From the IMG/VR virus record IMGVR_UViG_2548876861_000008: a stretch of DNA of 32,052 bases; one strand, written 5' to 3'. Below, piece by piece: positions 1 through 32,052 of this stretch. The number at the start of each line of letters is the position of its first letter. The first letter of the stretch is position 1. This stretch comes from a virus (lineage: Duplodnaviria > Heunggongvirae > Uroviricota > Caudoviricetes). The translations under genes were made by a program, and so were the position numbers. Below the pieces are notes generated by a model. The model was not told the origin of the DNA. It saw only the letters and a program-made list of their open reading frames with translations, and searched no databases.

Positions 1-1011
1 TTATAACGTCACTCCGCCTTTTAGTGGATTCAGAGCGACGGCATTTTGCAGATAGTCAGGCGCAAGGTGCGCATAGGCCATCGTCTGCTGAATGCTCGCA
101 TGTCCCAGAATCTGTTGCAGTGCGATTATATTGCCCCCATTCATCATGAAATGGCTTGCGAATGTATGCCGCAGGATGTGGGTTGCCTGATTGGGTGGTA
201 TATCAGGTTTCACTCTGCGTAAAATCCCGCAAAATTTCTCATAATCAACTTTGAATAATTTGGCGCTGGCCTCCTCTTTAACTTTTTTCTCCAGTTCCTC
301 AGAAATCGGCACGGTTCGCTTTTTACCGTTTTTGGTTTTCAGGAAGGTAACCCTGCAATTTGTAATCTGTGCTGGTTTTAGCGTGGCAACTTCCGTCCAT
401 CTTCCTCCAGTGCTCAGACATAAAAGCGCGACAAGTAAGTCATCACCAGCCAAAACATTTAACAGTTTTTCGATTTCTGCTTTTTCCAGGAACGTCATTT
501 CAGGGTTGGCCTCCGCCAGTGGCGGCAGTCCGTGAATTGGGTGTTGCCCGGAAAATTCATCCAATTGAATTAATTTTGTGAACATGCCGGATAATCGGTA
601 CATGTCACGGTTTATCGTTGCGGCACTGATACCATCACGTAGTCGCATGGAACGATAATCCATCAAAGCCCTTTTGCTCATCCTGCTCACTGGTATATCA
701 CCTATGCCGCTGATGGTTTTGAGTAGATGATTAAACTCTTTTGTTCCATGCTCGTGGTTTTGCCCGTGATATTTCCACCAGATGTCCAGCAACTCACTCA
801 AAGTCCGGCGGTCTGCTCGCTGGCCTCCCCATTCTTTCTGACTGGCATTGGCGATTGTGTATCGCTCAAATGCTAGTGCTTCAGCTTTTCTTTCGAATTT
901 CCTGCGGATGCGTTTTCCGTCGCGACCGCGAGGTCTAATGTCCACTTCATAGCGACCATCATCGAGCTTCTTAATTGCCATAAGAAAGCCCTCCGGCGCT
1001 GTATTCACCAT
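1..1011 (-). CDS. int: P2-family tyrosine integrase; window begins at its stop codon
   Basis: 336-aa ORF; C-terminal catalytic region (HILRHTFASH ... MAYAHL) typical of tyrosine recombinases; sits at prophage end next to the C repressor as in P2. Confidence 0.9.
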   Translation of the reverse strand: MVNTAPEGFLMAIKKLDDGRYEVDIRPRGRDGKRIRRKFERKAEALAFERYTIANASQKEWGGQRADRRTLSELLDIWWKYHGQNHEHGTKEFNHLLKTISGIGDIPVSRMSKRALMDYRSMRLRDGISAATINRDMYRLSGMFTKLIQLDEFSGQHPIHGLPPLAEANPEMTFLEKAEIEKLLNVLAGDDLLVALLCLSTGGRWTEVATLKPAQITNCRVTFLKTKNGKKRTVPISEELEKKVKEEASAKLFKVDYEKFCGILRRVKPDIPPNQATHILRHTFASHFMMNGGNIIALQQILGHASIQQTMAYAHLAPDYLQNAVALNPLKGGVTL

Positions 1012-1050
1012 CTTGGTAGCAAATGGTGAAAATGTAATCTTTATATAGAG

Positions 1051-1344
1051 TTAGCCAATCCTTTTCGCGGAGTGGTTGGACTCTGTTGACTCTGGCCCAA
1101 TGTGCGCGAGAGCCGGTGCGATTTGTCCTGCGTCCGGCGCGGTTTTATCTGTCATAAGCCATAGAGCATATTTTTGGAATGTGGGATGCATAGTGATTTT
1201 TAGCAAAGCTGTGCCACCGGGTTCAAAGTTTCCTCCTTCATATTTTTTAAGTGTGCTTAGCGGTAACTCTATGATTTCACAGAATTTTGATTGGCTTAGC
1301 CCTTCAGCCTCACGCAAGGCCTTAATCTTTTCGCTTAATTTCAT
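1051..1344 (-). CDS. C: P2 C-type immunity repressor (HTH)
   Basis: 97-aa ORF with N-terminal HTH-like segment (LSQSKFCEIIELPLSTLKKYE) and C-terminal QIAPALAH motif recalled from P2 C; divergent from cox. Confidence 0.8.
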   Translation of the reverse strand: MKLSEKIKALREAEGLSQSKFCEIIELPLSTLKKYEGGNFEPGGTALLKITMHPTFQKYALWLMTDKTAPDAGQIAPALAHIGPESTESNHSAKRIG

Positions 1345-1385
1345 TTGACATGGTGCCTATATAGGGACTAAATTCCCTCAAAACT

Positions 1386-1403
1386 GGAACCTATATAGGT
1401 TCC
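1386..1403. promoter_or_regulatory. Perfect 18-bp palindrome (ggaacctatataggttcc) in the C/cox intergenic switch region; candidate operator. Its 10-mer core cctatatagg also occurs at 1356..1365
   Basis: Read directly from sequence; location between divergent repressor and cox genes; TTGACA hexamer at 1345..1350. Confidence 0.4.
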
Positions 1404-1465
1404 ATTGATTTGAGAATAAACCAGCGTCTAAACGGTTTTGAGTGGTTTAGAAAGGGCTGGATCCT

Positions 1466-1753
1466 ATGAGGGTACCATATATGGACGCTGAAAATTATGT
1501 GATTCAGTATCCGCTTGATGCGGTTCATGTGGATAAATTTGCTGATTTATTAGGGAAGCCAAAGACAGCCGTCAGTGAAATGGTGAAGGCAAATAAATTA
1601 CCAATTATTGAATTGCGTGATCCTTGCAAACCGAAGGCTCGTGCCGGTGAAAAATGGGTTTTCATTCCTGAGTTTAATCGCGCTGTACGTGAGGCGTTTT
1701 ATAACCGACCGGTTGAACAGCGTGATGCATGGCTTTTGTGGATGGGGTTGTGA
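1466..1753 (+). CDS. cox: Cox-like excisionase / transcriptional switch protein
   Basis: 95-aa ORF ending RDAWLLWMGL, resembling the recalled P2 Cox C-terminus; first gene of rightward early operon. Confidence 0.75.
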   Translation: MRVPYMDAENYVIQYPLDAVHVDKFADLLGKPKTAVSEMVKANKLPIIELRDPCKPKARAGEKWVFIPEFNRAVREAFYNRPVEQRDAWLLWMGL

Positions 1754-1755
1754 TT

Positions 1756-1926
1756 ATGAATGAGCCGCGTTGTATTGCTCAGTTATTGCGTAACGAAAGC
1801 CCCAGGGCGATTGACTTCACCATCACCCACGGGAAGGGACGCAAGGGAATCATTATCCGCACCAAAAAACAGAGTCCGTTAAAAAAGGCTCTGACCTTTC
1901 TGAAAAGCCGGAGGGGCTGGAAATGA
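1756..1926 (+). CDS. small early hypothetical protein (P2 orf78 position)
   Basis: ATG at 1756 overlaps cox stop (tgATTATGa); stop overlaps start of next gene; position conserved in P2 early operon. Confidence 0.45.
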   Translation: MNEPRCIAQLLRNESPRAIDFTITHGKGRKGIIIRTKKQSPLKKALTFLKSRRGWK

Positions 1927-2423
1927 CAGTGATGACGCTCAATCTCGTTGAAAAACAGCCAGCAGCTATGCGCCGGATAATTGGCAAGCATCTTGCCGTC
2001 CCTCGCTGGCAGGATACATGTGATTATTATAATCAGATGATGGAACGCGAACGGCTAACGGTTTGCTTCCATGCGCAGTTAAAACAGCGTCACGCAACGA
2101 TGCGTTTTGAAGAAATGAACGACGTCGAACGTGAACGGCTGGTTTGTGCAATTGATGAATTGCGTGGGGCATTCTCAAAACGCCGTCAGGTTGGCGCAAG
2201 TGAGTATGCATATATTAGTTTTTTAACAGTCAGTCAGCGTCGTACTTTATTTATGCATGCCGGATTGACTGAAAAAGAATTCAACCAGCCATACTGGCGA
2301 ATTAATGAAGAATCATGTTACTGGCGTGATGCTTTATTCCGTGCATTACGTGAATTATTCAGCCTGTTTGAGTATGCACCGACAATTCTGACGTCGGTAA
2401 AACCAGAGCAATATCTGCATTAA
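1923..2423 (+). CDS. B: replication protein B (helicase-loader-like)
   Basis: 166-aa ORF, same length and operon position as P2 gpB. Confidence 0.7.
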   Translation: MTVMTLNLVEKQPAAMRRIIGKHLAVPRWQDTCDYYNQMMERERLTVCFHAQLKQRHATMRFEEMNDVERERLVCAIDELRGAFSKRRQVGASEYAYISFLTVSQRRTLFMHAGLTEKEFNQPYWRINEESCYWRDALFRALRELFSLFEYAPTILTSVKPEQYLH

Positions 2424-2486
2424 GTAATTAACCAGAGTTTTTAACGCACTTAATCGTGCGGGGCTTCTTTTTGCCTGGAGAAAGTC

Positions 2487-2711
2487 ATGCATACAGTTTC
2501 TGAAAATCAGTGCGGTAAATACGCATTACTGCTGCAACAGGCCAGAACCGAAGCACAGGCCGACGCTGCGACGCGCTTTTCTTCTCATCTTGACGCCATG
2601 ATTCGCCACATCACAAAGGCGGAGTTATCCCGCGTGGAGATAGTCGAGCTGCTCAGTCAGGAGTCGGAAAAATTTCACAATATCGGATTGTCTCGTGGGG
2701 AGGTGCTTTGA
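2487..2711 (+). CDS. early hypothetical protein (P2 orf80 position)
   Basis: 74-aa ORF in early operon, stop overlaps next start. Confidence 0.45.
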
Positions 2712-3013
2712 TGTCCTGTTCTCATTCAGTTGTATTACTGAATAACGCCTTAAAAATCGCCGTTATGAAAAATGGCGATTTATCTCTTATTCAACTTGGT
2801 CTTGATAAAGAAAAACGCGAAATAACTGAGTCTGTTATCGCGATTTATCAGAACGAATTAAATCTCCTGTCTGATGTGGTCAATTTACTTGTTAAACGCG
2901 CTGTATTTCACAAGAAAATCTCCTCCGTGGATGAACTGACAAAATTAACGACAGAAATTGCCAGCTATTGCGCTGATGAATTTAAAAAACTTAACGACAA
3001 AAGGAGCTGGTAA
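2708..3013 (+). CDS. early hypothetical protein (P2 orf81 position)
   Basis: 101-aa ORF, translationally coupled to neighbours. Confidence 0.45.
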
Positions 3014-3237
3014 TGCCGGACAACGTAGATTTTATTCAGGAACAACAGGCTGAATTACTGGAGCGCCAGATTAACGCGGCAAGGGTAAAACATTACGGTG
3101 CTTCTGCGCTGGTTTGCGAAGAGTGTGACGCGCCAATACCTGCTGCACGTCGTGCGGCTTATCCGTCAGCCACGCGTTGTGTTTCCTGTCAGTCAGTCTT
3201 TGAAGCAAAAAACAAACATTACCGGAGAACGGCATGA
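3013..3237 (+). CDS. TraR/DksA-family C4 zinc-finger protein (P2 orf82 position)
   Basis: 74-aa ORF with CxxC...CxxC (CEECDAPIP...RCVSCQ) arrangement. Confidence 0.6.
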   Translation: MPDNVDFIQEQQAELLERQINAARVKHYGASALVCEECDAPIPAARRAAYPSATRCVSCQSVFEAKNKHYRRTA

Positions 3238-3509
3238 GTATTCGTATTGAAATTGGCGAACATTATGTCGTTACCAGTGACAGCTTTCAGTTTATTCTCC
3301 ACGAGAAAAAGAGAGCTGAAAGCGGTAAAAACGCCGGTCAGGAATGGCTGTCGGTGGTTGGTTATTACCCGAAATTAAGCCAGCTCGTTTCCGGCCTGAT
3401 GCATCACGATATTCTGACCGGAAGCGCAAAGTCTTTTGCTGATTTAAACGCGCAGGTTGAGCAACTCAGCAAGCGTTGTTCAGAGGCTTTTGGCTCATAT
3501 GGCCGTTAA
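3234..3509 (+). CDS. early hypothetical protein (P2 orf83 position)
   Basis: 91-aa ORF immediately upstream of gpA. Confidence 0.45.
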   Translation: MSIRIEIGEHYVVTSDSFQFILHEKKRAESGKNAGQEWLSVVGYYPKLSQLVSGLMHHDILTGSAKSFADLNAQVEQLSKRCSEAFGSYGR

Positions 3510-5775
3510 AGCCTCCGGGCGTTTTGTCCCTCCGTCAGCATTTGCCGCAGGCACCGGTAAGACGTTTACCGGTGCTTATGCATGGAACGCGCCACGCGAG
3601 GCCGTCGGGCGCGAAAGACCCCTTACACGTGACGAGATGCGTCAGGTGCAAGGTGTTTTATCCACGATTAACCGCCTGCCTTACTTTTTGCGCTCTCTGT
3701 TTACTTCACGCTATGACTACATCCGGCGCAATAAAAGCCCGGTGCACGGGTTTTATTTCCTCACATCCACTTTTCAGCGTCGTTTATGGCCGCGCATTGA
3801 GCGTGTGAATCAGCGCCATGAAATGAACACCGACGCGTCGTTACTGTTTCTGGCAGAGCGTGACCACTATGCGCGCCTGCCGGGAATGAATGACAAGGAG
3901 CTGAAAAAGTTTGCTGCCCGTATCTCATCGCAGCTTTTCATGATGTATGGGGAACTCAGCGATGCCTGGGTGGATGCGCATGGCGAAAAAGAATCGCTGT
4001 TTACGGATGAGGCGCAGGCTCACCTGTATGGTCATGTTGCTGGCGCTGCACGTGCTTTCAATATTTCCCCGCTCTACTGGAAAAAATACCGTAAAGGGCA
4101 GATGACCACGAGGCAGGCATATTCTGCCATTGCCCGTCTGTTTAACGATGAGTGGTGGACTCATCAGCTTAAAGGCCAGCGTATGCGCTGGCATGAGGCG
4201 TTACTGATTGCTGTCGGGGAGGTCAATAAAGACCGTTCTCCTTATGCCAGTAAACATGCCATTCGTGATGTGCGTGCACGCCGCCAGGCAAATCTGGAAT
4301 TTCTTAAATCGTGTGACCTCGAAAACAGGGAAACCGGCGAGCGCATCGACCTTATCAGTAAGGTGATGGGCAGTATTTCTAATCCTGAAATTCGCCGGAT
4401 GGAGCTGATGAACACCATCGCCGGTATTGAGCGTTACGCCGCCGCAGAGGGTGATGTGGGGATGTTTATCACGCTGACCACGCCGTCAAAGTATCACCCG
4501 ACACGTCAGGTCGGAAAAGGAGAAAGTAAAACCGTCCAGCTTAATCACGGCTGGAACGATGAGGCATTTAATCCAAAGGATGCGCAGCGTTATCTCTGCC
4601 GTATCTGGAGCCTGATGCGCACGGCATTCAAGGATAATGATTTACAGGTCTACGGTTTGCGAGTCGTCGAGCCACACCACGACGGAACGCCGCACTGGCA
4701 TATGATGCTTTTTTGTAATCCACGCCAGCGTAACCAGATTATTGAAATCATGCGTCGCTACGCGCTCAAAGAGGATGGCGACGAAAGAGGAGCTGCGCGA
4801 AACCGTTTTCAGGCAAAACACCTTAACCGGGGCGGTGCTGCGGGATATATCGCGAAATACATTTCAAAAAACATCGACGGCTATGCACTGGATGGTCAGC
4901 TCGATAACGATACCGGCAGGCCGCTGAAAGACACTGCCGCGGCTGTTACCGCATGGGCGTCAACGTGGCGCATTCCGCAATTTAAAACTGTTGGCCTGCC
5001 GACAATGGGGGCTTACCGTGAACTACGCAAATTACCTCGCGGCGTCAGCATTGCTGATGAGTTTGACGAACGCGTCGAGGCTGCACGCGCTGCCGCAGAC
5101 AGTGGCGATTTTGCGCTGTATATCAGCGCGCAGGGTGGGGCAAATGTCCCGCGCGATTGTCAGACTGTCAGGGTCGCCCGTAGTCCGTCGGATGAAGTTA
5201 ACGAGTACGAGGAAGAAGTCGAGAGAGTGGTCGGCATTTACGCGCCGCATCTCGGCGCGCGTCATATTCATATCACCAGAACGACGGACTGGCGCATTGT
5301 TCCGAAAGTGCCGGTCGTTGAGCCTTTGACTGTAAAAAGCGGCATCGCCGCGCCTCGGAGTCCTGTCAATAACTGTGGAAAGCTCACCGGTGGTGATACT
5401 TCGTTACCGGCTCCCACACCTTCTGAGCACGCCGCAGCAGTGCTTAATCTGGTTGATGACGGTGTTATCGAATGGAATGACCCGGAGGTCGTGAGGGCGC
5501 TCAGGGGCGCATTAAAACACGGACTGAGAACACCAAATCGTCAGCAAAGAGCCGGAAGCCCGTTAAAACCGCATGAAATAGCGCCATCGGCCAGAATGAC
5601 CCGGTCGGAACGAATGCAAATTACCCGTATCCGCGTTGACCTTGCTCAGAACGGTATCAGACCGCAGCGATGGGAGCTTGAGGCGCTGGCGCGTGGCGCG
5701 ACCGTAAATTATGACGGGAAAAAATTCACGTATCCGGTCGCTAATGAGTGGTCGGTTTTTTCAGTTAAACAATAA
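3499..5775 (+). CDS. A: rolling-circle replication initiator gpA (nickase)
   Basis: Long ORF; HWHMMLF motif and AAGYIAKYISKN tyrosine region typical of the phage A / phiX174-A initiator superfamily; start at 3499 (MAVKASG) gives about 758 aa, close to recalled P2 A; upstream in-frame ATG at 3457 is also possible. Confidence 0.85.
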   Translation: MAVKASGRFVPPSAFAAGTGKTFTGAYAWNAPREAVGRERPLTRDEMRQVQGVLSTINRLPYFLRSLFTSRYDYIRRNKSPVHGFYFLTSTFQRRLWPRIERVNQRHEMNTDASLLFLAERDHYARLPGMNDKELKKFAARISSQLFMMYGELSDAWVDAHGEKESLFTDEAQAHLYGHVAGAARAFNISPLYWKKYRKGQMTTRQAYSAIARLFNDEWWTHQLKGQRMRWHEALLIAVGEVNKDRSPYASKHAIRDVRARRQANLEFLKSCDLENRETGERIDLISKVMGSISNPEIRRMELMNTIAGIERYAAAEGDVGMFITLTTPSKYHPTRQVGKGESKTVQLNHGWNDEAFNPKDAQRYLCRIWSLMRTAFKDNDLQVYGLRVVEPHHDGTPHWHMMLFCNPRQRNQIIEIMRRYALKEDGDERGAARNRFQAKHLNRGGAAGYIAKYISKNIDGYALDGQLDNDTGRPLKDTAAAVTAWASTWRIPQFKTVGLPTMGAYRELRKLPRGVSIADEFDERVEAARAAADSGDFALYISAQGGANVPRDCQTVRVARSPSDEVNEYEEEVERVVGIYAPHLGARHIHITRTTDWRIVPKVPVVEPLTVKSGIAAPRSPVNNCGKLTGGDTSLPAPTPSEHAAAVLNLVDDGVIEWNDPEVVRALRGALKHGLRTPNRQQRAGSPLKPHEIAPSARMTRSERMQITRIRVDLAQNGIRPQRWELEALARGATVNYDGKKFTYPVANEWSVFSVKQ

Positions 5776-5945
5776 TGACTACTACTGCAGTGTTGTGGGA
5801 ATGTTATAGTGTTTGTGGAATTTTTCTATGAAAAACAATGAATTAATCTGTTTTTCATATTGAGCTAATTTTTTATGGCCACAGTTGTTAAAAAGTGAGA
5901 ACATAATCTTGTTCAAAACCTGCTTCTATATACGGAGGCTTTCGC

Positions 5946-5951
5946 TATAAT
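5946..5951 (+). promoter_or_regulatory. TATAAT -10-like hexamer upstream of the methyltransferase gene; strong Shine-Dalgarno AGGAGG at 5965..5970
   Basis: Read from sequence; no convincing -35 found. Confidence 0.3.
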
Positions 5952-5976
5952 ACGCGGTCGGTTTTAGGAGGGGATA

Positions 5977-6921
5977 ATGCCAACAGTAGTTTCACTTTTT
6001 TCTGGATGCGGTGGTTCCGATGCGGGGGTTTTGAGAGCCGGCTTTGATGTGCTTATGGCCAACGATATCTTGCCGTATGCGCGCGATGTTTATATTGCCA
6101 ATCATCCAGAAACTGATTACATATTAGGCAATATTGCTGATGTAACTACTTTTCCTAAATCTGATTTGCTGGTAGGTTGTTATCCATGTCAGGGATTCAG
6201 CCAGGGTGGTGCGCGTAAAGCCGATCGAAAAATTAATACTCTTTATTTAGAGTTTGCTAGAGCTTTAAACAATATAAAGCCTAAAGCTTTTATAGTAGAA
6301 AACGTGTCTGGTATGGTTAGAAAAAATTTTGAGCATTTGTTATCTGACCAGATCAGGGTTTTTACTGAAGCAGGTTATACTGTTTCCGCAAAAGTTTTAA
6401 ATGCGGCTGAATATGGAGTAGCGCAGGAAAGAAAAAGAATATTTATCGTAGGAATCCGTAATGATTTCAAAGTTAAGTACGAGTTCCCTCAGCCAACTCA
6501 TGGGCCAGCAACTGGCGTCAACTATGTTACTATTAAAGATGCTATAGGGCATTTACCTGAATGGCCAGAAGGTGAATTTTATGATATGGGATTCCATTGG
6601 TATTATATGTCTCGCAATCGTCGCCAGGATTGGGATCAAATTTCAAAGACAATAGTTGCTAATGCAAGGCATATGCCGTTGCATCCTGTCAGTCCTCCGA
6701 TGGAGAAAGTAAGAACTGATGAATGGAGATTTGTTGAGGATCGGAGAGCTCGCAGATTCAGTTTTCGAGAGGCAGCACTATTACAAGGGTTTGAGGATCT
6801 AGTGTTTCCAGAAACAAATGCTGCAAGTCTTGGCATGAAATACACGGTGGTTGGTAATGCAGTGCCTCCGCCGCTTTTTGAAGCTGTAACGAAGGCATTG
6901 CCAATAGAATTATGGGATTGA
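5977..6921 (+). CDS. DNA (cytosine-5)-methyltransferase (Dcm-like C5-MTase)
   Basis: 314 aa; motif I FSGCGG, motif IV PCQGFS, motif VI ENV (FIVENVSGM), QERKR, C-terminal GNAVPPP motif X. Confidence 0.85.
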   Translation: MPTVVSLFSGCGGSDAGVLRAGFDVLMANDILPYARDVYIANHPETDYILGNIADVTTFPKSDLLVGCYPCQGFSQGGARKADRKINTLYLEFARALNNIKPKAFIVENVSGMVRKNFEHLLSDQIRVFTEAGYTVSAKVLNAAEYGVAQERKRIFIVGIRNDFKVKYEFPQPTHGPATGVNYVTIKDAIGHLPEWPEGEFYDMGFHWYYMSRNRRQDWDQISKTIVANARHMPLHPVSPPMEKVRTDEWRFVEDRRARRFSFREAALLQGFEDLVFPETNAASLGMKYTVVGNAVPPPLFEAVTKALPIELWD

Positions 6922-6928
6922 TAAGCTA

Positions 6929-7924
6929 TTAAGGCTCTGGATTTAATGTATAAAGCTCTTCCTCAAATTCGCGAAACCAATCAGAGGTAGTTATCGCTTC
7001 CCATTGGTTTGCCTTATCAAGTAGATATATGATTCTCAACCTATCTAATAATAATACCCCAGCGGTTGCGTGTGTGCTTACCCATTCGCCATTTGCTTCC
7101 CGATAGAAAACAGGCGTGAACATTGTTGATGGATGCTGGAACGCAATTTGGAAATAGGTGGTCAGTTTTAACACGTTAGCCTCTAATGTTTTGCTTGGCC
7201 ACCCTGTTTCTTGTGCACCACATTGACCAAGAATTCCATAGTTGCTAGTTTGACCATCAGGAAATTCCACTGTAGCAATTAGGTCAAACCCGGCATCACC
7301 AGATGTGGGAGCTCTATTTATTTCCCTTGTGTTTAAACTACAAACTCCAAGATCTTTTCCTAAAGTTTGTAGAGCTGTCCGAAGATTTGTTCCATAATAA
7401 TTTTGCCTATCATCGGAGTTAGCATCAAAAATTCTTACGGTGCCATGTGCAGGTAAGAGAGAAATCATTGCTACTTTACATACTCTGGCAAAGCTCTTTG
7501 CCCAACGTTGTGCTGCTCCTTTAATCGACTTAAAGGATCTAAGTCTAGAGCAGCAAAGAAGAAAAACATATATTCGTTGTTGTTGGTTTAGATTTTCTTT
7601 AATAATTATCTCATCACCTGAAATTATAAATGGATATATTTTGCCAAGAGCACTTTCTCTATATTCGAGTTGTGTCCAAACATCTTCGAGTTGCTCTTCA
7701 AAACGATCATTTCTCTCAGCGTCTCCATTAATTTCTTCTTCAGAATTACATTCTTCATCAATTTCTTCAACGCTTGTTATGCCGAATTTTCTTACTGAAT
7801 CTAAATCATTTTTATGTAGTGAGTTACGTCCGGTATAATTAATTACCGTGAGTAACTCGGCTAAATCTGCAAACAAATGAGGAGAGTTGGGATGCATAAC
7901 TCCTACTTCAAAAGTCATCATCAC
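6929..7924 (-). CDS. hypothetical protein, second gene of cargo operon; function unknown
   Basis: 331-aa ORF on minus strand, 17-bp overlap with upstream gene; AT-rich codon usage unlike the phage backbone; no motif I can assign. Confidence 0.6.
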   Translation of the reverse strand: MMMTFEVGVMHPNSPHLFADLAELLTVINYTGRNSLHKNDLDSVRKFGITSVEEIDEECNSEEEINGDAERNDRFEEQLEDVWTQLEYRESALGKIYPFIISGDEIIIKENLNQQQRIYVFLLCCSRLRSFKSIKGAAQRWAKSFARVCKVAMISLLPAHGTVRIFDANSDDRQNYYGTNLRTALQTLGKDLGVCSLNTREINRAPTSGDAGFDLIATVEFPDGQTSNYGILGQCGAQETGWPSKTLEANVLKLTTYFQIAFQHPSTMFTPVFYREANGEWVSTHATAGVLLLDRLRIIYLLDKANQWEAITTSDWFREFEEELYTLNPEP

Positions 7925-9068
7925 CTCTGCTATTTTTCTCTGCTATTTCAGAACCTATAAGCTTAATATGTTTATTGATTCTTCGTGCTACTTCATGGGC
8001 CTGTCTATCATACTCTACCGTGGCAACCATGCCTGCTGCATCTATCAAAGCTGCTTCAACTTGATAAAGTAACTGGAGAAAGTCCTTAGTAATATCAGAT
8101 GTCAATTGATAGGCAACTGCGAGTGGAGCCCCCATTCGGAATTGCTCCAATGCCTTAGGGCTACTTACAACAGCAGCTAGTTCTCTTAAATTACGTGATT
8201 CTCCTACACGAGTTTTTTTATCCTCGCCTTTTTTATATAACCATTCAGTTAGTTCTTTTATTTCTTTGTTCTTTAAACTCTTAGAATTGATGATAGGATG
8301 ACTTGGTATTGTGTCTCCATCGTCTTCGATTGAAACTCCGACAAACTGGCCTAACCGCTCATCAGCAAGTGCTGTTGATAATACTGAAAATTTAATCGTT
8401 TCTTCATCTAGCTTTTCAATACCATAAAAATCATTTTTTTTAATGATTTCATACACCGCTAAAGCGTCTAGGTTACGCTTGATATGATCCCTACGACTGC
8501 CAATAGCTCTGGCAACCTCATAGTAGCGTAGCATTGGATCCAGATTTGCATTGGTATAATCAAAAAGCTGTTTAATATATCGAGCTTTTGATAAGGGTTC
8601 CCATTGTTTGACACCAGTAATATGTCTGAAACCAAGGTACGGAAGAATCTCTTCTCTTGTTTGGCGCTCAATGACAGGAACACGATCGACCGTATGTTTT
8701 GCATTTGATGCAATTTCTCGTAGTCGAGCACTTGGATTTTCACATAGTGTCGGATCGCGTAATAATTTGACCGCGGATAGGCGACGGTTTCCTTCAACTA
8801 CAATGTACTTCCCCGGCGCTCCACTATCAGGAATGACAATCAATGGTTCTCCAGGGAAAAAACCATTTTCCGCAATAGCACTCATTAGGTCTTCGATAGA
8901 TGTTGAGGTTGCTATGTAGTTAATCATTCCCAATTGGTCACGAGACACGCCTTCAGGAAGTCTTGGGTTTTCTGTGTCAAGTTCCAAATCATCTAGCGGA
9001 ACATAAAGTATTTCTGAATCAGCAATCATCTGGATCTCCGTTGAACATGTCCACGAGAAGGAGCACAA
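7908..9068 (-). CDS. ParB/Srx-fold (ParB N-terminal-like) domain protein, first gene of cargo operon
   Basis: 386-aa ORF; N-terminal region KYIVVEGNRRLSAVKLL resembles the ParB GxxRxxA box; long alpha-helical-looking C-terminal region. Confidence 0.6.
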   Translation of the reverse strand: MCSFSWTCSTEIQMIADSEILYVPLDDLELDTENPRLPEGVSRDQLGMINYIATSTSIEDLMSAIAENGFFPGEPLIVIPDSGAPGKYIVVEGNRRLSAVKLLRDPTLCENPSARLREIASNAKHTVDRVPVIERQTREEILPYLGFRHITGVKQWEPLSKARYIKQLFDYTNANLDPMLRYYEVARAIGSRRDHIKRNLDALAVYEIIKKNDFYGIEKLDEETIKFSVLSTALADERLGQFVGVSIEDDGDTIPSHPIINSKSLKNKEIKELTEWLYKKGEDKKTRVGESRNLRELAAVVSSPKALEQFRMGAPLAVAYQLTSDITKDFLQLLYQVEAALIDAAGMVATVEYDRQAHEVARRINKHIKLIGSEIAEKNSRGDDDF

Positions 9069-9255
9069 AGTTATTTCATAACATGCAATATACTCATTCT
9101 GTAGCCATAAATGAATTATTCATGATGTAAGATTCGCGTTGATGTGCGTGAATTCGCAAGTAATTATACAGCAAGGTTTGATTGGGTATCGTCAGCACCA
9201 GTGCGGTTCCAACGTACTCATGCAACTGCATTAAAACCGCCCCATGAAGCGGGCG

Positions 9256-9274
9256 GGCGAGGCGGGGAAAGCAC
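9256..9274. other. cos cohesive-end site (19-nt ggcgaggcggggaaagcac)
   Basis: Exact match to the 19-nt cohesive end I recall for P2; lies just downstream of portal gene Q as in P2. Confidence 0.6.
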
Positions 9275-9415
9275 TGCGCGCTGGCGGTGGTGCTGATTTT
9301 ATTTTTTCAGCGTCTGAGCGCGTCGTGATGGCGTTTAGATTGTTAGCCGGGGCGTTGGTGTGTCTGCGGGCTGTTTTGTGCGGTGGTGAGCGTGTGAGAG
9401 CGTGATGGCGGGTTG

Positions 9416-9438
9416 TAAAAAAGCCGCCCGCAGGCGGC
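9416..9438 (-). terminator. Rho-independent terminator after Q (minus strand)
   Basis: GC stem gccgcc/ggcggc (9423..9438) with a run of A on the plus strand (T-run on minus) at 9416..9422, immediately 3' of Q stop. Confidence 0.5.
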
Positions 9439-9443
9439 GATGT

Positions 9444-10478
9444 TCAGCCGTTGTCAGTGTCCAGTGAGTAGTTTTTAAAGCGGATGACCTCCTGACCGAG
9501 CCAGCCGTTTATCTCGCGGATCCTGTCCTGTAACGGGATAAGCTCATTGCGGACAAAGACCTTTGCCACTTTCTCAATATCGCCCAGCGACCCGACGTTT
9601 TCCGGCTTGCCACCCATCAACTGAAAGGGGATGCGGTGCGCGTCAAGCAGGTCAGCGGCGCTGGCTTTTTTGATATTAAAAAAATCGTCCTTCGTTGCCA
9701 CTTCACTGAGCGGGATAATTTTAATACCGTCGGCTTTTCCCTGTGGGGCGTAGAGAAACAGGTTTTTAAAGTTGTTGCGGCCTTTCGACTTCACCATGTT
9801 TTCGCGAAGCATTTCGATATCGTTGCGGTCCTGCACGGCATCGGTGACGTACATGATGTATCCGGCATGAGCGCCGTTTTCGTAATACTTGCGGCGGAAC
9901 AGCGTGGCCGACTCATTCAGCCAGGCAGAGTTAAGGGCGCTGAGATATTCCGGCAGGCCGTACAGCTCCTGATTAATATCCGGCTCCAGCAGGTGAAACA
10001 CGGAGCCGGGTGCGAAGGCTGTCGGCTCGTTGAAGGACGGCACCCACCAGTAAACATCCTCCTCCACGCCACGACGGGTATATTTGGCCGGTGAGGTTTC
10101 CAGTCTGATTACCTTACCGGTGGTGCTGTAACGCTTTTCCAGAAACGCATTACCGAACACCAGAAAATCCAGCACAAAGCGGCTGAAATCCTGCTGGGAA
10201 AGCCACGGATGCGGGATAAATGTCGAGGCCAGAATATTACGTTTGACGTAAATCGGTGAGCTGTGATGCACGGCAGCACGCAGGCTTTTTGCCAGACCGG
10301 TAAAGCTGACCGGTGGCTCATACCATCTGCCGTTACTGATGCACTCGACGTAATCCAGAATGTCACGGCGGTCGAGTACCGGCACCGGCTCGCCAAAGGT
10401 GAATGCCTCCATTTTCGGGGCGCTGGCAGTCATTGTTTTCACCGCTGGCTGCGGTGTTTTCCCTTTTTTCTTACTCAT
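9444..10478 (-). CDS. Q: portal protein
   Basis: 344 aa, same length and position as P2 gpQ; stop/start coupled with P. Confidence 0.9.
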   Translation of the reverse strand: MSKKKGKTPQPAVKTMTASAPKMEAFTFGEPVPVLDRRDILDYVECISNGRWYEPPVSFTGLAKSLRAAVHHSSPIYVKRNILASTFIPHPWLSQQDFSRFVLDFLVFGNAFLEKRYSTTGKVIRLETSPAKYTRRGVEEDVYWWVPSFNEPTAFAPGSVFHLLEPDINQELYGLPEYLSALNSAWLNESATLFRRKYYENGAHAGYIMYVTDAVQDRNDIEMLRENMVKSKGRNNFKNLFLYAPQGKADGIKIIPLSEVATKDDFFNIKKASAADLLDAHRIPFQLMGGKPENVGSLGDIEKVAKVFVRNELIPLQDRIREINGWLGQEVIRFKNYSLDTDNG

Positions 10479-12280
10479 CAGTAAAACTCCAGAATGGTGG
10501 ATGTCAGCGGGGTGCTGATACCGGCGGTGAGTGGCTCATTTAACAGGGCGTGCATGGTCGCCCAGGCGAGGTCGGCGTGGCTGGCTTCCTCGCTGCGGCT
10601 GGCCTCATAGGTGGCACTGCGTCCGCTGCTGGTCATGGTCTTGCGGATAGCCATAAACGAGCTGGTGATGTCGGTGGCGCTGACGTCATATTCCAGACAG
10701 CCACGGCGGATAACGTCTTTTGCCTTGAGCACCATTGCGGTTTTCATTTCCGGCGTGTAGCGGATATCACGCGCGGCGGGATAGAACGAGCGCACGAGCT
10801 GGAACACGCCGACACCGAGGCCGGTGGCATCAATACCGATGTATTCGACGTTATATTTTTCGGTGAGTTTGCGGATGGATTCCGCCTGGGTGGCAAAGTC
10901 CATACCTTTCCACTGGTGACGCTCAAGTATTCTGAATTTGCCACCGGCCACCACCGGCGGTGCCAGTACCACGCATCCGGCGCTGTCGCCACGGTGTGAC
11001 GGGTCGTAACCAATCCATACCGGTCGGGAGCCGAACGGATTTGCGGCAAACGGCGCATAGTCTTCCCATTCTTCCAGCGTGTCGACCATGCAGCGTTGCA
11101 GCTCCTCGAACGGGAATACCGATGCCTTGTCGTCAACAAATTCACACATGAACAGGTTTTTAAAATCGTCGGCGCTGTTTTCGCGTTTAAGCTGCTCAAT
11201 GTCGAACAATGTGCAGCCACCTTTCAGGGCGTCCTCAATGGTGACAATCTGCCGCCACTGGCCGTCCGCACAGAGAAGACCTCCGGCAAGGGCGTTATGA
11301 CTGACGTCGATTTCCACGCGTTCGGCGGCGCTGGCGCGTCCCCGGTTGAACAGTTCACCTGACCAGAACGGGTAGGCGTCGTGCGCCAGCGTGGACGGGG
11401 TGGAGAAATAGGTCGAGCGCAGGTGACTCTGTGAGGCCATACCTGATGCCACCTTACGCAGTACCTGAAAATTCGGGATCCAGAAAATCTCGTCGACGTA
11501 CAGGTCGCCGTTATGGCTCTGTGCGGTGTTGGAGTTGGTGCCGAGAAAAATCAGTTTTGCGCCGTTATTGCCCAGGACAATCGGGTCACCGGTCAGGTCA
11601 ACGTCAACCAGCCGGGCAAAGGCGATGATGTATTCACGGAACACATACGCCTGCGTTTTACTGGCCGACAGAAAAATCTGGTTATGACCGGTTTTCAGGG
11701 CGCGCAGCAGCGCCTCGCGGGAAAAATAAAACGTCGCGCCAATCTGGCGGGATTTCAGGATATCGCGGATGCGGTGCTCAAGCCCGGCGCGATACCAGTG
11801 CAACTGATATTCGAAAGACTGCTCAAAGAAAATCTGCTCCAGCTTTTCGATGGCCTCGTCACTGAAAAAATTCTTTTTCGGTTTGCGACGCCCGCCTTTG
11901 TTGCGGTTAGCGACGTTCGGATTAAGGTCTGCCTCGTTGCCGGTCTGACTGTAACGGTTGACCCGTGCCAGTCGTTCAATCTGGCGTCCGAGCAGGTCAA
12001 TTTCCTTGAAGTCACCGCCGGTTTTCTGCGGTTTGATGATGAGCTGGGTCAGCCGCGCTTCCAGACTCATTTCGACACGGCTGATGGGGGCAACGCTGTC
12101 CCAGCCGTCGCGCTGTTTCCAGCTCTGCACCGTCGGGCGTTTCATCTGCAACATGGCGGCAATCTGCGGCACGGAAAACCCCTGCCAGTACAGCAGCGCC
12201 GCCTGACGACGCGGGTCGTGTAAAAGAGTGGTGTCTGTGGTGATGGTCATGAATACCTCGCCGTGATGAATACACGGCAA
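10478..12280 (-). CDS. P: terminase large (ATPase) subunit
   Basis: 600-aa ORF divergent from capsid operon; length and position as P2 gpP. Confidence 0.9.
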   Translation of the reverse strand: MPCIHHGEVFMTITTDTTLLHDPRRQAALLYWQGFSVPQIAAMLQMKRPTVQSWKQRDGWDSVAPISRVEMSLEARLTQLIIKPQKTGGDFKEIDLLGRQIERLARVNRYSQTGNEADLNPNVANRNKGGRRKPKKNFFSDEAIEKLEQIFFEQSFEYQLHWYRAGLEHRIRDILKSRQIGATFYFSREALLRALKTGHNQIFLSASKTQAYVFREYIIAFARLVDVDLTGDPIVLGNNGAKLIFLGTNSNTAQSHNGDLYVDEIFWIPNFQVLRKVASGMASQSHLRSTYFSTPSTLAHDAYPFWSGELFNRGRASAAERVEIDVSHNALAGGLLCADGQWRQIVTIEDALKGGCTLFDIEQLKRENSADDFKNLFMCEFVDDKASVFPFEELQRCMVDTLEEWEDYAPFAANPFGSRPVWIGYDPSHRGDSAGCVVLAPPVVAGGKFRILERHQWKGMDFATQAESIRKLTEKYNVEYIGIDATGLGVGVFQLVRSFYPAARDIRYTPEMKTAMVLKAKDVIRRGCLEYDVSATDITSSFMAIRKTMTSSGRSATYEASRSEEASHADLAWATMHALLNEPLTAGISTPLTSTILEFY

Positions 12281-12423
12281 GGCTACTGAGTCGCGCCCCG
12301 CGATTCGCTAAGGTGCTGTTGTGCCAGTGATAAGCCATCCGGGACTGATGGCGGAGGATGCGCATCGTCGGGAAACTGATGCCGACATGTGACTCCTCTA
12401 ATCACTATTCAGGACTCCTGACA

Positions 12424-13278
12424 ATGGCAAAAAAAGTCTCAAAATTCTTTCGTATCGGCGTTGAGGGTGACACCTGTGACGGGCGTGTCATCAGTGCGCA
12501 GGATATTCAGGAAATGGCTGAAACCTTTGACCCGCGAGTCTATGGTTGCCGCATTAACCTGGAACATCTGCGCGGGATCCTGCCTGACGGTATTTTTAAG
12601 CGTTATGGCGATGTGGTCGAACTGAAGGCCGAAAAGATTGACGATGATTCGGCGCTGAAAGGCAAATGGGCGCTGTTTGCGAAAATCACCCCGACCGATG
12701 ACCTTATCGCGATGAACAAGGCCGCGCAGAAGGTCTATACCTCAATGGAAATTCAGCCGAACTTTGCCAATACAGGCAAATGTTATCTGGTGGGTCTGGC
12801 CGTCACCGATGACCCGGCAAGCCTCGGCACGGAATACCTGGAATTCTGCCGCACGGCAAAACACAACCCCCTGAACCGCTTCAAATTAAGCCCTGAAAAC
12901 CTGATTTCAGTGGCAACGCCCGTTGAGCTGGAATTTGAAGACCTGCCTGAAACCGTGTTCACCGCCCTGACCGAAAAGGTGAAGTCCATTTTTGGCCGCA
13001 AACAGGCCAGCGATGACGCCCGTCTGAATGACGTGCATGAAGCGGTGACCGCTGTTGCTGAACATGTGCAGGAAAAACTGAGCGCCACTGAGCAGCGCCT
13101 CACTGAGATGGAAACCGCTTTTTCCGCACTTAAGCAGGATGTGACTGACAGGGCGGATGAAACCAGCCAGGCATTCACCCGCCTGAAAAACAGCCTCGAC
13201 CACACCGAAAGTCTGACCCAGCAGCGCCGCAGCAAGGCCACCGGCGGTGGCGGTGACGCGCTGATGACGAACTGCTGA
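12424..13278 (+). CDS. O: capsid scaffolding protein
   Basis: Start at ATG 12424 (MAKKVSKFF); coiled-coil-like C-terminus; about 284 aa as P2 gpO. Confidence 0.85.
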   Translation: MAKKVSKFFRIGVEGDTCDGRVISAQDIQEMAETFDPRVYGCRINLEHLRGILPDGIFKRYGDVVELKAEKIDDDSALKGKWALFAKITPTDDLIAMNKAAQKVYTSMEIQPNFANTGKCYLVGLAVTDDPASLGTEYLEFCRTAKHNPLNRFKLSPENLISVATPVELEFEDLPETVFTALTEKVKSIFGRKQASDDARLNDVHEAVTAVAEHVQEKLSATEQRLTEMETAFSALKQDVTDRADETSQAFTRLKNSLDHTESLTQQRRSKATGGGGDALMTNC

Positions 13279-13336
13279 CCGGCGTCAGTCAGTCCGGGAA
13301 AACCTTCACGATTAACCCTTAATTTCAGGAAAAACT

Positions 13337-14410
13337 ATGCGCCAGGAAACCCGCTTTAAATTTAATGCCTACCTGTCCCGTGTTGCCGAACTGAACGGCA
13401 TCGACGCCGGTGATGTGTCGAAAAAATTCACCGTTGAACCGTCGGTCACCCAGACCCTGATGAACACCATGCAGGAGTCCTCTGACTTTCTGACCCGCAT
13501 CAACATTGTGCCGGTCAGCGAAATGAAAGGGGAAAAAATTGGTATTGGTGTCACCGGCTCCATCGCCAGCACCACCGACACCGCCGGTGGCACCGAGCGT
13601 CAGCCGAAGGACTTCTCGAAGCTGGCGTCAAACAAGTACGAATGCGACCAGATTAACTTCGATTTTTATATCCGCTACAAAACGCTTGACCTGTGGGCGC
13701 GTTATCAGGATTTCCAGCTCCGTGTCCGTAACGCCATTATCAAACGCCAGTCCCTTGATTTAATCATGGCCGGTTTTAACGGCGTGAGGCGTGCCGAAAC
13801 CTCTGACCGCAGCAGCAATCCGATGCTGCAGGATGTGGCGGTCGGCTGGCTGCAGAAATACCGCAATGAAGCCCCGGCGCGCGTGATGAGCAAGGTCACT
13901 GACGAGGAAGGGCACACCACCTCTGAGGTTATCCGCGTGGGTAAGGGCGGTGATTATGCCAGCCTTGACGCACTGGTGATGGATGCGACCAACAACCTGA
14001 TTGAGCCGTGGTATCAGGAAGACCCTGACCTTGTGGTGATTGTGGGACGTCAGCTACTGGCGGACAAGTATTTTCCCATCGTCAACAGGGAGCAGGACAA
14101 CAGCGAAATGCTGGCCGCTGACGTCATCATCAGCCAGAAACGCATCGGTAACCTGCCGGCGGTACGCGTCCCGTACTTCCCGTCGGATGCGATGCTCATC
14201 ACAAAGCTGGAAAACCTGTCCATCTACTACATGGATGACAGCCATCGCCGCGTGATTGAGGAAAACCCGAAACTCGACCGCGTGGAGAACTACGAGTCAA
14301 TGAACATTGATTACGTGGTGGAAGACTACGCCGCCGGTTGTCTGGTGGAAAAAATTAAGGTCGGTGACTTCTCCACACCGACTAAAGTGACCGCAGAGCC
14401 GGGAGCGTAA
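13337..14410 (+). CDS. N: major capsid protein
   Basis: 357 aa, same as P2 gpN; follows scaffold gene. Confidence 0.9.
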   Translation: MRQETRFKFNAYLSRVAELNGIDAGDVSKKFTVEPSVTQTLMNTMQESSDFLTRINIVPVSEMKGEKIGIGVTGSIASTTDTAGGTERQPKDFSKLASNKYECDQINFDFYIRYKTLDLWARYQDFQLRVRNAIIKRQSLDLIMAGFNGVRRAETSDRSSNPMLQDVAVGWLQKYRNEAPARVMSKVTDEEGHTTSEVIRVGKGGDYASLDALVMDATNNLIEPWYQEDPDLVVIVGRQLLADKYFPIVNREQDNSEMLAADVIISQKRIGNLPAVRVPYFPSDAMLITKLENLSIYYMDDSHRRVIEENPKLDRVENYESMNIDYVVEDYAAGCLVEKIKVGDFSTPTKVTAEPGA

Positions 14411-14413
14411 CCG

Positions 14414-15157
14414 ATGACGAGTCCCGCACAGCGCCACATGATGCGGGTCTCGGCAGCGATGACCGCGCAGCGGGACGCCGCCCCGCTGCGACATGCAACT
14501 GTCTATGAGCAGATGCTGGTCAAGCTGGCCGCAGACCAGCGCACACTGAAAGCGATTTATTCAAAAGAGCTGAAGGCCGCGAAAAAACGCGAACTGCTGC
14601 CGTTCTGGTTGCCGTGGGTGAACGGCGTGCTGGAGCAGGGCAAAGGTGCACAGGATGACATTCTGATGACGGTCATGCTGTGGCGTCTGGATACCGGCGA
14701 TATTGCCGGTGCGCTGGAGATTGCCCGTTATGCCCTGAAGTACGGTCTGACCATGCCGGGTAAACACCGCCGCACCCCGCCGTACATGTTCACCGAGGAG
14801 GTGGCGCTCGCGGCCATGCGCGCCCACGCTGCCGGTGAGTCTGTGGATACCCGCCTGCTGACGGAGACCCTTGCACTGACCGCCACGGCAGACATGCCTG
14901 ATGAAGTGCGCGCAAAGCTGCACAAAATCACCGGTCTGTTTCTGCGTGACGCTGGTGATGCCGCCGGTGCGCTGGCTCACCTGCAACGTGCGACACAGCT
15001 CGACTGTCAGGCAGGCGTCAAAAAAGAGATTGAACGACTGGAGCGGGAGCTGAAACCGAAGCCGGAGCCGCAGCCCAAAGCGGCCACCCGCGCCCCGCGT
15101 AAGACCCGGAGCGTGACACCGGCAAAACGTGGACGCCCGAAAAAGAAAGCCAGTTAA
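14414..15157 (+). CDS. M: terminase small / endonuclease subunit
   Basis: 247 aa as P2 gpM; basic C-terminal tail. Confidence 0.85.
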   Translation: MTSPAQRHMMRVSAAMTAQRDAAPLRHATVYEQMLVKLAADQRTLKAIYSKELKAAKKRELLPFWLPWVNGVLEQGKGAQDDILMTVMLWRLDTGDIAGALEIARYALKYGLTMPGKHRRTPPYMFTEEVALAAMRAHAAGESVDTRLLTETLALTATADMPDEVRAKLHKITGLFLRDAGDAAGALAHLQRATQLDCQAGVKKEIERLERELKPKPEPQPKAATRAPRKTRSVTPAKRGRPKKKAS

Positions 15158-15256
15158 CAACCGAATGCGCCCCGCGCCAGGGCGGCACGCCGGTCAGTGA
15201 GGGTGAATCACCTGACACTGCACCGGCGTCCACCGCCCGACTTTTCAGAGGTAGTC

Positions 15257-15766
15257 ATGATGACGCTGATTATTCCGCGAAAGGAGGCTCCCGTGTCCGG
15301 TGAGGGTACGGTGGTCATCCCGCAACCGGCAGGCGACGAGCCGGTGATTAAAAACACGTTCTTTTTTCCCGATATCGACCCGAAGCGCGTCCGGGAACGT
15401 ATGCGCCTTGAGCAGACCGTCGCCCCCGCCCGTCTGCGTGAGGCCATCAAGTCAGGCATGGCGGAGACGAATGCGGAGCTGTACGAGTACCGCGAACAGA
15501 AAATTGCCGCCGGTTTTACGCGTCTGGCGGAAGTCCCGGCGGACGATATCGACGGTGAAAGCATCAAAGTTTTTTACTACGAGCGCGCCGTGTGTGCGAT
15601 GGCGACCGCATCGCTTTATGAGCGTTATCGCGGCGTGGATGCCAGTGCCAAAGGCGACAAGAAGGCCGACAGCATTGACAGCACCATTGATGAGCTGTGG
15701 CGGGATATGCGCTGGGCAGTGGCGCGAATCCAGGACAAGCCGCGCTGCATCGTGAGTCAAATCTGA
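15257..15766 (+). CDS. L: head completion/stabilisation protein
   Basis: Start at ATG 15257 gives 169 aa as P2 gpL; stop overlaps X start (ATGA). Confidence 0.8.
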   Translation: MMTLIIPRKEAPVSGEGTVVIPQPAGDEPVIKNTFFFPDIDPKRVRERMRLEQTVAPARLREAIKSGMAETNAELYEYREQKIAAGFTRLAEVPADDIDGESIKVFYYERAVCAMATASLYERYRGVDASAKGDKKADSIDSTIDELWRDMRWAVARIQDKPRCIVSQI

Positions 15767-15969
15767 TGAAGACCTTTGCGCTACAGGGCGACACGCTCGA
15801 CGCCATTTGTGTCCGGTATTACGGGCGCACTGAAGGCGTGGTTGAGACCGTGCTCGCCGCAAATCCGGGACTGGCTGAACTGGGTGCGGTGCTGCCACAC
15901 GGCACCGCCGTCGAACTGCCCGACGTTCAGACCGCGCCCGTGGCTGAAACTGTCAATCTGTGGGAGTAA
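15766..15969 (+). CDS. X: tail protein X
   Basis: 67 aa (MKTFALQGDTLDAICVRYYG...), same length as P2 gpX. Confidence 0.75.
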   Translation: MKTFALQGDTLDAICVRYYGRTEGVVETVLAANPGLAELGAVLPHGTAVELPDVQTAPVAETVNLWE

Positions 15970-15972
15970 CGC

Positions 15973-16254
15973 ATGACAGCAGAAGAAAAAAGCGTCCTGT
16001 CGCTTTTCATGATTGGGGTGCTGATTGTTGTCGGCAAGGTGCTTGCCGGTGGTGAACCCATCACCCCGCGTCTGTTTATCGGGCGCATGTTGCTCGGTGG
16101 TTTTGTCTCGATGGTTGCCGGTGTTGTTCTGGTGCAGTTTCCTGACCTGTCACTGCCTGCGGTGTGCGGTATCGGCTCCATGCTGGGTATCGCCGGTTAT
16201 CAGGTGATTGAGATTGCCATTCAGCGCCGTTTTAAGGGCAGGGGGAAACAGTAA
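15973..16254 (+). CDS. Y: holin
   Basis: 93 aa with hydrophobic transmembrane segments; precedes endolysin. Confidence 0.8.
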   Translation: MTAEEKSVLSLFMIGVLIVVGKVLAGGEPITPRLFIGRMLLGGFVSMVAGVVLVQFPDLSLPAVCGIGSMLGIAGYQVIEIAIQRRFKGRGKQ

Positions 16255-16751
16255 TGCCGGTAATTAACACGCATCAGAATATCGCGGCCTTTCTCGACAT
16301 GCTGGCAGTGTCCGAAGGGACGGCGAATCATCCGCTGACGAAAAACCGGGGCTATGACGTGATAGTCACCGGACTGGACGGGAAGCCGGAAATTTTCACC
16401 GACTACAGTGACCACCCGTTCGCGCATGGCCGACCGGCGAAGGTGTTTAACCGTCGCGGTGAAAAATCCACGGCCTCCGGTCGCTATCAGCAACTTTACC
16501 TGTTCTGGCCGCATTACCGCAAACAGCTTGCCCTGCCGGATTTCAGTCCGTTGTCGCAGGACAGACTCGCCATTCAGTTGATCCACGAACGCGGTGCACT
16601 GGATGACATCCGGGTGGGACGCATTGAGCGCGCCATTTCACGCTGTCGCAATATCTGGGCGTCCCTGCCGGGTGCCGGTTACGGTCAGCGTGAGCATTCA
16701 CTGGAAAAACTGGTCACCGTCTGGCGTACCGCCGGCGGTGTACCAGCTTAA
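16254..16751 (+). CDS. K: endolysin (lysozyme)
   Basis: 165 aa as P2 gpK; lysis cassette position. Confidence 0.85.
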   Translation: MPVINTHQNIAAFLDMLAVSEGTANHPLTKNRGYDVIVTGLDGKPEIFTDYSDHPFAHGRPAKVFNRRGEKSTASGRYQQLYLFWPHYRKQLALPDFSPLSQDRLAIQLIHERGALDDIRVGRIERAISRCRNIWASLPGAGYGQREHSLEKLVTVWRTAGGVPA

Positions 16752-16765
16752 ACGGAGTAAACACC

Positions 16766-17191
16766 ATGAAGAAATTATCCCTTTCACTGATGCTGAATGT
16801 GTCGCTGGCGCTGATGCTGGCACTGTCCCTGATTTACCCGCAGAGCGTGGCCGTCAATTTTGTCGCCGCCTGGGCGATTCTGGCGACGGTTATCTGTGTG
16901 GTTGCCGGTGGTGTCGGCGTGTATGCCACTGAGTATGTGCTGGAACGCTACGGGCGGGAGCTGCCACCGGAATCGCTGGCCGTGAAGATTGTCACGTCGC
17001 TGTTTTTGCAGCCGGTGCCGTGGCGCAGGCGGGCGGCGGCTCTGGTAGTGATGGTGGCGACGTTTATCTCGCTGGTCGCTGCCGGGTGGATTTTTACCGC
17101 GCTGATTTATCTTGTGGCGTCGCTGTTTTTCCGGCTGATACGTAAAGCCTGTCGTCAGCGTCTTGAGGGGCGGGAACCATGTCAAAGCTGA
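16766..17191 (+). CDS. lysA: lysis regulatory membrane protein LysA
   Basis: 141 aa, multiple hydrophobic helices; same length as P2 LysA. Confidence 0.7.
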   Translation: MKKLSLSLMLNVSLALMLALSLIYPQSVAVNFVAAWAILATVICVVAGGVGVYATEYVLERYGRELPPESLAVKIVTSLFLQPVPWRRRAAALVVMVATFISLVAAGWIFTALIYLVASLFFRLIRKACRQRLEGREPCQS

Positions 17192-17604
17192 TGATTGTGC
17201 TGGTCGTGTTGTTATCGCTGGCGGTGACCGGTCTGTTTCTGGTGAAACACAAAAATGCCAGCCTGCGCGCCTCGCTGGACAGGGCGAACAGCGTCGCCAG
17301 TGAACAGCAGACGACCATCACCATGCTGAAAAATCAGCTTCATGTTGCCATCACCAGGGCAGACAAAAACGAGCTGGCGCAGGTGGCACTGCGTCAGGAA
17401 CTGGAGAACGCGGCGAAGCGTGAAGCACAGCGCGAGAAAACCATCACGAGGTTACTGAATGAAAACGAAGATTTTCGCCGCTGGTACGGCGCTGGCCTGC
17501 CTGATGCTGTGCGCCGGTTGCACCAGCGCCCGGCCTGCACCGACGCCAGTGATTGTCGCCAACGCCTGCCCGAAAGTGAGCCTTTGCCCGATGCCGGGCA
17601 GTGA
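17179..17604 (+). CDS. lysB: Rz-like inner-membrane spanin LysB
   Basis: 141 aa, N-terminal TM segment followed by charged helical region. Confidence 0.7.
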   Translation: MSKLMIVLVVLLSLAVTGLFLVKHKNASLRASLDRANSVASEQQTTITMLKNQLHVAITRADKNELAQVALRQELENAAKREAQREKTITRLLNENEDFRRWYGAGLPDAVRRLHQRPACTDASDCRQRLPESEPLPDAGQ

Positions 17605-17749
17605 CCCGGAGACGAACGGCGATTTAAGTGCCGATATCCGACAGCTTGAGAACGCGCTGGCACGCTGTGCCAGCCAGGTAAAAATGATTAAACACTGTCA
17701 GGACGAAAACGATGCTCAAACCCGACAGCCTGCGCAGGGCGCTGACTGA
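17459..17749 (+). CDS. lysC: Rz1-like outer-membrane lipoprotein spanin LysC (embedded in lysB +1 frame)
   Basis: 96 aa; signal peptide with lipobox LCAGC; overlaps lysB 3' end and R 5' end as in P2. Confidence 0.6.
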   Translation: MKTKIFAAGTALACLMLCAGCTSARPAPTPVIVANACPKVSLCPMPGSDPETNGDLSADIRQLENALARCASQVKMIKHCQDENDAQTRQPAQGAD

Positions 17750-18179
17750 TGCCGTCACGGTGCTGAAAACCAGTCCCGAGATGCTGCGGATATTCGTTGA
17801 TAACGGGAGTATTGCCTCCACGCTGGCGACGTCGTTGTCATTCGAAAAGCGTTACACGCTCAATGTGATTGTGACCGACTTTACCGGTGATTTTGACCTG
17901 CTCATCGTGCCGGTGCTGGCGTGGCTGCGGGAAAATCAGCCCGACATCATGACCACCGACGCAGGCCAGAAAAAGGGCTTCACGTTTTATGCAGACATCA
18001 ACAATGACAGCAGCTTTGATATCAGCATCAGCCTGATGCTGACCGAGCGCACGCTGGTCAGTGAGGTGGACGGCGCACTGCATGTGAAGAATATCCCGGA
18101 ACCCACGCCGCCGGAGCCGGTCACCCGCCCGGTGGAGCTTTATATCAATGGCGAACTGGTGAGCAAGTGGGATGAATGA
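17712..18179 (+). CDS. R: tail completion protein R
   Basis: 155 aa as P2 gpR. Confidence 0.8.
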   Translation: MLKPDSLRRALTDAVTVLKTSPEMLRIFVDNGSIASTLATSLSFEKRYTLNVIVTDFTGDFDLLIVPVLAWLRENQPDIMTTDAGQKKGFTFYADINNDSSFDISISLMLTERTLVSEVDGALHVKNIPEPTPPEPVTRPVELYINGELVSKWDE

Positions 18180-18624
18180 GTTTAAGCGTTTTGAAGACCG
18201 GCTGACCGGACTGATTGAATCGCTGTCACCGTCAGGGCGTCGGCGACTGAGCGCCGAACTGGCGAAACGTCTGCGGCAGAGTCAGCAGCGTCGGGTGATG
18301 GCTCAGAAAGCCCCGGACGGCACACCCTACGCGCCACGCCAGCAGCAGAGCGCCAGAAAAAAGACTGGTCGTGTTAAGCGAAAAATGTTTGCGAAACTTA
18401 TCACCAGTCGTTTTTTGCATATCCGCGCCAGCCCGGAACAGGCATCAATGGAGTTTTACGGCGGGAAGTCACCGAAAATCGCCAGCGTGCATCAGTTCGG
18501 TCTGTCGGAAGAAAACCGGAAAGACGGTAAGAAAATTGATTATCCGGCGCGTCCTCTGCTCGGCTTTACCAGTGAGGATGTGCAGATGATTGAAGAGATT
18601 ATCCTGGCTCACCTCGACCGTTAG
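18172..18624 (+). CDS. S: tail completion protein S
   Basis: 150 aa as P2 gpS. Confidence 0.8.
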   Translation: MNEFKRFEDRLTGLIESLSPSGRRRLSAELAKRLRQSQQRRVMAQKAPDGTPYAPRQQQSARKKTGRVKRKMFAKLITSRFLHIRASPEQASMEFYGGKSPKIASVHQFGLSEENRKDGKKIDYPARPLLGFTSEDVQMIEEIILAHLDR

Positions 18625-18690
18625 TTGTGCCATTCCTGACACCTCATCGTCACATTGCCGCCGGTATGACCCGGCGGCATCCTTCCCGTT

Positions 18691-19326
18691 ATGAACACTC
18701 TCGCAAATATTCAGGAACTCGCGCGCGCACTGCGCAACATGATCCGCACCGGCCTTGTCGTCGAAACCGACCTTAACGCCGGTCGCTGCCGTGTGCAGAC
18801 TGGCGGCATGTGCACCGACTGGCTTCAGTGGCTGACCCATCGCGCCGGGCGTTCGCGCACATGGTGGGCACCTTCCGTGGGGGAACAGGTGCTGATTCTG
18901 GCCGTGGGTGGTGAACTCGACACGGCGTTCGTTCTGCCGGGGATTTATTCCGGCGATAACCCCGCGCCGTCTGCGTCGGCGGATGCCCTGCATATCCGTT
19001 TCCCTGACGGGGCGGTGATTGAGTATGAACCCGAAACCAGTGCACTCACGGTAAGCGGAATTAAAACGGCCAGCGTGACGGCTTCTGATTCTGTTACTGC
19101 CACGGTGCCGGTGGTCATGGTGAAAGCGTCAACCCGCATCACCCTGGACACCCCGGAGGTGGTCTGCACCAACAGACTGATTACCGGCACGCTGGAAGTG
19201 CAGAAGGGCGGGACGATGCGCGGCAACATTAAACATACCGGCGGTGAACTCTCATCAAACGGTAAGGTACTGCATACCCATAAACACCCCGGCGACAGCG
19301 GCGGCACAACCGGGAGTCCTCTATGA
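18691..19326 (+). CDS. V: baseplate assembly protein V (spike)
   Basis: 211 aa as P2 gpV. Confidence 0.85.
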   Translation: MNTLANIQELARALRNMIRTGLVVETDLNAGRCRVQTGGMCTDWLQWLTHRAGRSRTWWAPSVGEQVLILAVGGELDTAFVLPGIYSGDNPAPSASADALHIRFPDGAVIEYEPETSALTVSGIKTASVTASDSVTATVPVVMVKASTRITLDTPEVVCTNRLITGTLEVQKGGTMRGNIKHTGGELSSNGKVLHTHKHPGDSGGTTGSPL

Positions 19327-19670
19327 CAGCGCGTTATCTTGGAATGAATCGCAGTGATGGCCTGACTGTCACTGACCTTGAGCATATCAGCCAGAGTATC
19401 GGCGATATCCTGCGCACGCCGGTCGGCTCACGGGTGATGCGTCGTGATTACGGCTCATTGCTGGCGTCAATGATTGACCAGCCGCAGACCCCGGCGCTTG
19501 AGTTGCAGATTAAGGTCGCCTGTTACATGGCGGTGCTGAAATGGGAACCCCGCGTCACCCTGTCATCCGTCACCACTGAGCGCAGTTTTGACGGGCGAAT
19601 GACGGTCACGTTAACCGGCCAGCACAACGACACCGGCCAGCCACTTTCGTTAACCATCCCTGTGAGTTGA
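19323..19670 (+). CDS. W: baseplate protein W
   Basis: 115 aa as P2 gpW; GpW/gp25-like. Confidence 0.85.
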   Translation: MTARYLGMNRSDGLTVTDLEHISQSIGDILRTPVGSRVMRRDYGSLLASMIDQPQTPALELQIKVACYMAVLKWEPRVTLSSVTTERSFDGRMTVTLTGQHNDTGQPLSLTIPVS

Positions 19671-19674
19671 AACC

Positions 19675-20583
19675 ATGCCGATTATCGACCTGAACCAGCT
19701 ACCCGCACCGGATGTGGTCGAGGAGCTGGACTTTGAAACCATTCTTGCCGAACGCAAGGCGACACTGATTTCCCTTTACCCGGAAGACCAGCAGGAGGCG
19801 GTTGCCCGTACCCTGACGCTGGAATCCGAGCCTCTCGTCAAACTGCTGGAGGAAAATGCTTATCGTGAGCTTATCTGGCGTCAGCGTGTGAATGAGGCCG
19901 CACGGGCGGTAATGCTGGCCTGTGCCGCCGGTAATGACCTTGATGTGATTGGTGCCAATTACAACACCACGCGCCTGATTATCACCCCGGCAGATGATTC
20001 GACCATCCCGCCGACACCGGCAGTGATGGAGTCTGACACCGATTATCGTCTGCGTATTCAGCAGGCGTTTGAGGGCTTAAGCGTCGCCGGGTCGGTGGGA
20101 GCCTATCAGTATCATGGTCGCAGTGCCGACGGGCGTGTCGCGGATATTTCTGTCACCAGTCCGTCTCCGGCCTGCGTCACCATCTCTGTGCTGTCACGTG
20201 AAAATAACGGTGTGGCATCCGAAGACCTGCTGGCGGTGGTGCGCAACGCCCTTAATGGTGAGGACGTCAGACCGGTGGCCGACCGTGTGACCGTGCAGTC
20301 TGCCGTCATCGTTGAATACCAGATAAATGCCACGCTTTACCTTTATCCTGGCCCCGAAAGCGAACCCATTCGCGCTGCCGCCGTGAAAAAACTGGAAGCG
20401 TATATCACGGCACAGCACCGGCTGGGGCGCGACATCCGACTGTCTGCCATTTATGCCGCTTTGCATGTGGAAGGCGTGCAGCGTGTCGAACTGGCTGCAC
20501 CGCTGGCCGACATCGTGCTCAACAATACGCAGGCGTCTTTCTGTACCGAATACAGCGTCGTGACCGGAGGCTCGGATGAGTGA
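19675..20583 (+). CDS. J: baseplate protein J
   Basis: 302 aa as P2 gpJ. Confidence 0.85.
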   Translation: MPIIDLNQLPAPDVVEELDFETILAERKATLISLYPEDQQEAVARTLTLESEPLVKLLEENAYRELIWRQRVNEAARAVMLACAAGNDLDVIGANYNTTRLIITPADDSTIPPTPAVMESDTDYRLRIQQAFEGLSVAGSVGAYQYHGRSADGRVADISVTSPSPACVTISVLSRENNGVASEDLLAVVRNALNGEDVRPVADRVTVQSAVIVEYQINATLYLYPGPESEPIRAAAVKKLEAYITAQHRLGRDIRLSAIYAALHVEGVQRVELAAPLADIVLNNTQASFCTEYSVVTGGSDE

Positions 20584-21187
20584 TTCGCGACTGCTGCCGA
20601 CCGGCTCATCACCGCTTGAAGTCGCTGCCGCAAAAGCCTGTGCGGAAATTGAAAAAACGCCGGTCAGTATTCGTGAGCTGTGGAACCCGGACACCTGTCC
20701 GGCAAATCTGCTGCCGTGGCTGGCGTGGTCATTTTCGGTTGACCGCTGGGATGATAAGTGGCCGGAAGCGACAAAACGCGCTGTTATCCGCGATGCGTAT
20801 TTCATTCACTGCCATAAGGGCACTATAGGCGCAATCCGGCGTGTGGTGGAGCCGCTCGGCTATCTGATTGAGGTGAGGGAGTGGTGGCAGCTCAACGAGG
20901 AGCCGGGGACGTTCCGCATCGTTGTTGGCGTGCTTGAGCAGGGTATTACCGAGGAAATGTATCAGGAGCTGGAGCGCCTCGTTGCTGATGCAAAACCGGC
21001 AAGCCGCCATCTGACGGGACTGGCTATCAGTTTAAGTACAACCGGCAACATTTTTGCCGGTGCGGGATGCTATCACGGTGACGCTCTGACGGTTTATCCC
21101 TACACCCCGGAGGCCATTATTGTCGGAGGGGATTATTTCCCGGCCTCGGCCATTCATTTAATTGATAACCTGAGAGTAAACGCATGA
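20576..21187 (+). CDS. I: baseplate/tail protein I
   Basis: 203-aa ORF between J and H; translationally coupled. Confidence 0.8.
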   Translation: MSDSRLLPTGSSPLEVAAAKACAEIEKTPVSIRELWNPDTCPANLLPWLAWSFSVDRWDDKWPEATKRAVIRDAYFIHCHKGTIGAIRRVVEPLGYLIEVREWWQLNEEPGTFRIVVGVLEQGITEEMYQELERLVADAKPASRHLTGLAISLSTTGNIFAGAGCYHGDALTVYPYTPEAIIVGGDYFPASAIHLIDNLRVNA

Positions 21188-22383
21188 CAGTGAAATACTA
21201 CGCCATTCTGACTAATCAGGGCGCAGCACGGCTGGCTAACGCGACGATGCTCGGCAGTAAGCTGAATCTGACGCAAATGGCCGTTGGTGATGCGAATGGT
21301 GTCTTGCCGACACCAGACCCGGCACAGACAAAACTGATTAACCAGAAACGCATCGCGCCGCTGAATCTTCTGAGTGTTGACCCGAACAACCAGAGCCAGA
21401 TTATTGCGGAGCAAATCATCCCTGAGAACGAGGGCGGATTCTGGATCCGTGAGATTGGGCTTTATGATGATGAAGGCGTACTCATTGCGGTGGCGAACTG
21501 CCCGGAAACGTACAAACCGCAGTTGCAGGAAGGCAGTGGTCGTACCCAGACTATCCGCATGATTCTGGTTGTCACGAATACCGAAGCTATCACGCTGAAA
21601 ATCGACCCGTCGGTGGTACTGGCGACCCGTAAATACGTGGATGATGAAGTCCTGGAATTAAAGCTGTATGTGGATGACCAGATGAGAAACCACATTGCCG
21701 CACAGGATCCTCATACCCAGTATGCGCAGAAACATAATCCGACATTTACCGGAGAACCAAAAGCGCCGACGCCTGCCGCAGGAAATAACACCACGCGGAT
21801 TGCGACCACTGAGTTTGTTCAGGCCGCTATTACCGCTCTGATTAACGGTGCGCCAGCCACGCTGGACACACTGAAAGAAATTGCCGCAGCCATTAACAAT
21901 GACCCGAAATTCAGTACCACCATTAACAATGCGCTGTCAGGTAAGCAGCCACTGGATGAGACGCTGACTCATTTGAGTGGAAAGGATGTTGCCGGTCTTC
22001 TCGCATACCTTGGTTTGGGAGAAGCGGCAAAACGGAATGTAGGAACAGGGGAAAATCAGATACCGGACATGACCTCTTTTGCCAGTGGTGATGGATGGAT
22101 GAAATTACCCAACGGGAAAATCCTGCAATATGGTCGTGGTGCGATTACGCCGACATTATCGACGCAAACAATGAGAATTACATTCAGCATCCCTTTTCCT
22201 AAAAAAGTGGACTGCGCCATGCTTACCCATTCTGGTGATGGTGGTGCGCCTTTAGGCGCTGGACGGGGATTCGTGATGACTGCAGAAGGTCCAACACTAA
22301 CCGGTTTTAATTCCGCTTACAGAACTGCATCAACCAGCTCCACAGTATCGATGAATTACAGTTGGTGGGCTGTTGGTGAGTAA
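21184..22383 (+). CDS. H: tail fibre protein H (currently expressed variable C-terminus)
   Basis: 399 aa; N-terminus has the conserved P2-H-like AVANCPETYKPQLQEGSGR region; 3' part lies inside the invertible segment. Confidence 0.85.
   Translation: MTVKYYAILTNQGAARLANATMLGSKLNLTQMAVGDANGVLPTPDPAQTKLINQKRIAPLNLLSVDPNNQSQIIAEQIIPENEGGFWIREIGLYDDEGVLIAVANCPETYKPQLQEGSGRTQTIRMILVVTNTEAITLKIDPSVVLATRKYVDDEVLELKLYVDDQMRNHIAAQDPHTQYAQKHNPTFTGEPKAPTPAAGNNTTRIATTEFVQAAITALINGAPATLDTLKEIAAAINNDPKFSTTINNALSGKQPLDETLTHLSGKDVAGLLAYLGLGEAAKRNVGTGENQIPDMTSFASGDGWMKLPNGKILQYGRGAITPTLSTQTMRITFSIPFPKKVDCAMLTHSGDGGAPLGAGRGFVMTAEGPTLTGFNSAYRTASTSSTVSMNYSWWAVGE
22010..22043. repeat. Left 34-bp inverted repeat / crossover site of the invertible tail-fibre segment (ttggtttgggagaagcggcaaaacggaatgtagg)
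   Basis: Exact reverse-complement copy at 23569..23602, verified base by base. Confidence 0.75.
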
Positions 22384-22394
22384 TTTTATTCAGG

Positions 22395-22847
22395 GTGATT
22401 TATATGAACGAATATGTTTATAGCGCAAGGCATAATGCTTTTTTCCCTGTGGATATGATTGATAAATATAAATCAGAGGGATGGGATTTATCAGACGCAA
22501 AGGAAGTAAATCAAAATATTATCAGTGAGTTTATGGCTGAACCGCCACAAGGAAAAATCCGTATTGCCGGAGATGATGGGCTGCCTGCGTGGGCAGATAT
22601 TCCTCCACCCACGCATGAAGAGCTTATTGAAATTACTGAATCAGAAAGACAGCTACTAATTAACCAGGCTAACGAATACATGAACAGCAAGCAATGGCCT
22701 GGCAAAGCAGCTATTGGTCGTCTGAAAGGTGAGGAACTGGCGCAATATAATTTGTGGCTGGATTACCTGGACGCACTGGAACTGGTGGGTACCTCCAGTG
22801 CTCCAGATATTGAATGGCCTACACCTCCGGTAACTCAGGCCAGCTAA
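22395..22847 (+). CDS. G: tail fibre assembly protein (active-orientation copy)
   Basis: 150-aa ORF directly after H; C-terminus (DIEWPTPP) parallels the convergent minus-strand copy. Confidence 0.75.
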   Translation: MIYMNEYVYSARHNAFFPVDMIDKYKSEGWDLSDAKEVNQNIISEFMAEPPQGKIRIAGDDGLPAWADIPPPTHEELIEITESERQLLINQANEYMNSKQWPGKAAIGRLKGEELAQYNLWLDYLDALELVGTSSAPDIEWPTPPVTQAS

Positions 22848-23244
22848 TCTCAGGAGCCGTCGAAGTGTCGACGGCTTTTACTTCTTTTTTGTAGTCCATC
22901 CAGGCAGATAGTTTTTCTTTATCTGTACTGCTAATATCACCAAGCATTAATTCCACTCGCCAGTCAGCTGTGACATTATCGGCATGAGCAAGTAACTGCA
23001 TTCGCTGATTTTCCGCACGTGCGACATAATCAATCGCCGGGGATTTTAGTACCGGTAAACCATTTTCATCTGACGTGATTAATTTACCCCCTTCCTGCTG
23101 TCCGGCAATTAATTCATTGTATAAGTCTGTACTTATCTCAACAATGTCAGCAGGCATGTCGCTGTTTATACCATCAAAGAAAAAACCATTAGTCGATTTT
23201 GAGAAATAAATCATAGATATACCTATACACCGATTGCTACCCAA
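22819..23244 (-). CDS. alternative tail fibre assembly protein (inverted-orientation copy)
   Basis: 141-aa minus-strand ORF convergent with G and overlapping it by about 29 bp; C-terminus (EISWPELPEV) similar to G. Confidence 0.7.
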   Translation of the reverse strand: MGSNRCIGISMIYFSKSTNGFFFDGINSDMPADIVEISTDLYNELIAGQQEGGKLITSDENGLPVLKSPAIDYVARAENQRMQLLAHADNVTADWRVELMLGDISSTDKEKLSAWMDYKKEVKAVDTSTAPEISWPELPEV

Positions 23245-23602
23245 AAACAGGATCTTTCATATTTGACAATTTCTCCCTGAGATATACCGCCAACAATTAT
23301 ATAGAACTGTGATTTGCTGATATCAGAACAGTTCGCTATGCCCATTGCAGATATACCAGCCACCGACGTTGTATGTGGCACAGCCAACAGCGCAAGTGAA
23401 CGATTTGGGAATGTTACCGGGTAAGTCACCGTATAGTTTGATGCTCCACTGACAATACCCCACTGAATAATCAGACCTGAAGGAAGTTTTTGAAAACCCG
23501 TTGATGAAAGTGAACTGGCAAACGCCGCCATATCCGGAATTTGGTTTTGCCCGTTACCTACATTCCGTTTTGCCGCTTCTCCCAAACCAACGTTTATGAA
23601 AA
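23223..23602 (-). CDS. alternative tail-fibre C-terminal cassette (promoterless; would fuse to H constant region after inversion)
   Basis: Minus-strand ORF begins with the same LGLGEAAKRNVG peptide encoded by the inverted repeat and ends in a different receptor-binding-like tail. Confidence 0.6.
23569..23602. repeat. Right 34-bp inverted repeat / crossover site
   Basis: Reverse complement of 22010..22043. Confidence 0.75.
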
Positions 23603-23657
23603 TGCAGAGATAACGGGCAAGTGGCATCATCTCCGGTTTTTATTCAGGGGGATGCTC

Positions 23658-24251
23658 ATGCTTATTGGCTATGTACGCGTGTCGACAAATGACCAGAACA
23701 CGGAATTGCAGCGTAACGCGCTGAAGTGCGCAGGATGTGAGCTGATTTTTGAGGACAAAATCAGCGGCACGAAGTCCGACAGGCCGGGACTGAAAAAACT
23801 GCTCAGGACATTATCGGAGGGGGATACACTGGTAGTCTGGAAGCTGGACCGGCTGGGGCGTAGTATGCGGCATCTGGTCATTCTGGTTGAGGAACTGCGC
23901 GAACGCGGCGTTAATTTTCGCAGCCTGACAGATGCTATTGATACCAGCACGCCGATGGGGCGTTTTTTCTTTCATGTGATGGGTGCCCTGGCTGAAATGG
24001 AACGAGAGCTCATTGTCGAGCGGACTCGGGCCGGGCTGGAAGCGGCCAGAGCCAAAGGTCGTATTGGTGGCAGACGTCCTAAACTCACCGCGAGTGAGTG
24101 GGAGCAGGCCGGGCGTTTGCTGGCTGCAGGGGAGTCACGTCAACGCGTGGCACTGATTTTTGATATTGGTCTGTCCACGCTCTATAAAAAATTTCCCTCA
24201 TCAGCGACAAAGAATAAATTGTGTCATCCCTTAGCCAACCGGGACAAATAG
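23658..24251 (+). CDS. Gin/Pin/Cin/Hin-family serine DNA invertase
   Basis: MLIGYVRVSTNDQN... N-terminus with catalytic serine, C-terminal HTH; immediately adjacent to right inverted repeat as gin is to the Mu G segment. Confidence 0.85.
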   Translation: MLIGYVRVSTNDQNTELQRNALKCAGCELIFEDKISGTKSDRPGLKKLLRTLSEGDTLVVWKLDRLGRSMRHLVILVEELRERGVNFRSLTDAIDTSTPMGRFFFHVMGALAEMERELIVERTRAGLEAARAKGRIGGRRPKLTASEWEQAGRLLAAGESRQRVALIFDIGLSTLYKKFPSSATKNKLCHPLANRDK

Positions 24252-24310
24252 CCTGACATCTCCGGCACAACTGAAAATATCACTCACCCATTAACCACGG
24301 AGTTAAACGG

Positions 24311-25501
24311 ATGAGTGACTATCATCACGGCGTGCAGGTGCTGGAGATTAACGACGGCACCCGCGTCATTTCCACCGTATCCACTGCCATTGTCGGCATG
24401 GTCTGCACGGCCAGCGATGCGGATGCGGAAACCTTCCCCCTCAATAAACCGGTACTGATTACCAATGTGCAGAGCGCAATTGCAAAGGCCGGTAAAAAAG
24501 GCACGCTGGCGGCATCGTTGCAGGCCATCGCTGACCAGTCAAAACCGGTCACCGTTGTCGTGCGCGTGGAAGACGGCACCGGCGACGACGAAGAAACGAA
24601 ACTCGCGCAGACCGTTTCCAATATCATCGGCACCACCGACGAAAACGGTCAGTACACCGGACTGAAAGCCCTGCTGGCGGCGGAGTCGGTTACCGGTGTT
24701 AAACCGCGTATTCTTGGTGTGCCGGGACTGGACACCAAAGAGGTGGCGGTTGCACTGGCATCCGTCTGTCAGAAGCTGCGCGCTTTCGGGTATATCAGCG
24801 CATGGGGCTGTAAAACCATTTCCGAGGTGAAAGCCTACCGCCAGAATTTCAGCCAGCGTGAGCTGATGGTCATCTGGCCGGATTTCCTCGCATGGGATAC
24901 GGTCACCAGTACCACCGCCACCGCGTATGCCACCGCCCGTGCGCTGGGGCTGCGCGCTAAAATCGACCAGGAGCAGGGCTGGCATAAAACGCTGTCCAAC
25001 GTCGGGGTGAACGGTGTTACCGGCATCAGCGCATCTGTATTCTGGGATTTGCAGGAGTCCGGCACCGATGCTGACCTGCTTAACGAGTCAGGCGTCACTA
25101 CGCTGATTCGCCGCGACGGTTTCCGCTTCTGGGGTAACCGTACCTGCTCTGATGACCCGCTGTTCCTCTTTGAAAACTACACCCGCACCGCGCAGGTGCT
25201 GGCCGACACGATGGCTGAGGCGCACATGTGGGCGGTGGACAAGCCCATCACCGCAACGCTGATTCGCGACATCGTTGACGGCATCAATGCCAAATTCCGT
25301 GAGCTGAAAACAAACGGCTATATCGTGGATGGCTCATGCTGGTTCAGCGAAGAATCCAACGATGCGGAAACCCTCAAGGCCGGAAAACTGTATATCGACT
25401 ACGACTATACTCCGGTGCCTCCTCTCGAAAACCTGACCCTGCGCCAGCGTATTACCGATAAATACTTGGCGAATCTGGTCACCTCGGTTAACAGCAATTA
25501 A
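24311..25501 (+). CDS. FI: contractile tail sheath protein
   Basis: 396 aa as P2 gpFI. Confidence 0.9.
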   Translation: MSDYHHGVQVLEINDGTRVISTVSTAIVGMVCTASDADAETFPLNKPVLITNVQSAIAKAGKKGTLAASLQAIADQSKPVTVVVRVEDGTGDDEETKLAQTVSNIIGTTDENGQYTGLKALLAAESVTGVKPRILGVPGLDTKEVAVALASVCQKLRAFGYISAWGCKTISEVKAYRQNFSQRELMVIWPDFLAWDTVTSTTATAYATARALGLRAKIDQEQGWHKTLSNVGVNGVTGISASVFWDLQESGTDADLLNESGVTTLIRRDGFRFWGNRTCSDDPLFLFENYTRTAQVLADTMAEAHMWAVDKPITATLIRDIVDGINAKFRELKTNGYIVDGSCWFSEESNDAETLKAGKLYIDYDYTPVPPLENLTLRQRITDKYLANLVTSVNSN

Positions 25502-25513
25502 GGAGCCTGACCG

Positions 25514-26032
25514 ATGGCAATGCCGCGCAAACTCAAGTTAATGAACGTCTTTCTGAACGGCTACAGCTATCAGGGCGTTGCAAAGTCCGTCACGCTGCCA
25601 AAACTGACCCGTAAGCTCGAAAACTATCGCGGTGCGGGGATGAACGGCAGCGCACCGGTAGACCTCGGCCTTGATGACGATGCGCTGTCAATGGAGTGGT
25701 CGCTCGGGGGCTTCCCGGATTCGGTTATCTGGGAGCTTTACGCCGCAACCGGCGTGGATGCCGTGCCGATTCGTTTTGCAGGCTCTTACCAGCGCGACGA
25801 TACCGGCGAAACGGTGGCCGTCGAAGTGGTCATGCGTGGACGTCAGAAAGAAATCGACACCGGCGAGGGCAAACAGGGAGAAGACACCGAGTCGAAAATC
25901 TCCGTGGTCTGCACCTATTTCCGGCTGACGATGGACGGTAAGGAGCTGGTCGAAATCGACACCATCAACATGATTGAGAAAGTGAACGGCGTCGACCGGC
26001 TGGAGCAACACCGCCGCAATATCGGCCTGTGA
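25514..26032 (+). CDS. FII: tail tube protein
   Basis: 172 aa as P2 gpFII. Confidence 0.9.
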   Translation: MAMPRKLKLMNVFLNGYSYQGVAKSVTLPKLTRKLENYRGAGMNGSAPVDLGLDDDALSMEWSLGGFPDSVIWELYAATGVDAVPIRFAGSYQRDDTGETVAVEVVMRGRQKEIDTGEGKQGEDTESKISVVCTYFRLTMDGKELVEIDTINMIEKVNGVDRLEQHRRNIGL

Positions 26033-26088
26033 TTTTCATCCGGTCAGCCTGGCTGACCGGTTAACCCCGATTCAGAAGTGAGAAAACC

Positions 26089-26364
26089 ATGAACAAAGAA
26101 AATGTGATTACCCTGGACAATCCGGTCAAGCGTGGTGAGCAGGTTATCGAACAGGTCACGCTGATGAAACCTAATGCCGGGACGCTGCGCGGTGTCAGTC
26201 TGGCTGCGGTCGCAAACTCCGAAGTCGATGCACTGATTAAGGTGCTGCCGCGCATGACGGCACCGATGCTGACCGAGCAGGAAGTCGCCGCGCTGGAACT
26301 GCCTGACCTTGTGGCGCTGGCCGGTAAGGTGGTCGGTTTTTTGTCGCCGAACTCGGTGCAGTGA
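26089..26364 (+). CDS. E: tail assembly chaperone E
   Basis: 91 aa as P2 gpE; contains T6G slippery site near 3' end. Confidence 0.8.
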   Translation: MNKENVITLDNPVKRGEQVIEQVTLMKPNAGTLRGVSLAAVANSEVDALIKVLPRMTAPMLTEQEVAALELPDLVALAGKVVGFLSPNSVQ

Positions 26365-26516
26365 CGTTTCCGAAAAATCTCTCGGTCGATGACCTGATGG
26401 CAGATGTGGCTGTGATATTTCACTGGCCGCCATCAGAACTGTATCCCATGAGCCTGACCGAACTCATCACATGGCGCGAAAAGGCGCTCCGGCGAAGCGG
26501 AAACACGAATGAGTAA
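26089..26516 (+). CDS. tail assembly chaperone E+E' (programmed -1 frameshift product; shift at 26337..26343)
   Basis: Slippery heptamer T TTT TTG at 26337..26343 in E frame; the -1 frame stays open for 58 further codons to TAA at 26514..26516, overlapping the T start (checked codon by codon). Confidence 0.55.
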
Positions 26517-28956
26517 CAATGTAAAATTACAGGTATTGCTCAGGGCTGTTGACCAGGCATCCCGCCCGTTTAAATCCATCCGCACAGCGAGCAAGTCGCT
26601 GTCGGGGGATATCCGGGAAACACAAAAATCACTGCGCGAGCTGAACGGTCATGCATCCCGTATTGAGGGGTTCCGCAAGACCAGTGCACAGCTCGCCGTG
26701 ACTGGTCATGCACTTGAAAAGGCACGGCAGGAGGCCGAAGCCCTTGCCACACAGTTTAAAAACACCGAACGTCCGACCCGTGCTCAGGCGAAAGTGCTGG
26801 AATCAGCAAAGCGAGCGGCGGAGGACTTACAGGCGAAATATAACCGCCTGACGGATTCCGTTAAACGCCAGCAGCGGGAACTGGCCGCTGTGGGAATTAA
26901 TACCCGCAATCTTGCACATGATGAGCAGGGGCTGAAAAACCGTATCAGTGAAACCACTGCACAGCTTAATCGTCAGCGCGACGCACTGGCGCGTGTCAGT
27001 GCGCAACAGGCAAAACTTAACGCAGTAAAACAGCGTTATCAGGCCGGAAAGGAACTGGCCGGAAATATGGCCTCAGTGGGCGCTGCCGGTGTGGGGATTG
27101 CGGCGGCGGGAACGATGGCCGGAGTTAAGCTGCTGATGCCCGGTTATGAGTTTGCGCAGAAAAACTCAGAATTGCAGGCCGTGCTAGGAGTGGCAAAAGA
27201 CTCCGCCGAAATGACCGCACTCCGCAAGCAGGCGCGCCAGCTCGGCGATAATACCGCAGCCTCGGCAGATGATGCAGCCGGTGCACAGATTATCATTGCG
27301 AAAGCGGGTGGAGATGCTGCGGCTATTCAGGCAGCAACGCCGGTCACACTGAATATGGCACTGGCAAACCAGCGGTCGATGGAAGAAAACGCGCAATTGT
27401 TGCTGGGGACTAAGGCATCCTTTCAACTGTCAAATGATGATGTCAGCCATGTGGGCGACGTGTTGTCGGCAACGATGAATAAGTCGGCGACTGATTTTCA
27501 GGGACTCAGTGATGCACTGACTTACCTCGGCCCGGTTGCGAGGACGGCAGGTGTAAGTCTTGAGCAGGCAGCGGCCATGACCGGTGTGCTGCATGACAAT
27601 AACATCAGGGGGTCAATGGCGGGTACGGGTAGCAGTGCCGTTGTCACCCGATTACAGGCACCGACTGGAAAAGCATGGGATGCACTCAAAGAGCTTGGCG
27701 TTAAAACCTCGGACAAAAAGGGAAATATGCGTCCGTTGTTCACCATTCTGAAAGAGATTCAGGCCAGCTTTGATAAACACAAGCTGGGAACGTCTCAGAA
27801 GGGGGAATACCTTAAAACCATTTTTGGTGAGGAAGCCCTGAAATCAGCGAACGTTTTACTGGCAGCGGCAGCAAGCGGAAAACTGGATACGCTGACCGCC
27901 ACGCTGAAAGCCTCGGACGGTAAAACGGAAGAGCTGGTTAAAATCATGCAGGATAACCTTGGCGGTGACTTTAAGGAGTTTCAGTCCGCTTATGAGGCGG
28001 TGGGGACTGACCTGTTTGACCAGCAGGAAGGCGCACTGCGTAAGCTCACTCAGACGGCCACAAAGTATGTGTTAAAACTCGACGGCTGGATCCAGAAAAA
28101 CAAATCACTGGCGTCAACCATCGGCCTCATTGTCGGTGGCGCGCTGGCGCTTACTGGCATCATTGGTGCCATTGGCCTCGTAGCCTGGCCGGTTATCACC
28201 GGCATCAATGCCATCATCGCGGCAGCAGGCGCAATGGGGGCAATCTTCACGACGGTTGGCAGTGCTGTTATGACGGCCATCGGGGCGATTAGCTGGCCGG
28301 TTGTGGCCGTGGTGGCCGCCATTGTCGCCGGGGCGTTGCTTATCCGTAAATACTGGGAGCCTGTCAGCGCATTCTTTGGCGGTGTGGTGGAAGGGCTAAA
28401 AGCGGCATTTGTGCCGGTGGGGGAACTGTTCATGCCACTGAAGCCGGTGTTTGACTGGCTGGGCGAAAAGTTACAGGCCGCGTGGCAGTGGTTTAAAAAC
28501 CTGATTGCCCCGGTCAAAGCCACTCAGGACATCCTGAACAGTTGCCGTGACACGGGGGTCATGTTCGGGCAGGCACTGGCTGACGCGCTGATGCTGCCGC
28601 TTAATGCGTTCAACAAACTGCGCAGCGGTATTGACTGGGTACTGGAAAAACTCGGTGTTATCAACAAAGAGTCAGACACACTTGACCAGACCGCCGCCAG
28701 AACTCAAGCCGCCACGTATGGCAGCGGTGGTTATATTCCGGCGACCAGCTCTTATGCAGGCTATCAGGCTTATCAGCCGGTCACGGCACCGGCTGGCCGC
28801 TCTTATGTAGACCAGAGTAAAAACGAATATCACATCAGCCTGACGGGTGGTACTGCGCCGGGGACACAGCTTGACCGCCAGTTACAGGATGCGCTCGAAA
28901 AATACGAGCGGGATAAACGTGCGCGCGCCCGTGCCAGCATGATGCATGACGGTTAA
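26509..28956 (+). CDS. T: tail tape measure protein
   Basis: 815 aa as P2 gpT; hydrophobic Gly/Ala-rich central segment. Confidence 0.85.
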   Translation: MSNNVKLQVLLRAVDQASRPFKSIRTASKSLSGDIRETQKSLRELNGHASRIEGFRKTSAQLAVTGHALEKARQEAEALATQFKNTERPTRAQAKVLESAKRAAEDLQAKYNRLTDSVKRQQRELAAVGINTRNLAHDEQGLKNRISETTAQLNRQRDALARVSAQQAKLNAVKQRYQAGKELAGNMASVGAAGVGIAAAGTMAGVKLLMPGYEFAQKNSELQAVLGVAKDSAEMTALRKQARQLGDNTAASADDAAGAQIIIAKAGGDAAAIQAATPVTLNMALANQRSMEENAQLLLGTKASFQLSNDDVSHVGDVLSATMNKSATDFQGLSDALTYLGPVARTAGVSLEQAAAMTGVLHDNNIRGSMAGTGSSAVVTRLQAPTGKAWDALKELGVKTSDKKGNMRPLFTILKEIQASFDKHKLGTSQKGEYLKTIFGEEALKSANVLLAAAASGKLDTLTATLKASDGKTEELVKIMQDNLGGDFKEFQSAYEAVGTDLFDQQEGALRKLTQTATKYVLKLDGWIQKNKSLASTIGLIVGGALALTGIIGAIGLVAWPVITGINAIIAAAGAMGAIFTTVGSAVMTAIGAISWPVVAVVAAIVAGALLIRKYWEPVSAFFGGVVEGLKAAFVPVGELFMPLKPVFDWLGEKLQAAWQWFKNLIAPVKATQDILNSCRDTGVMFGQALADALMLPLNAFNKLRSGIDWVLEKLGVINKESDTLDQTAARTQAATYGSGGYIPATSSYAGYQAYQPVTAPAGRSYVDQSKNEYHISLTGGTAPGTQLDRQLQDALEKYERDKRARARASMMHDG

Positions 28957-28970
28957 GGAGGTGACGAAAA

Positions 28971-29450
28971 ATGATGCTCGCGTTAGGTATGTTTGTTTTT
29001 ATGCGCCAGACGCTGCCACACCAGACCATGCAGCGTGAATCAGATTATCGCTGGCCGTCAAATTCCCGTATCGGCAAACGGGATGCCTTTCAGTTTCTCG
29101 GTGTTGGCGAGGAAAACATCACGCTTGCCGGTGTGCTTTATCCCGAGCTGACCGGCGGAAAGCTGACGATGACTACGCTCAGGCTGATGGCAGAGGAAGG
29201 TCGGGCGTGGCCGTTGCTGGATGGCACCGGCATGATTTATGGCATGTATGTCATCAGCAGGGTGAGTGAAACAGGGAGTATTTTCTTTGCAGACGGCACA
29301 CCCAGAAAAATTGATTTTACGCTGTCGCTCACCCGCGTTGATGAATCACTGGCCGCGCTTTATGGCGATATCGGTAAACAGGCGGAATCGCTCATCGGTA
29401 AGGCTGGCAGTATGGCGACTAAATTCACGGGTATGACGGGGGCGGGATAA
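28971..29450 (+). CDS. U: tail protein U
   Basis: 159 aa as P2 gpU. Confidence 0.85.
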   Translation: MMLALGMFVFMRQTLPHQTMQRESDYRWPSNSRIGKRDAFQFLGVGEENITLAGVLYPELTGGKLTMTTLRLMAEEGRAWPLLDGTGMIYGMYVISRVSETGSIFFADGTPRKIDFTLSLTRVDESLAALYGDIGKQAESLIGKAGSMATKFTGMTGAG

Positions 29451-30613
29451 TGCTGGATGCGCTGACATTTGATGCAGGCAGTACGCTGACGCCGGATTAC
29501 ATGCTGATGCTCGACAGCAGGGATATTACCGGCAATATCAGCGACCGTCTGATGAGCATGACCCTGACGGATAACCGGGGCTTTGAGGCTGACCAGCTTG
29601 ATATTGAACTGAACGATGCCGACGGGCAGGTCGGGCTGCCGGTTCGTGGCGCTGTCCTGACGGTGTATATCGGCTGGAAAGGTTTTGCCCTGGTATGCAA
29701 AGGGAAATTTACCGTTGATGAGGTTGAACACCGGGGCGCGCCGGATGTGGTTACCATCCGCGCCCGGAGTGCAGATTTTCGCGGGACGCTCAATTCCCGC
29801 CGGGAAGGCTCATGGCATGACACCACGCTCGGTGCGATTGTTGAGGCGATAGCCTCCCGTAACAGGCTGGAAGCCAGTGTCGCTCCGTCACTGGCCGGAA
29901 TTAAAATCCCGCACATCGACCAGTCGCAGGAGTCTGATGCAAAATTCCTGACCCGCCTAGCTGAACGCAACGGCGGTGAGGTGTCGGTAAAAATGGGAAA
30001 ATTGTTGTTTCTCAAAGCGGGGCAGGGGGTGACGGCCAGCGGTAAGAAAATCCCGCAGGTCATCATCACCCGCAGCGACGGCGACCGTCATCATTTTGCG
30101 ATTGCTGACCGTGGAGCCTACACCGGTGTAACGGCAAAATGGCTACACACTAAAGACCCGAAGCCTCAAAAGCAGAAGGTAAAACTGAAACGCAAAAAGA
30201 AAGAAAAACACCTGCGCGCACTGGAGCACCCCAAAGCGAAACCGGTCACGCAGAAGAAAGCGCCAAAAGTACCGGAAGCGCGCGAAGGTGAATACATGGC
30301 CGGTGAGGCTGACAATGTTTTTGCCCTGACCACGGTATATGCCACGAAAGCGCAGGCCATGCGCGCCGCTCAGGCGAAGTGGGATAAACTGCAACGGGGC
30401 GTTGCGGAGTTCTCCATCATCCTGGCTACCGGTCGTGCAGATATTTACACGGAAACGCCGGTCAAAGTGTCAGGCTTTAAGCGCGTCATAGACGAGCAGG
30501 ACTGGACAATCACTAAGGTGACACATTTTCTGAATAATAGCGGCTTCACGACGTCCTTAGAGCTTGAGGTCAGGCTTTCTGATGTGGAGTACGAAACAGA
30601 AGATGATGAGTGA
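29450..30613 (+). CDS. D: tail protein D (late control gene D)
   Basis: 387 aa as P2 gpD. Confidence 0.85.
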   Translation: MLDALTFDAGSTLTPDYMLMLDSRDITGNISDRLMSMTLTDNRGFEADQLDIELNDADGQVGLPVRGAVLTVYIGWKGFALVCKGKFTVDEVEHRGAPDVVTIRARSADFRGTLNSRREGSWHDTTLGAIVEAIASRNRLEASVAPSLAGIKIPHIDQSQESDAKFLTRLAERNGGEVSVKMGKLLFLKAGQGVTASGKKIPQVIITRSDGDRHHFAIADRGAYTGVTAKWLHTKDPKPQKQKVKLKRKKKEKHLRALEHPKAKPVTQKKAPKVPEAREGEYMAGEADNVFALTTVYATKAQAMRAAQAKWDKLQRGVAEFSIILATGRADIYTETPVKVSGFKRVIDEQDWTITKVTHFLNNSGFTTSLELEVRLSDVEYETEDDE

Positions 30614-30694
30614 TGCTTTTATTTTATCTGTTTGTTTTATAAGGATAAATTAACTAAAATGGCACCATCAACAAAACCGGAAGAGGTGCTCGCG

Positions 30695-30913
30695 ATGTTT
30701 CATTGTCCTTTATGCCAGCATGCCGCACATGCGCGTACAAGCCGCTATATCACTGACACGACAAAAGAGCGTTATCATCAGTGCCAGAACGTGAATTGCA
30801 GTGCCACGTTCATCACTTATGAGTCGGTACAGCGATACATCGTGAAGCCGGGAGAAGTCCACGCCGTAAGGCCGCACCCGTTGCCGTCAGGGCAGCAAAT
30901 TATGTGGATGTGA
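30695..30913 (+). CDS. ogr: Ogr zinc-finger late-gene transcriptional activator
   Basis: 72 aa from ATG 30695 (MFHCPLCQHAAHARTSRYI...CQNVNC); Cys4 zinc finger; matches recalled P2 Ogr. Confidence 0.85.
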   Translation: MFHCPLCQHAAHARTSRYITDTTKERYHQCQNVNCSATFITYESVQRYIVKPGEVHAVRPHPLPSGQQIMWM

Positions 30914-30923
30914 TCACAAAAAT

Positions 30924-30950
30924 AGCCCCTCAGTTGAGGGGCTTTATTTA
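30924..30950 (+). terminator. Rho-independent terminator after ogr
   Basis: Stem agcccctc / gaggggct with 4-nt loop followed by ttattta. Confidence 0.5.
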
Positions 30951-31041
30951 TGGTCGATGTGGACGCTATGTGGACAGTGGTTGATATAAATCCATTTATA
31001 TCATCAGGTTAGGTGCTTTTTTGTGACACCATCCCTGTCTT

Positions 31042-31068
31042 CCCCCACATGATGTGGGGGTTTTTTTT
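31042..31068 (+). terminator. Rho-independent terminator (probably host-derived, upstream of fieF)
   Basis: Perfect stem cccccacat / atgtggggg followed by T8. Confidence 0.5.
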
Positions 31069-31149
31069 ATCCTCAATTTGCCTGCTGCTTAATGCATTGC
31101 AGATGATTTGCTTCCGTTATACTACCGTCAGTTGATAGCGGGAGTATTT

Positions 31150-32052
31150 ATGAATCAATCTTATGGACGGCTGGTCAGTCGGGCGGCGATTGCTGCGACG
31201 GCGATGGCTTCGCTGCTATTGCTGATTAAAATTTTTGCATGGTGGTATACCGGGTCGGTGAGTATTCTCGCCGCGCTGGTGGATTCGCTGGTGGATATCG
31301 GCGCGTCGTTGACGAATTTACTGGTGGTGCGATATTCCCTGCAACCTGCCGACGATAATCACTCGTTTGGTCACGGTAAAGCTGAGTCTCTCGCGGCGCT
31401 GGCGCAAAGTATGTTTATCTCCGGTTCGGCACTATTCCTGTTTTTGACGGGTATTCAACATCTGGTATCTCCAACACCGATGACAGATCCAGGCGTCGGG
31501 GTTATCGTGACAATTGTGGCGCTAATTTGTACGATTATCCTTGTCTCGTTTCAGCGTTGGGTGGTGCGCCGGACGCAAAGCCAGGCGGTGCGGGCTGATA
31601 TGCTACATTACCAGTCTGATGTTATGATGAACGGCGCAATTCTGCTGGCGCTGGGGTTGTCCTGGTACGGCTGGCATCGCGCCGATGCTCTGTTTGCATT
31701 GGGGATCGGCATCTATATTTTATATAGCGCGTTACGCATGGGATATGAGGCGGTACAGTCATTACTGGATCGCGCATTGCCTGATGAGGAACGGCAAGAA
31801 ATTATTGATATCGTGGCTTCCTGGCCGGGTGTTAGCGGCGCTCACGATCTTCGCACGCGGCAGTCAGGGCCGACCCGCTTTATTCAGATTCATTTGGAAA
31901 TGGAAGACTCTCTGCCTTTGGTTCAGGCACATATGGTGGCGGATCAGGTAGAGCAGGCTATTTTACGGCGTTTTCCGGGATCGGATGTGATTATCCATCA
32001 GGACCCCTGTTCCGTCGTACCCAGGGAGGGTAAACGGTCTATGCTTTCATAA
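31150..32052 (+). CDS. fieF: cation-diffusion-facilitator Fe/Zn efflux transporter FieF (YiiP); host chromosomal gene
   Basis: 300-aa protein [38 protein letters not shown]..., recognised as E. coli FieF; window ends at its stop codon. Confidence 0.9.

Follow-up and report, generated by a model that had tools for sequence, protein, structure and literature searches.

The window (the whole 32,052-nt stretch of viral DNA analysed here) carries three genes between the P2 gpA replication endonuclease gene on its left (3457-5775) and the gene for portal protein Q on its right (9444-10478). These are a plus-strand gene for a C5-cytosine DNA methyltransferase (MTase; 5977..6921, 314 aa) and two minus-strand genes, encoding protein B (6929..7918, 329 aa), which belongs to no annotated family, and protein A (7908..9029, 373 aa), which combines a ParB/Srx N-terminal domain, a helix-turn-helix (HTH) and a helical C-terminal domain. 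The GC content is 0.35-0.43 over positions 5751-9250 vs. 0.52-0.59 in the flanks, and the GATC depletion of the phage backbone is absent from the AT-rich cassette, which argues that it was acquired from elsewhere. The open reading frames, the drop in GC and the flanking gpA and Q genes thus bear out the first-pass annotation, which had described a three-gene AT-rich island at the P2 gpA-cos (tin/old) hotspot. At the right-hand edge (9237..9276) the island ends in a terminator-like hairpin (minus strand, 9256-9237) and the P2 cos core, where ggcgaggcggggaaagcac at 9258-9276 is what we take to be the P2 cos sequence. On the left, a second terminator-like hairpin at the end of gene A of P2 (5734-5755, plus strand) may shield the island from early transcription.

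The MTase and B genes are convergent, with a gap of 7 bp between their stop codons (6922-6928), as first proposed; the 17-bp overlap between the A and B genes proposed alongside it, by contrast, probably does not hold. The longest minus-strand open reading frames, as originally called, span 6929-7924 and 7908-9068. The RefSeq annotation of identical DNA and PHROG alignments place the start sites at 9029 (A, 373 aa) and 7918 (B, 329 aa) instead; the longest-frame starts are therefore probably too long, and the overlap is 11 nt (ATGACTTTTGA; 7908..7918, minus strand). Since the last codons of A (…D D D F stop) and the first codons of B (M T F) share the same bases, the two genes are probably translationally coupled. 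Overlaps of 11-14 nt between A and B were also found in other genera (L002, 6001-6014; L005, 6001-6014; L007, 6001-6011; these labels refer to the 23 loci that we fetched, L001-L023, some of which are duplicate contigs). Homologues of each of the three genes number in the hundreds and are conserved (within the close families, column identity averages 59-65%), and the gene order recurs in many genera, which shows that these are real genes and not chance open reading frames.

Inspection of the intergenic MTase leader (5776..5976, plus strand) revealed a TATAAT hexamer (5946-5951) and an AGGAGG ribosome-binding site ahead of the ATG. The leader also contains two repeats, an inverted one with perfect 11-nt arms (5827-5837 / 5849-5859) and a direct one of 17 nt (5789-5824). 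We predict a promoter here from the hexamer and infer its function, because a promoter scan of the leader called no full sigma-70 site, a good -35 element being missing. The leader of the A-B operon (9030..9236, minus strand) has a TATAAT at 9168-9163 and likely contains the operon promoter, which a consensus scan of this leader did not call.

Judged by its sequence, the MTase is an intact enzyme of the C5-cytosine class and resembles M.HaeIII. It matched PF00145 over profile positions 2-322 of 324 (E 5.5e-65), in agreement with the class first assigned to it, scored 192 bits against TIGR00675 and aligned over its full length with M.HaeIII (residues 4-308, E 1.4e-48). Comparisons with MTases adjoining A-B pairs in other genera gave 445-566 bits. 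Relative to the homologous cassette of phage Wφ, the MTase is 76% identical (Wφ mth), whereas A and B are only 34% and 25% identical, respectively. Such an imbalance is the pattern expected of a cognate modification enzyme and a fast-evolving restriction component.

The ParB fold that had been proposed for A was recovered by profile and by structure comparison. In PADLOC, A matched 25 models of PD-Lambda-5_A, i.e., the ParB-fold component of the defence system PD-λ-5; the claim that none of the three proteins belongs to a named system is thus not supported. The best of these models (PDLC04013, E 6.6e-29) aligned at positions 7-277 of 440 with residues 22-295 of A (numbered on a 386-aa open reading frame), while its positions 278-440, a HEPN/DUF4145-like end, were unmatched. 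The TIGR00180 ParB domain was hit with E 5e-8 and 32.8 bits, under its curated cutoff of 58.45. In a Foldseek search with the AF2 model of A (pLDDT 88.8), ParB, KorB and Noc structures matched over both domains (E 2e-6 to 1e-4, around 250 aligned columns) at only 14-21% sequence identity. According to this model, A is a protein with a ParB/KorB/Noc-like N-terminal domain and HTH fold, in which both box II arginines are kept: its box II-like motif reads VVEGNRRL, and E79, G80, N81, R82, R83 and L84 are invariant in the family alignment. Foldseek found no match for the C-terminal domain of A in the ParB, KorB and Noc structures, which are themselves C-terminally truncated. This domain contains an Rx4-6H motif (RRINKH) that occurs in the enterobacterial subclade only. 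Pfam matches to DUF262 and DUF1524 were not found in A, and the DGQQR motif is absent (EGNRR stands in its place). Nor did we see a ParA-binding LG[KR]GL-like motif in the N-terminus of A, or find a ParA or other ATPase partner among the cassette genes by family searches, the neighbours of A being B and the MTase.

Protein B represents a large family (at least 1,228 clusters) for which there is no Pfam model. Its N-terminal part is helical and contains a winged-helix module, while the C-terminal part carries a conserved block, GDAGFD(208-212)…GQCG(231-234)…W240..K243…DRLR(292-295), in which D208, D212, Q232 and K243 are invariant across the 1,228 clusters. The family form of this block, sGDgGlDlva…(f/l)GQC, aligns with SGDGGVDFIG…VLGQAKC of MspJI, a marginal match (E 0.01). 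There was a weak match to the PADLOC mREase_II model, and two motifs matched the EcoKMrr family weakly but in co-linear order; against the Mrr profile the similarity was not significant, and PF04471 was matched by none of the 63 family members scanned. At the position of the catalytic lysine of Q-x-K, B has G or A, and the invariant K243 lies nine residues downstream. An SRA-like domain was not detected in B, nor a HEPN or RNase signature, and B is neither a HEPN nor a DUF1524/HNH protein. We regard B as a putative nuclease effector, whose C-terminal block may be of the PD-(D/E)xK (MspJI/Mrr-like) type.

The trio is kept as a unit over phyla-level distances and in different mobile elements. 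A and B adjoin in every locus with sufficient flank, and in 15 of the 23 loci that we fetched the next gene after B encodes a closely related C5-MTase. The A-B-MTase unit was found in Enterobacteria, Pseudomonas, Burkholderia and methylotrophs, in three Peduoviridae lineages and in unrelated mobile elements. Phages Wφ and vB_EcoM-12474 have the same trio at the same P2 locus and Pseudomonas phage D14A has it at another, although identity is down to 34-35% for A and 23-25% for B. Trio genes also occur in integrase-bounded islands and in chromosomal defence contexts (an HsdS beside L010, an HNH_2 gene beside L007). More distant members of the B family likewise adjoin C5-MTases, and in one case a Vsr gene, the usual companion of C5 restriction-modification (R-M) systems, then follows. 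Three loci have A-B without an adjacent C5-MTase, namely L010 and L020 (within about 6 kb) and L015 (an IS-type insertion follows B); the same is true of L014, where the flank is short. The P2-like phage L-413C retains only a remnant of A, which shows that the trio is dispensable. The version found in the window is present in 48 of 5,426 complete E. coli genomes.

The cassette had already been catalogued. Table S5A of Rousset et al. 2022 lists, among the P2-hotspot cassettes, a trio WP_001143636, WP_000142509 and WP_000559725, accessions identical to those of the three proteins in the window. The idea of an undescribed defence system thus remains reasonable as regards a defence-type cassette at the hotspot, and falls as regards its being undescribed. 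Rousset et al. 2022 placed this class as system #2, an "RM-like system", the second most abundant at 1,136 of 18,150 loci; they chose this label independently. The R-M-like reading of the first-pass annotation is a reasonable one. They also cloned the Wφ-type homologue (Wφ gp98-gp96-mth, from E. coli W) as pFR107 and tested it under its native promoter in MG1655 with an eight-phage panel; their listing has it solely with the additional systems that were tested, not with the validated ones. The Wφ trio shares class, locus, gene order and orientation with the trio in the window; gp96 corresponds to B (hhalign probability 99.4%) and gp98 to A, and it is in A and B that the two versions have strongly diverged. 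System #2 also takes in variants with HEPN proteins and D12 MTases, and Rousset et al. 2022 supply neither a domain analysis nor a mechanism for the middle gene. What our analysis adds is the movement of A-B-MTase as a unit over distant bacteria and unrelated mobile elements, the fold of A with its two retained box II arginines, and the large family of B with its winged-helix module and a block that, by a weak alignment, appears MspJI-like.

Taken together, we consider it about an even chance (a probability of roughly 0.5) that the island is a self-contained R-M-like defence cassette of three components that is horizontally mobile, related to PD-λ-5 and carried as a prophage "moron" between gpA and cos. 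The evidence for this reading consists of the gene architecture and linkage, the relationship of A to a component of a defence system, the fold and motifs of A and B, the hotspot location and the "RM-like" label. Under such a scheme, the MTase would place its mark at a short site in the DNA of host and prophage. A would bind DNA via its HTH, probably with nucleotide triphosphate-driven clamping or spreading on unmarked DNA as in ParB-fold switches, and would recruit or license B. B, with its winged-helix module and GDxGxD…Q…K block, would then be the putative endonuclease, damaging phage or plasmid DNA that enters the cell unmethylated. Two observations stand against this reading: the Wφ-type homologue was not among the systems protecting MG1655 against the eight phages, and a classical restriction enzyme should need a protecting MTase elsewhere in those loci (L010, L015 and L020) where A-B has no neighbouring one. 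The first-pass annotation had also named the phenotype of the cloned island as a test of the defence reading, and on this pFR107 bears weakly: it was not validated, but it is a diverged homologue and the panel comprised eight phages. The host in question, MG1655, is mcrBC+ and mrr+.

A more specific form of the R-M-like reading, possible although we hold it with considerable doubt, is that A and B together make up a new nucleotide-dependent restriction enzyme. Here, a ParB-type CTP/NTP clamp would load at unmethylated sites via the HTH of A, close into a sliding clamp and deliver or activate B as a divergent PD-(D/E)xK nuclease, with the cognate C5-MTase keeping the clamp from loading on self DNA. 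If true, restriction enzymes driven by ATP (types I and III) or by GTP (McrBC) would be joined by a ParB-clamp-driven class, and the working of PD-λ-5 would be accounted for as well.

The alternative that survives best, though we judge it unlikely, is that A-B is a modification-dependent (type IV-like) pair directed against modified foreign DNA, with the linked MTase functionally separate (e.g., it could shield the DNA in phage particles against type II enzymes of the host, or place a mark that A-B ignores). All similarities of B, weak as they are, point to modification-dependent enzymes (MspJI, mREase_II, EcoKMrr motifs), its winged-helix module fits as well, and L010, L015 and L020 show A-B persisting with no MTase next to it. 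There are precedents in GmrSD and BrxU, type IV enzymes driven by DUF262 domains of the ParB superfamily. The protection given by PD-λ-5 is stronger for the hypermodified T-even phages than for λvir or T7 (Vassallo et al. 2022). On the other hand, the MTase accompanies A-B in Enterobacteria, Pseudomonas, Burkholderia and methylotrophs, whichever way the genes are oriented and in some cases together with Vsr; an unrelated MTase would not be expected to stay linked in this manner, nor to show the conservation relative to A and B that is seen against Wφ.

It is also possible, but quite unlikely, that A is a guardian of the SspE or PrrC type, which would sense the methyl mark, or a phage anti-restriction factor acting on methylation or on A itself, and would free B as an abortive-infection effector. 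This would amount to "RM+Abi" logic in which unmethylated DNA is not restricted site-specifically. There is a parallel in SspE, a ParB-like (DUF262) protein stimulated by the host's own DNA modification. Vassallo et al. 2022 described PD-λ-5 as a compact prophage "RM+Abi" system, and Anantharaman et al. 2013 predicted PrrC-like effector release in operons combining ParB, HEPN (MAE_28990 / RiboL-PSP) and methylase genes. Against it, B has no HEPN or RNase signature, the RRINKH motif of A is not conserved beyond the enterobacterial subclade, and toxin-antitoxin-like features were not detected in the trio.

Decidedly unlikely, in our view, is a mainly selfish role, in which the trio would stabilise itself and the prophage through post-segregational killing and contribute little or no phage defence. 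R-M-like gene pairs commonly act as addiction modules, the cassette moves among many mobile elements, the near-abutting convergent 3' ends could couple the expression of killer and protector, and no defence was reported for the Wφ-type cassette. However, many cassettes at this hotspot do defend (Rousset et al. 2022), the relative PD-λ-5 protects broadly, and the MTase-less A-B loci argue against strong toxicity of A-B; addiction and defence are, moreover, not mutually exclusive. Finally, a non-defence role for the trio in the phage (e.g., epigenetic regulation of lysogeny or of replication, or partition-like genome positioning by a ParB-type protein) is very improbable. In its favour, A has the full ParB N-terminal domain and HTH architecture, phage-encoded ParB-methyltransferase combinations are common with no role assigned, and about a quarter of P2-like phages have a putative plasmid-partitioning system at the gpA-cos hotspot (Rousset et al. 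2022), but the trio lacks an ATPase partner and the ParA-binding motif, the C-terminal domain of A has no counterpart in the (truncated) ParB, KorB and Noc structures, the genes recur in integrase-bounded islands and chromosomal defence contexts, and L-413C dispenses with all but a remnant of A.

The class to which the cassette belongs is the second commonest cargo of the gpA-cos hotspot in E. coli, and the trio probably escapes current defence-finder models, A being its only component with a match to one. The ParB-CTPase fold is increasingly found far from chromosome segregation. If our preferred R-M-like reading is correct, the combination of a ParB-fold switch, an MTase and a putative nuclease would offer a specific example, open to testing, of this fold at work in immunity, and would shed light on PD-λ-5, which is validated but unexplained.

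Compared with known systems, the cassette combines features that are otherwise found apart. With ParABS and with the ParB, Noc and KorB clamps, A shares the N-terminal ParB/Srx domain and HTH and a box II-like GxRR with both arginines invariant; it differs in having no ParA partner or ParA-binding motif, in its other C-terminal domain and in its context of an MTase and a putative nuclease rather than a segregation locus. The box II of ParB has the form GERR, the glutamate of which is replaced by asparagine in A (GNRR). Mrr has a winged-helix module, as does B, whose most conserved block aligns with MspJI; yet type IV enzymes do not normally come with a linked MTase, as B does. The complete MTase beside A-B recalls type II R-M systems, from which the cassette differs in that some A-B loci have no MTase within about 6 kb or past an IS. 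GmrSD, BrxU, SspE and the operons of Anantharaman et al. 2013 likewise couple a ParB-superfamily protein and a nuclease effector to DNA modification, and a "DUF262 + DNA_methylase + HEPN" arrangement is also present at the gpA-cos hotspot (Table S5A of Rousset et al. 2022); A, however, has neither DUF262 nor DGQQR, and B falls outside the HEPN and DUF1524/HNH nucleases. The closest comparison is with PD-λ-5 of E. coli ECOR7 (RCQ13837.1 and RCQ13838.1; PD-Lambda-5 in PADLOC and DefenseFinder), a validated system of a ParB/HEPN protein and an N6-adenine MTase that gives broad protection (Vassallo et al. 2022). Both are compact, prophage-borne cassettes in which a DNA methyltransferase is linked to ParB-fold proteins homologous over the ParB, HTH and middle regions, and PD-λ-5 was viewed as R-M-like by its authors. 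In PD-λ-5, however, the ParB-fold protein is about 500 aa long with a weak HEPN/DUF4145-like C-terminus, compared with 373 aa for A, and the MTase (PD-λ-5B) is an N6-adenine enzyme of PF02086 (MethyltransfD12), not a convergent C5 enzyme of PF00145. PD-λ-5 consists of two genes and the present cassette of three conserved ones, B always lying beside A, so that the effector would be a protein of its own here, and in PD-λ-5 a HEPN-like extension at the C-terminus of the ParB protein. With these differences, the cassette is best read, on the strength of its sequence relationships, as a relative of PD-λ-5 and a variant of its kind.

The window is a P2-like phage genome whose DNA shares about 98% identity with Yersinia phage HQ103 and with P2-like phages of E. 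coli. The three genes lie in an AT-rich island (5776-9255; GC 0.35-0.43, compared with 0.52-0.59 in the flanking DNA) between its gpA and Q genes. The gpA replication endonuclease gene (3457-5775) flanks the island on the left, and on the right lie what we take to be the P2 cos core (9258-9276) and the portal gene Q (9444-10478). The first-pass annotation had placed a three-ORF layout between gpA and cos, and we found it there: the longest ORFs are those of the C5-cytosine methyltransferase (MTase; 5977-6921, plus strand), of an unannotated protein B (6929-7924, minus strand) and of a ParB-like protein A (7908-9068, minus strand), with the claimed 7-bp gap separating the convergent stop codons. 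The claimed overlap of the two minus-strand genes also exists, but it spans 11 nt (ATGACTTTTGA) and not 17 when the starts are taken as 9029 (A, 373 aa) and 7918 (B, 329 aa), following the RefSeq annotation of identical DNA and the PHROG alignments. These 11 nt (7908-7918) encode both the conserved acidic tail of A (…DDDF-stop) and the start of B (M-T-F). Given that they are shared with the conserved B N-terminus (M-x-F), part of the tail's apparent conservation may come from this double coding role, not from a function of the peptide.

Three terminator-like hairpins bracket the island (5734-5755, plus strand; 9256-9237 and 9438-9423, minus strand), and TATAAT hexamers are found upstream of the MTase gene (5946-5951, plus strand) and of A (9168-9163, minus strand). 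From these signals we infer that the island would be transcribed independently of the phage early and late operons. The DNA preceding the MTase gene contains two copies of a 17-nt direct repeat (5789-5805 and 5808-5824; 76% identical) and, after them, an 11-nt inverted repeat without mismatches (TATGAAAAACA at 5827-5837 and TGTTTTTCATA at 5849-5859). Both kinds of repeat may serve as operators or other regulatory sites; a C-protein-like regulator gene is absent. Under a maximal-order Markov model, GATC is strongly depleted in the backbone (1-5775 and 9256-32052; 18 observed vs. about 118 expected, ratio 0.15), where CTAG is low too (3 vs. 8), and undepleted in the island (13 vs. 14 expected). 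This contrast fits a recent foreign origin of the island, as well as a long-standing pressure on P2-like genomes to avoid GATC.

A second AT-rich patch in the window (21184-24251, GC 0.42-0.49) is not a defence hotspot. It comprises a tail-fibre gene (21184-22383), a tail-fibre chaperone gene (22395-22847), an inverted alternative fibre C-terminus with its chaperone (22819-23630, minus strand) and, within 23541-24251, a Hin/Gin-type serine invertase (MLIGYVRVSTNDQ…), and looks like an invertible host-range switch.

The plus-strand gene encodes a complete cytosine C5-MTase, as had been proposed: it matches PF00145 (E = 5.5e-65) and TIGR00675, and aligns end to end with M.HaeIII (E = 1.4e-48). 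A Dcm orthologue was ruled out (the Dcm subfamily model gives 38 bits, its cutoff being 710). GGCC, sought as a clue to specificity, is only mildly under-represented in backbone DNA (observed/expected 0.70) and says nothing about the specificity of the MTase.

The ParB fold proposed for A is borne out by its confident AF2 model (pLDDT 88.8), which resembles ParB, KorB and Noc over the N-terminal nucleotide-switch and HTH domains (E = 2e-6, about 250 aligned columns); TIGR00180 matches weakly and Pfam gave no match above threshold. Its box II-like motif, VVEGNRRL, does not vary, both arginines included, and the last 90 residues are helical, with no match found for them. A partition system was ruled out because ParA is absent. 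The first-pass statement that the genes match no named system is not supported, as 25 PADLOC PD-Lambda-5_A models match A (best E = 6.6e-29, profile positions 7-277 of 440).

Protein B belongs to phrog_3984, whose function is unannotated, and has no family in Pfam, NCBIfam or PADLOC; family searches with 35 close and 28 distant members likewise assigned none, the sole signal being a PADLOC type II methyl-directed REase model (mREase_II) that weakly matches 2 of the 28 distant members (E = 3e-4). There are 252 close homologues, and an exhaustive profile search extended the superfamily to 1,228 clusters at 50% identity; among the members listed, every full-length one is a standalone protein, some 300-365 aa long. 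Invariant across the superfamily are D18, E21, R87, Y95, F97, Y117, F143, D208, D212, Q232, W240, K243, P269, D292, R293 and R295. The AF2 model of B is moderate (pLDDT 75) and poor at residues 234-288. The best match of the superfamily profile among all PDB sequences is the modification-dependent endonuclease MspJI (E = 0.01), whose catalytic-site block SGDGGVDFIG…VLGQAKC aligns with sGDgGlDlVa…fGQCa. With hhalign, comparisons of the same profile with EcoKMrr and with a 23-sequence Mrr catalytic-domain profile were not significant, and HMMER run without filters found no more between B and Mrr than two weak, co-linear motif matches, slightly above shuffled controls. Because of these Mrr results, the view that B is probably a divergent PD-(D/E)xK nuclease stands here as a hypothesis, not as a result; it draws mainly on the MspJI alignment and the invariant residues. 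The lysine of Q-x-K would be replaced in B (QCG or QCA), and K243 may stand in for it.

The three genes do move as a unit: A, B and MTase recur together in unrelated elements and in P2-like phages. In Pseudomonas nitroreducens and Burkholderia vietnamiensis, an integrase gene, A, B and a convergent C5-MTase stand in that order in elements unrelated to P2. Scanning a single genome per species added 15 loci. A adjoins B at every locus whose flank permits. Of the 23 loci fetched, a set which contains some duplicate contigs, 15 have a closely related MTase (445-566 bits) after B. The trio occupies the same P2 locus in phages Wφ and vB_EcoM-12474, and a different one in Pseudomonas phage D14A, whose middle gene is homologous to B (E = 6e-50). 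In Wφ, gp98 shares 34% identity with A; gp96 shares only 25% with B, though homology is clear (hhalign probability 99.4%), while the MTases share 76% identity. Such uneven divergence, with a conserved M and fast-evolving partners, is the pattern expected of restriction-modification (R-M) pairs. C5-MTases still adjoin distant B-family members, there co-directionally, with Vsr next in one case.

Some loci have additional genes. In Methylophilaceae, an HNH_2 (PF13391) endonuclease gene sits between B and the convergent MTase (L007 7165-7929; L008 3165-4097). Its product might be a second nuclease that shares this MTase, or else an alternative R partner. In a distant B branch (L030 2394-2864; L031 2425-2889), B is followed co-directionally by a C5-MTase and Vsr, a T:G mismatch endonuclease, with an ArdC-like anti-restriction gene nearby. 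Yersinia phage L-413C, a well-known diagnostic phage, retains at the hotspot no more than a truncated A homologue (L026 207-1199; 62% identity over query residues 9-303) which runs into orf91, B and the MTase being absent. This remnant is a decayed cassette, and the cassette is thus dispensable to the phage.

Taken together, the results best support the trio being a three-part R-M-like defence module related to PD-λ-5, a validated two-gene defence system, a reading we consider about as probable as not (roughly 0.5). The MTase would mark self DNA, A would act as a ParB-type DNA-binding nucleotide switch, and B would be the effector nuclease, produced in step with A through the overlapping genes. 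That A and B form a ParB-clamp-driven restriction enzyme is the most novel idea and a rather unlikely one; if true, nucleotide-dependent restriction would gain a new class.

One part of the main counter-evidence to an R-M-like module is that some A-B pairs have no MTase nearby: none lies within about 6 kb in a Methylococcaceae MAG (HsdS adjacent) or in Crenothrix, and a Methylovulum contig, in which B is followed by an IS-type element, lacks one too; in a fourth contig the flank is too short to judge. In the Methylovulum MAG (L015 3259-5101), a serine-recombinase and TnpB-like (IS607-type) element fills the usual place of the MTase, with the end of an abortive-infection-like gene beyond it, and A-B appears intact. 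As a rival reading of the cassette, a type IV-like A-B pair with an independent MTase is unlikely. The fragile nuclease assignment of B is a further part of the counter-evidence.

The remaining counter-evidence is experimental. The Wφ trio from E. coli W was cloned as pFR107 ('RM-like'), and is found in Table S2B ('additional tested systems') and absent from Table S2A ('validated'); the main text names only three of eight extra P2 systems as active, the Wφ trio not among them (Rousset et al. 2022). This negative result is weakened by the strong divergence of the Wφ trio from the island, the small phage panel and the MG1655 host. MG1655 restricts m5C DNA through McrBC and Mrr.

Operons of ParB, HEPN and methylase genes with a PrrC-like backup logic have been predicted (Anantharaman et al. 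2013), and an SspE- or PrrC-like sensing or abortive-infection logic is a rather improbable reading of the trio. A mainly selfish addiction module seems slightly less probable again. A non-defence role in phage biology, for a cassette dispensable in L-413C, is very unlikely.

The island is not undescribed, as had been supposed. Its identical accessions (WP_001143636, WP_000142509 and WP_000559725) occur at least 98 times among the entries of Table S5A, and system #2 of Table S5B, represented by a B homologue, a Wφ-type ParB and a C5-MTase, has 1,136 occurrences and the note 'RM-like system' (Rousset et al. 2022). Our literature search returned no paper characterising the trio, or the mechanism of the trio or of PD-λ-5; a 2025 survey of the ParB-CTPase fold covers prophage ParB-methyltransferase fusions and not the A-B-MTase trio. 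The cassette being already described, what is new here is how deeply the three-gene unit is conserved, how large the unannotated B family is and which motifs it has, the link of B to the MspJI catalytic block, the two-domain ParB/KorB/Noc-like fold of A, and the explicit relation to PD-λ-5.

PD-λ-5, validated from ECOR7, pairs a D12 N6-adenine MTase with a ParBc protein of about 500 aa whose C-terminus weakly resembles HEPN/DUF4145 (Vassallo et al. 2022). A PD-λ-5-like locus of Vibrio phage ValB1MD-2 (L028 3132-5571), next to an integrase gene, encodes a ParB-like protein (252 aa), a 265-aa protein and a co-directional adenine methylase; its middle gene has no homology to B, which suggests a wider set of ParB-X-MTase cassettes with interchangeable middle genes. 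Whereas PD-λ-5 carries a HEPN-like tail on its ParB protein and an N6-adenine MTase, the trio has the separate protein B and a C5-MTase. Of the four features that define PD-λ-5 and can be tested on sequence, the trio lacks three, so we file it not as a member of that system but as a variant of the same kind.

Follow-up and report, generated by a model that had tools for sequence, protein, structure and literature searches.

An exchangeable A+T-rich cassette in the gpA-cos hotspot of a P2-like prophage, a likely restriction-modification-like module

In the P2-like genome contained in the window (the whole stretch of viral DNA analysed here, 32,052 nucleotides in length), an island that is much richer in A+T than its surroundings sits between the replication gene A and cos/portal gene Q. 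An earlier note on this DNA took this composition as the mark of a recent acquisition. The questions raised by the locus are whether base composition is able to date such an island, where its limits lie, and what its genes are for. The interval from about 5756 to 9219 is likely to be exchangeable cargo at a well-known variable locus of P2-like (Peduovirus) prophages, gpA-cos ("tin/old", hotspot #1), and the cargo is most likely a restriction-modification (R-M)-like anti-phage module. It resembles the locus of P2 in its position, conserved anchors, A+T-rich cargo and swapping among backbones that are 97-98% identical; the difference lies in the cargo, which is not the orf91, tin and old found in the same slot of P2, and nothing structural separates the two. 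The slot is a textbook variable locus and has been described as a defence hotspot (Rousset 2022, PMC9122126; Vassallo 2022, PMC9519451), and the cargo has been catalogued and is present in a sequenced phage.

Composition and limits of the island

The G+C content of the island (5776-9100) is 0.395, against 0.535 in gpA, 0.556 in Q and P, and 0.549 over positions 9218-32052. When the sequence is divided into non-overlapping 250-bp segments, the backbone ranges from 0.500 to 0.660 (n = 82) and the island from 0.336 to 0.448 (n = 13), two disjoint ranges (Mann-Whitney U = 0, P = 4e-9). The lowest-G+C 3454-bp stretch in the whole window starts at 5721, and in a likelihood fit with two change points the low-G+C block extends over 5707-9181. 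Codon usage follows the same division: GC3 is 0.305, 0.261, and 0.283 in the three cargo genes and 0.546-0.704 in gpA, Q, P, O, and N, and the CAI, with backbone codon usage as the reference, is 0.63-0.80 for the backbone and 0.42-0.46 for the cargo. The sharp break described in the earlier note is therefore borne out, with G+C, GC3, and CAI all separating the island from the backbone and no overlap between the segments of 5.8-9.1 kb and those of the backbone; both A+T-rich strings quoted there are also present in the sequence. The break in itself is ordinary.

Weaker low-G+C patches are found elsewhere in the window, at 1-3250, 22000-23500, and 30500-31250. Across the whole window there was no Rfam match at gathering thresholds and no tRNA or tmRNA detected by ARAGORN, so the intergenic parts are not explained by a known RNA gene.

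The limits of the cargo were located by alignment with P2-like phages that carry other cargo (STYP1, 12474III, PhiR44_1, and pro147). Backbone homology ends at 5755-5763 and returns at 9218-9221, which sets the replacement breakpoints at about 5756 and 9219 (Table 1); the flanks are 97-98% identical to these four phages, and the DNA between the breakpoints is unrelated. The left breakpoint falls within the last ~7 codons of gpA, 20 nt ahead of the stop codon, the gene being 97% identical to that of other P2-like phages up to 5755-5763 and its final ~7 codons cargo-specific. The terminator-like element at the end of gpA is a composite, with a stem of backbone origin and a T-run that comes from the cargo and is replaced by GATTCTCAAC in phages carrying other cargo. 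The right breakpoint lies 36 nt from cos; at 9220 the homology with all P2-like phages resumes, and the cos end has the same sequence as the cosR annotated in P2 (NC_001895). The boundaries had previously been placed at the gpA stop codon and at a cos-proximal G+C-rich region following position 9100. The former holds within ~20 nt and the G+C-rich block within ~120 nt, but the right edge is at ~9219 and not at 9100. Phages whose backbones are 97-98% identical probably exchange this cargo through recombination in the conserved DNA on either side of it, in the last part of gpA and in the cos block.

Table 1. Features of the gpA-cos locus, in coordinates of the window
Feature	Position	Strand	Basis
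gpA replication endonuclease, backbone	3457..5775	+	ORF; RefSeq 'replication endonuclease' in carriers
Terminator-like hairpin and T-run, end of gpA	5734..5763	+	Terminator scan
Variable A+T-rich cargo, gpA-cos hotspot, 39.5% G+C	5756..9219		Breakpoint alignments and composition
C5 cytosine DNA methyltransferase, 314 aa, M.HaeIII-like, RefSeq WP_001143636	5977..6921	+	PF00145, TIGR00675, PDB 1dct
329-aa protein, winged-helix domain and PD-(D/E)xK restriction-endonuclease-like fold	6929..7918	-	Fold comparison
ParB/KorB-like protein, 373 aa	7908..9029	-	ParB/Srx N-terminal domain, HTH DNA-binding domain
13-bp palindrome ATGAAT-T-ATTCAT (atgaattattcat)	9111..9123		Sequence; 82-94 nt upstream of the ParB-like start codon
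Three 10-bp-phased ATGCA-like repeats (TTGCG-N5-ACGCA-N5-ACGCG)	9133..9159	-	Cassette comparisons
TGTATAAT, extended -10-like element just upstream of the phased repeats	9163..9170	-	Read from sequence
Conserved cos-proximal backbone block, including hairpin 9237-9256	9220..9255		Alignments, terminator scan
cos cohesive end, GGCGAGGCGGGGAAAGCAC	9256..9274	+	HQ103 linear record ends at window 9255
Portal protein gpQ, backbone	9444..10478	-	ORF; RefSeq 'phage portal protein'

Gene content and distribution of the cassette

The overlapping genes of the ParB-like and 329-aa proteins form a two-gene minus-strand operon that faces a convergent C5 methyltransferase gene. The methyltransferase matches PF00145 over residues 3-308 of 314 (5.5e-65), as well as TIGR00675, and its alignment with M.HaeIII (PDB 1dct; 1.4e-48, residues 4-308) covers the catalytic and target-recognition regions, including the SRNR region. 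For the 329-aa protein, Pfam, NCBIfam, and PADLOC gave no match, fold comparison alone being informative; it is a probable nuclease effector as judged from this fold, with an atypical nuclease motif. The ParB-like protein has a ParB/Srx fold at its N-terminus, in which a GNRRLxA arginine patch is invariant; this is followed by the HTH domain and by a C-terminal part that is helical and ends in an acidic tail with a terminal Phe. This protein matches the PADLOC model PD-Lambda-5_A (E = 6.6e-29, profile positions 7-277 of 440), and neither a HEPN domain nor a conserved Rx4-6H motif was found in it. No ORF for a controller (C) protein is present in 9030-9219 or in the rest of the island, and none of its only three ORFs with homologues encodes an ATPase, of the ParA type or otherwise.

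Out of 5426 complete E. coli genomes, 48 contain this exact gene trio, and the Yersinia phage HQ103 carries an identical island. [quoted passage not shown] The overlapping pair with a convergent C5 methyltransferase is also found in phages 12474III and Wphi, in three P2-like prophages (L030, L032, and L033), and at eight chromosomal or MAG loci of Edwardsiella, Halomonas, Melaminivora, Methylophilaceae, and others. The convergent trio is repeated at 13 loci or more, phage and non-phage, in Beta- and Gammaproteobacteria, and in most of them the 329-aa gene lies 0-50 nt from the methyltransferase gene. The methyltransferase adjoins the pair at every informative locus except two with long flanks (L008 and L018), where no C5 methyltransferase gene was found in the surrounding 7 kb. 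These two loci suggest that the pair has no obligatory link to the methyltransferase, and that it may be non-lethal on its own.

The Wphi (orf98-orf96-mth) and 12474III (gp04-gp06) cassettes are diverged alleles that share the slot and the three-gene layout, the latter with 66% nucleotide identity. Their methyltransferases are 76% identical to that of the window, while the ParB-like protein shows 34% (Wphi) and 61% (12474III) identity and the 329-aa protein 25% and 58%, respectively. Both differ from this version by orf91-type genes between gpA and the methyltransferase; the orf91 (DUF3850) gene adjoins gpA in P2, Wphi, L-413C, and 12474III and is absent here. Among the cassettes as a whole, the methyltransferase retains 67-77% identity and its partners 25-65%. 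Such a contrast in rate is unusual for a co-evolving R-M pair. A search of the literature returned no functional characterisation of the Wphi and 12474III cassettes.

A defence reading and its alternatives

The methyltransferase is transcribed towards the ParB-like/329-aa operon, and together they would constitute a conserved three-gene module. Judging from the sequence, the cassette is most likely an R-M-like anti-phage system. As to the sites that are methylated and the parts played by the two minus-strand proteins, we infer that the methyltransferase would mark the lysogen DNA, probably at GGCC-like sites, and that the ParB-like protein, a putative NTP switch with a DNA-binding domain, would recognise or be loaded onto incoming DNA that lacks the mark and would guide or switch on its nuclease partner. 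Site counts show no avoidance of GGCC, either in the island (7 observed, 5.3 expected) or in the whole window (124 and 147), and these counts are uninformative.

A validated relative is PD-lambda-5 of ECOR7, described as 'ParB/HEPN, methyltransferase' with broad anti-phage activity (Vassallo et al. 2022, PMC9519451). The two systems share a homologous ParB-like subunit, a DNA methyltransferase partner, a prophage location, and an R-M-plus-effector logic. However, PD-lambda-5B is a D12-class (Dam-like) N6-adenine methyltransferase (PF02086 as the top HHpred match) and the enzyme found here is of the C5 type, the PD-Lambda-5_B model not being among the best 25 of its 63 PADLOC families. PD-lambda-5A is ~500 aa long and gives a weak match to HEPN in its C-terminal part, in contrast to the shorter ParB-like protein of this cassette, which has no HEPN-like region. 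Moreover, PD-lambda-5 comprises two genes, to which the present cassette adds that of the protein with a restriction-endonuclease-like fold. With classical Type II R-M systems (HaeIII-type methyltransferase and PD-(D/E)xK nuclease) the cassette shares a full-length M.HaeIII-like methyltransferase beside a convergent gene for a restriction-endonuclease-like fold; it differs in the extra, tightly coupled ParB/KorB-like gene, the atypical nuclease motif, the occasional occurrence of the pair without a methyltransferase nearby, and the absence of a controller protein. Menshen, a system with a ParB-DUF262 domain, was rejected as a counterpart, as it gave no PADLOC matches and its architecture differs. 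Literature searches retrieved no paper testing the cassette and no characterised system that combines ParB, a C5 methyltransferase, and a nuclease.

The ParB-like protein resembles the CTP-switch proteins ParB, KorB, and VirB in its N-terminal fold, arginine patch, and HTH; it differs from them in that neither a ParA partner nor a parS-like site was found, and nucleotide switching is putative here. Tentatively, and with less confidence than the general reading, the cassette may represent a distinct class of R-M system in which a ParB/KorB-type nucleotide (possibly CTP) switch, and not the nuclease, discriminates the target. The HTH-bearing protein would load as a clamp at unmethylated GGCC-like sites of incoming DNA, slide, and then recruit or activate the winged-helix nuclease partner, and the M.HaeIII-like methyltransferase would block the loading of the clamp on self DNA. 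If true, this would explain why the methyltransferase stays at 67-77% identity while the effectors fall to 25-34%, under phage counter-defence pressure.

The slot might instead hold two independent cargos, an orphan or anti-restriction methyltransferase protecting P2 DNA and a separate, methylation-independent defence or abortive-infection pair. The convergent orientation of the genes, which are not co-transcribed, the loci where the pair stands without a nearby C5 methyltransferase, the much slower evolution of the methyltransferase, and the P2-like phage PhiR44_1, where the layout is the same but an unrelated Dcm stands beside another effector, would all agree with it. Nonetheless, the repetition of the convergent trio, mostly with the short gap, in two proteobacterial classes, and the fact that PD-lambda-5 also requires its methyltransferase partner, in addition to a host lacking mrr, make such independence improbable.

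Two further alternatives concern the region upstream of the ParB-like operon. KorB binds a palindromic operator. The palindrome proposed earlier as a possible operator is indeed present, and inside the cargo, given that the variable DNA extends to ~9219; its regulatory role is the part that found no support, as it is neither enriched nor conserved. In favour of an operator of the minus-strand operon, the palindrome overlaps a weak candidate -35 (TTCATT, 17 nt, TATATT), contains an AATAAT hexamer similar to a -10, and precedes by 82-94 nt the start codon of the gene of a KorB-type HTH protein, and different palindromes lie at comparable distances in other cassettes (-90 in 12474III, -96 in L018). 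On the contrary, the island has six equally good palindromes, this one included, and shuffled sequences contain 4.9; one or more would arise in the 190-nt intergenic region with a probability of 0.22; it is absent upstream of the related cassettes searched (86%, 72%, 70%, 61%, and 34% protein identity); and the palindrome of 12474III and Wphi aligns with the phased ATGCA repeats. An operator role is thus very doubtful. The phased repeats were themselves rejected as the operator of the cassette, because the same motif stands at the same distance from cos beside unrelated cargo; in P2 they occupy roughly -35 to -60 relative to the mapped starts of the old-tin transcripts. The element TGTATAAT is one of three candidate promoters noted by eye upstream of the operon, but a sigma-70 consensus scan gave no site over threshold at that position and no convincing promoter for either transcription unit (8 sites, 9.3 expected).

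It is extremely unlikely that the ParB-like gene and a nearby palindromic site form a partition/maintenance module or a VirB-like anti-silencer of the A+T-rich island, aiding episomal persistence. In favour of it, the ParB N-terminal domain and HTH recall ParB, KorB, and Spo0J, HQ103 is maintained in Y. pestis in a carrier state without integration (PMC10321612), and the CTP switch VirB, which is also ParB-like, acts against H-NS (PMC10770331). Against it, the island has no ParA-type ATPase, the neighbouring genes encode a protein with a nuclease fold and a DNA methyltransferase at chromosomal and phage loci alike, the protein matches a validated defence family, no conserved parS-like palindrome lies near its gene, and the partition system reported in the hotspot by Rousset et al. 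is a different cargo (StbA/Plasmid_stab_B).

Age of the island

The A+T richness of the non-essential genes of P2 was noted long ago. Every cargo examined at the hotspot has 35-41% G+C (P2 old/tin, the Fic cargo of STYP1, the retron of pro147, PhiR44_1, Wphi, and 12474III), deeply diverged cassettes in the same P2 slot (25-61% identity in the ParB-like and nuclease-like proteins) are still at 38-39%, and the homologues of the cassette lie 3-15 G+C points under their surroundings in hosts of 41-67% G+C. Composition alone does not date the island: cargo at this slot is A+T-rich as a rule, and so is the gene family.

Divergence gives another kind of evidence. Eight carriers were compared: the window, phage HQ103, and six E. 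coli chromosomes. Their mean difference is 0.078% in the island, 2.18% in the gpA segment, and 2.28% in the cos-Q-P segment, so that the island diverges ~28-fold less than the flanks. The nearest flank SNPs are at 5700 and 9250-9373, and the SNP density climbs within 56 nt of the left junction and 30-150 nt of the right one. The allele consequently coalesces far more recently than the backbones that hold it, and this version of the cargo has spread recently among diverged P2 backbones. The proposal of a recent acquisition is in this way upheld by the contrast between island and flanks, and not by its original evidence, the G+C composition. An opposite reading is that the low G+C was produced over a long stay in the phage lineage by selection or mutation biased towards A+T, for example as H-NS-silenced accessory DNA, in which case the island would be old there. 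The uniform composition of the slot cargos, of the Wphi and 12474III alleles, and of the homologues in each host examined would suit it; the low divergence of the island and the rise in SNP density right beyond the junctions speak against it, and it is quite unlikely.

The comparison adds base-level breakpoints for the gpA-cos slot, and low G+C at this locus should not serve as a clock. The recent sweep of the allele across diverged P2 backbones is demonstrated independently of composition. The cassette is a widespread candidate defence module of three genes, in which a ParB/KorB-like protein connects the validated PD-lambda-5 family with classical Type II R-M, and it is carried by a cultivable phage, HQ103, and by many lysogens.

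Composition and borders of the island

The DNA between gpA and cos was described in an earlier note as a much more A+T-rich, recently acquired island at 5776-9100. In the sliding-window profile, the G+C content falls from 0.55-0.57 at 4751-5750 to 0.35-0.43 over 5751-9000 and returns to 0.50-0.56 from 9001. The interval 5776-9100 contains 39.5% G+C, against 53.5% in gpA, 55.6% in Q and P, and 54.9% in all DNA to the right of the island. When non-overlapping 250-bp windows are compared, the island (0.336-0.448, n=13) and the backbone, that is, the conserved P2-like genes outside the cargo (0.500-0.660, n=82), show ranges without overlap (Mann-Whitney U=0, P=4e-9). The lowest-G+C 3454-bp stretch of the entire 32-kb window starts at 5721, and a two-change-point likelihood fit places the low-G+C block at 5707-9181. 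Codon usage follows the same division: GC3 is 0.305, 0.261, and 0.283 for the three island genes and 0.546-0.704 for gpA, Q, P, O, and N, while the codon-adaptation index, with the backbone genes as reference, is 0.42-0.46 in the island versus 0.63-0.80 in the backbone. The break seen by eye is thus confirmed by calculation, and the A+T-rich strings quoted for it are found in the sequence as given.

The replacement breakpoints were mapped by aligning 3400-12400 with four P2-like phages carrying different cargo, namely STYP1 (Fic/VbhT), PhiR44_1 (Dcm and ParaMORC3), pro147 (reverse transcriptases/retron), and 12474III. Against these four phages, a backbone identity of 97-98% ends at 5755-5763 and restarts at 9218-9221. 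In the anchored junction alignments, divergence begins on the left after GAGTGG(T/C)CGG, at ~5755/5756, within the final seven codons of gpA (stop codon at 5773-5775); here the cargo contributes a T-run which, together with a backbone hairpin, forms a terminator-like structure. On the right, homology restarts at ATGCAACTGCATTAAAACC, ~9220, 36 nt ahead of the cohesive end, and the linear HQ103 genome (a Yersinia phage) has its end at window position 9255. From these junctions and the placement of cos, the variable DNA spans ~5756-9219. The proposed edges, the gpA stop codon and a cos-proximal block, therefore hold on the left, where the junction lies inside the last gpA codons, while the right limit of 9100 was ~120 nt short.

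Elsewhere in the window, a Hin/Gin-type serine invertase ORF adjoins tail-fibre C-terminal/assembly ORFs in opposed orientations; this region (22395-24251) resembles an invertible switch of tail-fibre host range and overlaps a second low-G+C patch (0.41-0.46). With an integrase at one end and ogr-like and host fieF-like genes at the other, the window comprises almost exactly one prophage, whose right end lies near 31.0 kb.

Coordinates of features in the window and in comparison loci (L-numbers)
Locus	Feature	Position	Strand	Remark
Window	Integrase ORF	1-1011	-	
Window	C5 cytosine methyltransferase, 314 aa	5977-6921	+	PF00145, 5.5e-65
Window	329-aa nuclease-fold protein	6929-7918	-	
Window	ParB/KorB-like protein	7908-9029	-	
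Window	10-bp-phased ATGCA-like repeats	9159-9133	-	TTGCG-aattc-ACGCA-catca-ACGCG
Window	Cohesive end GGCGAGGCGGGGAAAGCAC	9256-9274		identical to annotated cosR of P2
Window	Tail-fibre C-terminal/assembly ORF	22395-22847	+	
Window	Tail-fibre C-terminal/assembly ORF	22819-23244	-	
Window	Tail-fibre C-terminal/assembly ORF	23223-23630	-	
Window	Hin/Gin-type serine invertase ORF	to 24251	+	
Window	ogr-like zinc-finger gene	30632-30913		
Window	Host cation-diffusion-facilitator (fieF-like) gene	from 31108		
L003	Two or three ATGCA-like repeats	~4326		
L004	Two or three ATGCA-like repeats	~6649		
L005	Two or three ATGCA-like repeats	~5880		
L006 (pro147)	Two or three ATGCA-like repeats	~4708		
L023	Two or three ATGCA-like repeats	~96		
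L034	Two or three ATGCA-like repeats	3952-3979		

The gpA-cos hotspot and the age of the island

The island occupies the gpA-cos variable locus of P2-like phages, the slot in which P2 carries orf91, tin, and old. Rousset et al. 2022 (PMC9122126) describe 1,650 gene arrangements at this hotspot in E. coli, and four new defence systems have been located at the same position (Vassallo et al. 2022, PMC9519451). Among the entries of Table S5A of Rousset et al., the exact protein trio of the window (WP_001143636, WP_000142509, and WP_000559725) is present as "DNA_methylase + hypothetical + ParBc". Among 5,426 complete E. coli genomes, 48 carry the island DNA, in every case in the chromosome, at 95-100% identity (at least 99% in 46); HQ103 carries it as well.

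While the backbones have ~55% G+C, every measured cargo of the slot is A+T-rich: 35.1% in P2, 36.0% in STYP1, 36.9% in PhiR44_1, 38.0% and 35.2% in the cargos of pro147, 39.6% in 12474III, 40.7% in Wphi, and 39.5-39.6% in two further prophages. A compositional break is thus what the gpA-cos locus normally shows, an ordinary and well-documented feature which the earlier note read correctly. In pro147, a second A+T-rich cargo (L006 4842-7095, 35% G+C), with a reverse transcriptase and a retron Ec48-type effector, lies between cos and Q, so that cargo occurs on either side of cos.

Composition alone cannot date the acquisition. Homologues of the cassette lie 3-15 G+C points below their surroundings in hosts of 41% to 67% G+C, and the deeply diverged alleles in the same slot of Wphi and 12474III still have 38-39% G+C. 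Recency was instead assessed by divergence among eight carriers (the window, HQ103, and six island-carrying E. coli chromosomes). Averaged over all pairs, the island sequences diverge by 0.078%, the neighbouring 2.3 kb of gpA by 2.18%, and the neighbouring 2.9 kb of cos-Q-P by 2.28%. Measured against the window, a carrier has 1-3 differences over the 3,464 bases of the island and 53-83 per flank. The island allele therefore coalesces ~28 times more recently than the surrounding backbones, and the claim of recent acquisition stands for this allele, on divergence rather than on the composition first put forward for it. Going outward from the island, the first flank differences appear at 5700 (left) and at 9250-9373 (right); the exchange tracts stop within tens of bases of the junctions, the pattern that recombination in conserved anchors would produce.

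In the prophage of E. coli AMSCJX04 (L025 1048-3000), whose island differs from the window by one base, the annotation splits gpA into four pieces and flags two genes upstream as frameshifted, which reflects either decay or assembly errors. HQ103, bearer of the identical island, is reported to be a carrier-state phage of Y. pestis that does not integrate and is controlled by H-NS (PMC10321612); as A+T-rich DNA, the island would be a natural target for H-NS there; the HQ103 papers do not discuss the island genes.

Palindrome and phased repeats near cos

The 13-bp palindrome suggested as a possible operator is present at 9111-9123 with the sequence first reported (ATGAAT-T-ATTCAT). It precedes the start codon of the ParB-like gene (ATG 9029, itself preceded by GGAG at 7 nt) by 82-94 nt and, with the right edge at ~9219, belongs to the cargo. 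Its role as an operator is unsupported. The island contains six palindromes with arms of 6 bp or more and loops of 0-4 nt, versus 4.9 ± 2.1 in dinucleotide-preserving shuffles, and the 190-nt intergenic region would contain one or more by chance with a probability of 0.22; moreover, the palindrome was not found upstream of the cassettes whose ParB-like proteins are 86%, 72%, 70%, 61%, and 34% identical.

What the upstream regions of related cassettes have in common, rather than the palindrome, are 10-bp-phased ATGCA repeats. These repeats were rejected as a cassette-specific operator: in STYP1, PhiR44_1, pro147, and P2, whose cargo is unrelated, they occur at a distance of 59-69 nt from the conserved cos block, and they therefore belong to the cos-proximal region of the phage rather than to the cassette. 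In P2, their position relative to the mapped start sites of old-tin transcription is roughly -35 to -60. At 5-6 of 8 positions the repeats match the Cox-box consensus, TTAAA(G/C)NC(A/C) with 10-11 nt phasing (PMC3936717). Candidate roles are a promoter-associated site, a Cox-box-like array, and a component of the packaging signal.

The three-gene module

The module consists of the ParB-like gene, the overlapping 329-aa gene, and the convergent C5 methyltransferase gene. The closest solved relative of the methyltransferase is M.HaeIII (GGCC; residues 4-308, 1.4e-48), and the alignment covers the MSRNR...LHP segment of the target-recognition region; a GGCC-like methylation target is predicted. 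The same layout is found in phage 12474III (same slot, 66% nucleotide identity), in phage Wphi (orf98-orf96-mth), in three more P2-like prophages, Cronobacter among them, and in chromosomal or metagenome-assembled-genome loci of Edwardsiella, Halomonas, Melaminivora, Methylophilaceae, Methylobacter, Methyloversatilis, Nitrosomonadales, and Gallionella. L008 and L018, both with long flanks, contain the ParB-like/329-aa pair, but a C5 methyltransferase was not found within 7 kb; the L008 pair (5839-8008) has genes for Type I R-M specificity and for an AAA ATPase as neighbours, and the L018 pair (5851-7963) is surrounded by housekeeping genes. L-413C (L024 207-1199) has only a 3'-truncated ParB-like ORF adjoining orf91 (62% identical, residues 9-303), without the nuclease-like and methyltransferase genes, and resembles a remnant left by decay of this cassette.

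When window 5977-9029 is compared with L004, L007-L019, and L023, identity is 67-77% for the methyltransferase, 34-65% for the ParB-like protein, and 25-58% for the 329-aa nuclease-like protein; the far greater divergence of the partners is unusual in a co-evolving R-M pair. The ParB-like C-terminus (window 7908-7928) has a conserved acidic run and a terminal Phe (...DDDxF), F373 being invariant in alignment A3 and nearly invariant in alignment A2; this tail is reminiscent of the SSB C-terminal tip, a recruiter of partner proteins.

PD-lambda-5 ("ParB/HEPN, methyltransferase") is a validated, broadly protective two-gene system whose cloning required a host without mrr, and which its authors read as a compacted prophage R-M+Abi system (Vassallo et al. 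2022, PMC9519451). It shares with the window cassette a ParB-like component and its pairing with a methyltransferase. However, its methyltransferase is of the D12-class N6-adenine type (PF02086) and not C5, its A subunit of ~500 aa has a weak HEPN match whereas the cassette has no HEPN, and only the cassette has an additional, separate nuclease-fold protein. As the cassette lacks two of the three testable defining features of PD-lambda-5, it is not classed as this system. By analogy, it probably works along similar lines, in which methylation would mark self DNA and the ParB-like protein would couple the sensing of unmodified DNA to an effector. The cargo is the part that deserves more work, as a widespread, catalogued, putative three-gene R-M-like module in a cultivable phage, HQ103.

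Follow-up and report, generated by a model that had tools for sequence, protein, structure and literature searches.

A C5-cytosine methylase linked to a ParB-fold protein and a nuclease-like protein: a probable restriction-modification-like cassette in the A/Q hotspot of P2-like prophages

Introduction

In classical type II restriction-modification (R-M) systems, the specificities of endonuclease and methylase change together, and convergent layouts of the two genes are common. GmrSD and SspE combine an NTPase of the ParB/Srx fold with a nuclease module, the two being encoded separately or fused (PMC4619093). Their nucleases belong to the HNH class (DUF1524), and GmrSD is modification-dependent and lacks a cognate methylase. 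PD-lambda-5 is a ParB-plus-methylase system that protects broadly against phages and required a host deleted for the mrr region (PMC9519451), from which in vivo activity of its methylase is evident. Its two genes encode component A (~500 aa), with a ParBc domain and a weak C-terminal HEPN domain, and component B, a D12-class (Dam-like) N6-adenine methylase. A three-gene locus, orf98/orf96/mth, is found in phage Wphi (NC_005056), where the products are annotated merely as gp98, gp96 and ‘DNA cytosine methylase’ and the record assigns no function.

In phage P2 itself, the slot between genes A and Q is occupied by tin and old. This A/Q interval constitutes anti-phage system hotspot #1 of P2 (PMC9122126, PMC9519451). 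Here, we analyze a cassette of the same layout and in the same slot as that of Wphi, present in a 32,052-nt stretch of viral DNA (IMGVR_UViG_2548876861_000008; hereafter ‘the window’). It encodes a C5-cytosine methylase (M), a nuclease-like protein (R) and a ParB-like protein (P). Our preferred reading, which we consider probable though far from certain, is that M, R and P form one methylation-gated, ParB-assisted restriction cassette carried as cargo of the P2 A/Q hotspot, its function being deduced from gene content, folds, linkage and the pattern of co-evolution.

Results and discussion

A low-GC cargo island in a complete P2-like prophage

Integrase, gpA, portal, terminase and tail genes, recognized by Pfam and other annotation, identify the window as a complete P2-like prophage, which bears out the preliminary description of the methylase gene as prophage-borne. 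Beyond the cassette, it contains P2 genes and a single host gene, a cation-efflux (FieF-type) gene at the right end (31108-32052; PF01545 and ZT_dimer), so that the window takes in the prophage up to its junction with the host, the integrase lying at the other end. The cassette occupies an island of 38-42% GC within a backbone of 53-57%, with values of 0.35-0.44 for the island and 0.52-0.58 for the flanks, and similarity to other P2 phages restarts to the right of it, at ~9215-9443 (Table 1). This is a variable low-GC insert between A and Q of a P2-like prophage, as in hotspot #1.

On the left side, strains O145 (locus L028, 3564-4249) and 14EC020 (locus L029, 3600-4258) have two genes separating the cassette from gene A, a homologue of P2 orf91 (DUF3850) and a small hypothetical one, and orf91 is present in this position in Wphi as well. 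Both genes are missing from the window (5776-5976), and the left boundary of the insert therefore varies between cassette types.

Table 1 Features of the cassette and its surroundings in the window (dot, no strand)
Feature	Position	Strand	Remarks
Integrase	1-1011		P2-like prophage gene
P2 gpA replication endonuclease, cassette flank	3457-5775	+	PF05840, 5e-123
Low-GC cargo island	5776-9214 (approx.)	.	Between replication gene A and portal gene Q
Putative M expression signals	5946-5976	+	TATAAT 5946-5951, AGGAGG 5966-5971; read from sequence
M, C5-cytosine DNA methyltransferase, 314 aa	5977-6921	+	PF00145; HaeIII-like target-recognition domain (~residues 176-275)
Gap between convergent M and R stop codons, 7 bp	6922-6928	.	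No terminator found
R, 329 aa	6929-7918	-	N-terminal helical region, winged helix, C-terminal PD-(D/E)xK-like nuclease fold
Overlap of P end and R start, 11 nt	7908-7918	-	Translational coupling; same overlap in most related loci
P, ParB/Srx-fold protein, 373 aa	7908-9029	-	KorB/ParB-type helix-turn-helix and C-terminal helical hairpin
Upstream region of the P-R operon	9030-9214	-	Putative TATAAT hexamer 9168-9163, read from sequence
P2 portal protein Q, cassette flank	9444-10478	-	PF04860 and RefSeq annotation

M is a HaeIII-like methylase of ordinary size

The M gene opens with an ATG and closes with a stop codon at 6919-6921. That it holds all core motifs of a C5 methylase within 314 aa had been noted before, and all five were recovered, in the canonical order I, IV, VI, VIII and X: FSGCGG (residues 8-13), PCQ (70-72, with the catalytic Cys71), ENV (108-110), QERKR (150-154) and GNAV (293-296). 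In addition, the protein matches PF00145 (5.5e-65 over residues 3-308; 220 bits at a cut-off of 22) and TIGR00675 (1.4e-56). The accompanying suggestion of a compact enzyme with a small target-recognition domain (TRD), however, did not hold up. M aligns with M.HaeIII over its full length, TRD included (1.4e-48), and is only slightly shorter than the M.HaeIII chains (324-331 aa) and M.HhaI (327 aa). The TRDs align end to end, and a length of 314 aa is what one would expect of a C5 methylase with one specificity.

The TRDs of M and M.HaeIII share 34% identity, and equivalents of HaeIII R225, R227 and R243, which we take to be DNA-contact residues of M.HaeIII, are retained in the alignment. By this homology, M possibly modifies a GGCC-like site, which we offer as a lead only; an exact assignment of the recognition site was given up because of the 34% figure. 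Across 74 M orthologues, the TRD core is conserved like the catalytic core (0.865 and 0.843, respectively), which points to one mark common to the whole family. Among PADLOC models, M scores best against DruM (1.1e-113, residues 4-308), which is the Druantia type II methylase. One methylase family is therefore shared with another defence system, where it provides the modification. DruE, DruF and DruG are absent from the window, and the cassette is thus not Druantia II. As for expression, no hit of a consensus promoter scan exceeded chance, and the TATAAT hexamers that precede M and P were not among its calls.

P has a ParB/Srx fold and R a likely nuclease fold

P starts with an ATG at 9029 that follows GGAG, its reading frame reaching upstream to a TTG at 9068. 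The structure model (pLDDT 89.6) matched KorB (9.2), sulfiredoxin (9.1), SerK (9.0), PadC (8.6), the N-terminal domain of pNOB8 ParB (8.4) and Spo0J (7.2). A Box II-like stretch, G80-N-R-R-L-S-A86, aligns with GERRLRA of Helicobacter pylori ParB, and its pattern GxRRxxA is invariant across the family.

The ParB N-domain and the KorB-like helix-turn-helix of P would also suit a partition or transcriptional (KorB-like) protein serving episomal maintenance or regulation, with R and M as accessories, and Yersinia phage HQ103, whose cassette is 100% identical to that of the window, persists plasmid-like in Y. pestis (PMC11177050). Yet neither the island nor the window holds a ParA-like gene as expected of a ParABS system; the constant partner of P is R, to which it is always coupled and with which it co-evolves. 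The R-P pair is also found in chromosomal non-phage contexts, and most carriers are integrated prophages. We hence deem a partition role extremely improbable.

R, whose minus-strand stop codon lies at 6929-6931 and for which an alternative GTG start exists at 7924, contains an invariant motif, SGDxGxD(212)...GQ(232)CGAQE..WPxK(243)xLE...DRxR, that is kept even between subfamilies at 25% identity. The motif is reminiscent of the D...QxK-type sites of nucleases, except for a glycine where a lysine is usual. The predicted fold is similar to the catalytic domains of restriction enzymes, with MspJI as the top structural match, and we regard R as a likely nuclease.

Annotation of the R family is blank. 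R has no family match in Pfam or NCBIfam and is recognized by none of the PADLOC models; relaxed Pfam scans with 22 R members and a search of PDB sequences with an R profile gave noise only. The 252 close homologues are all ~330 aa long and all labelled ‘hypothetical’. A profile search of 1.84 billion representatives returned 1255 clusters at E ≤ 1e-3, with modest scores, and the best 150 of these 1255 were all standalone proteins. The R family thus amounts to more than 1,200 50%-identity clusters without any annotation.

For a control of R by P, GmrSD and SspE offer the best precedent, by analogy. The composition differs: R is PD-(D/E)xK-like rather than HNH, P carries a KorB-like helix-turn-helix rather than the DUF262 architecture, Pfam found neither DUF262 nor DUF1524 in the window, and the cassette has a methylase in cis. 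Lacking an HNH domain and having this methylase, the cassette is not a GmrSD system. The same precedent invites a further interpretation, in which P and R would be a modification-dependent (type IV-like) nuclease directed against modified phage DNA, like GmrSD or MspJI, and M would be otherwise employed. The combination of a ParB/Srx-fold NTPase with nuclease domains, which defines GmrSD and SspE (PMC4619093), and the MspJI match of R are in line with it. However, the likeness to MspJI is confined to the catalytic domain, an SRA-like reader domain was not detected, and a 5mC-dependent nuclease strictly linked to a 5mC methylase would turn on the very cell that encodes it. A type IV-like role of P and R therefore strikes us as very improbable.

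M, R and P travel together

Of 80 viral contigs retrieved via M orthologues at 69-100% identity, 77 have R and P directly beside M; the three others break off too early to show them. Among complete genomes of E. coli, window-type M, the window-type R-P pair and the whole island each occur 48 times, and the M clade at large is carried by 226 of 5426 genomes (~4%). Five contexts of E. coli and phage were inspected, and each proved to be an M/R/P trio in the P2 hotspot, namely those of H9Ecoli, O145:H28 RM13514, 14EC020, DSM 103246 (with the cassette inverted) and phage vB_EcoM-12474III. An inversion of the cassette within the hotspot, as in locus L030, leaves the trio together.

Most loci are convergent, and a same-strand M-P-R order occurs in loci L023 and L024 and in five metagenome loci. 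Outside these collections, P accompanies R in 23 of 23 GTDB loci, which belong to Gamma- and Betaproteobacteria apart from a metagenome-assembled genome (MAG) of Acidobacteriota, and an orthologous M is present in 12 of the 18 GTDB R-P loci that could be evaluated. Among ~44 metagenome R-P loci, M is found in 40 and absent from 3-4 evaluable ones. Neither gpA nor gpQ is nearby in 21 of the 23 GTDB loci and 18 of the 80 viral loci, and P2 genes are missing from the neighbourhood of most loci outside the enterobacteria. As the linkage persists across gene orders and outside P2, the trio moves as a unit. R is coupled to P wherever a contig extends upstream of R, mostly by overlapping genes. E. 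coli ATCC 8739, a strain in common use for laboratory work and QC (locus H108, NZ_CP043852.1, 3851063-3853163), carries an R-P pair 97% identical to that of the window.

Methylase and putative endonuclease genes are thus inherited together (77/77 viral loci, 48/48 E. coli genomes). These data bear on the two options originally put forward for M, orphan self-protection or the modification part of an R-M-like module. Orphan methylases are frequent in phages, and M might shield phage DNA in this manner, with P and R forming an unrelated module in the same slot; such independence would fit the opposite orientation of M, its own promoter-like signals and the existence of some R-P pairs without M. 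But the M clade was never seen without its partners where the contig allows a check, and the orphan option is therefore not supported. Moreover, the trio stays intact outside P2 and in other gene orders, including a single M-P-R operon, and near-identical M genes are re-paired with R-P subfamilies alone and not with unrelated cargo. Two independent cargoes are in our view improbable, and the complete linkage, which survives rearrangement, constitutes comparative evidence for M as a component of an R-M-like module.

Among the papers searched, none describes the cassette or mentions WP_001143636, WP_000142509 or WP_000559725 by name. Rousset 2022 is silent on any ParB or methylase system, two papers on HQ103 do not discuss the cassette genes, and two further candidates, a Pectobacteriaceae Tn-seq paper and an STEC nanopore paper, proved to concern other methylases.

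The convergent junction is not a conserved device

The 7-bp junction between M and the downstream minus-strand operon is exact as initially given, with the M stop ending at 6921 and the R stop beginning at 6929. Its reading as a sign of co-regulation fared less well. Elsewhere, the M-R spacing ranges from a 4-bp overlap in 14EC020 and 0 bp in O145 to ~960 bp in locus L004, and M and R are co-directional in some cassettes. Because the spacing varies in this way, the 7-bp junction cannot be a general regulatory device, and we discarded the idea of a conserved convergent control element. Locally, convergent read-through across the terminator-less gap may matter in the window copy. The content of the operon had gone unnoticed at first: it encodes a ParB-like protein and a nuclease-like protein instead of a classical single restriction enzyme.

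R and P diverge in concert around a constant M

In pairwise comparisons of 74 distinct cassettes, M had a median identity of 74%, as opposed to 31% in R and 37% in P. The divergence of R correlated tightly with that of P (Pearson r = 0.97), compared with coefficients of 0.38 and 0.36 for M against R and P, respectively. In 120 cassette pairs, M was at least 90% identical, and in 53 of these 120, R fell below 35% identity. Extreme in this respect are the O145 and Wphi cassettes, with 98% identity in M, 26% in R and 34% in P; compared with the window, Wphi is 76% identical in M, 25% in R (5e-24) and 34% in P and represents a different R-P subfamily. Near-identical M genes were found re-paired with other R-P subfamilies only, never with unrelated cargo. 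We read R and P as probable physical partners that evolve fast together, and M as what appears to be a constant, single-specificity module recombined among R-P subfamilies.

With its full-length M.HaeIII homologue beside a protein of restriction-endonuclease-like fold, the cassette resembles type II systems with HaeIII-type methylases. It departs from them in that the nuclease side comprises two proteins, one with a ParB/Srx nucleotide-binding fold, M specificity is apparently fixed, R and P diverge to 21-35% identity, and some R-P pairs lack an adjacent M. This two-subunit nuclease side with an NTP-binding fold, in place of an endonuclease acting alone, sets it apart from classical type II systems. 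Defence cargo in the A/Q slot is to be expected. A constant M combined with R-P pairs that differ so strongly is not what classical type II systems usually show, and it counts against our preferred reading of a restriction cassette.

R-P pairs without M and broken cassettes

The main caveat to the restriction reading comes from R-P pairs lacking an adjacent M, as in 6/18 evaluable GTDB and 3-4/~44 metagenome loci, with the R motif intact; overall, the M-less share of R-P pairs is 10% to 30%. None was found in complete E. coli genomes. In a Methylococcaceae MAG (locus L003, 2584-7008), an M-less pair lies directly downstream of the type I R-M specificity gene hsdS and an AAA ATPase gene; in a Methylovulum MAG (locus L008, 1008-5104), an IS605/TnpB element takes the usual M position; and in loci L011 and L015-L017, the latter three from Crenothrix and Methylococcales MAGs, such pairs are embedded among housekeeping genes. 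No other methylases adjoin the M-less pairs, whose neighbours are hsdS, the IS605 element and housekeeping genes. As the R motif is intact, these pairs imply that R-P may not kill unmethylated self, unless M resides elsewhere in the genome. Separately, in locus L138 (6401-7399), a different C5 methylase, 42% identical, is encoded co-directionally downstream of R and the usual orthologue is absent, a constellation that may reflect methylase replacement.

If R-P is not constitutively dangerous, which is one option for the M-less pairs, this favours an infection-triggered, Abi-like reading. P and R would then be a toxic effector by which the infected cell dies or stops growing, similar to PD-lambda-5, which Vassallo et al. 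call a compacted prophage RM+Abi (PMC9519451), and M would be separate or regulatory, for instance by adding a first layer that resembles restriction or by marking self so that the effector stays silent. An effector that stays silent until triggered would be expected to occur without adjacent M, and P matches the PD-Lambda-5_A models of PADLOC (6.6e-29). On the other hand, PD-lambda-5 has a D12-class adenine methylase and no R-like protein, and the 100% dependence of the M clade on R-P best suits a self-mark role. Nor did structure comparison find a HEPN fold in P; the Rx4H-like RRINKH of the window copy was dropped as a candidate since it is not conserved in the family. Overall, we judge an Abi-like effector unlikely, albeit worth keeping in mind.

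The cassette shares with PD-lambda-5 its prophage location, the pairing of a ParB N-domain protein with a DNA methylase, and, in P, the ParB domain characteristic of component A. It differs in its C5 methylase, in a P of 373 aa that lacks HEPN, and in the third obligate protein R. The resemblance is limited to the ParB domain, and the cassette is not PD-lambda-5.

Two naturally broken cassettes were found, both broken in P with M and R intact. E. coli GF54 (locus L111, 2333-4228) carries an IS1 insertion in P, and E. coli NCTC8623 (locus L112, 2480-3602) a P frameshift that is possibly a long-read assembly error. No case of a broken M with an intact R-P was seen. The P-only breaks would fit, though weakly, a cassette whose cost lies in R-P. 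The plague-diagnostic Yersinia phage L-413C (locus L026, 207-1199) retains only a truncated P, 62% identical over residues 9-303; without R and M, its hotspot holds a decayed cassette remnant.

A proposed mechanism and its implications

The cassette is most likely an R-M-like defence system that had gone unnamed. M would introduce 5-methylcytosine into host chromosome and prophage alike, at one short and unvarying site, and both would thereby be protected. P and R, co-produced from overlapping genes, would act as a complex that attacks incoming DNA devoid of the mark, R probably cleaving and P contributing an NTP-dependent step such as loading, sliding or switching. Linkage, R-P co-divergence, the conserved TRD of M, the folds of R and P, the location in a defence hotspot and the P-only breaks are what we take to speak for this restriction cassette.

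More tentatively, the cassette could be the founding example of a new R-M class, in which a nucleotide-switched ParB/KorB clamp, P, is loaded onto DNA or slides along it and licenses the winged-helix nuclease R unless a family-wide 5mC is met. One common mark would then provide the basis for telling self from non-self, while R and P would diversify quickly under phage counter-defence. Such a subunit logic would be unlike that of types I-IV, a suggestion we make with the same reserve.

If the restriction reading is true, roughly one in 25 sequenced E. coli genomes, as well as phages Wphi and HQ103, carry an unrecognized restriction-like system, which defence-finding tools would label at most as an incomplete PD-lambda-5 and a stray methylase. 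A ParB-type nucleotide switch would join the known controls of restriction nucleases, and the cassette would show in nature how an unchanging ‘self mark’ can go with effector pairs that evolve fast. Consequences would extend to the host range of phages and to the efficiency of transformation, and 5mC patterns would become relevant to nanopore base-calling and to Mcr/Mrr incompatibility. The cassette may furthermore serve as an addiction module that stabilizes P2-like prophages.

A putative host-range switch in the tail-fibre region

Far from the cassette, the window contains a pair of 89-nt inverted repeats (21998-22086 and 23514-23602; 81% complementary) flanking a ~1.4-kb segment. The genes of this segment encode an alternative tail-fibre C-terminus (23223-23630, minus strand) and a second tail-fibre assembly protein (22819-23244, minus strand), and a resolvase-type invertase gene (23541-24251, plus strand) adjoins it. 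The region as a whole (21998-24251) looks like a host-range switch of the Mu G-segment kind, foreign to canonical P2.

Follow-up and report, generated by a model that had tools for sequence, protein, structure and literature searches.

A ParB-like protein coupled to a restriction-endonuclease-like partner and linked to a C5 methyltransferase in a P2 prophage hotspot

A three-gene cassette in P2 hotspot 1

The window analysed here, the whole 32,052-nucleotide stretch of Caudoviricetes DNA, carries a three-gene cassette in P2 hotspot 1, between gene A (replication endonuclease; 3457–5775, + strand) as the left border and the portal gene Q (9444–10478, − strand) as the right border, both open reading frames assigned by RefSeq annotation. 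The phage accessory slot proposed in the original prediction is this interval, which is a known defence hotspot (PMC9519451). With a GC content of 37–42% compared with 52–58% in the flanks, the cassette has a foreign composition. Its leftmost gene in the window encodes a C5 cytosine DNA methyltransferase (5977–6921, + strand; Pfam DNA_methylase PF00145, 5.5e-65; TIGR00675, 1.4e-56), for which M.HaeIII is the closest solved structure (1.4e-48, full length). This gene converges, across a 7-bp gap, with a partner gene of 329 codons (6929–7918, − strand). The ParB-like gene follows and had been described as next to a methyltransferase: the linkage is present, but the two genes are not directly adjacent, since the partner lies between them and the methyltransferase runs towards it on the + strand.

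The ParB-like gene (7908–9029, − strand) encodes 373 amino acids. The sequence KYIVVEGNRRLSAVKLL is found in the mechanically called reading frame 7908–9068 (− strand), which confirms this frame, whose 5′ limit is a TTG at 9068. That start is probably 13 codons too far upstream. We placed it at the ATG at 9029 because the RefSeq protein WP_000559725.1 (373 aa) starts there, a GGAG Shine-Dalgarno sequence lies 7 nt upstream, and homologues also begin at this position. A word-indexed search returned at least 1995 homologues; an exhaustive search returned 327, 1305 and 3648 clusters (50% identity) at E ≤ 1e-30, 1e-10 and 1e-3, respectively. On sequence grounds this is a real gene, and a chance reading frame is ruled out. 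It is the first of a two-gene operon, in which the ATG of the partner at 7918 overlaps the stop of the ParB-like gene by 11 nt; its earlier description as lead gene of a cargo operon was right about its place and missed the coupled partner.

The non-coding region upstream of the operon (9030–9255, − strand) contains the Shine-Dalgarno sequence (9036–9039), a TATAAT (9163–9168) that is a candidate promoter element by consensus match, and degenerate YGCR boxes at ~9130–9155, phased at 10 bp. Promoter and terminator counts in a scan of positions 5700–9500 were not above shuffled expectation. The linear end of phage HQ103 (99.9% identical) maps to position 9255, with the cos end at ~9255. An inverted-repeat scan of the cassette for a parS-like site gave three short pairs, none of them in the upstream region of the operon.

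Domains of the ParB-like protein and its partner

The N-terminus of the ParB-like protein is a ParB/Srx fold with a GxxRR box, as the original prediction had stated. Its ParB/Srx-type domain (residues ~1–125; 8655–9029, − strand) contains a Box I-like DxxNPRLP at residues 18–25 and the Box II motif EGNRR at residues 79–83 (nt 8781–8795), which aligns with the GERR of H. pylori and Caulobacter ParB. E79, G80, N81 and R83 never vary among 83 sequences of 32–55% identity, and R82 reaches at least 90% conservation. Profile searches returned PF02195 (ParB_N) at 12.9 bits, below the gathering cut-off of 26.3, and TIGR00180 at 32.8 bits, below its cut-off of 58.45; we classify the protein, by sequence, as a divergent member of the ParB/Srx superfamily. 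A precomputed PF02195 match is present in many of its homologues. The proposed kinship with DndB/DGQHR-type proteins did not hold up: Pfam searches gave no match to the DndB or GmrSD_N/DUF262 families at E ≤ 1, and we rejected membership in the DndB/DGQHR/DUF262 group on this result and on the motif, which reads EGNRR and not DGQHR or DGQQR. The protein is closer to true ParB than to DndB because it also has a ParB-type helix-turn-helix.

Directly after the N-terminal domain lies the family signature PYLGFRHITGVKQWEPLSKARY (residues 130–151; 8577–8642, − strand), in which G133, H136, G139, W143 and K148 are invariant and R135 is nearly so in 83 diverse sequences. According to hhalign, it is also present in a canonical PD-lambda-5A protein; pLDDT is low at residues 135–139. 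From a manual alignment, we infer that PYLGFRHITGVKQWEPLSKARY sits at the position of ParB Box III (ENxxR), with R135-H136 replacing E-N; so aligned, this position reads RHxxG. Box III E-N-x-x-R is not conserved, and therefore CTP binding cannot be assumed. The C-terminal ~250 residues, for which no nameable feature had been reported, contain (i) a ParB-type helix-turn-helix at residues ~165–198 (...EVARAIGSRRDHIKRNLDALAVY...; 8436–8537, − strand), (ii) a conserved middle region with W263 and GESRNLR, and (iii) a C-terminal helical hairpin (residues 312–367; 7929–8096, − strand) with AF2 helices at 312–334 and 342–367. Beyond the hairpin lies an acidic tail with a terminal Phe (DDDF), which is kept within the close subfamily; hairpin and tail may possibly serve dimerisation or partner binding.

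More than 25 PADLOC models match the ParB-like protein, among them PD-Lambda-5_A (6.6e-29; residues 22–295 against profile positions 7–277 of 440) and PDC-M38A (1.3e-20). Alignment by hhalign to the canonical PD-lambda-5A of Marinobacter phage AS1 covers residues 6–196 with 99.5% probability, and these profile comparisons show the N-terminal ~195 residues to be homologous to PD-lambda-5 protein A. The PD-lambda-5 system carries the annotation ‘ParB/HEPN, methyltransferase’ and has been validated by experiment as a broad-range defence (Vassallo et al. 2022, PMC9519451), with anti-phage activity shown for the ECOR7 system (PMC9519451). The matches to defence models make a role as sensor or in a nuclease complex, in line with the sensor or nuclease favoured from the outset, much more likely than partition. 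Consistent with this, no ParA is annotated in a near-identical prophage, and the LG(R/K)GL ParA-binding motif is absent from the N-terminus as read from the sequence.

We consider it highly improbable that the protein truly works as a ParB in partition or chromosome organisation, or that it helps against restriction by directing the methyltransferase onto phage DNA. The overall layout of N-terminal domain, helix-turn-helix and helical C-terminus is ParB-like, and ParB–methyltransferase fusions are common in prophages, where an anti-defence role has been suggested (PMC12704722). However, P2-like phages integrate, the near-identical prophage has no annotated ParA, Box III is non-canonical, the TIGR00180 score stays below its cut-off, the tightest partner is the nuclease-like protein rather than the methyltransferase, and the homology is to a validated defence protein.

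The partner comprises an N-terminal winged-helix-like region (nt ~7589–7918, − strand) and a restriction-endonuclease-like (REase-like) core (nt ~7019–7516, − strand). The REase-like fold is assigned with modest scores, the modification-dependent enzymes MspJI and AspBHI being among the best structural matches. The partner is a possible member of the PD-(D/E)xK nuclease superfamily, whose core is alpha-beta-beta-beta-alpha-beta with D...(D/E/Q)xK as catalytic residues. D208, D212, Q232, D292, R293 and R295 are invariant and K243 is 99% conserved; D212 precedes beta-2 and Q232 lies in beta-3, as expected for the acidic strand positions of REase-like cores, and the canonical (D/E)xK lysine is missing. 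No PADLOC model matches the partner, and comparison of its profile with PDB sequences gave chance coiled-coil matches only. An identity as Mrr_cat was rejected (6% hhalign probability to an Mrr_cat protein; no Pfam match). The partner sequence GDAGFD...GQCG resembles GDGGIDG...QxK of Mrr, as a resemblance only.

The partner is more likely to be the nuclease than the ParB-like protein. A reversed assignment, in which the ParB-like protein itself cleaves DNA, as is reported for ParB/Srx-fold DNases such as Osa and RK2 ParB, and the partner provides target recognition or regulation, is quite unlikely. It would account for the invariant H136, R135 and K148 in a flexible loop beside the Box II arginines and for the missing (D/E)xK lysine of the partner, and nicking ParB/Srx proteins have precedent (cited in PMC12839542). 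Against it stand the REase-like fold of the partner, with invariant acidic residues at the expected strands and the conserved K243, and the finding that related ParB-like modules are joined to varied effectors (HEPN in PD-lambda-5A, HNH/DUF1524 in GmrSD), which fits a switch or sensor.

Gene linkage and a proposed mechanism

Both genes were found on one contig in 123 loci, where the partner (~330 aa) directly follows the ParB-like gene on the same strand and usually overlaps it (median 14–17 nt, counted from the longest ORF start); 105 of these loci have a C5 methyltransferase gene as a neighbour. A ParB-seeded search of viral contigs yielded 80 loci, of which 79 carry both genes and 77 have a C5 methyltransferase next to them, and a partner-seeded search of genomes yielded 46 loci, 43 with both genes and 28 with the adjacent methyltransferase. 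The loci span Proteobacteria, Acidobacteriota, Chloroflexota, Bacteroidota, Actinomycetota and Campylobacterota. Many P2-like prophages carry the pair, including those of 48 complete E. coli genomes, and the same module is present in phages Wphi (orf98-orf96-mth), vB_EcoM-12474III and Pseudomonas phage D14A. In pairwise comparisons, the identity of the ParB-like protein correlates with that of the partner (Spearman 0.79). The ParB-like gene is shown to be translationally coupled to, and co-evolving with, its partner.

The methyltransferase behaves differently. Its median identity is 66%, compared with 36% for the ParB-like protein and 29% for the partner, and its divergence is weakly correlated with theirs (0.25–0.37). 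Its orientation and position vary, being convergent, upstream or downstream of the pair; this variable placement is the pattern of restriction–modification (R-M) systems, linkage without fixed co-transcription. Every linked methyltransferase detected with the C5 query used in this search is of the C5 class, even distant ones (E 1e-16 to 1e-30), and Pfam scans of the neighbours in the remaining loci found no methyltransferase of another class.

Tight coupling to the partner also bears on whether the ParB-like protein chiefly controls transcription of the cassette, in the manner of KorB or the C-proteins of R-M systems, timing expression of the nuclease against methylation once the cassette has entered a new cell. 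The ParB-type helix-turn-helix would suit such a role, and 24 of 104 cassettes have phased TGCA-N6-TGCA boxes in their upstream region, compared with 3.2% of background windows. These boxes, however, lie near cos, and most loci beyond the P2-like prophages lack them. Moreover, a protein of 373 residues with ~30 invariant or near-invariant positions outside the helix-turn-helix goes far beyond the needs of a controller, and the gene is on the same transcript just ahead of the nuclease, with which it co-evolves. A mainly regulatory function is accordingly improbable.

We give a probability of about 50% to the reading that the ParB-like protein is a DNA-binding, probably nucleotide-gated subunit of a two-subunit nuclease within a three-gene, R-M-like anti-phage cassette carried as cargo by P2-like prophages. 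The protein would bind DNA via its helix-turn-helix, and the Box II arginines together with the invariant RH...K...W loop would bind nucleotide or otherwise switch its state. In the switched state it would recruit or license the partner nuclease, which would then cut DNA lacking the mark of the linked C5 methyltransferase, while resident DNA would be shielded by that mark. The ParB module would represent a common sensor or switch with a variable effector, which is a fused HEPN-like tail in PD-lambda-5A and a separate REase-like protein here.

A minority of loci departs from this R-M logic. Six to eight genomic loci, mostly from Methylococcales, carry the pair without a methyltransferase within the available flanks and keep all invariant partner residues intact. 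Such pairs count against R-M because this arrangement would not be expected with a classical restriction enzyme that is constitutively active. R-M could stand despite them if the methyltransferase were encoded elsewhere or the nuclease were gated. The same loci speak for a methylation-independent or infection-triggered nuclease (Abi-like or Type IV-like), held off by the ParB-like switch until a phage cue, with the methyltransferase as a separable companion that, for example, protects against a second activity. The different tempo of the methyltransferase and its weak divergence correlation with the pair point in this direction, as do MspJI and AspBHI among the structural matches of the partner. 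PD-lambda-5, too, is strongest against T-even phages, and its authors use the term ‘RM+Abi’ (PMC9519451) rather than simple R-M, since the cytosines of T-even phages are modified and yet protection is best there. Against this alternative, 77 of 79 viral and 28 of 43 genomic loci with both genes have a C5 methyltransferase next to the pair, and the exclusive detection of C5 enzymes, albeit with a C5 query, argues for a functional tie to 5-methylcytosine; for a Type IV-like enzyme in particular, cutting 5mC DNA could not be reconciled with a C5 methyltransferase residing in the same cell. We regard this alternative as possible, if doubtful.

The reading as a nucleotide-gated nuclease subunit can be taken further, to an unlikely but specific form: a new R-M class in which a nucleotide-gated ParB clamp would load via its helix-turn-helix at unmethylated sites, 5-methylcytosine blocking the loading, and would slide or spread to deliver or activate the REase-fold nuclease. 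If so, the ParB switch would take the place of the helicase/translocase motors of Type I and Type III systems and of the McrBC GTPases, and PD-lambda-5 (with its HEPN effector) and PDC-M38 would be sister systems that use this switch as well.

Nucleotide switches with a ParB fold are being discovered in contexts far removed from chromosome segregation. PD-lambda-5 is a validated system of broad range; the cassette keeps its ParB module, with the effector split off as a REase-like protein and a C5 methyltransferase as the paired enzyme, and therefore offers a cleaner system for what the ParB module senses and how the nuclease is controlled. Current tools probably miss it as a complete system, because the partner is not represented in PADLOC and the best 25 of the 63 PADLOC matches of the methyltransferase include no PD-Lambda-5_B model. 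If confirmed, the cassette would add one more defence system to the catalogue of the P2 hotspot and could provide a first example of restriction driven by a ParB-type switch.

Comparison with known systems

Phage Wphi carries this three-gene module as orf98-orf96-mth, likewise in P2 hotspot 1, where mth is the convergent C5 methylase gene; its ParB-like protein is 34% and its partner 25% identical (E 5e-24) to those described here. The PHROG families phrog_3694 and phrog_3984 match over full length, and both are labelled ‘unknown function’. For the Wphi genes and these two families, searches returned sequence records and no functional study. Literature searches on the module or its accession numbers gave nothing relevant and no biochemical or genetic test of the cassette; the main text of Rousset et al. 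2022 mentions neither ParB nor methyltransferase. A Pectobacteriaceae Tn-seq paper was rejected as a source, its subject being other than the cassette.

Compared with the canonical CTP clamps ParB, KorB and Noc, the ParB-like protein has no annotated ParA and no ParA-binding motif, scores below the ParB_N and TIGR00180 cut-offs, and, in the manual alignment, carries RHxxG.K.W in place of the Box III ENxxR. ParB-fold proteins can bind CTP, ATP or GTP, with a specificity not predictable from sequence or AlphaFold3 (PMC12704722). The Type IV systems GmrSD, BrxU and SspE likewise couple a ParB/Srx-fold module to a nuclease module for defence, namely a ParB-like DUF262 NTPase to an HNH/DUF1524 nuclease. 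GmrS and GmrD can be separate proteins, and GmrSD-type systems are sometimes two polypeptides and sometimes prophage-encoded (PMC12373910, PMC12839542). In contrast to these and to DndB, the protein described here has no DUF262/GmrSD_N/DndB match at E ≤ 1, its box is EGNRR and not DGQQR, and it has a ParB-type helix-turn-helix; the partner is REase-like rather than His-Me/HNH. Type IV systems also lack a methyltransferase of their own, whereas the cassette has one.

With PD-lambda-5 the cassette shares homology that takes in the ParB domain (including EGNRR), the RH...W motif and the first part of the helix-turn-helix, as well as linkage to a DNA methyltransferase and the status of prophage cargo, canonical PD-lambda-5 pairs being present in a Vibrio phage of the Peduoviridae (P2-related) and in Marinobacter phage AS1. 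The differences concern effector and methyltransferase. Canonical PD-lambda-5 A proteins have 430–590 residues and weak C-terminal HEPN/DUF4145 similarity, whereas the 373-residue protein lacks the HEPN tail, and its only Rx4H sequence (RRINKH) is not conserved; the alignment to a canonical PD-lambda-5A stops at ~196, while the best PADLOC model reaches residue 295. In the cassette, the ParB-like gene and the methyltransferase are separated by an additional gene, which encodes the REase-like protein. PD-lambda-5 B is a D12-class adenine methyltransferase, co-directional in a two-gene operon, and canonical examples match PD-Lambda-5_B at 1e-103 to 1e-118; the enzyme of the cassette is a C5-cytosine methyltransferase and mostly convergent. 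The cassette is related to PD-lambda-5, yet distinct from it.

Gene boundaries and position in the P2 hotspot

The window is a P2-like prophage. The ORF at 7908-9068 (-), which contains KYIVVEGNRRLSAVKLL, is present in the sequence as originally predicted; the ATG at 9029 is the more likely start, because the RefSeq product, a 373-aa "ParB N-terminal domain-containing protein", and the homologues begin there and because GGAG lies 7 nt upstream. This ParB-like gene (7908-9029, -), a partner gene and a C5 cytosine methyltransferase gene form a cassette in the interval bounded by P2 replication gene A (3457-5775) on one side and portal gene Q (9444-10478) on the other, a hotspot that carries tin and old in P2 and has yielded numerous defence systems (PMC9519451). 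GC content is 37-42% in the cargo versus 52-58% in the flanks. The 3.8-kb region around the ParB-like gene matches prophages of 48 of 5,426 complete E. coli genomes, and likewise Yersinia phage HQ103, at 99.7-99.9% identity. A linear end of the HQ103 genome (99.9% identical) maps to window position ~9255, which places the phage cos site between the cassette and gene Q; two GC-rich terminator-like hairpins lie at this predicted cos region (9237-9256 and 9423-9438, both -).

Upstream of the ParB-like gene, 10-bp-phased TGCA-N6-TGCA(-N6-TGCA) boxes occur in 24 of 104 distinct cassette upstream regions (for example 192-225, 230-263 and 143-176 of cassette loci L070, L113 and L122) versus 3.2% of background windows, with a degenerate version in the window at ~9130-9155 (-), TGCGAATTCACGCACATCAACGCG. 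They are nearly confined to P2-like prophages and span cassettes whose ParB-like proteins are just ~33% identical to that of the window; they could represent an operator for the ParB helix-turn-helix or a piece of the nearby cos/packaging region. Elsewhere, window 21184-24251 is an invertible tail-fibre host-range switch. Its + strand encodes a tail-fibre gene (21184-22383) and a serine invertase (Resolvase + HTH_7 type, 23541-24251), and its - strand an alternative C-terminus for the fibre (23223-23630); two tail-fibre assembly genes face opposite ways (22395-22847, +; 22819-23244, -).

Fold and conserved motifs of the ParB-like protein

Sequence profiles by themselves point weakly to ParB, Pfam ParB_N (E 0.12) and TIGR00180 (E 5.4e-8) both falling under cut-off. 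The predicted ParB-type fold is borne out by the match list, which includes KorB (10.3), PadC (9.0), pNOB8 ParB-N (8.5, 189 residues aligned), the serine kinase SerK (8.5), SbnI (8.2), Sulfiredoxin (8.2) and Spo0J (7.1, 152 residues aligned), and by a profile of 83 diverse family members (32-55% identity), in which EGNRRLaA aligns with AGERRWRA of Caulobacter ParB. A comparison with DndB, also part of the original prediction, is not supported, as Pfam gave no DndB/DUF262 family match at E <= 1. In the 83 sequences, P22, I52, E61, E79, G80, N81, R83, G133, H136, G139, W143 and K148 are invariant and D18, N21, R23, P25, R82, R135 and S278 nearly so. By manual alignment, R135-H136 appears to occupy the E-N position of canonical ParB Box III (ENxxR), so that CTP use cannot be assumed; ParB-fold proteins bind CTP, ATP or GTP, and sequence does not predict which (PMC12704722).

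The C-terminal part, in which no feature could originally be named, can now be described. A weaker alignment from the same profile pairs "revAkkiGsrsdyvkrlLtalal" with the ParB helix-turn-helix "ENIAQTIGKSRSHVANTMRLLAL", and the protein is therefore ParB-like past its N-terminal domain; numerous helix-turn-helix domains, the SopB DNA-binding domain among them, stand further down the match list. That the protein acts purely as a transcriptional controller seems unlikely. There follow a conserved middle region (W263, GESRNLR), a helical hairpin (residues 312-367) and, in the close subfamily, an acidic tail ending in Phe ([DE][DE][DE]xF; DDDF in the window). The DDDF codons (7908-7922) overlap the partner start codon, and the tail is reminiscent of the SSB C-terminal tip. 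The sole Rx4H instance of the ParB-like protein, RRINKH, is not conserved, and no HEPN-like feature was seen in it. We consider it improbable that the ParB-like protein is itself the nuclease. The family comprises 327 clusters (50% identity) at E <= 1e-30, with lengths of ~350-410 aa in nearly all of the best 150 matches; PHROGs labels both this protein and the partner "unknown function".

A conserved cassette with a predicted nuclease and a methyltransferase

The partner gene (6929-7918, -; 329 aa), a key element missed by the original prediction, is translationally coupled to the ParB-like gene, starting 11 nt ahead of its stop with its own Shine-Dalgarno sequence, GAGG. Pfam, PADLOC and NCBIfam profiles gave no match to it. 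The predicted model (pLDDT 81.6) has two parts, a winged-helix-like N-terminus and an REase-like core. Among 106 non-identical homologues (19-99% identity), D18, E21, R87, D208, D212, Q232, C233, K243, D292, R293 and R295 are invariant or nearly so. In the model, D212 lies just before a beta-strand and Q232 within the next, an arrangement resembling D...(E/Q)xK nucleases; glycine takes the "K" position, with the conserved K243 coming after it in a loop modelled at low confidence.

The methyltransferase (5977-6921, +; PF00145, 5.5e-65) converges on the partner across a 7-bp gap. M.HaeIII is its closest solved structure (full-length alignment, 1.4e-48) and the Druantia DruM model its best PADLOC match (1.1e-113). 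These matches, together with high conservation, hint at a common, possibly GGCC-like specificity of the cassette enzymes.

Two independent searches agree on the cassette as a conserved unit. Seeded with the partner, 185,579 species genomes yielded 46 loci in six phyla, 43 with both genes and 28 with an adjacent C5 methyltransferase, which was not found at 15 (6 with flanks of at least 1.5 kb on both sides). Seeded with the ParB-like protein, IMG/VR viral contigs yielded 80 loci, 79 with both genes and 77 with an adjacent C5 methyltransferase (70 convergent); the two at which it was not found are short-flanked. At every locus whose contig holds both genes, the partner directly follows the ParB-like gene in the same direction, usually with an overlap, and in the genome set the methyltransferase is convergent, upstream or downstream. 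All methyltransferases detected with the window's C5 enzyme as query are C5, and Pfam scans of neighbours at the remaining loci revealed no other class. The cassette also occurs in phage Wphi (orf98-orf96-mth), vB_EcoM-12474III and Pseudomonas phage D14A. Yersinia phage L-413C retains, in the same hotspot, only a truncated 330-aa ParB-like remnant (L050, 207-1199; 62% identity over residues 9-303) with neither partner nor methyltransferase, and its copy is therefore a decayed cassette.

The ParB-like protein and partner co-diverge (Spearman 0.79, pairwise identities), whereas methyltransferase divergence correlates weakly with either (0.25-0.37), its median pairwise identity being 66% versus 36% (ParB-like) and 29% (partner). 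Intact pairs with no methyltransferase in the available flanks occur in genomes, mostly of Methylococcales, at six to eight loci (L003, L008, L011, L015, L016, L017, L035, L046), and keep every invariant partner residue. They sit between housekeeping genes (aconitase/GDSL lipase, NadA/GMP synthase, HisF/Uma2, citrate synthase) or beside other restriction genes, the L046 pair adjoining GmrSD and Mrr genes and the L003 pair a Type I S subunit gene. These pairs and the different methyltransferase tempo keep alive a less probable reading, an Abi- or sensor-type system gated by infection. We favor, with a probability of about one half, a restriction-modification-like defence system, in which the ParB-like protein would be the DNA-binding, nucleotide-gated subunit, recruiting or licensing the partner nuclease, presumably in a complex, and the C5 methyltransferase would label resident DNA as self against a methylation-sensitive nuclease. 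The cassette is of moderate interest, which would become high should the ParB module prove to be a nucleotide switch driving restriction.

Relation to PD-lambda-5 and PDC-M38

PD-lambda-5 is a validated two-gene ECOR7 system, annotated "ParB/HEPN, methyltransferase", with broad protection that affects T-even phages most strongly (Vassallo et al. 2022, PMC9519451). The ParB-like protein matches PADLOC PD-Lambda-5_A models, the best at 6.6e-29 over residues 22-295. Canonical PD-lambda-5 is present in Marinobacter phage AS1 and in Vibrio phage ValB1MD-2, with full-length matches to the A and B models, and hhalign relates the ParB-like family to the AS1 A protein at 99.5% probability over residues 6-196 only, the RH...W motif included. 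The ParB module is therefore common to both systems. This homology and the hotspot position support the non-partition, defence-type role originally proposed, and a partition or anti-restriction role is very improbable.

PDC-M38A (PDLC04607, 715 aa, a PADLOC candidate-system model) aligns with residues 56-352, a longer stretch than any PD-Lambda-5_A model covers, and runs on for ~370 positions that the window's partner does not match, which suggests that the ParB module is joined there to yet another effector, the third.

Our literature search found no paper describing the three-gene cassette. By sequence comparison, we place it as a variant within the PD-lambda-5 family that differs in three respects: (i) the ~500-aa PD-lambda-5 A protein has weak DUF4145/HEPN similarity close to its C-terminus, a tail that the cassette's ParB-like protein does not have; (ii) the cassette alone has a separate REase-like gene; and (iii) its methyltransferase is C5 and convergent, whereas the PD-lambda-5 B protein belongs to the D12 class of adenine methyltransferases.

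Follow-up and report, generated by a model that had tools for sequence, protein, structure and literature searches.

A putative restriction-endonuclease-fold protein paired with a ParB-like protein and a C5 methylase in a P2-like prophage of Escherichia coli

PD-lambda-5 is composed of a ParB-domain protein and a Dam-like methylase and protects E. coli against many phages; its cloning needed an mrr-deleted host, and its authors read it as a compact restriction-modification-like system (PMC9519451). Proteins of the ParB fold have also been described as partners of DNA-acting enzymes, as in the ParB-dependent phage dioxygenases and the KorB-KorA clamp (PMC13229309), and ParB/DUF262 sensors are coupled to nucleases (PMC12065111). 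NTP binding by the ParB-CTPase fold is broad, and the preferred nucleotide is not predictable from sequence (PMC12704722).

Here we analysed a prophage gene whose product is paired with a ParB-like protein. This product is probably the DNA-cleaving subunit of a three-gene anti-phage module of the restriction-modification type, carried as cargo in the P2 hotspot. The putative nuclease is not named by any annotation or defence-finder library, and its loci are called at most an orphan methylase and a 'ParB'. Our literature search retrieved no paper on the cassette, on its RefSeq accessions or on the phage Wphi genes orf96 and orf98, and Rousset et al. 2022 do not bring up ParB or a methylase in their main text. 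We read the nuclease family as undescribed and the system as a likely defence that resembles restriction-modification and is built on a subunit of the ParB fold.

The cassette and its coupled gene pair

The window, i.e., the whole stretch of 32,052 nt that was analysed (IMG/VR record IMGVR_UViG_2548876861_000008), is a P2-like (Peduovirus) prophage of E. coli. Between its gpA-type replication gene and its portal and terminase genes lies a 3.3-kb insert with three genes and a GC content of 35-43% (52-59% for the genes on either side). The insert occupies the variable 'defence hotspot' of P2 (PMC9519451). The features of the region are as follows:

3457-5775, plus strand: gpA-type replication gene
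5977-6921, plus strand: C5 cytosine DNA methyltransferase, 314 aa (PF00145, 5.5e-65; TIGR00675)
6922-6928: 7-nt spacer between the stop codons of the convergent methylase and putative nuclease genes
6929-7924, minus strand: putative nuclease ORF as called mechanically, 331 aa, GTG start
6929-7918, minus strand: putative nuclease gene in its likely form, 329 aa, start ATG 7916-7918, stop TAA 6929-6931
7908-7918, minus strand: 11-nt overlap of the ParB-like and putative nuclease genes, the D-F-stop codons lying over M-T-F
7908-9029, minus strand: ParB/Srx-fold partner gene, 373 aa, RefSeq WP_000559725.1 (upstream ORF end at 9068)
8778-8795, minus strand: Box II motif EGNRRL of the partner, invariant
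9444-10478, minus strand: portal gene
10478-12280, minus strand: terminase gene

The putative nuclease gene had first been placed at 6929-7924 on the minus strand, with 331 aa, and this ORF is real: it is not a chance ORF, since 273 homologues were retrieved in one search and 1,246 clusters at 50% identity in an exhaustive profile search. Homologues are about 320-350 aa long and belong to Proteobacteria, Bacteroidota, Planctomycetota and Eremiobacterota; in the distant clusters, all names are 'hypothetical'. Three start codons are candidates (GTG 7924, ATG 7921 and ATG 7918). The last is the likely start because it agrees with the RefSeq protein (WP_000142509.1, 329 aa) and with the N-termini of homologues (MTFEVG.., MIFEVG.. 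and MNFKIG..), and it is preceded by GAGG 5 nt upstream. On the minus strand, the junction reads GCAGAGGTGATGATGACTTTTGAA, also given as GAGGTGATGATGACTTTTGA, with the stop codon TGA of the ParB-like gene at 7908-7910. With a start at ATG 7918 the overlap is therefore 11 nt. The original prediction was thus right about the overlap itself, and its length of 17 bp would apply only with the unlikely GTG start.

Relatives keep this tight junction. The overlap is 14 nt in Pseudomonas, Burkholderia, phage 12474III and locus L035, 11 nt in Methylophilaceae, 8 nt in a Wphi-type locus of E. coli and 1 nt in phage D14A, and the most distant loci present gaps of 6 to 64 nt between the two genes. The annotated start of Wphi orf96, which yields 369 aa and an 80-nt overlap, is probably too far upstream. 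At the other end of the gene, no terminator-like site or hairpin was found in the 7-nt spacer that separates it from the methylase, and in loci L001, L028 and L034 the 3' ends of these two genes abut or overlap by 4 nt. One may speculate that transcriptional interference between the convergent genes helps to set the nuclease:methylase ratio.

The partner has a ParB/Srx N-terminal fold with the phosphate-binding Box II motif GxxRRxxA, whose nucleotide-binding arginines are kept. It also has an HTH region of the ParB type and a helical domain at its C-terminus, and it ends in an acidic DDDF tail. It is highly conserved and resembles the nucleotide-binding switches KorB, PadC and Spo0J. In PADLOC it matched PD-Lambda-5_A (6.6e-29), but the match covers only profile positions 7-277 of 440, and 24 of the 25 listed PADLOC families matched by the partner were PD-Lambda-5_A. 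The terminal F of its acidic tail (...DDDF, 7911-7922, minus strand) is near-invariant in 36 homologues, and the tail is reminiscent of the C-terminal tip of SSB; the DDDF codons overlap the start of the putative nuclease gene, and the conservation of the two proteins is therefore entangled at this point.

The ParB-like gene was found directly upstream of the putative nuclease gene in all loci for which upstream sequence is available. The pair is kept in distant relatives such as orf98/orf96 of phage Wphi, Pseudomonas phage D14A and a Persicobacter plasmid (the only match, and a weak one, in the plasmid collection), and it is also present in loci L032, L033, L036, L037 and L038. Moreover, the two proteins diverge in step: their identities to the copies in the window are correlated across loci (Spearman 0.89, n=23). 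These results bear out the proposal that the two genes are obligate partners.

Linkage to a C5 methylase and proposed function

The locus had initially been described as a two-gene pair, which overlooked the convergent C5 methylase gene that ends 7 nt away. The closest solved relative of this methylase is M.HaeIII (1dct, 1.4e-48), to which it aligns over its full length. A C5 methylase adjoins the pair in 23 of the 28 informative loci, and it does so in four gene orders. In most loci the methylase is convergent and downstream; it is co-directional and downstream in L032, co-directional and upstream in L036 and L037, and divergent and upstream in L033. This linkage spans from E. coli to Eremiobacterota, with identities as low as 25-29%. 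The five remaining loci have no C5 methylase in the available flank: L009 is part of a defence island that includes a type I S subunit, housekeeping genes surround L019 and L021 (L019 also has a PrmC-like protein methylase), L031 is the Persicobacter plasmid and L014 is interrupted by an IS element. No other class of DNA methylase was found in these methylase-less loci.

The linkage is also visible within E. coli. Near-identical alleles of the putative nuclease and of the methylase were each found in 48 complete genomes, as was the whole cassette, and a related methylase was detected in 189-226 of the 5,426 complete genomes. The ParB-like/nuclease pair stands beside the methylase in all four E. 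coli methylase loci that we inspected, where two methylase alleles (~71% nucleotide identity) are flanked by pairs of the 12474 type or the Wphi type. If the other alleles are likewise flanked, about 3-4% of the complete E. coli genomes probably carry some version of the triad.

The methylase is more conserved than the pair, and its divergence is not significantly correlated with that of the pair (Spearman 0.39, n=15). Such decoupling of the methylase from the nuclease is common in restriction-modification systems, and it is also compatible with an independent methylase. Phage Wphi and locus L034 carry a very divergent type of the pair: the Wphi methylase (L027, gene mth) is 76% identical to that of the window, and orf98 and orf96 are only 34% and 25% identical to their counterparts. 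In two Methylophilaceae loci, a gene of the HNH_2 family (PF13391) lies between the putative nuclease and the methylase (L005:7165-7929 and L006:3165-4097), and its product may be a second nuclease that shares the same methylase.

The specificity of the methylase may be GGCC-like, which we consider a lead rather than a result. The enzyme of the window is 35% identical overall to an M.HaeIII-type methylase of locus L038, and ~46% identical to it in the target-recognition region (hand count). GGCC is mildly depleted in the window (O/E 0.72), which is uninformative as a test of specificity. In L038 itself, a distant ParB-like/nuclease pair (L038:2900-6562) lies within a defence island together with Vsr, a true M.HaeIII orthologue (E 2.6e-134 to 1dct), an R.NgoPII-family endonuclease (GGCC) and an AspBHI-like Type IV enzyme.

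Our preferred explanation is that the three genes form a module in which the ParB-like protein and the nuclease would be co-translated and assemble into a complex. The ParB-like subunit could act as a nucleotide-gated DNA loader, clamp or activator, and the nuclease subunit would cut unmethylated incoming DNA. The methylase would mark the DNA of the host and of the prophage, possibly at GGCC-like sites, such that self DNA is spared. A more specific version is a new class of restriction-modification system, in which a nucleotide-gated ParB clamp, and not a helicase/ATPase motor, loads at unmethylated sites or scans from them and delivers or activates a winged-helix PD-(D/E)xK nuclease, with the HaeIII-like m5C methylase providing the self mark. 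We propose this version tentatively and regard it as less likely than not.

The first alternative is that the pair is an abortive-infection or toxin effector: the nuclease would be restrained by a ParB-like sensor or antitoxin and released upon infection to break down DNA indiscriminately, with the methylase as a passenger or an accessory. Translational coupling of two genes is typical of toxin-antitoxin-like systems, and some of the pairs have no methylase nearby. Moreover, PD-lambda-5 was labelled 'RM+Abi' by its authors (PMC9519451), and in Menshen, SspE and GmrSD the sensor is a ParB/DUF262 domain (PMC12065111). However, the adjacency of the methylase in 23/28 loci, in four orders and across phyla, makes a restriction-modification logic more likely than a pure abortive-infection toxin, and the equal occurrence of the nuclease, the methylase and the whole cassette in 48 E. 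coli genomes also argues against this alternative. We therefore regard it as unlikely, although an abortive component alongside restriction-modification is possible.

Predicted fold and active site of the putative nuclease

Direct searches with the protein returned nothing significant in Pfam, NCBIfam, PADLOC or PDB sequences, and PHROGs returned only families of 'unknown function', the match being phrog_3984. The protein had been described as having no recognisable motif, a view that no longer holds: profile, fold and covariation all point to a PD-(D/E)xK domain preceded by a winged helix. The AlphaFold (AF2) model has high confidence (pLDDT 87.9, pTM 0.89). The predicted features of the protein, all on the minus strand, are as follows:

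6932-7531, minus strand: PD-(D/E)xK (restriction-endonuclease-fold) domain, aa 130-329
7190-7426, minus strand: span of the putative catalytic residues, namely K243 (7190-7192), Q232 (7223-7225), D212 (7283-7285), D208 (7295-7297) and D165 (7424-7426)
7544-7918, minus strand: winged-helix-like N-terminal region, aa 1-125
7679-7774, minus strand: acidic segment of variable length, aa 49-80

The N-terminal region resembles generic winged-helix proteins, and six of its residues are invariant in the family (D18, E21, R87, Y95, F97 and Y117). The acidity that had been pointed out in the N-terminal part of the protein is clear: the pI is 4.4 over the first 125 aa, and the segment 49-80 contains 15 D/E for 2 K/R. 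Its length and sequence differ from one homologue to the next, and it has the lowest confidence of the model (pLDDT 67-76).

In the C-terminal domain, the model presents the alpha/beta core fold of restriction endonucleases. The best fold matches were NgoMIV (7.1), LlaBIII (6.7), MspJI (6.6) and AspBHI (6.3), followed by N.BspD6I, HindIII, FokI, SgrAI, NucC, Cfr10I, AgeI and Bse634I. The remote-homology search that had been suggested as a check also pointed to this fold: Foldseek independently ranked MspJI first (E 0.03). The family profile had a single match among PDB sequences, the catalytic motif of MspJI (E 0.023), in which 'SGDgGlDlV...lgQCa' of our family aligns with 'SGDGGVDFI...LGQAKC', and one of 50 distant family members reached Pfam Mrr_cat. 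Each of these fold and motif signals is modest, but they agree. The model thus suggests a winged-helix region followed by a PD-(D/E)xK nuclease domain, and the protein, which had been proposed as the effector of the pair, is most probably a nuclease.

The acidic residues and lysine of a PD-(D/E)xK active site are likely present in a variant form. Based on the model and on a family alignment of 258 members, we predict a site made of D165, D212 (with D208), Q232 and K243. D208, D212 and Q232 are present in 256/258 members. The lysine of the canonical (D/E/Q)xK motif is absent from the protein, which reads QCG instead. Across the family, the lysine is found at position 243 only in 253/258 members and at position 234 only, the canonical QxK position, in the other five; no member of the 258 has a lysine at both positions or at neither. 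The acidic residue behaves similarly: 100 members have it at position 144 only and 157 at position 165 only, with one exception. The placement of D212 and Q232 is consistent with the order of secondary structures in the model (helix 135-152 and strands 159-163, 213-218 and 224-233), which fits the canonical PD-(D/E)xK topology: strand 213-218 begins right after D212 and strand 224-233 ends at Q232. K243 lies in a stretch of lower model confidence (pLDDT 74-79).

These patterns bear on a second alternative, in which the protein is a non-catalytic DNA-recognition subunit made of a winged helix and a degenerate endonuclease fold and the enzyme is the ParB-like protein, a domain historically called 'ParB-like nuclease domain'. 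The missing QxK lysine and the helix-1 glutamate, which is absent from the subfamily of our protein, would be expected in this case, and inactive DNA-binding domains of the restriction-endonuclease fold are known from Menshen NsnA (PMC12065111). Nevertheless, two independent and mutually exclusive relocations, of the lysine and of the acidic residue, suggest that the site is maintained and are hard to square with decay, and D208, D212 and Q232 are invariant. We consider the relocations supportive and not a statistical proof, as each swap may go back to one event in evolution. The resemblance of the ParB-like protein to nucleotide-binding switches further argues against it being the enzyme, and overall this alternative appears quite improbable.

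A third alternative is that the protein is a Type IV-like modification-dependent nuclease, of the Mrr or MspJI style, directed against modified phage DNA, and that the methylase serves the prophage in another way. The best matches of the nuclease domain are indeed MspJI, AspBHI and Mrr_cat, and the layout of a winged helix and a nuclease resembles Mrr. However, the similarity to MspJI is confined to the catalytic core, and no Pfam match to a modified-base-binding domain (SRA-like or Mrr_N) was found in the protein or in 50 family members. In addition, an m5C methylase linked so closely would generate potential target sites in self DNA. The lack of a modified-base reader and the link to a methylase both argue against a Type IV role, to which we give only a slight chance.

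Distribution of the cassette and comparison with known systems

Among the matches listed, the whole 3.75-kb stretch is found again with at least 99.7% identity, and at least 80% of it was found in 48 of 5,426 complete E. coli genomes; Yersinia phage HQ103 also carries it. Several P2-like phages bear the cassette and most do not, and the cassette is also found on integrase islands and at chromosomal sites unrelated to P2. A last alternative, that the genes serve the life cycle of the phage, e.g., by processing, partitioning or modifying DNA for the prophage with the help of ParB, draws on the ParB-fold partners of phage DNA-modifying enzymes (PMC13229309) and on the phage-borne copies, but is very improbable given the absence of the cassette from most P2-like phages, its variable hotspot and foreign GC content, and its occurrence on islands and at non-P2 sites.

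Several side observations were made on the prophages. The P2-like Yersinia phage L-413C has neither a homologue of the putative nuclease nor the methylase and carries a truncated ParB-like gene (L029:3531-4523, 62% identical over 79% of the query), which looks like the remnant of a decayed cassette. In E. coli AMSCJX04, the best-matching genome, the gpA gene is split into four short CDSs in the RefSeq annotation (L007:1123-3075) and several genes near it are annotated as frameshifted, which may reflect assembly errors or prophage decay; the ORF of the window (3457-5775) is intact. Finally, GATC is strongly depleted over the whole window (positions 1-32052), with 31 occurrences where a Markov model predicts ~131 (O/E 0.24). 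This far exceeds the depletion of every other 4-bp palindrome (GGCC, O/E 0.72; CTAG, O/E 0.68).

Beyond E. coli, the cassette is also present in many other phyla. If the preferred reading of a restriction-modification module is correct, the repertoire of restriction enzymes would gain a widespread nuclease family, and the reading would explain the role of the ParB scaffold of the PD-lambda-5 type. It would also offer a tractable E. coli system in which a ParB/CTPase-fold switch controls a nuclease, and a clean natural case of the migration of catalytic residues in PD-(D/E)xK enzymes.

Compared to the nuclease domains of MspJI, AspBHI and Mrr, our protein has the same predicted fold, and its SGDxGxD ... 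GQx motif aligns with D334...Q355 of MspJI at a spacing of ~20 residues. The QxK lysine is replaced in our family (QCG/QCA) and, as indicated by covariation, its role falls to a lysine located nine residues downstream (WPxK). The MspJI, AspBHI and Mrr enzymes are solitary and modification-dependent, whereas our protein has no SRA-like domain and is linked to a ParB-like subunit and, in most loci, to a C5 methylase.

The linkage of an m5C methylase to a PD-(D/E)xK nuclease is instead the arrangement of Type II systems with methylases of the HaeIII family (HaeIII and NgoPII, GGCC). The methylase of the window aligns with M.HaeIII along its full length, including the target-recognition region, although with 35% identity only a shared specificity is putative. 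In contrast to these systems, the nuclease has no sequence relationship with known restriction-endonuclease families and is obligately paired with a ParB-fold protein.

GmrSD, BrxU, SspE, PD-T4-2 and Menshen NsnA belong to the DUF262 branch (DGQQR) and have HNH or other nucleases; they are mostly single-chain and modification-dependent. The cassette differs from them by a canonical ParB-N domain (GxxRR) with a ParB HTH, a separate PD-(D/E)xK subunit and a putative protective methylase. It is similar to the phage T-dioxygenases and to KorB-KorA in that a protein of the ParB-CTPase fold stands beside a DNA-acting partner that requires it or is clamped by it (PMC13229309), but in those cases the partner acts as a dioxygenase or a repressor rather than as a nuclease, and the systems play no role in restriction.

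Finally, like PD-lambda-5, the cassette is borne by an E. coli prophage, is linked to a methylase and encodes a ParB-N homologue, which is the partner and not the putative nuclease. PD-lambda-5 has two genes and no separate effector: its A protein of ~500 aa carries weak DUF4145/HEPN hits in a C-terminal extension, and its methylase is a Dam-like N6-adenine enzyme of the D12 class. The cassette has three genes, with a ParB-like protein of 373 aa, a separate winged-helix and restriction-endonuclease-fold effector that matched no PADLOC model, the PD-Lambda-5_A profiles included, and a C5 methylase (PF00145) in place of the D12 methylase of PD-Lambda-5_B. With a separate effector gene, rather than one fused to the ParB protein, and another class of methylase, the cassette lacks two defining features of PD-lambda-5. 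Judging from the sequences, what the two systems have in common is the ParB scaffold only.

Follow-up and report, generated by a model that had tools for sequence, protein, structure and literature searches.

A probable two-state DNA inversion switch for tail-fibre specificity in a P2-like prophage

A 32,052-nt stretch of viral DNA (IMG/VR record IMGVR_UViG_2548876861_000008; hereafter the window) very probably carries a two-state switch, set in a P2-like prophage, that changes tail-fibre specificity by site-specific DNA inversion. In the proposed mechanism, a Pin/Gin-type invertase (23658-24251) would bind two inverted 26-bp sites (21998-22023 and 23577-23602) and cleave at their central TT dinucleotides, after which the 1581-bp segment would be inverted. 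The late operon V-W-J-I-H would be read via the constant N-terminus of H into the tip and chaperone pair that is turned towards it: tip A and tfaA as sequenced, tip B and tfaB once the segment is inverted. The pair facing away would be silent, since it has neither promoter nor N-terminus. With either pair expressed according to orientation, a lysogen population would release a mixture of virions bearing two receptor-binding tips.

Tail-fibre switching by an invertase is a textbook mechanism (Mu, P1, e14), and the locus adds little to it scientifically. Its practical consequences are modest: i) the switch is seemingly functional, so both tips need to be considered when the host range of this prophage is predicted; and ii) closely related outbreak-type O157:H7 genomes differ here purely by programmed inversion, which should count neither as a structural variant nor as SNPs.

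The P2-like setting, inverted repeats and crossover sites

The genes surrounding the cassette are of P2 type: integrase, gpA and V-W-J-I-H, then FI-FII-E-T. Integrase and Phage_GPA domains were found in the window, and the annotation of its relatives names V, W, J, I, H, sheath, tube, E and T. The window is 97.6% identical to P2 over the stretch that starts at the pF promoter and takes in FI and FII. The backbone gene order and this identity bear out the original prediction of a P2-like phage, and the host element is, judging from its genes, a P2-like (Peduoviridae) prophage that looks complete. P2 homology resumes in the pF late-promoter region (24231..24310, plus strand), within the annotated activator-binding site, over which the last codons of the invertase extend. 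Measured against P2, this is where the cassette ends on the right.

The left arm of a perfect 34-bp inverted repeat, TTGGTTTGGGAGAAGCGGCAAAACGGAATGTAGG, lies at 22010-22043, and its sole reverse-complement copy in the window is a perfect 34-bp match at 23557-23590. The repeat and its left arm had been correctly predicted, but the right arm had been placed at 23569-23602. That interval is shifted by 12 nt, and its end coincides with the end of a weaker extended inverted repeat (21998-22086 / 23514-23602; 89 nt, 81%). Chance does not account for a perfect inverted repeat of 34 bp in a 32-kb stretch, the expectation by our own estimate being about 1e-12. Other short repeats, for example 22037-22059 / 23005-23027 (74%), were at chance level and were dropped. 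The segment delimited by the two arms, 22010-23590, measures 1581 bp, in agreement with the predicted distance of about 1.6 kb.

Crossover sites were sought with TTNTCNNAAACCNNGGTTTNNGANAA, which we took to be the Gin/Pin site consensus and afterwards checked against the Mu gix and e14 pix sites. The window has two matches, both at the segment ends, and none of 100 shuffles reached two. The left 26-bp site, pixL/gixL-like (21998..22023, plus strand), reads TTCTCGCATACC TT GGTTTGGGAGAA; its central TT is at 22010-22011, exactly where the left repeat arm starts. The right site, pixR-like (23577..23602, minus strand), reads TTTTCATAAACG TT GGTTTGGGAGAA on the minus strand. Each has one mismatch to the consensus and TT as the central dinucleotide, and the two, in inverted orientation, align with the Mu gix sites, to which they are close, and with the e14 pix sites, from which they hardly differ. 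The repeats hold bona fide gix/pix-like crossover sites. A search by consensus across the 32-kb window for a third site, a shufflon having three or more, found none; the switch is a simple two-state one and not of the multi-inversion shufflon type.

Alternative fibre tips, their chaperones and the invertase

The constant N-terminal part of H (21184..22009, plus strand; ~275 aa) is a P2 tail-collar fibre N-terminal domain that is common to both fibre versions and does not change between flipped and unflipped genomes. Its first 150 residues match Pfam PF12571 (Phage_tail_fib, E 1.2e-62), and a PDB sequence search with H gave a short match to tail-collar fibre at residues 211-268 (E 9.5e-07). As sequenced, H is a 399-aa ORF (21184-22383) with tip A in frame. 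Tip A (22009..22383, plus strand; 124 aa) is the C-terminus of H in the expressed position, and tip B (23223..23590, minus strand; 122 aa) is the silent alternative, which has no N-terminus or promoter until inversion. Both belong to the gp53-like C-terminal domain family (Gp53-like_C, PF21882; E 1.1e-11 for tip A and 2.2e-15 for tip B) and both ORFs are intact, as anticipated by the claim of two alternative fibre C-termini in opposite orientations. The H reading frame is stop-free either way, giving 399 or 397 aa, and tip B joined to constant H forms an intact 397-aa protein in the O157:H7 strains AC-5 and F8092B. Automatic annotation calls the intact H a pseudogene in one of the two orientations.

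The repeat lies inside H and, as had been claimed, encodes a peptide in both orientations, (L/V)GLGEAAKRNVG in either arm. In the silent copy the first codon gives V because its first base falls beyond the crossover; once the segment is inverted, the fused H has LGLGEAAKRNVG at the repeat. The two tips are 51% identical, but this identity is confined to the first 69 aa, and beyond ~66-69 residues they diverge completely. Such divergence is compatible with different receptors for tip A and tip B, and the two tips may bind different receptors or give different host ranges. A PDB sequence search found no match for tip A or tip B.

Directly downstream of each tip, in mirror layout, lies a gene for a Caudo_TAP protein (Pfam PF02413), in accordance with the predicted pair of alternative assembly genes. 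tfaA (22404..22847, plus strand; 147 aa; E 1e-29) goes with tip A; its product is 50% identical to e14 TfaP, and the annotation of relatives makes it a tail fiber assembly protein. tfaB (22819..23214, minus strand; 131 aa; E 1.8e-24) goes with tip B. The two genes are convergent with a 29-nt overlap, and their products are 24% identical. A consensus scan placed a terminator-like hairpin with a T-run at 22852..22879 (plus strand), 5 nt past the tfaA stop and within tfaB, which is coded on the opposite strand. In the sequenced orientation the late V-operon transcript might end at this hairpin. The same kind of scan after tfaB, for the flipped state, found no terminator-like site.

The serine invertase predicted just outside the right repeat was found at 23658-24251 (plus strand). 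It is a 197-aa protein of the Hin/Gin/Cin/Pin group, starting MLIGYVRVST, with Pfam Resolvase (1.9e-52) and HTH_7 (1.1e-12) domains. It is 86.7% identical to e14 PinE and 79.6% to Mu Gin, and its best PDB match is Gin (3uj3, E 1.6e-94). Inactivating mutations had been named at the outset as evidence that would count against a working switch; the ORF is full length, and the catalytic serine S9 as well as D64, R65 and R68 are all present in the translated sequence. A longer TTG-started ORF from 23541 was rejected as the invertase, being a mechanical artefact of ORF listing. A scan for sigma-70 promoters gave 2 sites against 3.9 in shuffles, fewer than by shuffling, and so lends no support to a promoter for the invertase.

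The 5' end of the invertase gene, where the DNA is well conserved with pinE and gin, contains a candidate recombinational enhancer (23679..23742, plus strand) made up of two Fis-type G-N13-C cores at 23679-23693 and 23728-23742. These cores, at +21 and +70 of the gene, are kept in the window gene, pinE and gin, and their starts are 49 bp apart. A G-N13-C pair at +45/+93, from a scan at exactly 48-bp spacing, is not conserved in pinE. The centre of the proximal core is ~96 bp from the centre of pixR, in line with the enhancer-to-site distance of roughly 100 bp in hin (PMC3798978). A Fis-dependent enhancer may reside in the 5' end of the invertase gene.

Both orientations in natural genomes

Among 5426 complete E. 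coli genomes, with a match counted at ≥80% of the query, the sequenced arrangement was present in 15 and the in-silico flipped arrangement in 11. The closest relatives of the window are prophages of E. coli O157:H7 (99.3%). Both junction types also occur in IMG/VR contigs. Exact-match scans of a one-genome-per-species collection with a 50-mer of the invertase and the 34-mer repeat gave no match.

Otherwise identical public prophages carry the cassette in both orientations, which upholds the claim that inversion swaps the tip together with its chaperone. Flipping 22010-23590 in silico converts O157:H7 AC-3 into AC-5 and O157:H7 SS TX 754-1 into F8092B, with 0 mismatches over 9068 bp in each pair. 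A sister cassette is cleanly inverted between EC4115 and TW14359, which are otherwise identical over 7392 bp. The sister-cassette breakpoints are confined to TTGGTTTGGGAGAAG, the 15-16 bp made up of the central dinucleotide and inner half-site of the crossover site. Comparison of these genomes supports the view that the segment inverts with exchange at the site core.

The inversion could be ascribed instead to general homologous recombination, dependent on RecA, between the inverted repeats of 34-89 bp. The perfect 34-bp repeat sits inside the 89-bp, 81% repeat, these lengths being close to the lower limit for RecA-mediated exchange, and the breakpoint in the window-type cassette can be placed only somewhere within the 34 bp. 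However, the arms of the sister cassette share only 15-16 bp, yet EC4115 and TW14359 are cleanly inverted, with both breakpoints inside these bases; so short a stretch does not support efficient RecA exchange, whereas serine invertases cut there. The two orientations are moreover about evenly represented (15 versus 11 genomes), and the coexistence of both forms in EPEC cultures implies rates far above those of homologous recombination on such short repeats. The RecA route is extremely improbable, and inversion by a serine invertase is preferred.

It is also very unlikely that the cassette is a frozen relic, in which the sites or the invertase copy no longer work and the orientation is fixed. 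The window itself displays one orientation only, and its invertase differs from the SS TX 754-1 / F8092B copy by three residues (K23, L29 and E54) and from the AC-3 / AC-5 copy by six. Many P2-like prophages, besides, are remnants, one in EPEC being truncated upstream of the tail genes. But the invertase is full length with all its catalytic residues, and the positions at which it differs from those copies, the three included, are also variable among Gin and PinE. Both 46-bp site regions of the window are the same as those of AC-3 and SS TX 754-1, whose partners are flipped. Both tip and chaperone pairs, furthermore, are intact with clear domains, although a permanently silent pair would be expected to decay. 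All this favours a switch that still operates.

Which invertase does the flipping is a separate matter. In E. coli genomes that match the 3-kb query at all, the matching places number 2 at the median and 12 at most, and some of them may be Pin-type invertases. If so, flipping in the comparison strains could take place in trans. The enzymes of resident prophages might then do most of the work, the adjacent invertase being dispensable or serving other segments. The core site TTGGTTTGGGAGAA is indeed common to e14, Mu-like and P2-like segments, and in Salmonella two DNA invertases reportedly contribute to flagellar phase variation. Cross-action has been documented for PinQ of prophage Qin, which inverts the e14 P segment (PMC12529663). 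Against a mainly trans-acting system, which is unlikely, stands the cis layout: the invertase lies beside its segment in P2-like phages of E. coli, Salmonella and Klebsiella, and this conservation argues for an enzyme that moves together with its own segment and acts on it. Action in trans would supplement the cis mechanism and not replace it. We infer that the segment is flipped by the adjacent invertase and not by a trans-acting paralogue.

A further reading, distinctly unlikely, is that orientation might also alter the phenotype of the lysogen: the prophage tip or chaperone could block the adsorption of other phages, and the invertase might drive host Pin-type segments in trans. A precedent is e14 StfE2, which after PinQ-driven inversion reportedly does so (PMC12529663). 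H, on the other hand, belongs to a late operon, whose expression is not expected in a lysogen; this speaks against such an effect.

Comparison with known tail-fibre switches

The switch was originally described as Mu G-segment-like with a Gin-family invertase. The type of switch and the Gin/Pin class of the enzyme hold, but the nearest kin is the Pin/pix system of e14, not Mu Gin. The window and the Mu G segment have in common: i) a constant part (Sc in Mu) followed by alternative ends (Sv and Sv'), each with its chaperone (U and U'); ii) a 34-bp inverted repeat with a 26-bp gix site and the invertase immediately to the right; and iii) a related repeat-encoded peptide. The Mu segment is larger, ~3 kb with much larger tips, versus 1.58 kb and tips of ~120 aa in the window. 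Its central dinucleotide is TC and not TT. Both half-sites lie within the perfect repeat in Mu, whereas the window repeat is perfect from the central dinucleotide onwards, leaving outer half-sites that are not the same. The phage backbone is that of Mu in one case and of P2 in the other.

The P segment of e14 (PinE, E. coli K-12), whose inversion has been demonstrated (PMC4272514), has the same inner half-site and central TT as the window. The outer half-site of e14 pixR is exactly the right outer half-site of the window, with a nearly identical adjoining flank, and the intergenic region ahead of the invertase start is likewise nearly identical. The layout is also the same, tip-tfa / tfa-tip and then the invertase. 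In contrast to the window, e14 is a lambdoid remnant whose fibre genes are partly pseudogenes, its tips have no BLASTP match to the window tips, and its repeat identity extends over only ~17 bp versus 34 bp.

Canonical P2 agrees with the window in the gene order of its backbone and in the N-terminal domain of H. As the original prediction had it, the H-G pair of P2 is single and fixed, a 669-aa H and one G chaperone followed by fun(Z), and both the invertase and the alternative tips are absent. In P2-like phages, nevertheless, an invertible tail-fibre switch has already been annotated, published and experimentally observed. Among the many phages and prophages with such a cassette are pro483, Cartapus, the 'P2' of O157:H43 T22, S164, 500465-2 and the P2 prophages of EPEC E2348/69. 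Their cassettes sit, like that of the window, at the Z/fun hotspot between H and FI, and have the gene order and the class of invertase in common with it; pro483 is 96.9% identical to the window over 76% of the query. A preprint reports that a DNA invertase is often found at the P2 hotspot, with inversion of the adjacent genes.

The EPEC E2348/69 P2-like locus resembles the window in architecture and core site, and its invertase is 81% identical. In this prophage both orientations were seen by sequencing in clonal cultures (Goldberg 2014, PMC4272514). The second half of the cassette is a StfE/TfaE-like pair in pro483, EC4115 and EPEC; in the window its place is taken by another gp53-like tip and a short Tfa. 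One of the EPEC P2 prophages can adopt four states through its three repeats, whereas the window has two sites only.

A tail-fiber cassette in a P2-like backbone

The DNA of the window is that of a P2-like prophage, with an integrase gene at its start (1-1011, minus strand) and a domain match to the gpA replication protein at 3457-5775. In near-identical genomes the flanking tail genes are annotated V, W, J, I, H, then sheath, tube, E and T, and identity to P2 is 97.6% from 24231 onward. A cation-efflux (FieF-type) gene that resembles host DNA lies at the window end (31108-32052) and the integrase at its start; the right prophage end is therefore placed between ~30.6 and 31.1 kb. Canonical P2, as the original prediction had it, carries a single fixed H-G pair: its record shows one 669-aa H, then G, fun(Z) on the opposite strand, the pF promoter and FI, and no invertase. 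The cassette thus stands in place of the H C-terminus, G and fun(Z). The sequence becomes P2-homologous again at window position 24231 (P2 17572), inside the annotated activator site 17555-17583.

Further cargo (5977-9068) occupies the P2 gpA-portal hotspot, the old/tin position in P2, and is probably an anti-phage defense island. It includes a C-5 cytosine DNA methylase (5977-6921, plus strand; Pfam PF00145, 5.5e-65; PADLOC DruM-like, 1e-113), a 331-aa ORF (6929-7924, minus strand) with no match in Pfam or PADLOC, and a 386-aa protein (7908-9068, minus strand) that has no Pfam hit and matches PADLOC PD-Lambda-5_A (6.6e-29).

ORF listing and Pfam searches recovered the predicted cassette of two alternative tips and two assembly genes in opposite orientations. 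The tail-fiber gene H (21184-22383, plus strand, 399 aa) joins a P2 tail-collar-fiber N-terminal domain (PF12571, 1.2e-62) to a Gp53-like_C tip, tip A (PF21882, 1.1e-11), and is followed by the chaperone gene tfaA (22404-22847, plus strand; Caudo_TAP, 1e-29). On the minus strand are the second chaperone gene, tfaB (22819-23214; Caudo_TAP, 1.8e-24), and a headless second tip, tip B (23223-23590; Gp53-like_C, 2.2e-15). The tips are 51% identical across the first 69 residues and unrelated beyond that; TfaA and TfaB are 24% identical. The two tfa genes converge, with an overlap of 29 nt. A strong terminator-like hairpin (22852-22879, plus strand) lies immediately 3' of the tfaA stop, within the tfaB coding sequence; a terminator scan found no counterpart downstream of tfaB that would serve the flipped state.

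Crossover sites and inversion

Two perfect arms bound a 1581-bp segment. The left arm is at 22010-22043 (TTGGTTTGGGAGAAGCGGCAAAACGGAATGTAGG), as predicted; its sole reverse-complement copy in the window is at 23557-23590, so that the right arm originally given as 23569-23602 had been set 12 nt too far outward. That interval ends at the same point, 23602, as a weaker extended repeat (21998-22086/23514-23602; 89 nt, 81% complementary). Chance does not account for a perfect inverted repeat of 34 bp in 32 kb (expectation ~1e-12 by our own estimate). Each arm supplies the inner portion of a 26-bp crossover site of Hin/Gin/Cin/Pin invertase type: TTCTCGCATACC-TT-GGTTTGGGAGAA on the left (21998-22023, plus strand) and TTTTCATAAACG-TT-GGTTTGGGAGAA on the right (23602-23577, minus strand). 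As read from their own sequence records, Mu gix is TTATCCAAAACC-TC-GGTTTACAGGAA and the e14 sites are CTCTCGAAAACC-TT-GGTTTGGGAGAA and TTTTCATAAACG-TT-GGTTTGGGAGAA; the right sites of e14 and the window are thus identical, and their outer flanks nearly so. A degenerate consensus covering the Mu, e14 and window sites matches the window just twice, both times at the segment ends (0 of 100 shuffles had two matches). The cassette is therefore a two-state switch, and a shufflon reading was rejected. The first two bases of the perfect repeat are the central dinucleotide, the point at which enzymes of the serine invertase family cut with a 2-bp stagger. The silent copy reads VGLGEAAKRNVG at the junction and every fused H reads LGLGEAAKRNVG, a one-residue difference that arises because the first base of the codon lies outside the crossover.

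A flipped version of 21184-24251 was built in silico, with 22010-23590 inverted, and both versions were searched against 5426 complete E. coli genomes. Matches over at least 80% of the length were found in 15 genomes for the window orientation and in 11 for the flipped one, and both sets include single-piece matches with 100% coverage and 99.3% identity. The flipped genomes encode an intact 397-aa H with tip B at its end. The O157:H7 genomes AC-3 and AC-5, which have a common source and carry the locus at identical coordinates, show 0 mismatches over 9068 bp after the equivalent of 22010-23590 is inverted; SS TX 754-1 and F8092B likewise show 0 mismatches over 9068 bp once flipped. As genome comparisons, these two pairs are decisive for flipping. 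The exact 34-mer also occurs in 23 IMG/VR viral contigs, among which all four junction types are present (H-constant/tip A, H-constant/tip B, invertase side/tip A and invertase side/tip B); one contig has the window arrangement and another the flipped one. Orientation differences between otherwise identical public prophages, together with these junctions, support the predicted inversion.

The exchange point in the window-type cassette can be narrowed no further than the 34 bases that are identical between the arms. A sister cassette, in EC4115 and TW14359, agrees with the window in H, tip A, tfaA and the invertase, but its second half is StfE/TfaE-like, as in phage pro483; no more than a 15-16-bp stretch is common to its two arms. 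Over 7392 bp EC4115 and TW14359 differ by a single inversion and nothing else, and its breakpoints are confined to TTGGTTTGGGAGAAG, the central TT plus the inner half-site. The invertase cuts within this stretch, and homologous recombination would be inefficient over a sequence of such length.

RefSeq/PGAP calls H a pseudogene ("missing C-terminus"), with a separate gp53-like ORF, in three fetched loci that have the window orientation: L001 (3001-4200), L003 (3001-4200) and L009, from EC4115 (2001-3200), intervals equivalent to window 21184-22383. The call is contradicted by an intact 399-aa frame in L001 and L003. In flipped-orientation genomes H is annotated as a single gene. The pseudogene label is an annotation artefact at invertible genes.

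The invertase and a candidate enhancer

The serine invertase predicted to adjoin the right repeat is a 197-aa Resolvase (1.9e-52) and HTH_7 (1.1e-12) protein encoded outside the right arm at 23658-24251, plus strand. A 236-aa TTG-started ORF was discarded as an over-extension by mechanical listing; relatives are annotated from the MLIGYVRVST start. The protein shares 86.7% identity with e14 PinE and 79.6% with Mu Gin (over 181 residues), and among solved structures it matches Gin best (3uj3, E 1.6e-94). Inactivating mutations, which would have counted against the prediction, were not found in it: the catalytic residues are complete, with Ser9, Asp64, Arg65 and Arg68 present, and its differences from the SS TX 754-1/F8092B copy (3 residues) and the AC-3/AC-5 copy (6 residues) all fall at positions also variable among Gin and PinE. 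His106 and Met114, read from the sequence, are in the wild-type state; changes at these positions are known to render Gin Fis-independent. The last codons overlap the P2 pF late-promoter activator-binding site (window 24220-24310), and because the frame reads into the pF region the protein is 13 residues longer than PinE at its C-terminus.

The invertase gene shows good nucleotide conservation with pinE and gin over its first ~200 nt. Two candidate Fis-type G-N13-C cores at +21 and +70 (window 23679-23693 and 23728-23742) are conserved in all three genes, and the center of the proximal one is ~96 bp away from the right site; for hin, the reported distance between enhancer and hix is ~100 bp (PMC3798978). 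A scan for exact 48-bp spacing picked another, non-conserved G-N13-C pair. Inversion may depend on Fis and an enhancer. The adjacent invertase is most likely the acting enzyme. Up to 12 places per genome match the query, among genomes with any match, and trans action among Pin-type invertases is documented (PMC12529663).

The switch and its known relatives

The classical invertase-switch account is the best supported. The invertase, acting at the two sites, would exchange strands at the central TT, and the late operon would read from constant H into either tip A and tfaA or tip B and tfaB, depending on orientation. Tips A and B may differ in receptor specificity; a PDB sequence search found no structural or receptor information on them. 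By analogy with PinQ/e14 StfE2, inversion might also have a lysogen-level role, which we consider very improbable. The cassette is real, its original interpretation as an invertase switch is correct, and it is probably functional.

The arrangement is already known, from near-identical copies in public genomes and from an experimentally verified homologue. Phage records annotated with two tail-fiber proteins, two assembly proteins and a DNA invertase include pro483, Cartapus, the P2-like phage of O157:H43 T22, S164, 500465-2 and Klebsiella KP12. H, tip A, tfaA and the invertase are ~96-97% identical between the window and its relatives pro483 and EC4115, in which the second tip and its chaperone are of another, StfE/TfaE-like kind (L008 3136-4268 in pro483; L009 3636-4771 in EC4115). 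With a common first half and a different second half, half-cassettes have therefore been exchanged between phages at the crossover sites. According to a 2024 hotspot preprint, the Z/fun hotspot of P2-like phages often harbors a DNA invertase gene, with adjacent genes inverted, and in systematic screens tail-fiber and tail-fiber-assembly genes are among the families enriched at programmed inversions (PMC9881135). Using whole-genome sequencing, Goldberg et al. 2014 (PMC4272514) found coexisting orientations in e14, a Mu prophage and two P2-like prophages of EPEC E2348/69, with PCR confirmation for e14 and the four-state P2 inversions; among the entries of their Table S1 is a simple P2 inversion (NC_011601.1 2977580-2979467; repeat TTGTTTGGGAGAAG). 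At this EPEC E2348/69 locus the genes follow the window layout (tip, tfa, tfa, gp53-like tip, recombinase, sheath, tube). The core is again TT-GGTTTGGGAGAA, and the invertase shares 81% identity with that of the window.

Follow-up and report, generated by a model that had tools for sequence, protein, structure and literature searches.

The 236-bp interval between ogr and fieF (positions 30914 to 31149) in the 32,052-nucleotide stretch of DNA analyzed here, which we refer to as the window, is, with a probability of about 95%, the right attachment site (attR) of a P2-like (Peduovirus) prophage of the WΦ type that sits between cpxP and fieF of E. coli. From int to ogr, the window contained a full-length P2-like genome of approximately 31 kb, followed by 3 consecutive segments: phage-only sequence to position 31024, a core shared by phage and host to position 31071, and purely host sequence from 31072 to 31149. 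Judged by its sequence, the integration module of the prophage, consisting of int, the P arm, and the att core, is of the WΦ type. We found nothing that contradicts the identification of the interval as a WΦ-type attR.

Organization of the right junction

An earlier sequence-only reading of the window had proposed that ogr is the last phage gene, that fieF starts 236 bp further on, and that the left attachment site falls outside the window. The list of open reading frames agreed with this layout and its coordinates, and attL lies beyond the int stop codon at base 1. The same reading had placed the prophage–host junction immediately before fieF; attR is indeed located there, but the boundary is not at 30914, since phage-only DNA reaches 31024. 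The Int arm sites and the probable IHF site within the interval were absent from that reading and are included in Table 1. A 40-amino acid open reading frame at 31013 to 31135, which crosses the phage, core, and host boundaries, was rejected as spurious.

Table 1. Features at and around the right prophage junction, in window coordinates
Feature	Position	Strand	Description and basis
int	1..981	-	Tyrosine integrase with phage WΦ specificity; stop codon at window base 1
ogr	30695..30913	+	72 aa; late-gene activator, last phage gene; named ogr/OgrK in the E. coli and phage records it matches
Predicted ogr intrinsic terminator	30924..30950	+	Stem 30924-30943 and T-rich tail; scan, folding, colinear P2 feature
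Int arm-type site, P arm (predicted)	30954..30981		Repeat TGTGGACGCTATGTGGACA at 30958-30976; P2 alignment
Probable IHF site	30985..31016		Motif tATCATcaggTTA at 30999-31011, with an A/T-rich tract before it
att core (O), 47 bp	31025..31071		GACACCATCCCTGTCTTCCCCCACATGATGTGGGGGTTTTTTTTATC; four-way alignment, break points, both KC618326 ends
Predicted cpxP/CpxQ intrinsic terminator copy, inside the core	31042..31068	+	Stem 31042-31060, T8 31061-31068
Host B' arm	31072..31149	+	Native 78 bp before fieF; shared with the empty site of IAI1
fieF	31150..32052	+	Host gene for CDF metal efflux; the window closes with its stop codon

We aligned the attR of the window with the attP of phage WΦ (AY135739), the attL of the lysogen S22EC, and the attB of strain IAI1, in which the cpxP-fieF site is empty. 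The 4 sequences showed the patterns P-O-B', P-O-P', B-O-P', and B-O-B', respectively, with the 47-bp core common to all of them, which is a textbook Campbell junction. The P arm (30914 to 31024) was identical in attR and WΦ attP, and the match to WΦ ended at 31071, at the last base of the core; the B' arm was common to attR and attB. In the prophage-free strain IAI1, the genes are arranged as cpxA-cpxR / cpxP-fieF-pfkA and the core is located 23 nt past the cpxP stop codon. These alignments fix the right boundary of the prophage: the phage-specific DNA extends to 31024 and the core to 31071.

The alignment to an unoccupied cpxP-fieF region also revealed the core as a direct repeat present at both prophage ends, as the sequence-only reading had anticipated. 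The attL sequence was read from 2 close relatives, S22EC and KC618326, rather than from the genome of the window. KC618326 is a prophage deposited with its host flanks and contained the exact 47 bp at both 24 to 70 and 31076 to 31122; no longer string was common to its 2 ends. S22EC was 100% identical to the window at the junction, although its prophage is about 1.2 kb longer, and it contained the core in both attL and attR, the copy in attL having one T fewer. Specifically, the S22EC attL contained 7 T residues (L001, 1663 to 1669), compared with 8 in attR, attB, and WΦ attP, and the U tail of its reconstituted cpxP/CpxQ terminator would be one residue shorter. Because the core was otherwise invariant, the crossover point could not be located from polymorphisms; according to the alignments, strand exchange must fall within the 47-bp core, with any particular position inside it being a prediction.

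To place the junction in natural genomes, we searched 5,426 complete E. coli genomes with a 687-bp query extending from ogr to fieF and with a reciprocal query from S22EC extending from cpxP to int. The whole attR junction was identified in 690 genomes and the attL query was fully covered in 793, which means that the site is occupied in approximately 13% to 15%, or roughly one in 7, of the genomes in this set. Among the matches listed, which are a sample spread over the 5,426 genomes, those with an empty site matched the first query from window position 31025 onwards, and the match of empty sites to the attL query stopped at the equivalent of 31071. The matches to P2-like prophages located elsewhere in the chromosomes, including the ogrK remnant in K-12, ended at about window position 31004.

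The P arm, the integrase, and the proposed recombination

The direct repeat TGTGGACGCTATGTGGACA was unique in the window, with 0 occurrences expected by chance, and it fits the arm consensus tgTGGaCa described for the P2 type (PMC3448106). The region from 30954 to 30981 aligned column for column with the protein_bind feature "Int, P arm" in the P2 genome (NC_001895), and the same repeat was present as GTGTGGACACTATGTGGACAC in the P' arm, beside int, in both attL and attP, including KC618326. Further downstream, the region from 30985 to 31016 aligned with the protein_bind feature "IHF" in P2. The candidate motif tATCATcaggTTA aligned with tTTCAAtttaTTG in P2 and differed by eye at one position from WATCAANNNNTTR; from its sequence, it is a probable IHF site.

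The features annotated 3' of ogr in NC_001895 are, in order, a terminator, the Int P arm, IHF, the attP core, Cox, and the Int P' arm. P2 and the window were colinear through the first 3 of these features (window 30924 to 31016) and diverged past approximately 31004 to 31016, as expected for phages with different core specificities. From the colinear P2 annotation, both Int and IHF are predicted to bind in the P arm of the window.

The Int protein encoded in the window was identical to the WΦ integrase (AAN28248) at 322 of 326 residues (99%), and the int gene adjoins attL and cpxP in lysogens. The prophage most probably integrated into the cpxP terminator through site-specific recombination by Int. 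The phage attP contains, in order, the predicted ogr terminator, the Int arm repeats, the probable IHF site, the 47-bp core, the P' arm, and int. Going by P2 and by what is generally known about heterobivalent tyrosine integrases, Int would bridge the arm repeats and the core, and IHF would bend the P arm. Recombination inside the core, with strand exchange somewhere within the 47 bp, would split attP, leaving the P arm with one copy of the core beside fieF, as in the window, and the P' arm with the second copy beside cpxP, to the left of base 1. By analogy with P2, which has a Cox-binding region in the P' arm (NC_001895), excision would involve recombination between attR and attL via the arm and IHF sites, with Cox acting on the P' arm at attL.

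It is also conceivable, although unlikely, that the attR is real but that the prophage is fixed and non-excisable, and that the att elements are relics. In favor of this, genomes with attL outnumbered those with attR (793 vs. 690), and remnants are present at the site in other genomes: E. coli EC28 has kept only the P arm, the core, and fieF next to IS150, and mere fragments of Int were found in Kosakonia sacchari (103 aa) and Serratia sp. L9 (66 aa). However, the int gene of the window is full length and its product 99% identical to that of the viable phage WΦ, the P arm and core match WΦ attP base for base, and the P2-like genome is full length from int to ogr.

A few of the other records with the core sequence had unusual contexts. 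In E. coli EC28 (NZ_CP194969.1, 1462 to 4346), the P arm, core, and fieF were preceded by a gene for a hypothetical protein of 213 amino acids, IS150, and a truncated yihS gene, which suggests that an IS-associated deletion removed the host genes on the cpxP side together with most of the prophage. A 32,330-bp circular record deposited as "plasmid unnamed3" (NZ_JBQJRQ010000002.1) was found to be a P2-like phage genome with genes for Cox, Int, an Ogr/Delta-like protein, D, and the tail sheath. Its core was located at 16241 to 16286, between int and a gene for a hypothetical protein of 215 amino acids, and the arms were unlike those of WΦ; the record probably represents a circular phage, excised and belonging to a second lineage that uses the same attB. 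The prophage at the WΦ site in KC618326.1 contained the cdtABC genes for cytolethal distending toxin at 6058 to 8200.

The two hairpins and the host target sequence

A pattern scan identified 2 hairpins in the interval, both on the plus strand: AGCCCCTCAGTTGAGGGGCT at 30924 to 30943, followed by TTATTTAT, and CCCCCACATGATGTGGGGG at 31042 to 31060, followed by T8 at 31061 to 31068. Each consisted of 8 base pairs, 6 of which were G-C. The surrounding 2-kb region contained 6 terminator-like sites, compared with 2.3 ± 1.7 in shuffled sequences. The folding energy was estimated at −16.7 kcal/mol for the first hairpin (z = −4.0, with none of 200 shuffles as good) and −16.5 kcal/mol for the second (z = −2.65, with one of 200 shuffles as good), and the 2 strong hairpins noted in the sequence-only reading were thereby recovered as stable folds.

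Both sequences have the properties of intrinsic terminators, namely a G+C-rich hairpin, a T run, and an upstream gene on the same strand, which is ogr for the first hairpin and, in the empty site, cpxP for the second. Furthermore, the first hairpin was colinear with the P2 feature annotated as "rho-independent terminator for ogr transcript and F operon" (NC_001895). Terminator function is predicted from these properties, and the existence of a 58-nt CpxQ RNA is consistent with termination at the host original of the second hairpin. By sequence comparison, the hairpins differ in origin, the first being the terminator of ogr and the late F operon of the phage, and the second a duplicated host terminator.

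The sequence-only reading had already attributed the second hairpin tentatively to cpxP, and the identical sequence was found in the empty cpxP-fieF spacer. That reading had further considered insertion into or beside a host terminator, with the phage supplying a replacement. The insertion is into the terminator and the CpxQ sequence, not beside it; the replacement is borne out in that WΦ attP (AY135739) has its own copy and that cpxP keeps a terminator at attL.

We noted that the first hairpin also scored as a terminator on the minus strand, with an A run upstream and a T run downstream of the stem at 30924 to 30943. In the circular phage, the ogr terminator would face int transcription arriving across attP; in the prophage, the int transcripts would run out toward cpxP, antisense to CpxQ. 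Such a context-dependent 3' end would be reminiscent of lambda sib. In KC618326.1, the stem of the ogr terminator was degenerate (AGCCCCTCAGTTGAGCGACT, 30975 to 30994).

The 2 hairpins together should insulate fieF from phage transcription. No promoter for fieF was detected in the B' arm at the threshold of the scan; by eye only, a possible −10 sequence, TATACT, was seen at 31118 to 31123, and a Shine-Dalgarno sequence, GGGAG, is located at 31140 to 31144, upstream of fieF. A single base in the B' arm differed from the empty site in IAI1 (C vs. G at 31125), just downstream of the possible TATACT.

The 3' UTR of cpxP is processed by RNase E into the Hfq-dependent sRNA CpxQ, which is 58 nt long (PMC6755755) and starts with a U, with another U at position 7 (PMC10250213). 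When 58 nt were counted backwards from the last T of T8, the sequence read UUUUCCUUGCCAUA followed by GACACC..., and the exact 5' end of CpxQ was inferred from its size and the 2 U positions. With this numbering, the core from 31025 to 31068 corresponds to CpxQ nucleotides 15 to 58, or the 3' two-thirds of the RNA, plus 3 bp to 31071. At attR, nucleotides 1 to 14 are replaced by the phage sequence GGUGCUUUUUUGU, and the 5' seed that is used for nhaB and cfa (PMC6755755) is therefore removed. Because the core holds the whole cpxP terminator as well as CpxQ nucleotides 15 to 58, cpxP/CpxQ is expected to be rebuilt unchanged at attL, where the host would supply nucleotides 1 to 14 and an intact CpxQ would be restored, outside the window. 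The copy at attR consists of nucleotides 15 to 58 only and has cpxP at the far end of the prophage. To judge from this arrangement, the core copy in the window is a redundant attR copy, truncated at its 5' end and detached from cpxP.

The scan detected no promoter-like site between ogr and the core, for which reason the truncated copy is expected to be silent. In Rfam, no family named CpxQ was matched, and no family was matched on the cpxP strand. The family Hrs1 (RF02628, "Hfq-regulated sRNA 1") matched the opposite strand with 31.8 bits for the attR copy and 44.5 bits for the intact site, both below the gathering score of 56.4. The 2 matches were located at window positions 31002 to 31068 and at 2472 to 2544 of the intact site (L002), both on the minus strand. 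The Hrs1 consensus looks like the reverse complement of CpxQ, and the family may be modelled on the wrong strand.

These observations raise the question of whether lysogeny or excision errors perturb CpxQ or the Cpx response. One could speculate that WΦ-type phages, rather than simply inserting into an intergenic spacer, target the Hfq-dependent CpxQ, of which they carry a copy of the 3' 44 nt. If this were true, the targeting of CpxQ would represent integration into an sRNA gene, comparable to integration into tRNA genes, alongside the rybB and cyaR sites listed for P2-like prophages. In the strongest form of this reading, which we regard as a long shot, the phage-borne fragment, consisting of an internal region and the Hfq-binding terminator, would be expressed from attP or attR during phage development and would disturb the Cpx envelope-stress regulon. 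We place even less weight on the more specific idea that RNA is made from the truncated copy at attR or attP, for instance when transcription reads through the ogr terminator, and acts as an Hfq-binding mimic or competitor of CpxQ, with the second hairpin being a functional phage-borne sRNA module beyond its role as a recombination core. The core keeps nucleotides 15 to 58, including the terminator hairpin and the U tail; it shares its strand with ogr and follows the stem of the ogr terminator at a distance of 92 nt; and the degenerate stem in KC618326 would favor read-through. Against this, there is no promoter-like site between ogr and the core, a strong terminator precedes the core, and the copy lacks the CpxQ 5' end with the seed for nhaB and cfa (PMC6755755). 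The requirements of site-specific recombination fully account for so long an identity with a conserved host site.

No paper that links CpxQ with a P2-like phage, an attB, or a prophage was found in the searchable literature. The coincidence of the core with CpxQ is the only point here that goes beyond the textbook, and the silence of the literature is weak evidence of novelty for what is a small, annotation-level point.

To examine the breadth of the target, we searched for a 43-nt string from the core and found it without mismatches in 115 species-representative genome stretches from Enterobacterales. These belonged to the genera Escherichia, Salmonella, Citrobacter, Klebsiella, Raoultella, Enterobacter, Kluyvera, Kosakonia, Yokenella, Erwinia, Pantoea, Mixta, Serratia, and Edwardsiella. 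The large majority, 95 stretches, contained the empty cpxP-core-fieF layout; together with IAI1, this established cpxP as the upstream neighbor of fieF in prophage-free genomes, which the sequence-only reading had given as the layout in E. coli K-12. In 8 of the 115 stretches, an Int homolog with 67% to 100% identity was located directly past the core. The homolog was full length or nearly so (324 to 326 aa) in Yokenella regensburgei, Citrobacter meridianamericanus, Kluyvera sp., Erwinia sp. OLFS4, and Escherichia sp. MOD1-EC7003, and a soil metagenome-assembled genome contained a partial match of 224 amino acids. The conservation of the core offers a reason why related integrases have access to this attB in Citrobacter, Kluyvera, Yokenella, Erwinia, and others.

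In some genera, the spacer reads T8-GCC rather than T8-ATC, and the identity with the phage core would there end at the T run, which means that the last 3 bases of the core in E. coli are probably incidental. Unexpected flanks were observed in 3 of the records (L053, L054, and L071): 2 strains deposited as Enterobacter hormaechei, B17-3 and B56, had core flanks identical to those of E. coli, and the flanks of the E. coli strain ECDA1023 were Kluyvera-like. The 3 records are probably mislabelled.

We also considered the second hairpin as a terminator of the phage itself, resembling the host element by chance, with the junction directly after that hairpin or after ogr. Its position downstream of a phage gene is all that speaks for this, and the idea was rejected as having a negligible probability, since the same 47 bp follow cpxP in prophage-free E. 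coli, the 43-nt stretch is widely conserved in empty sites, and the sequence from 30914 to 31024 was absent from empty sites among the matches listed.

Comparison with known attachment sites

The WΦ-type attR described here has the standard anatomy and is already documented, both the attachment site and the phage type being known. The integration site of WΦ has been mapped to position 4104392 in MG1655, and the prophage ΦECO7 and phage L-413C share the site or core of WΦ (PMC3448106). For E. coli W, an entry "cpxP-fieF: Wphi1 (P2)" has been tabulated together with P2-like insertions at rybB and cyaR; Wphi2, the K-12 ogr-D' remnant, and P2*B are given in the cyaR row of that table (PMC3032704). 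A 31-kb prophage is located between cpxP and fieF in an O157:H7 outbreak strain (PMC7609406).

The closest known counterpart of the junction is that of WΦ itself (Peduovirus Wphi, AY135739/NC_005056), which has the same P arm, 47-bp core, and host site and a 99% identical Int, with nothing different at the junction. The prophage differs from WΦ elsewhere; across its whole length, the best match among the 5,426 complete E. coli genomes was 98.1% identical, with 95% of the query covered. P2 (NC_001895) has the same order of elements and the same kind of heterobivalent tyrosine integrase, and its sequence is colinear with the window and approximately 92% identical up to about 31004, a stretch that takes in the ogr terminator, the Int arm repeats, and most of the IHF region. 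However, the core of P2 is different and, consequently, so is its host site; the annotated core feature in P2 is 27 to 28 bp, compared with the 47-bp identity observed here.

Phages that integrate at the 3' ends of RNA genes, such as 186 (tRNA-Ile), Fels-2 and SopEΦ (ssrA), and P2-like phages at rybB and cyaR, likewise carry the conserved 3' part of the RNA, and the gene is restored at attL, as for CpxQ here (PMC3448106, PMC3032704). Unlike these sites, CpxQ is not an independent gene, as it is cut out of the cpxP mRNA's 3' UTR, and the site has been described as intergenic. P2-type integrases have been grouped as mostly integrating "between other genes" (PMC3448106).

The attR of phage lambda (P-O-B') follows the same Campbell model and is served by an arm-binding integrase, IHF, and a directionality factor for excision. 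The lambda integrase belongs to another branch and has another arm consensus, and the core identity in lambda is 15 bp, compared with 47 bp here. The directionality factor in P2-like phages is Cox rather than Xis (PMC3448106), and Cox binds the int-proximal arm in P2 (NC_001895).
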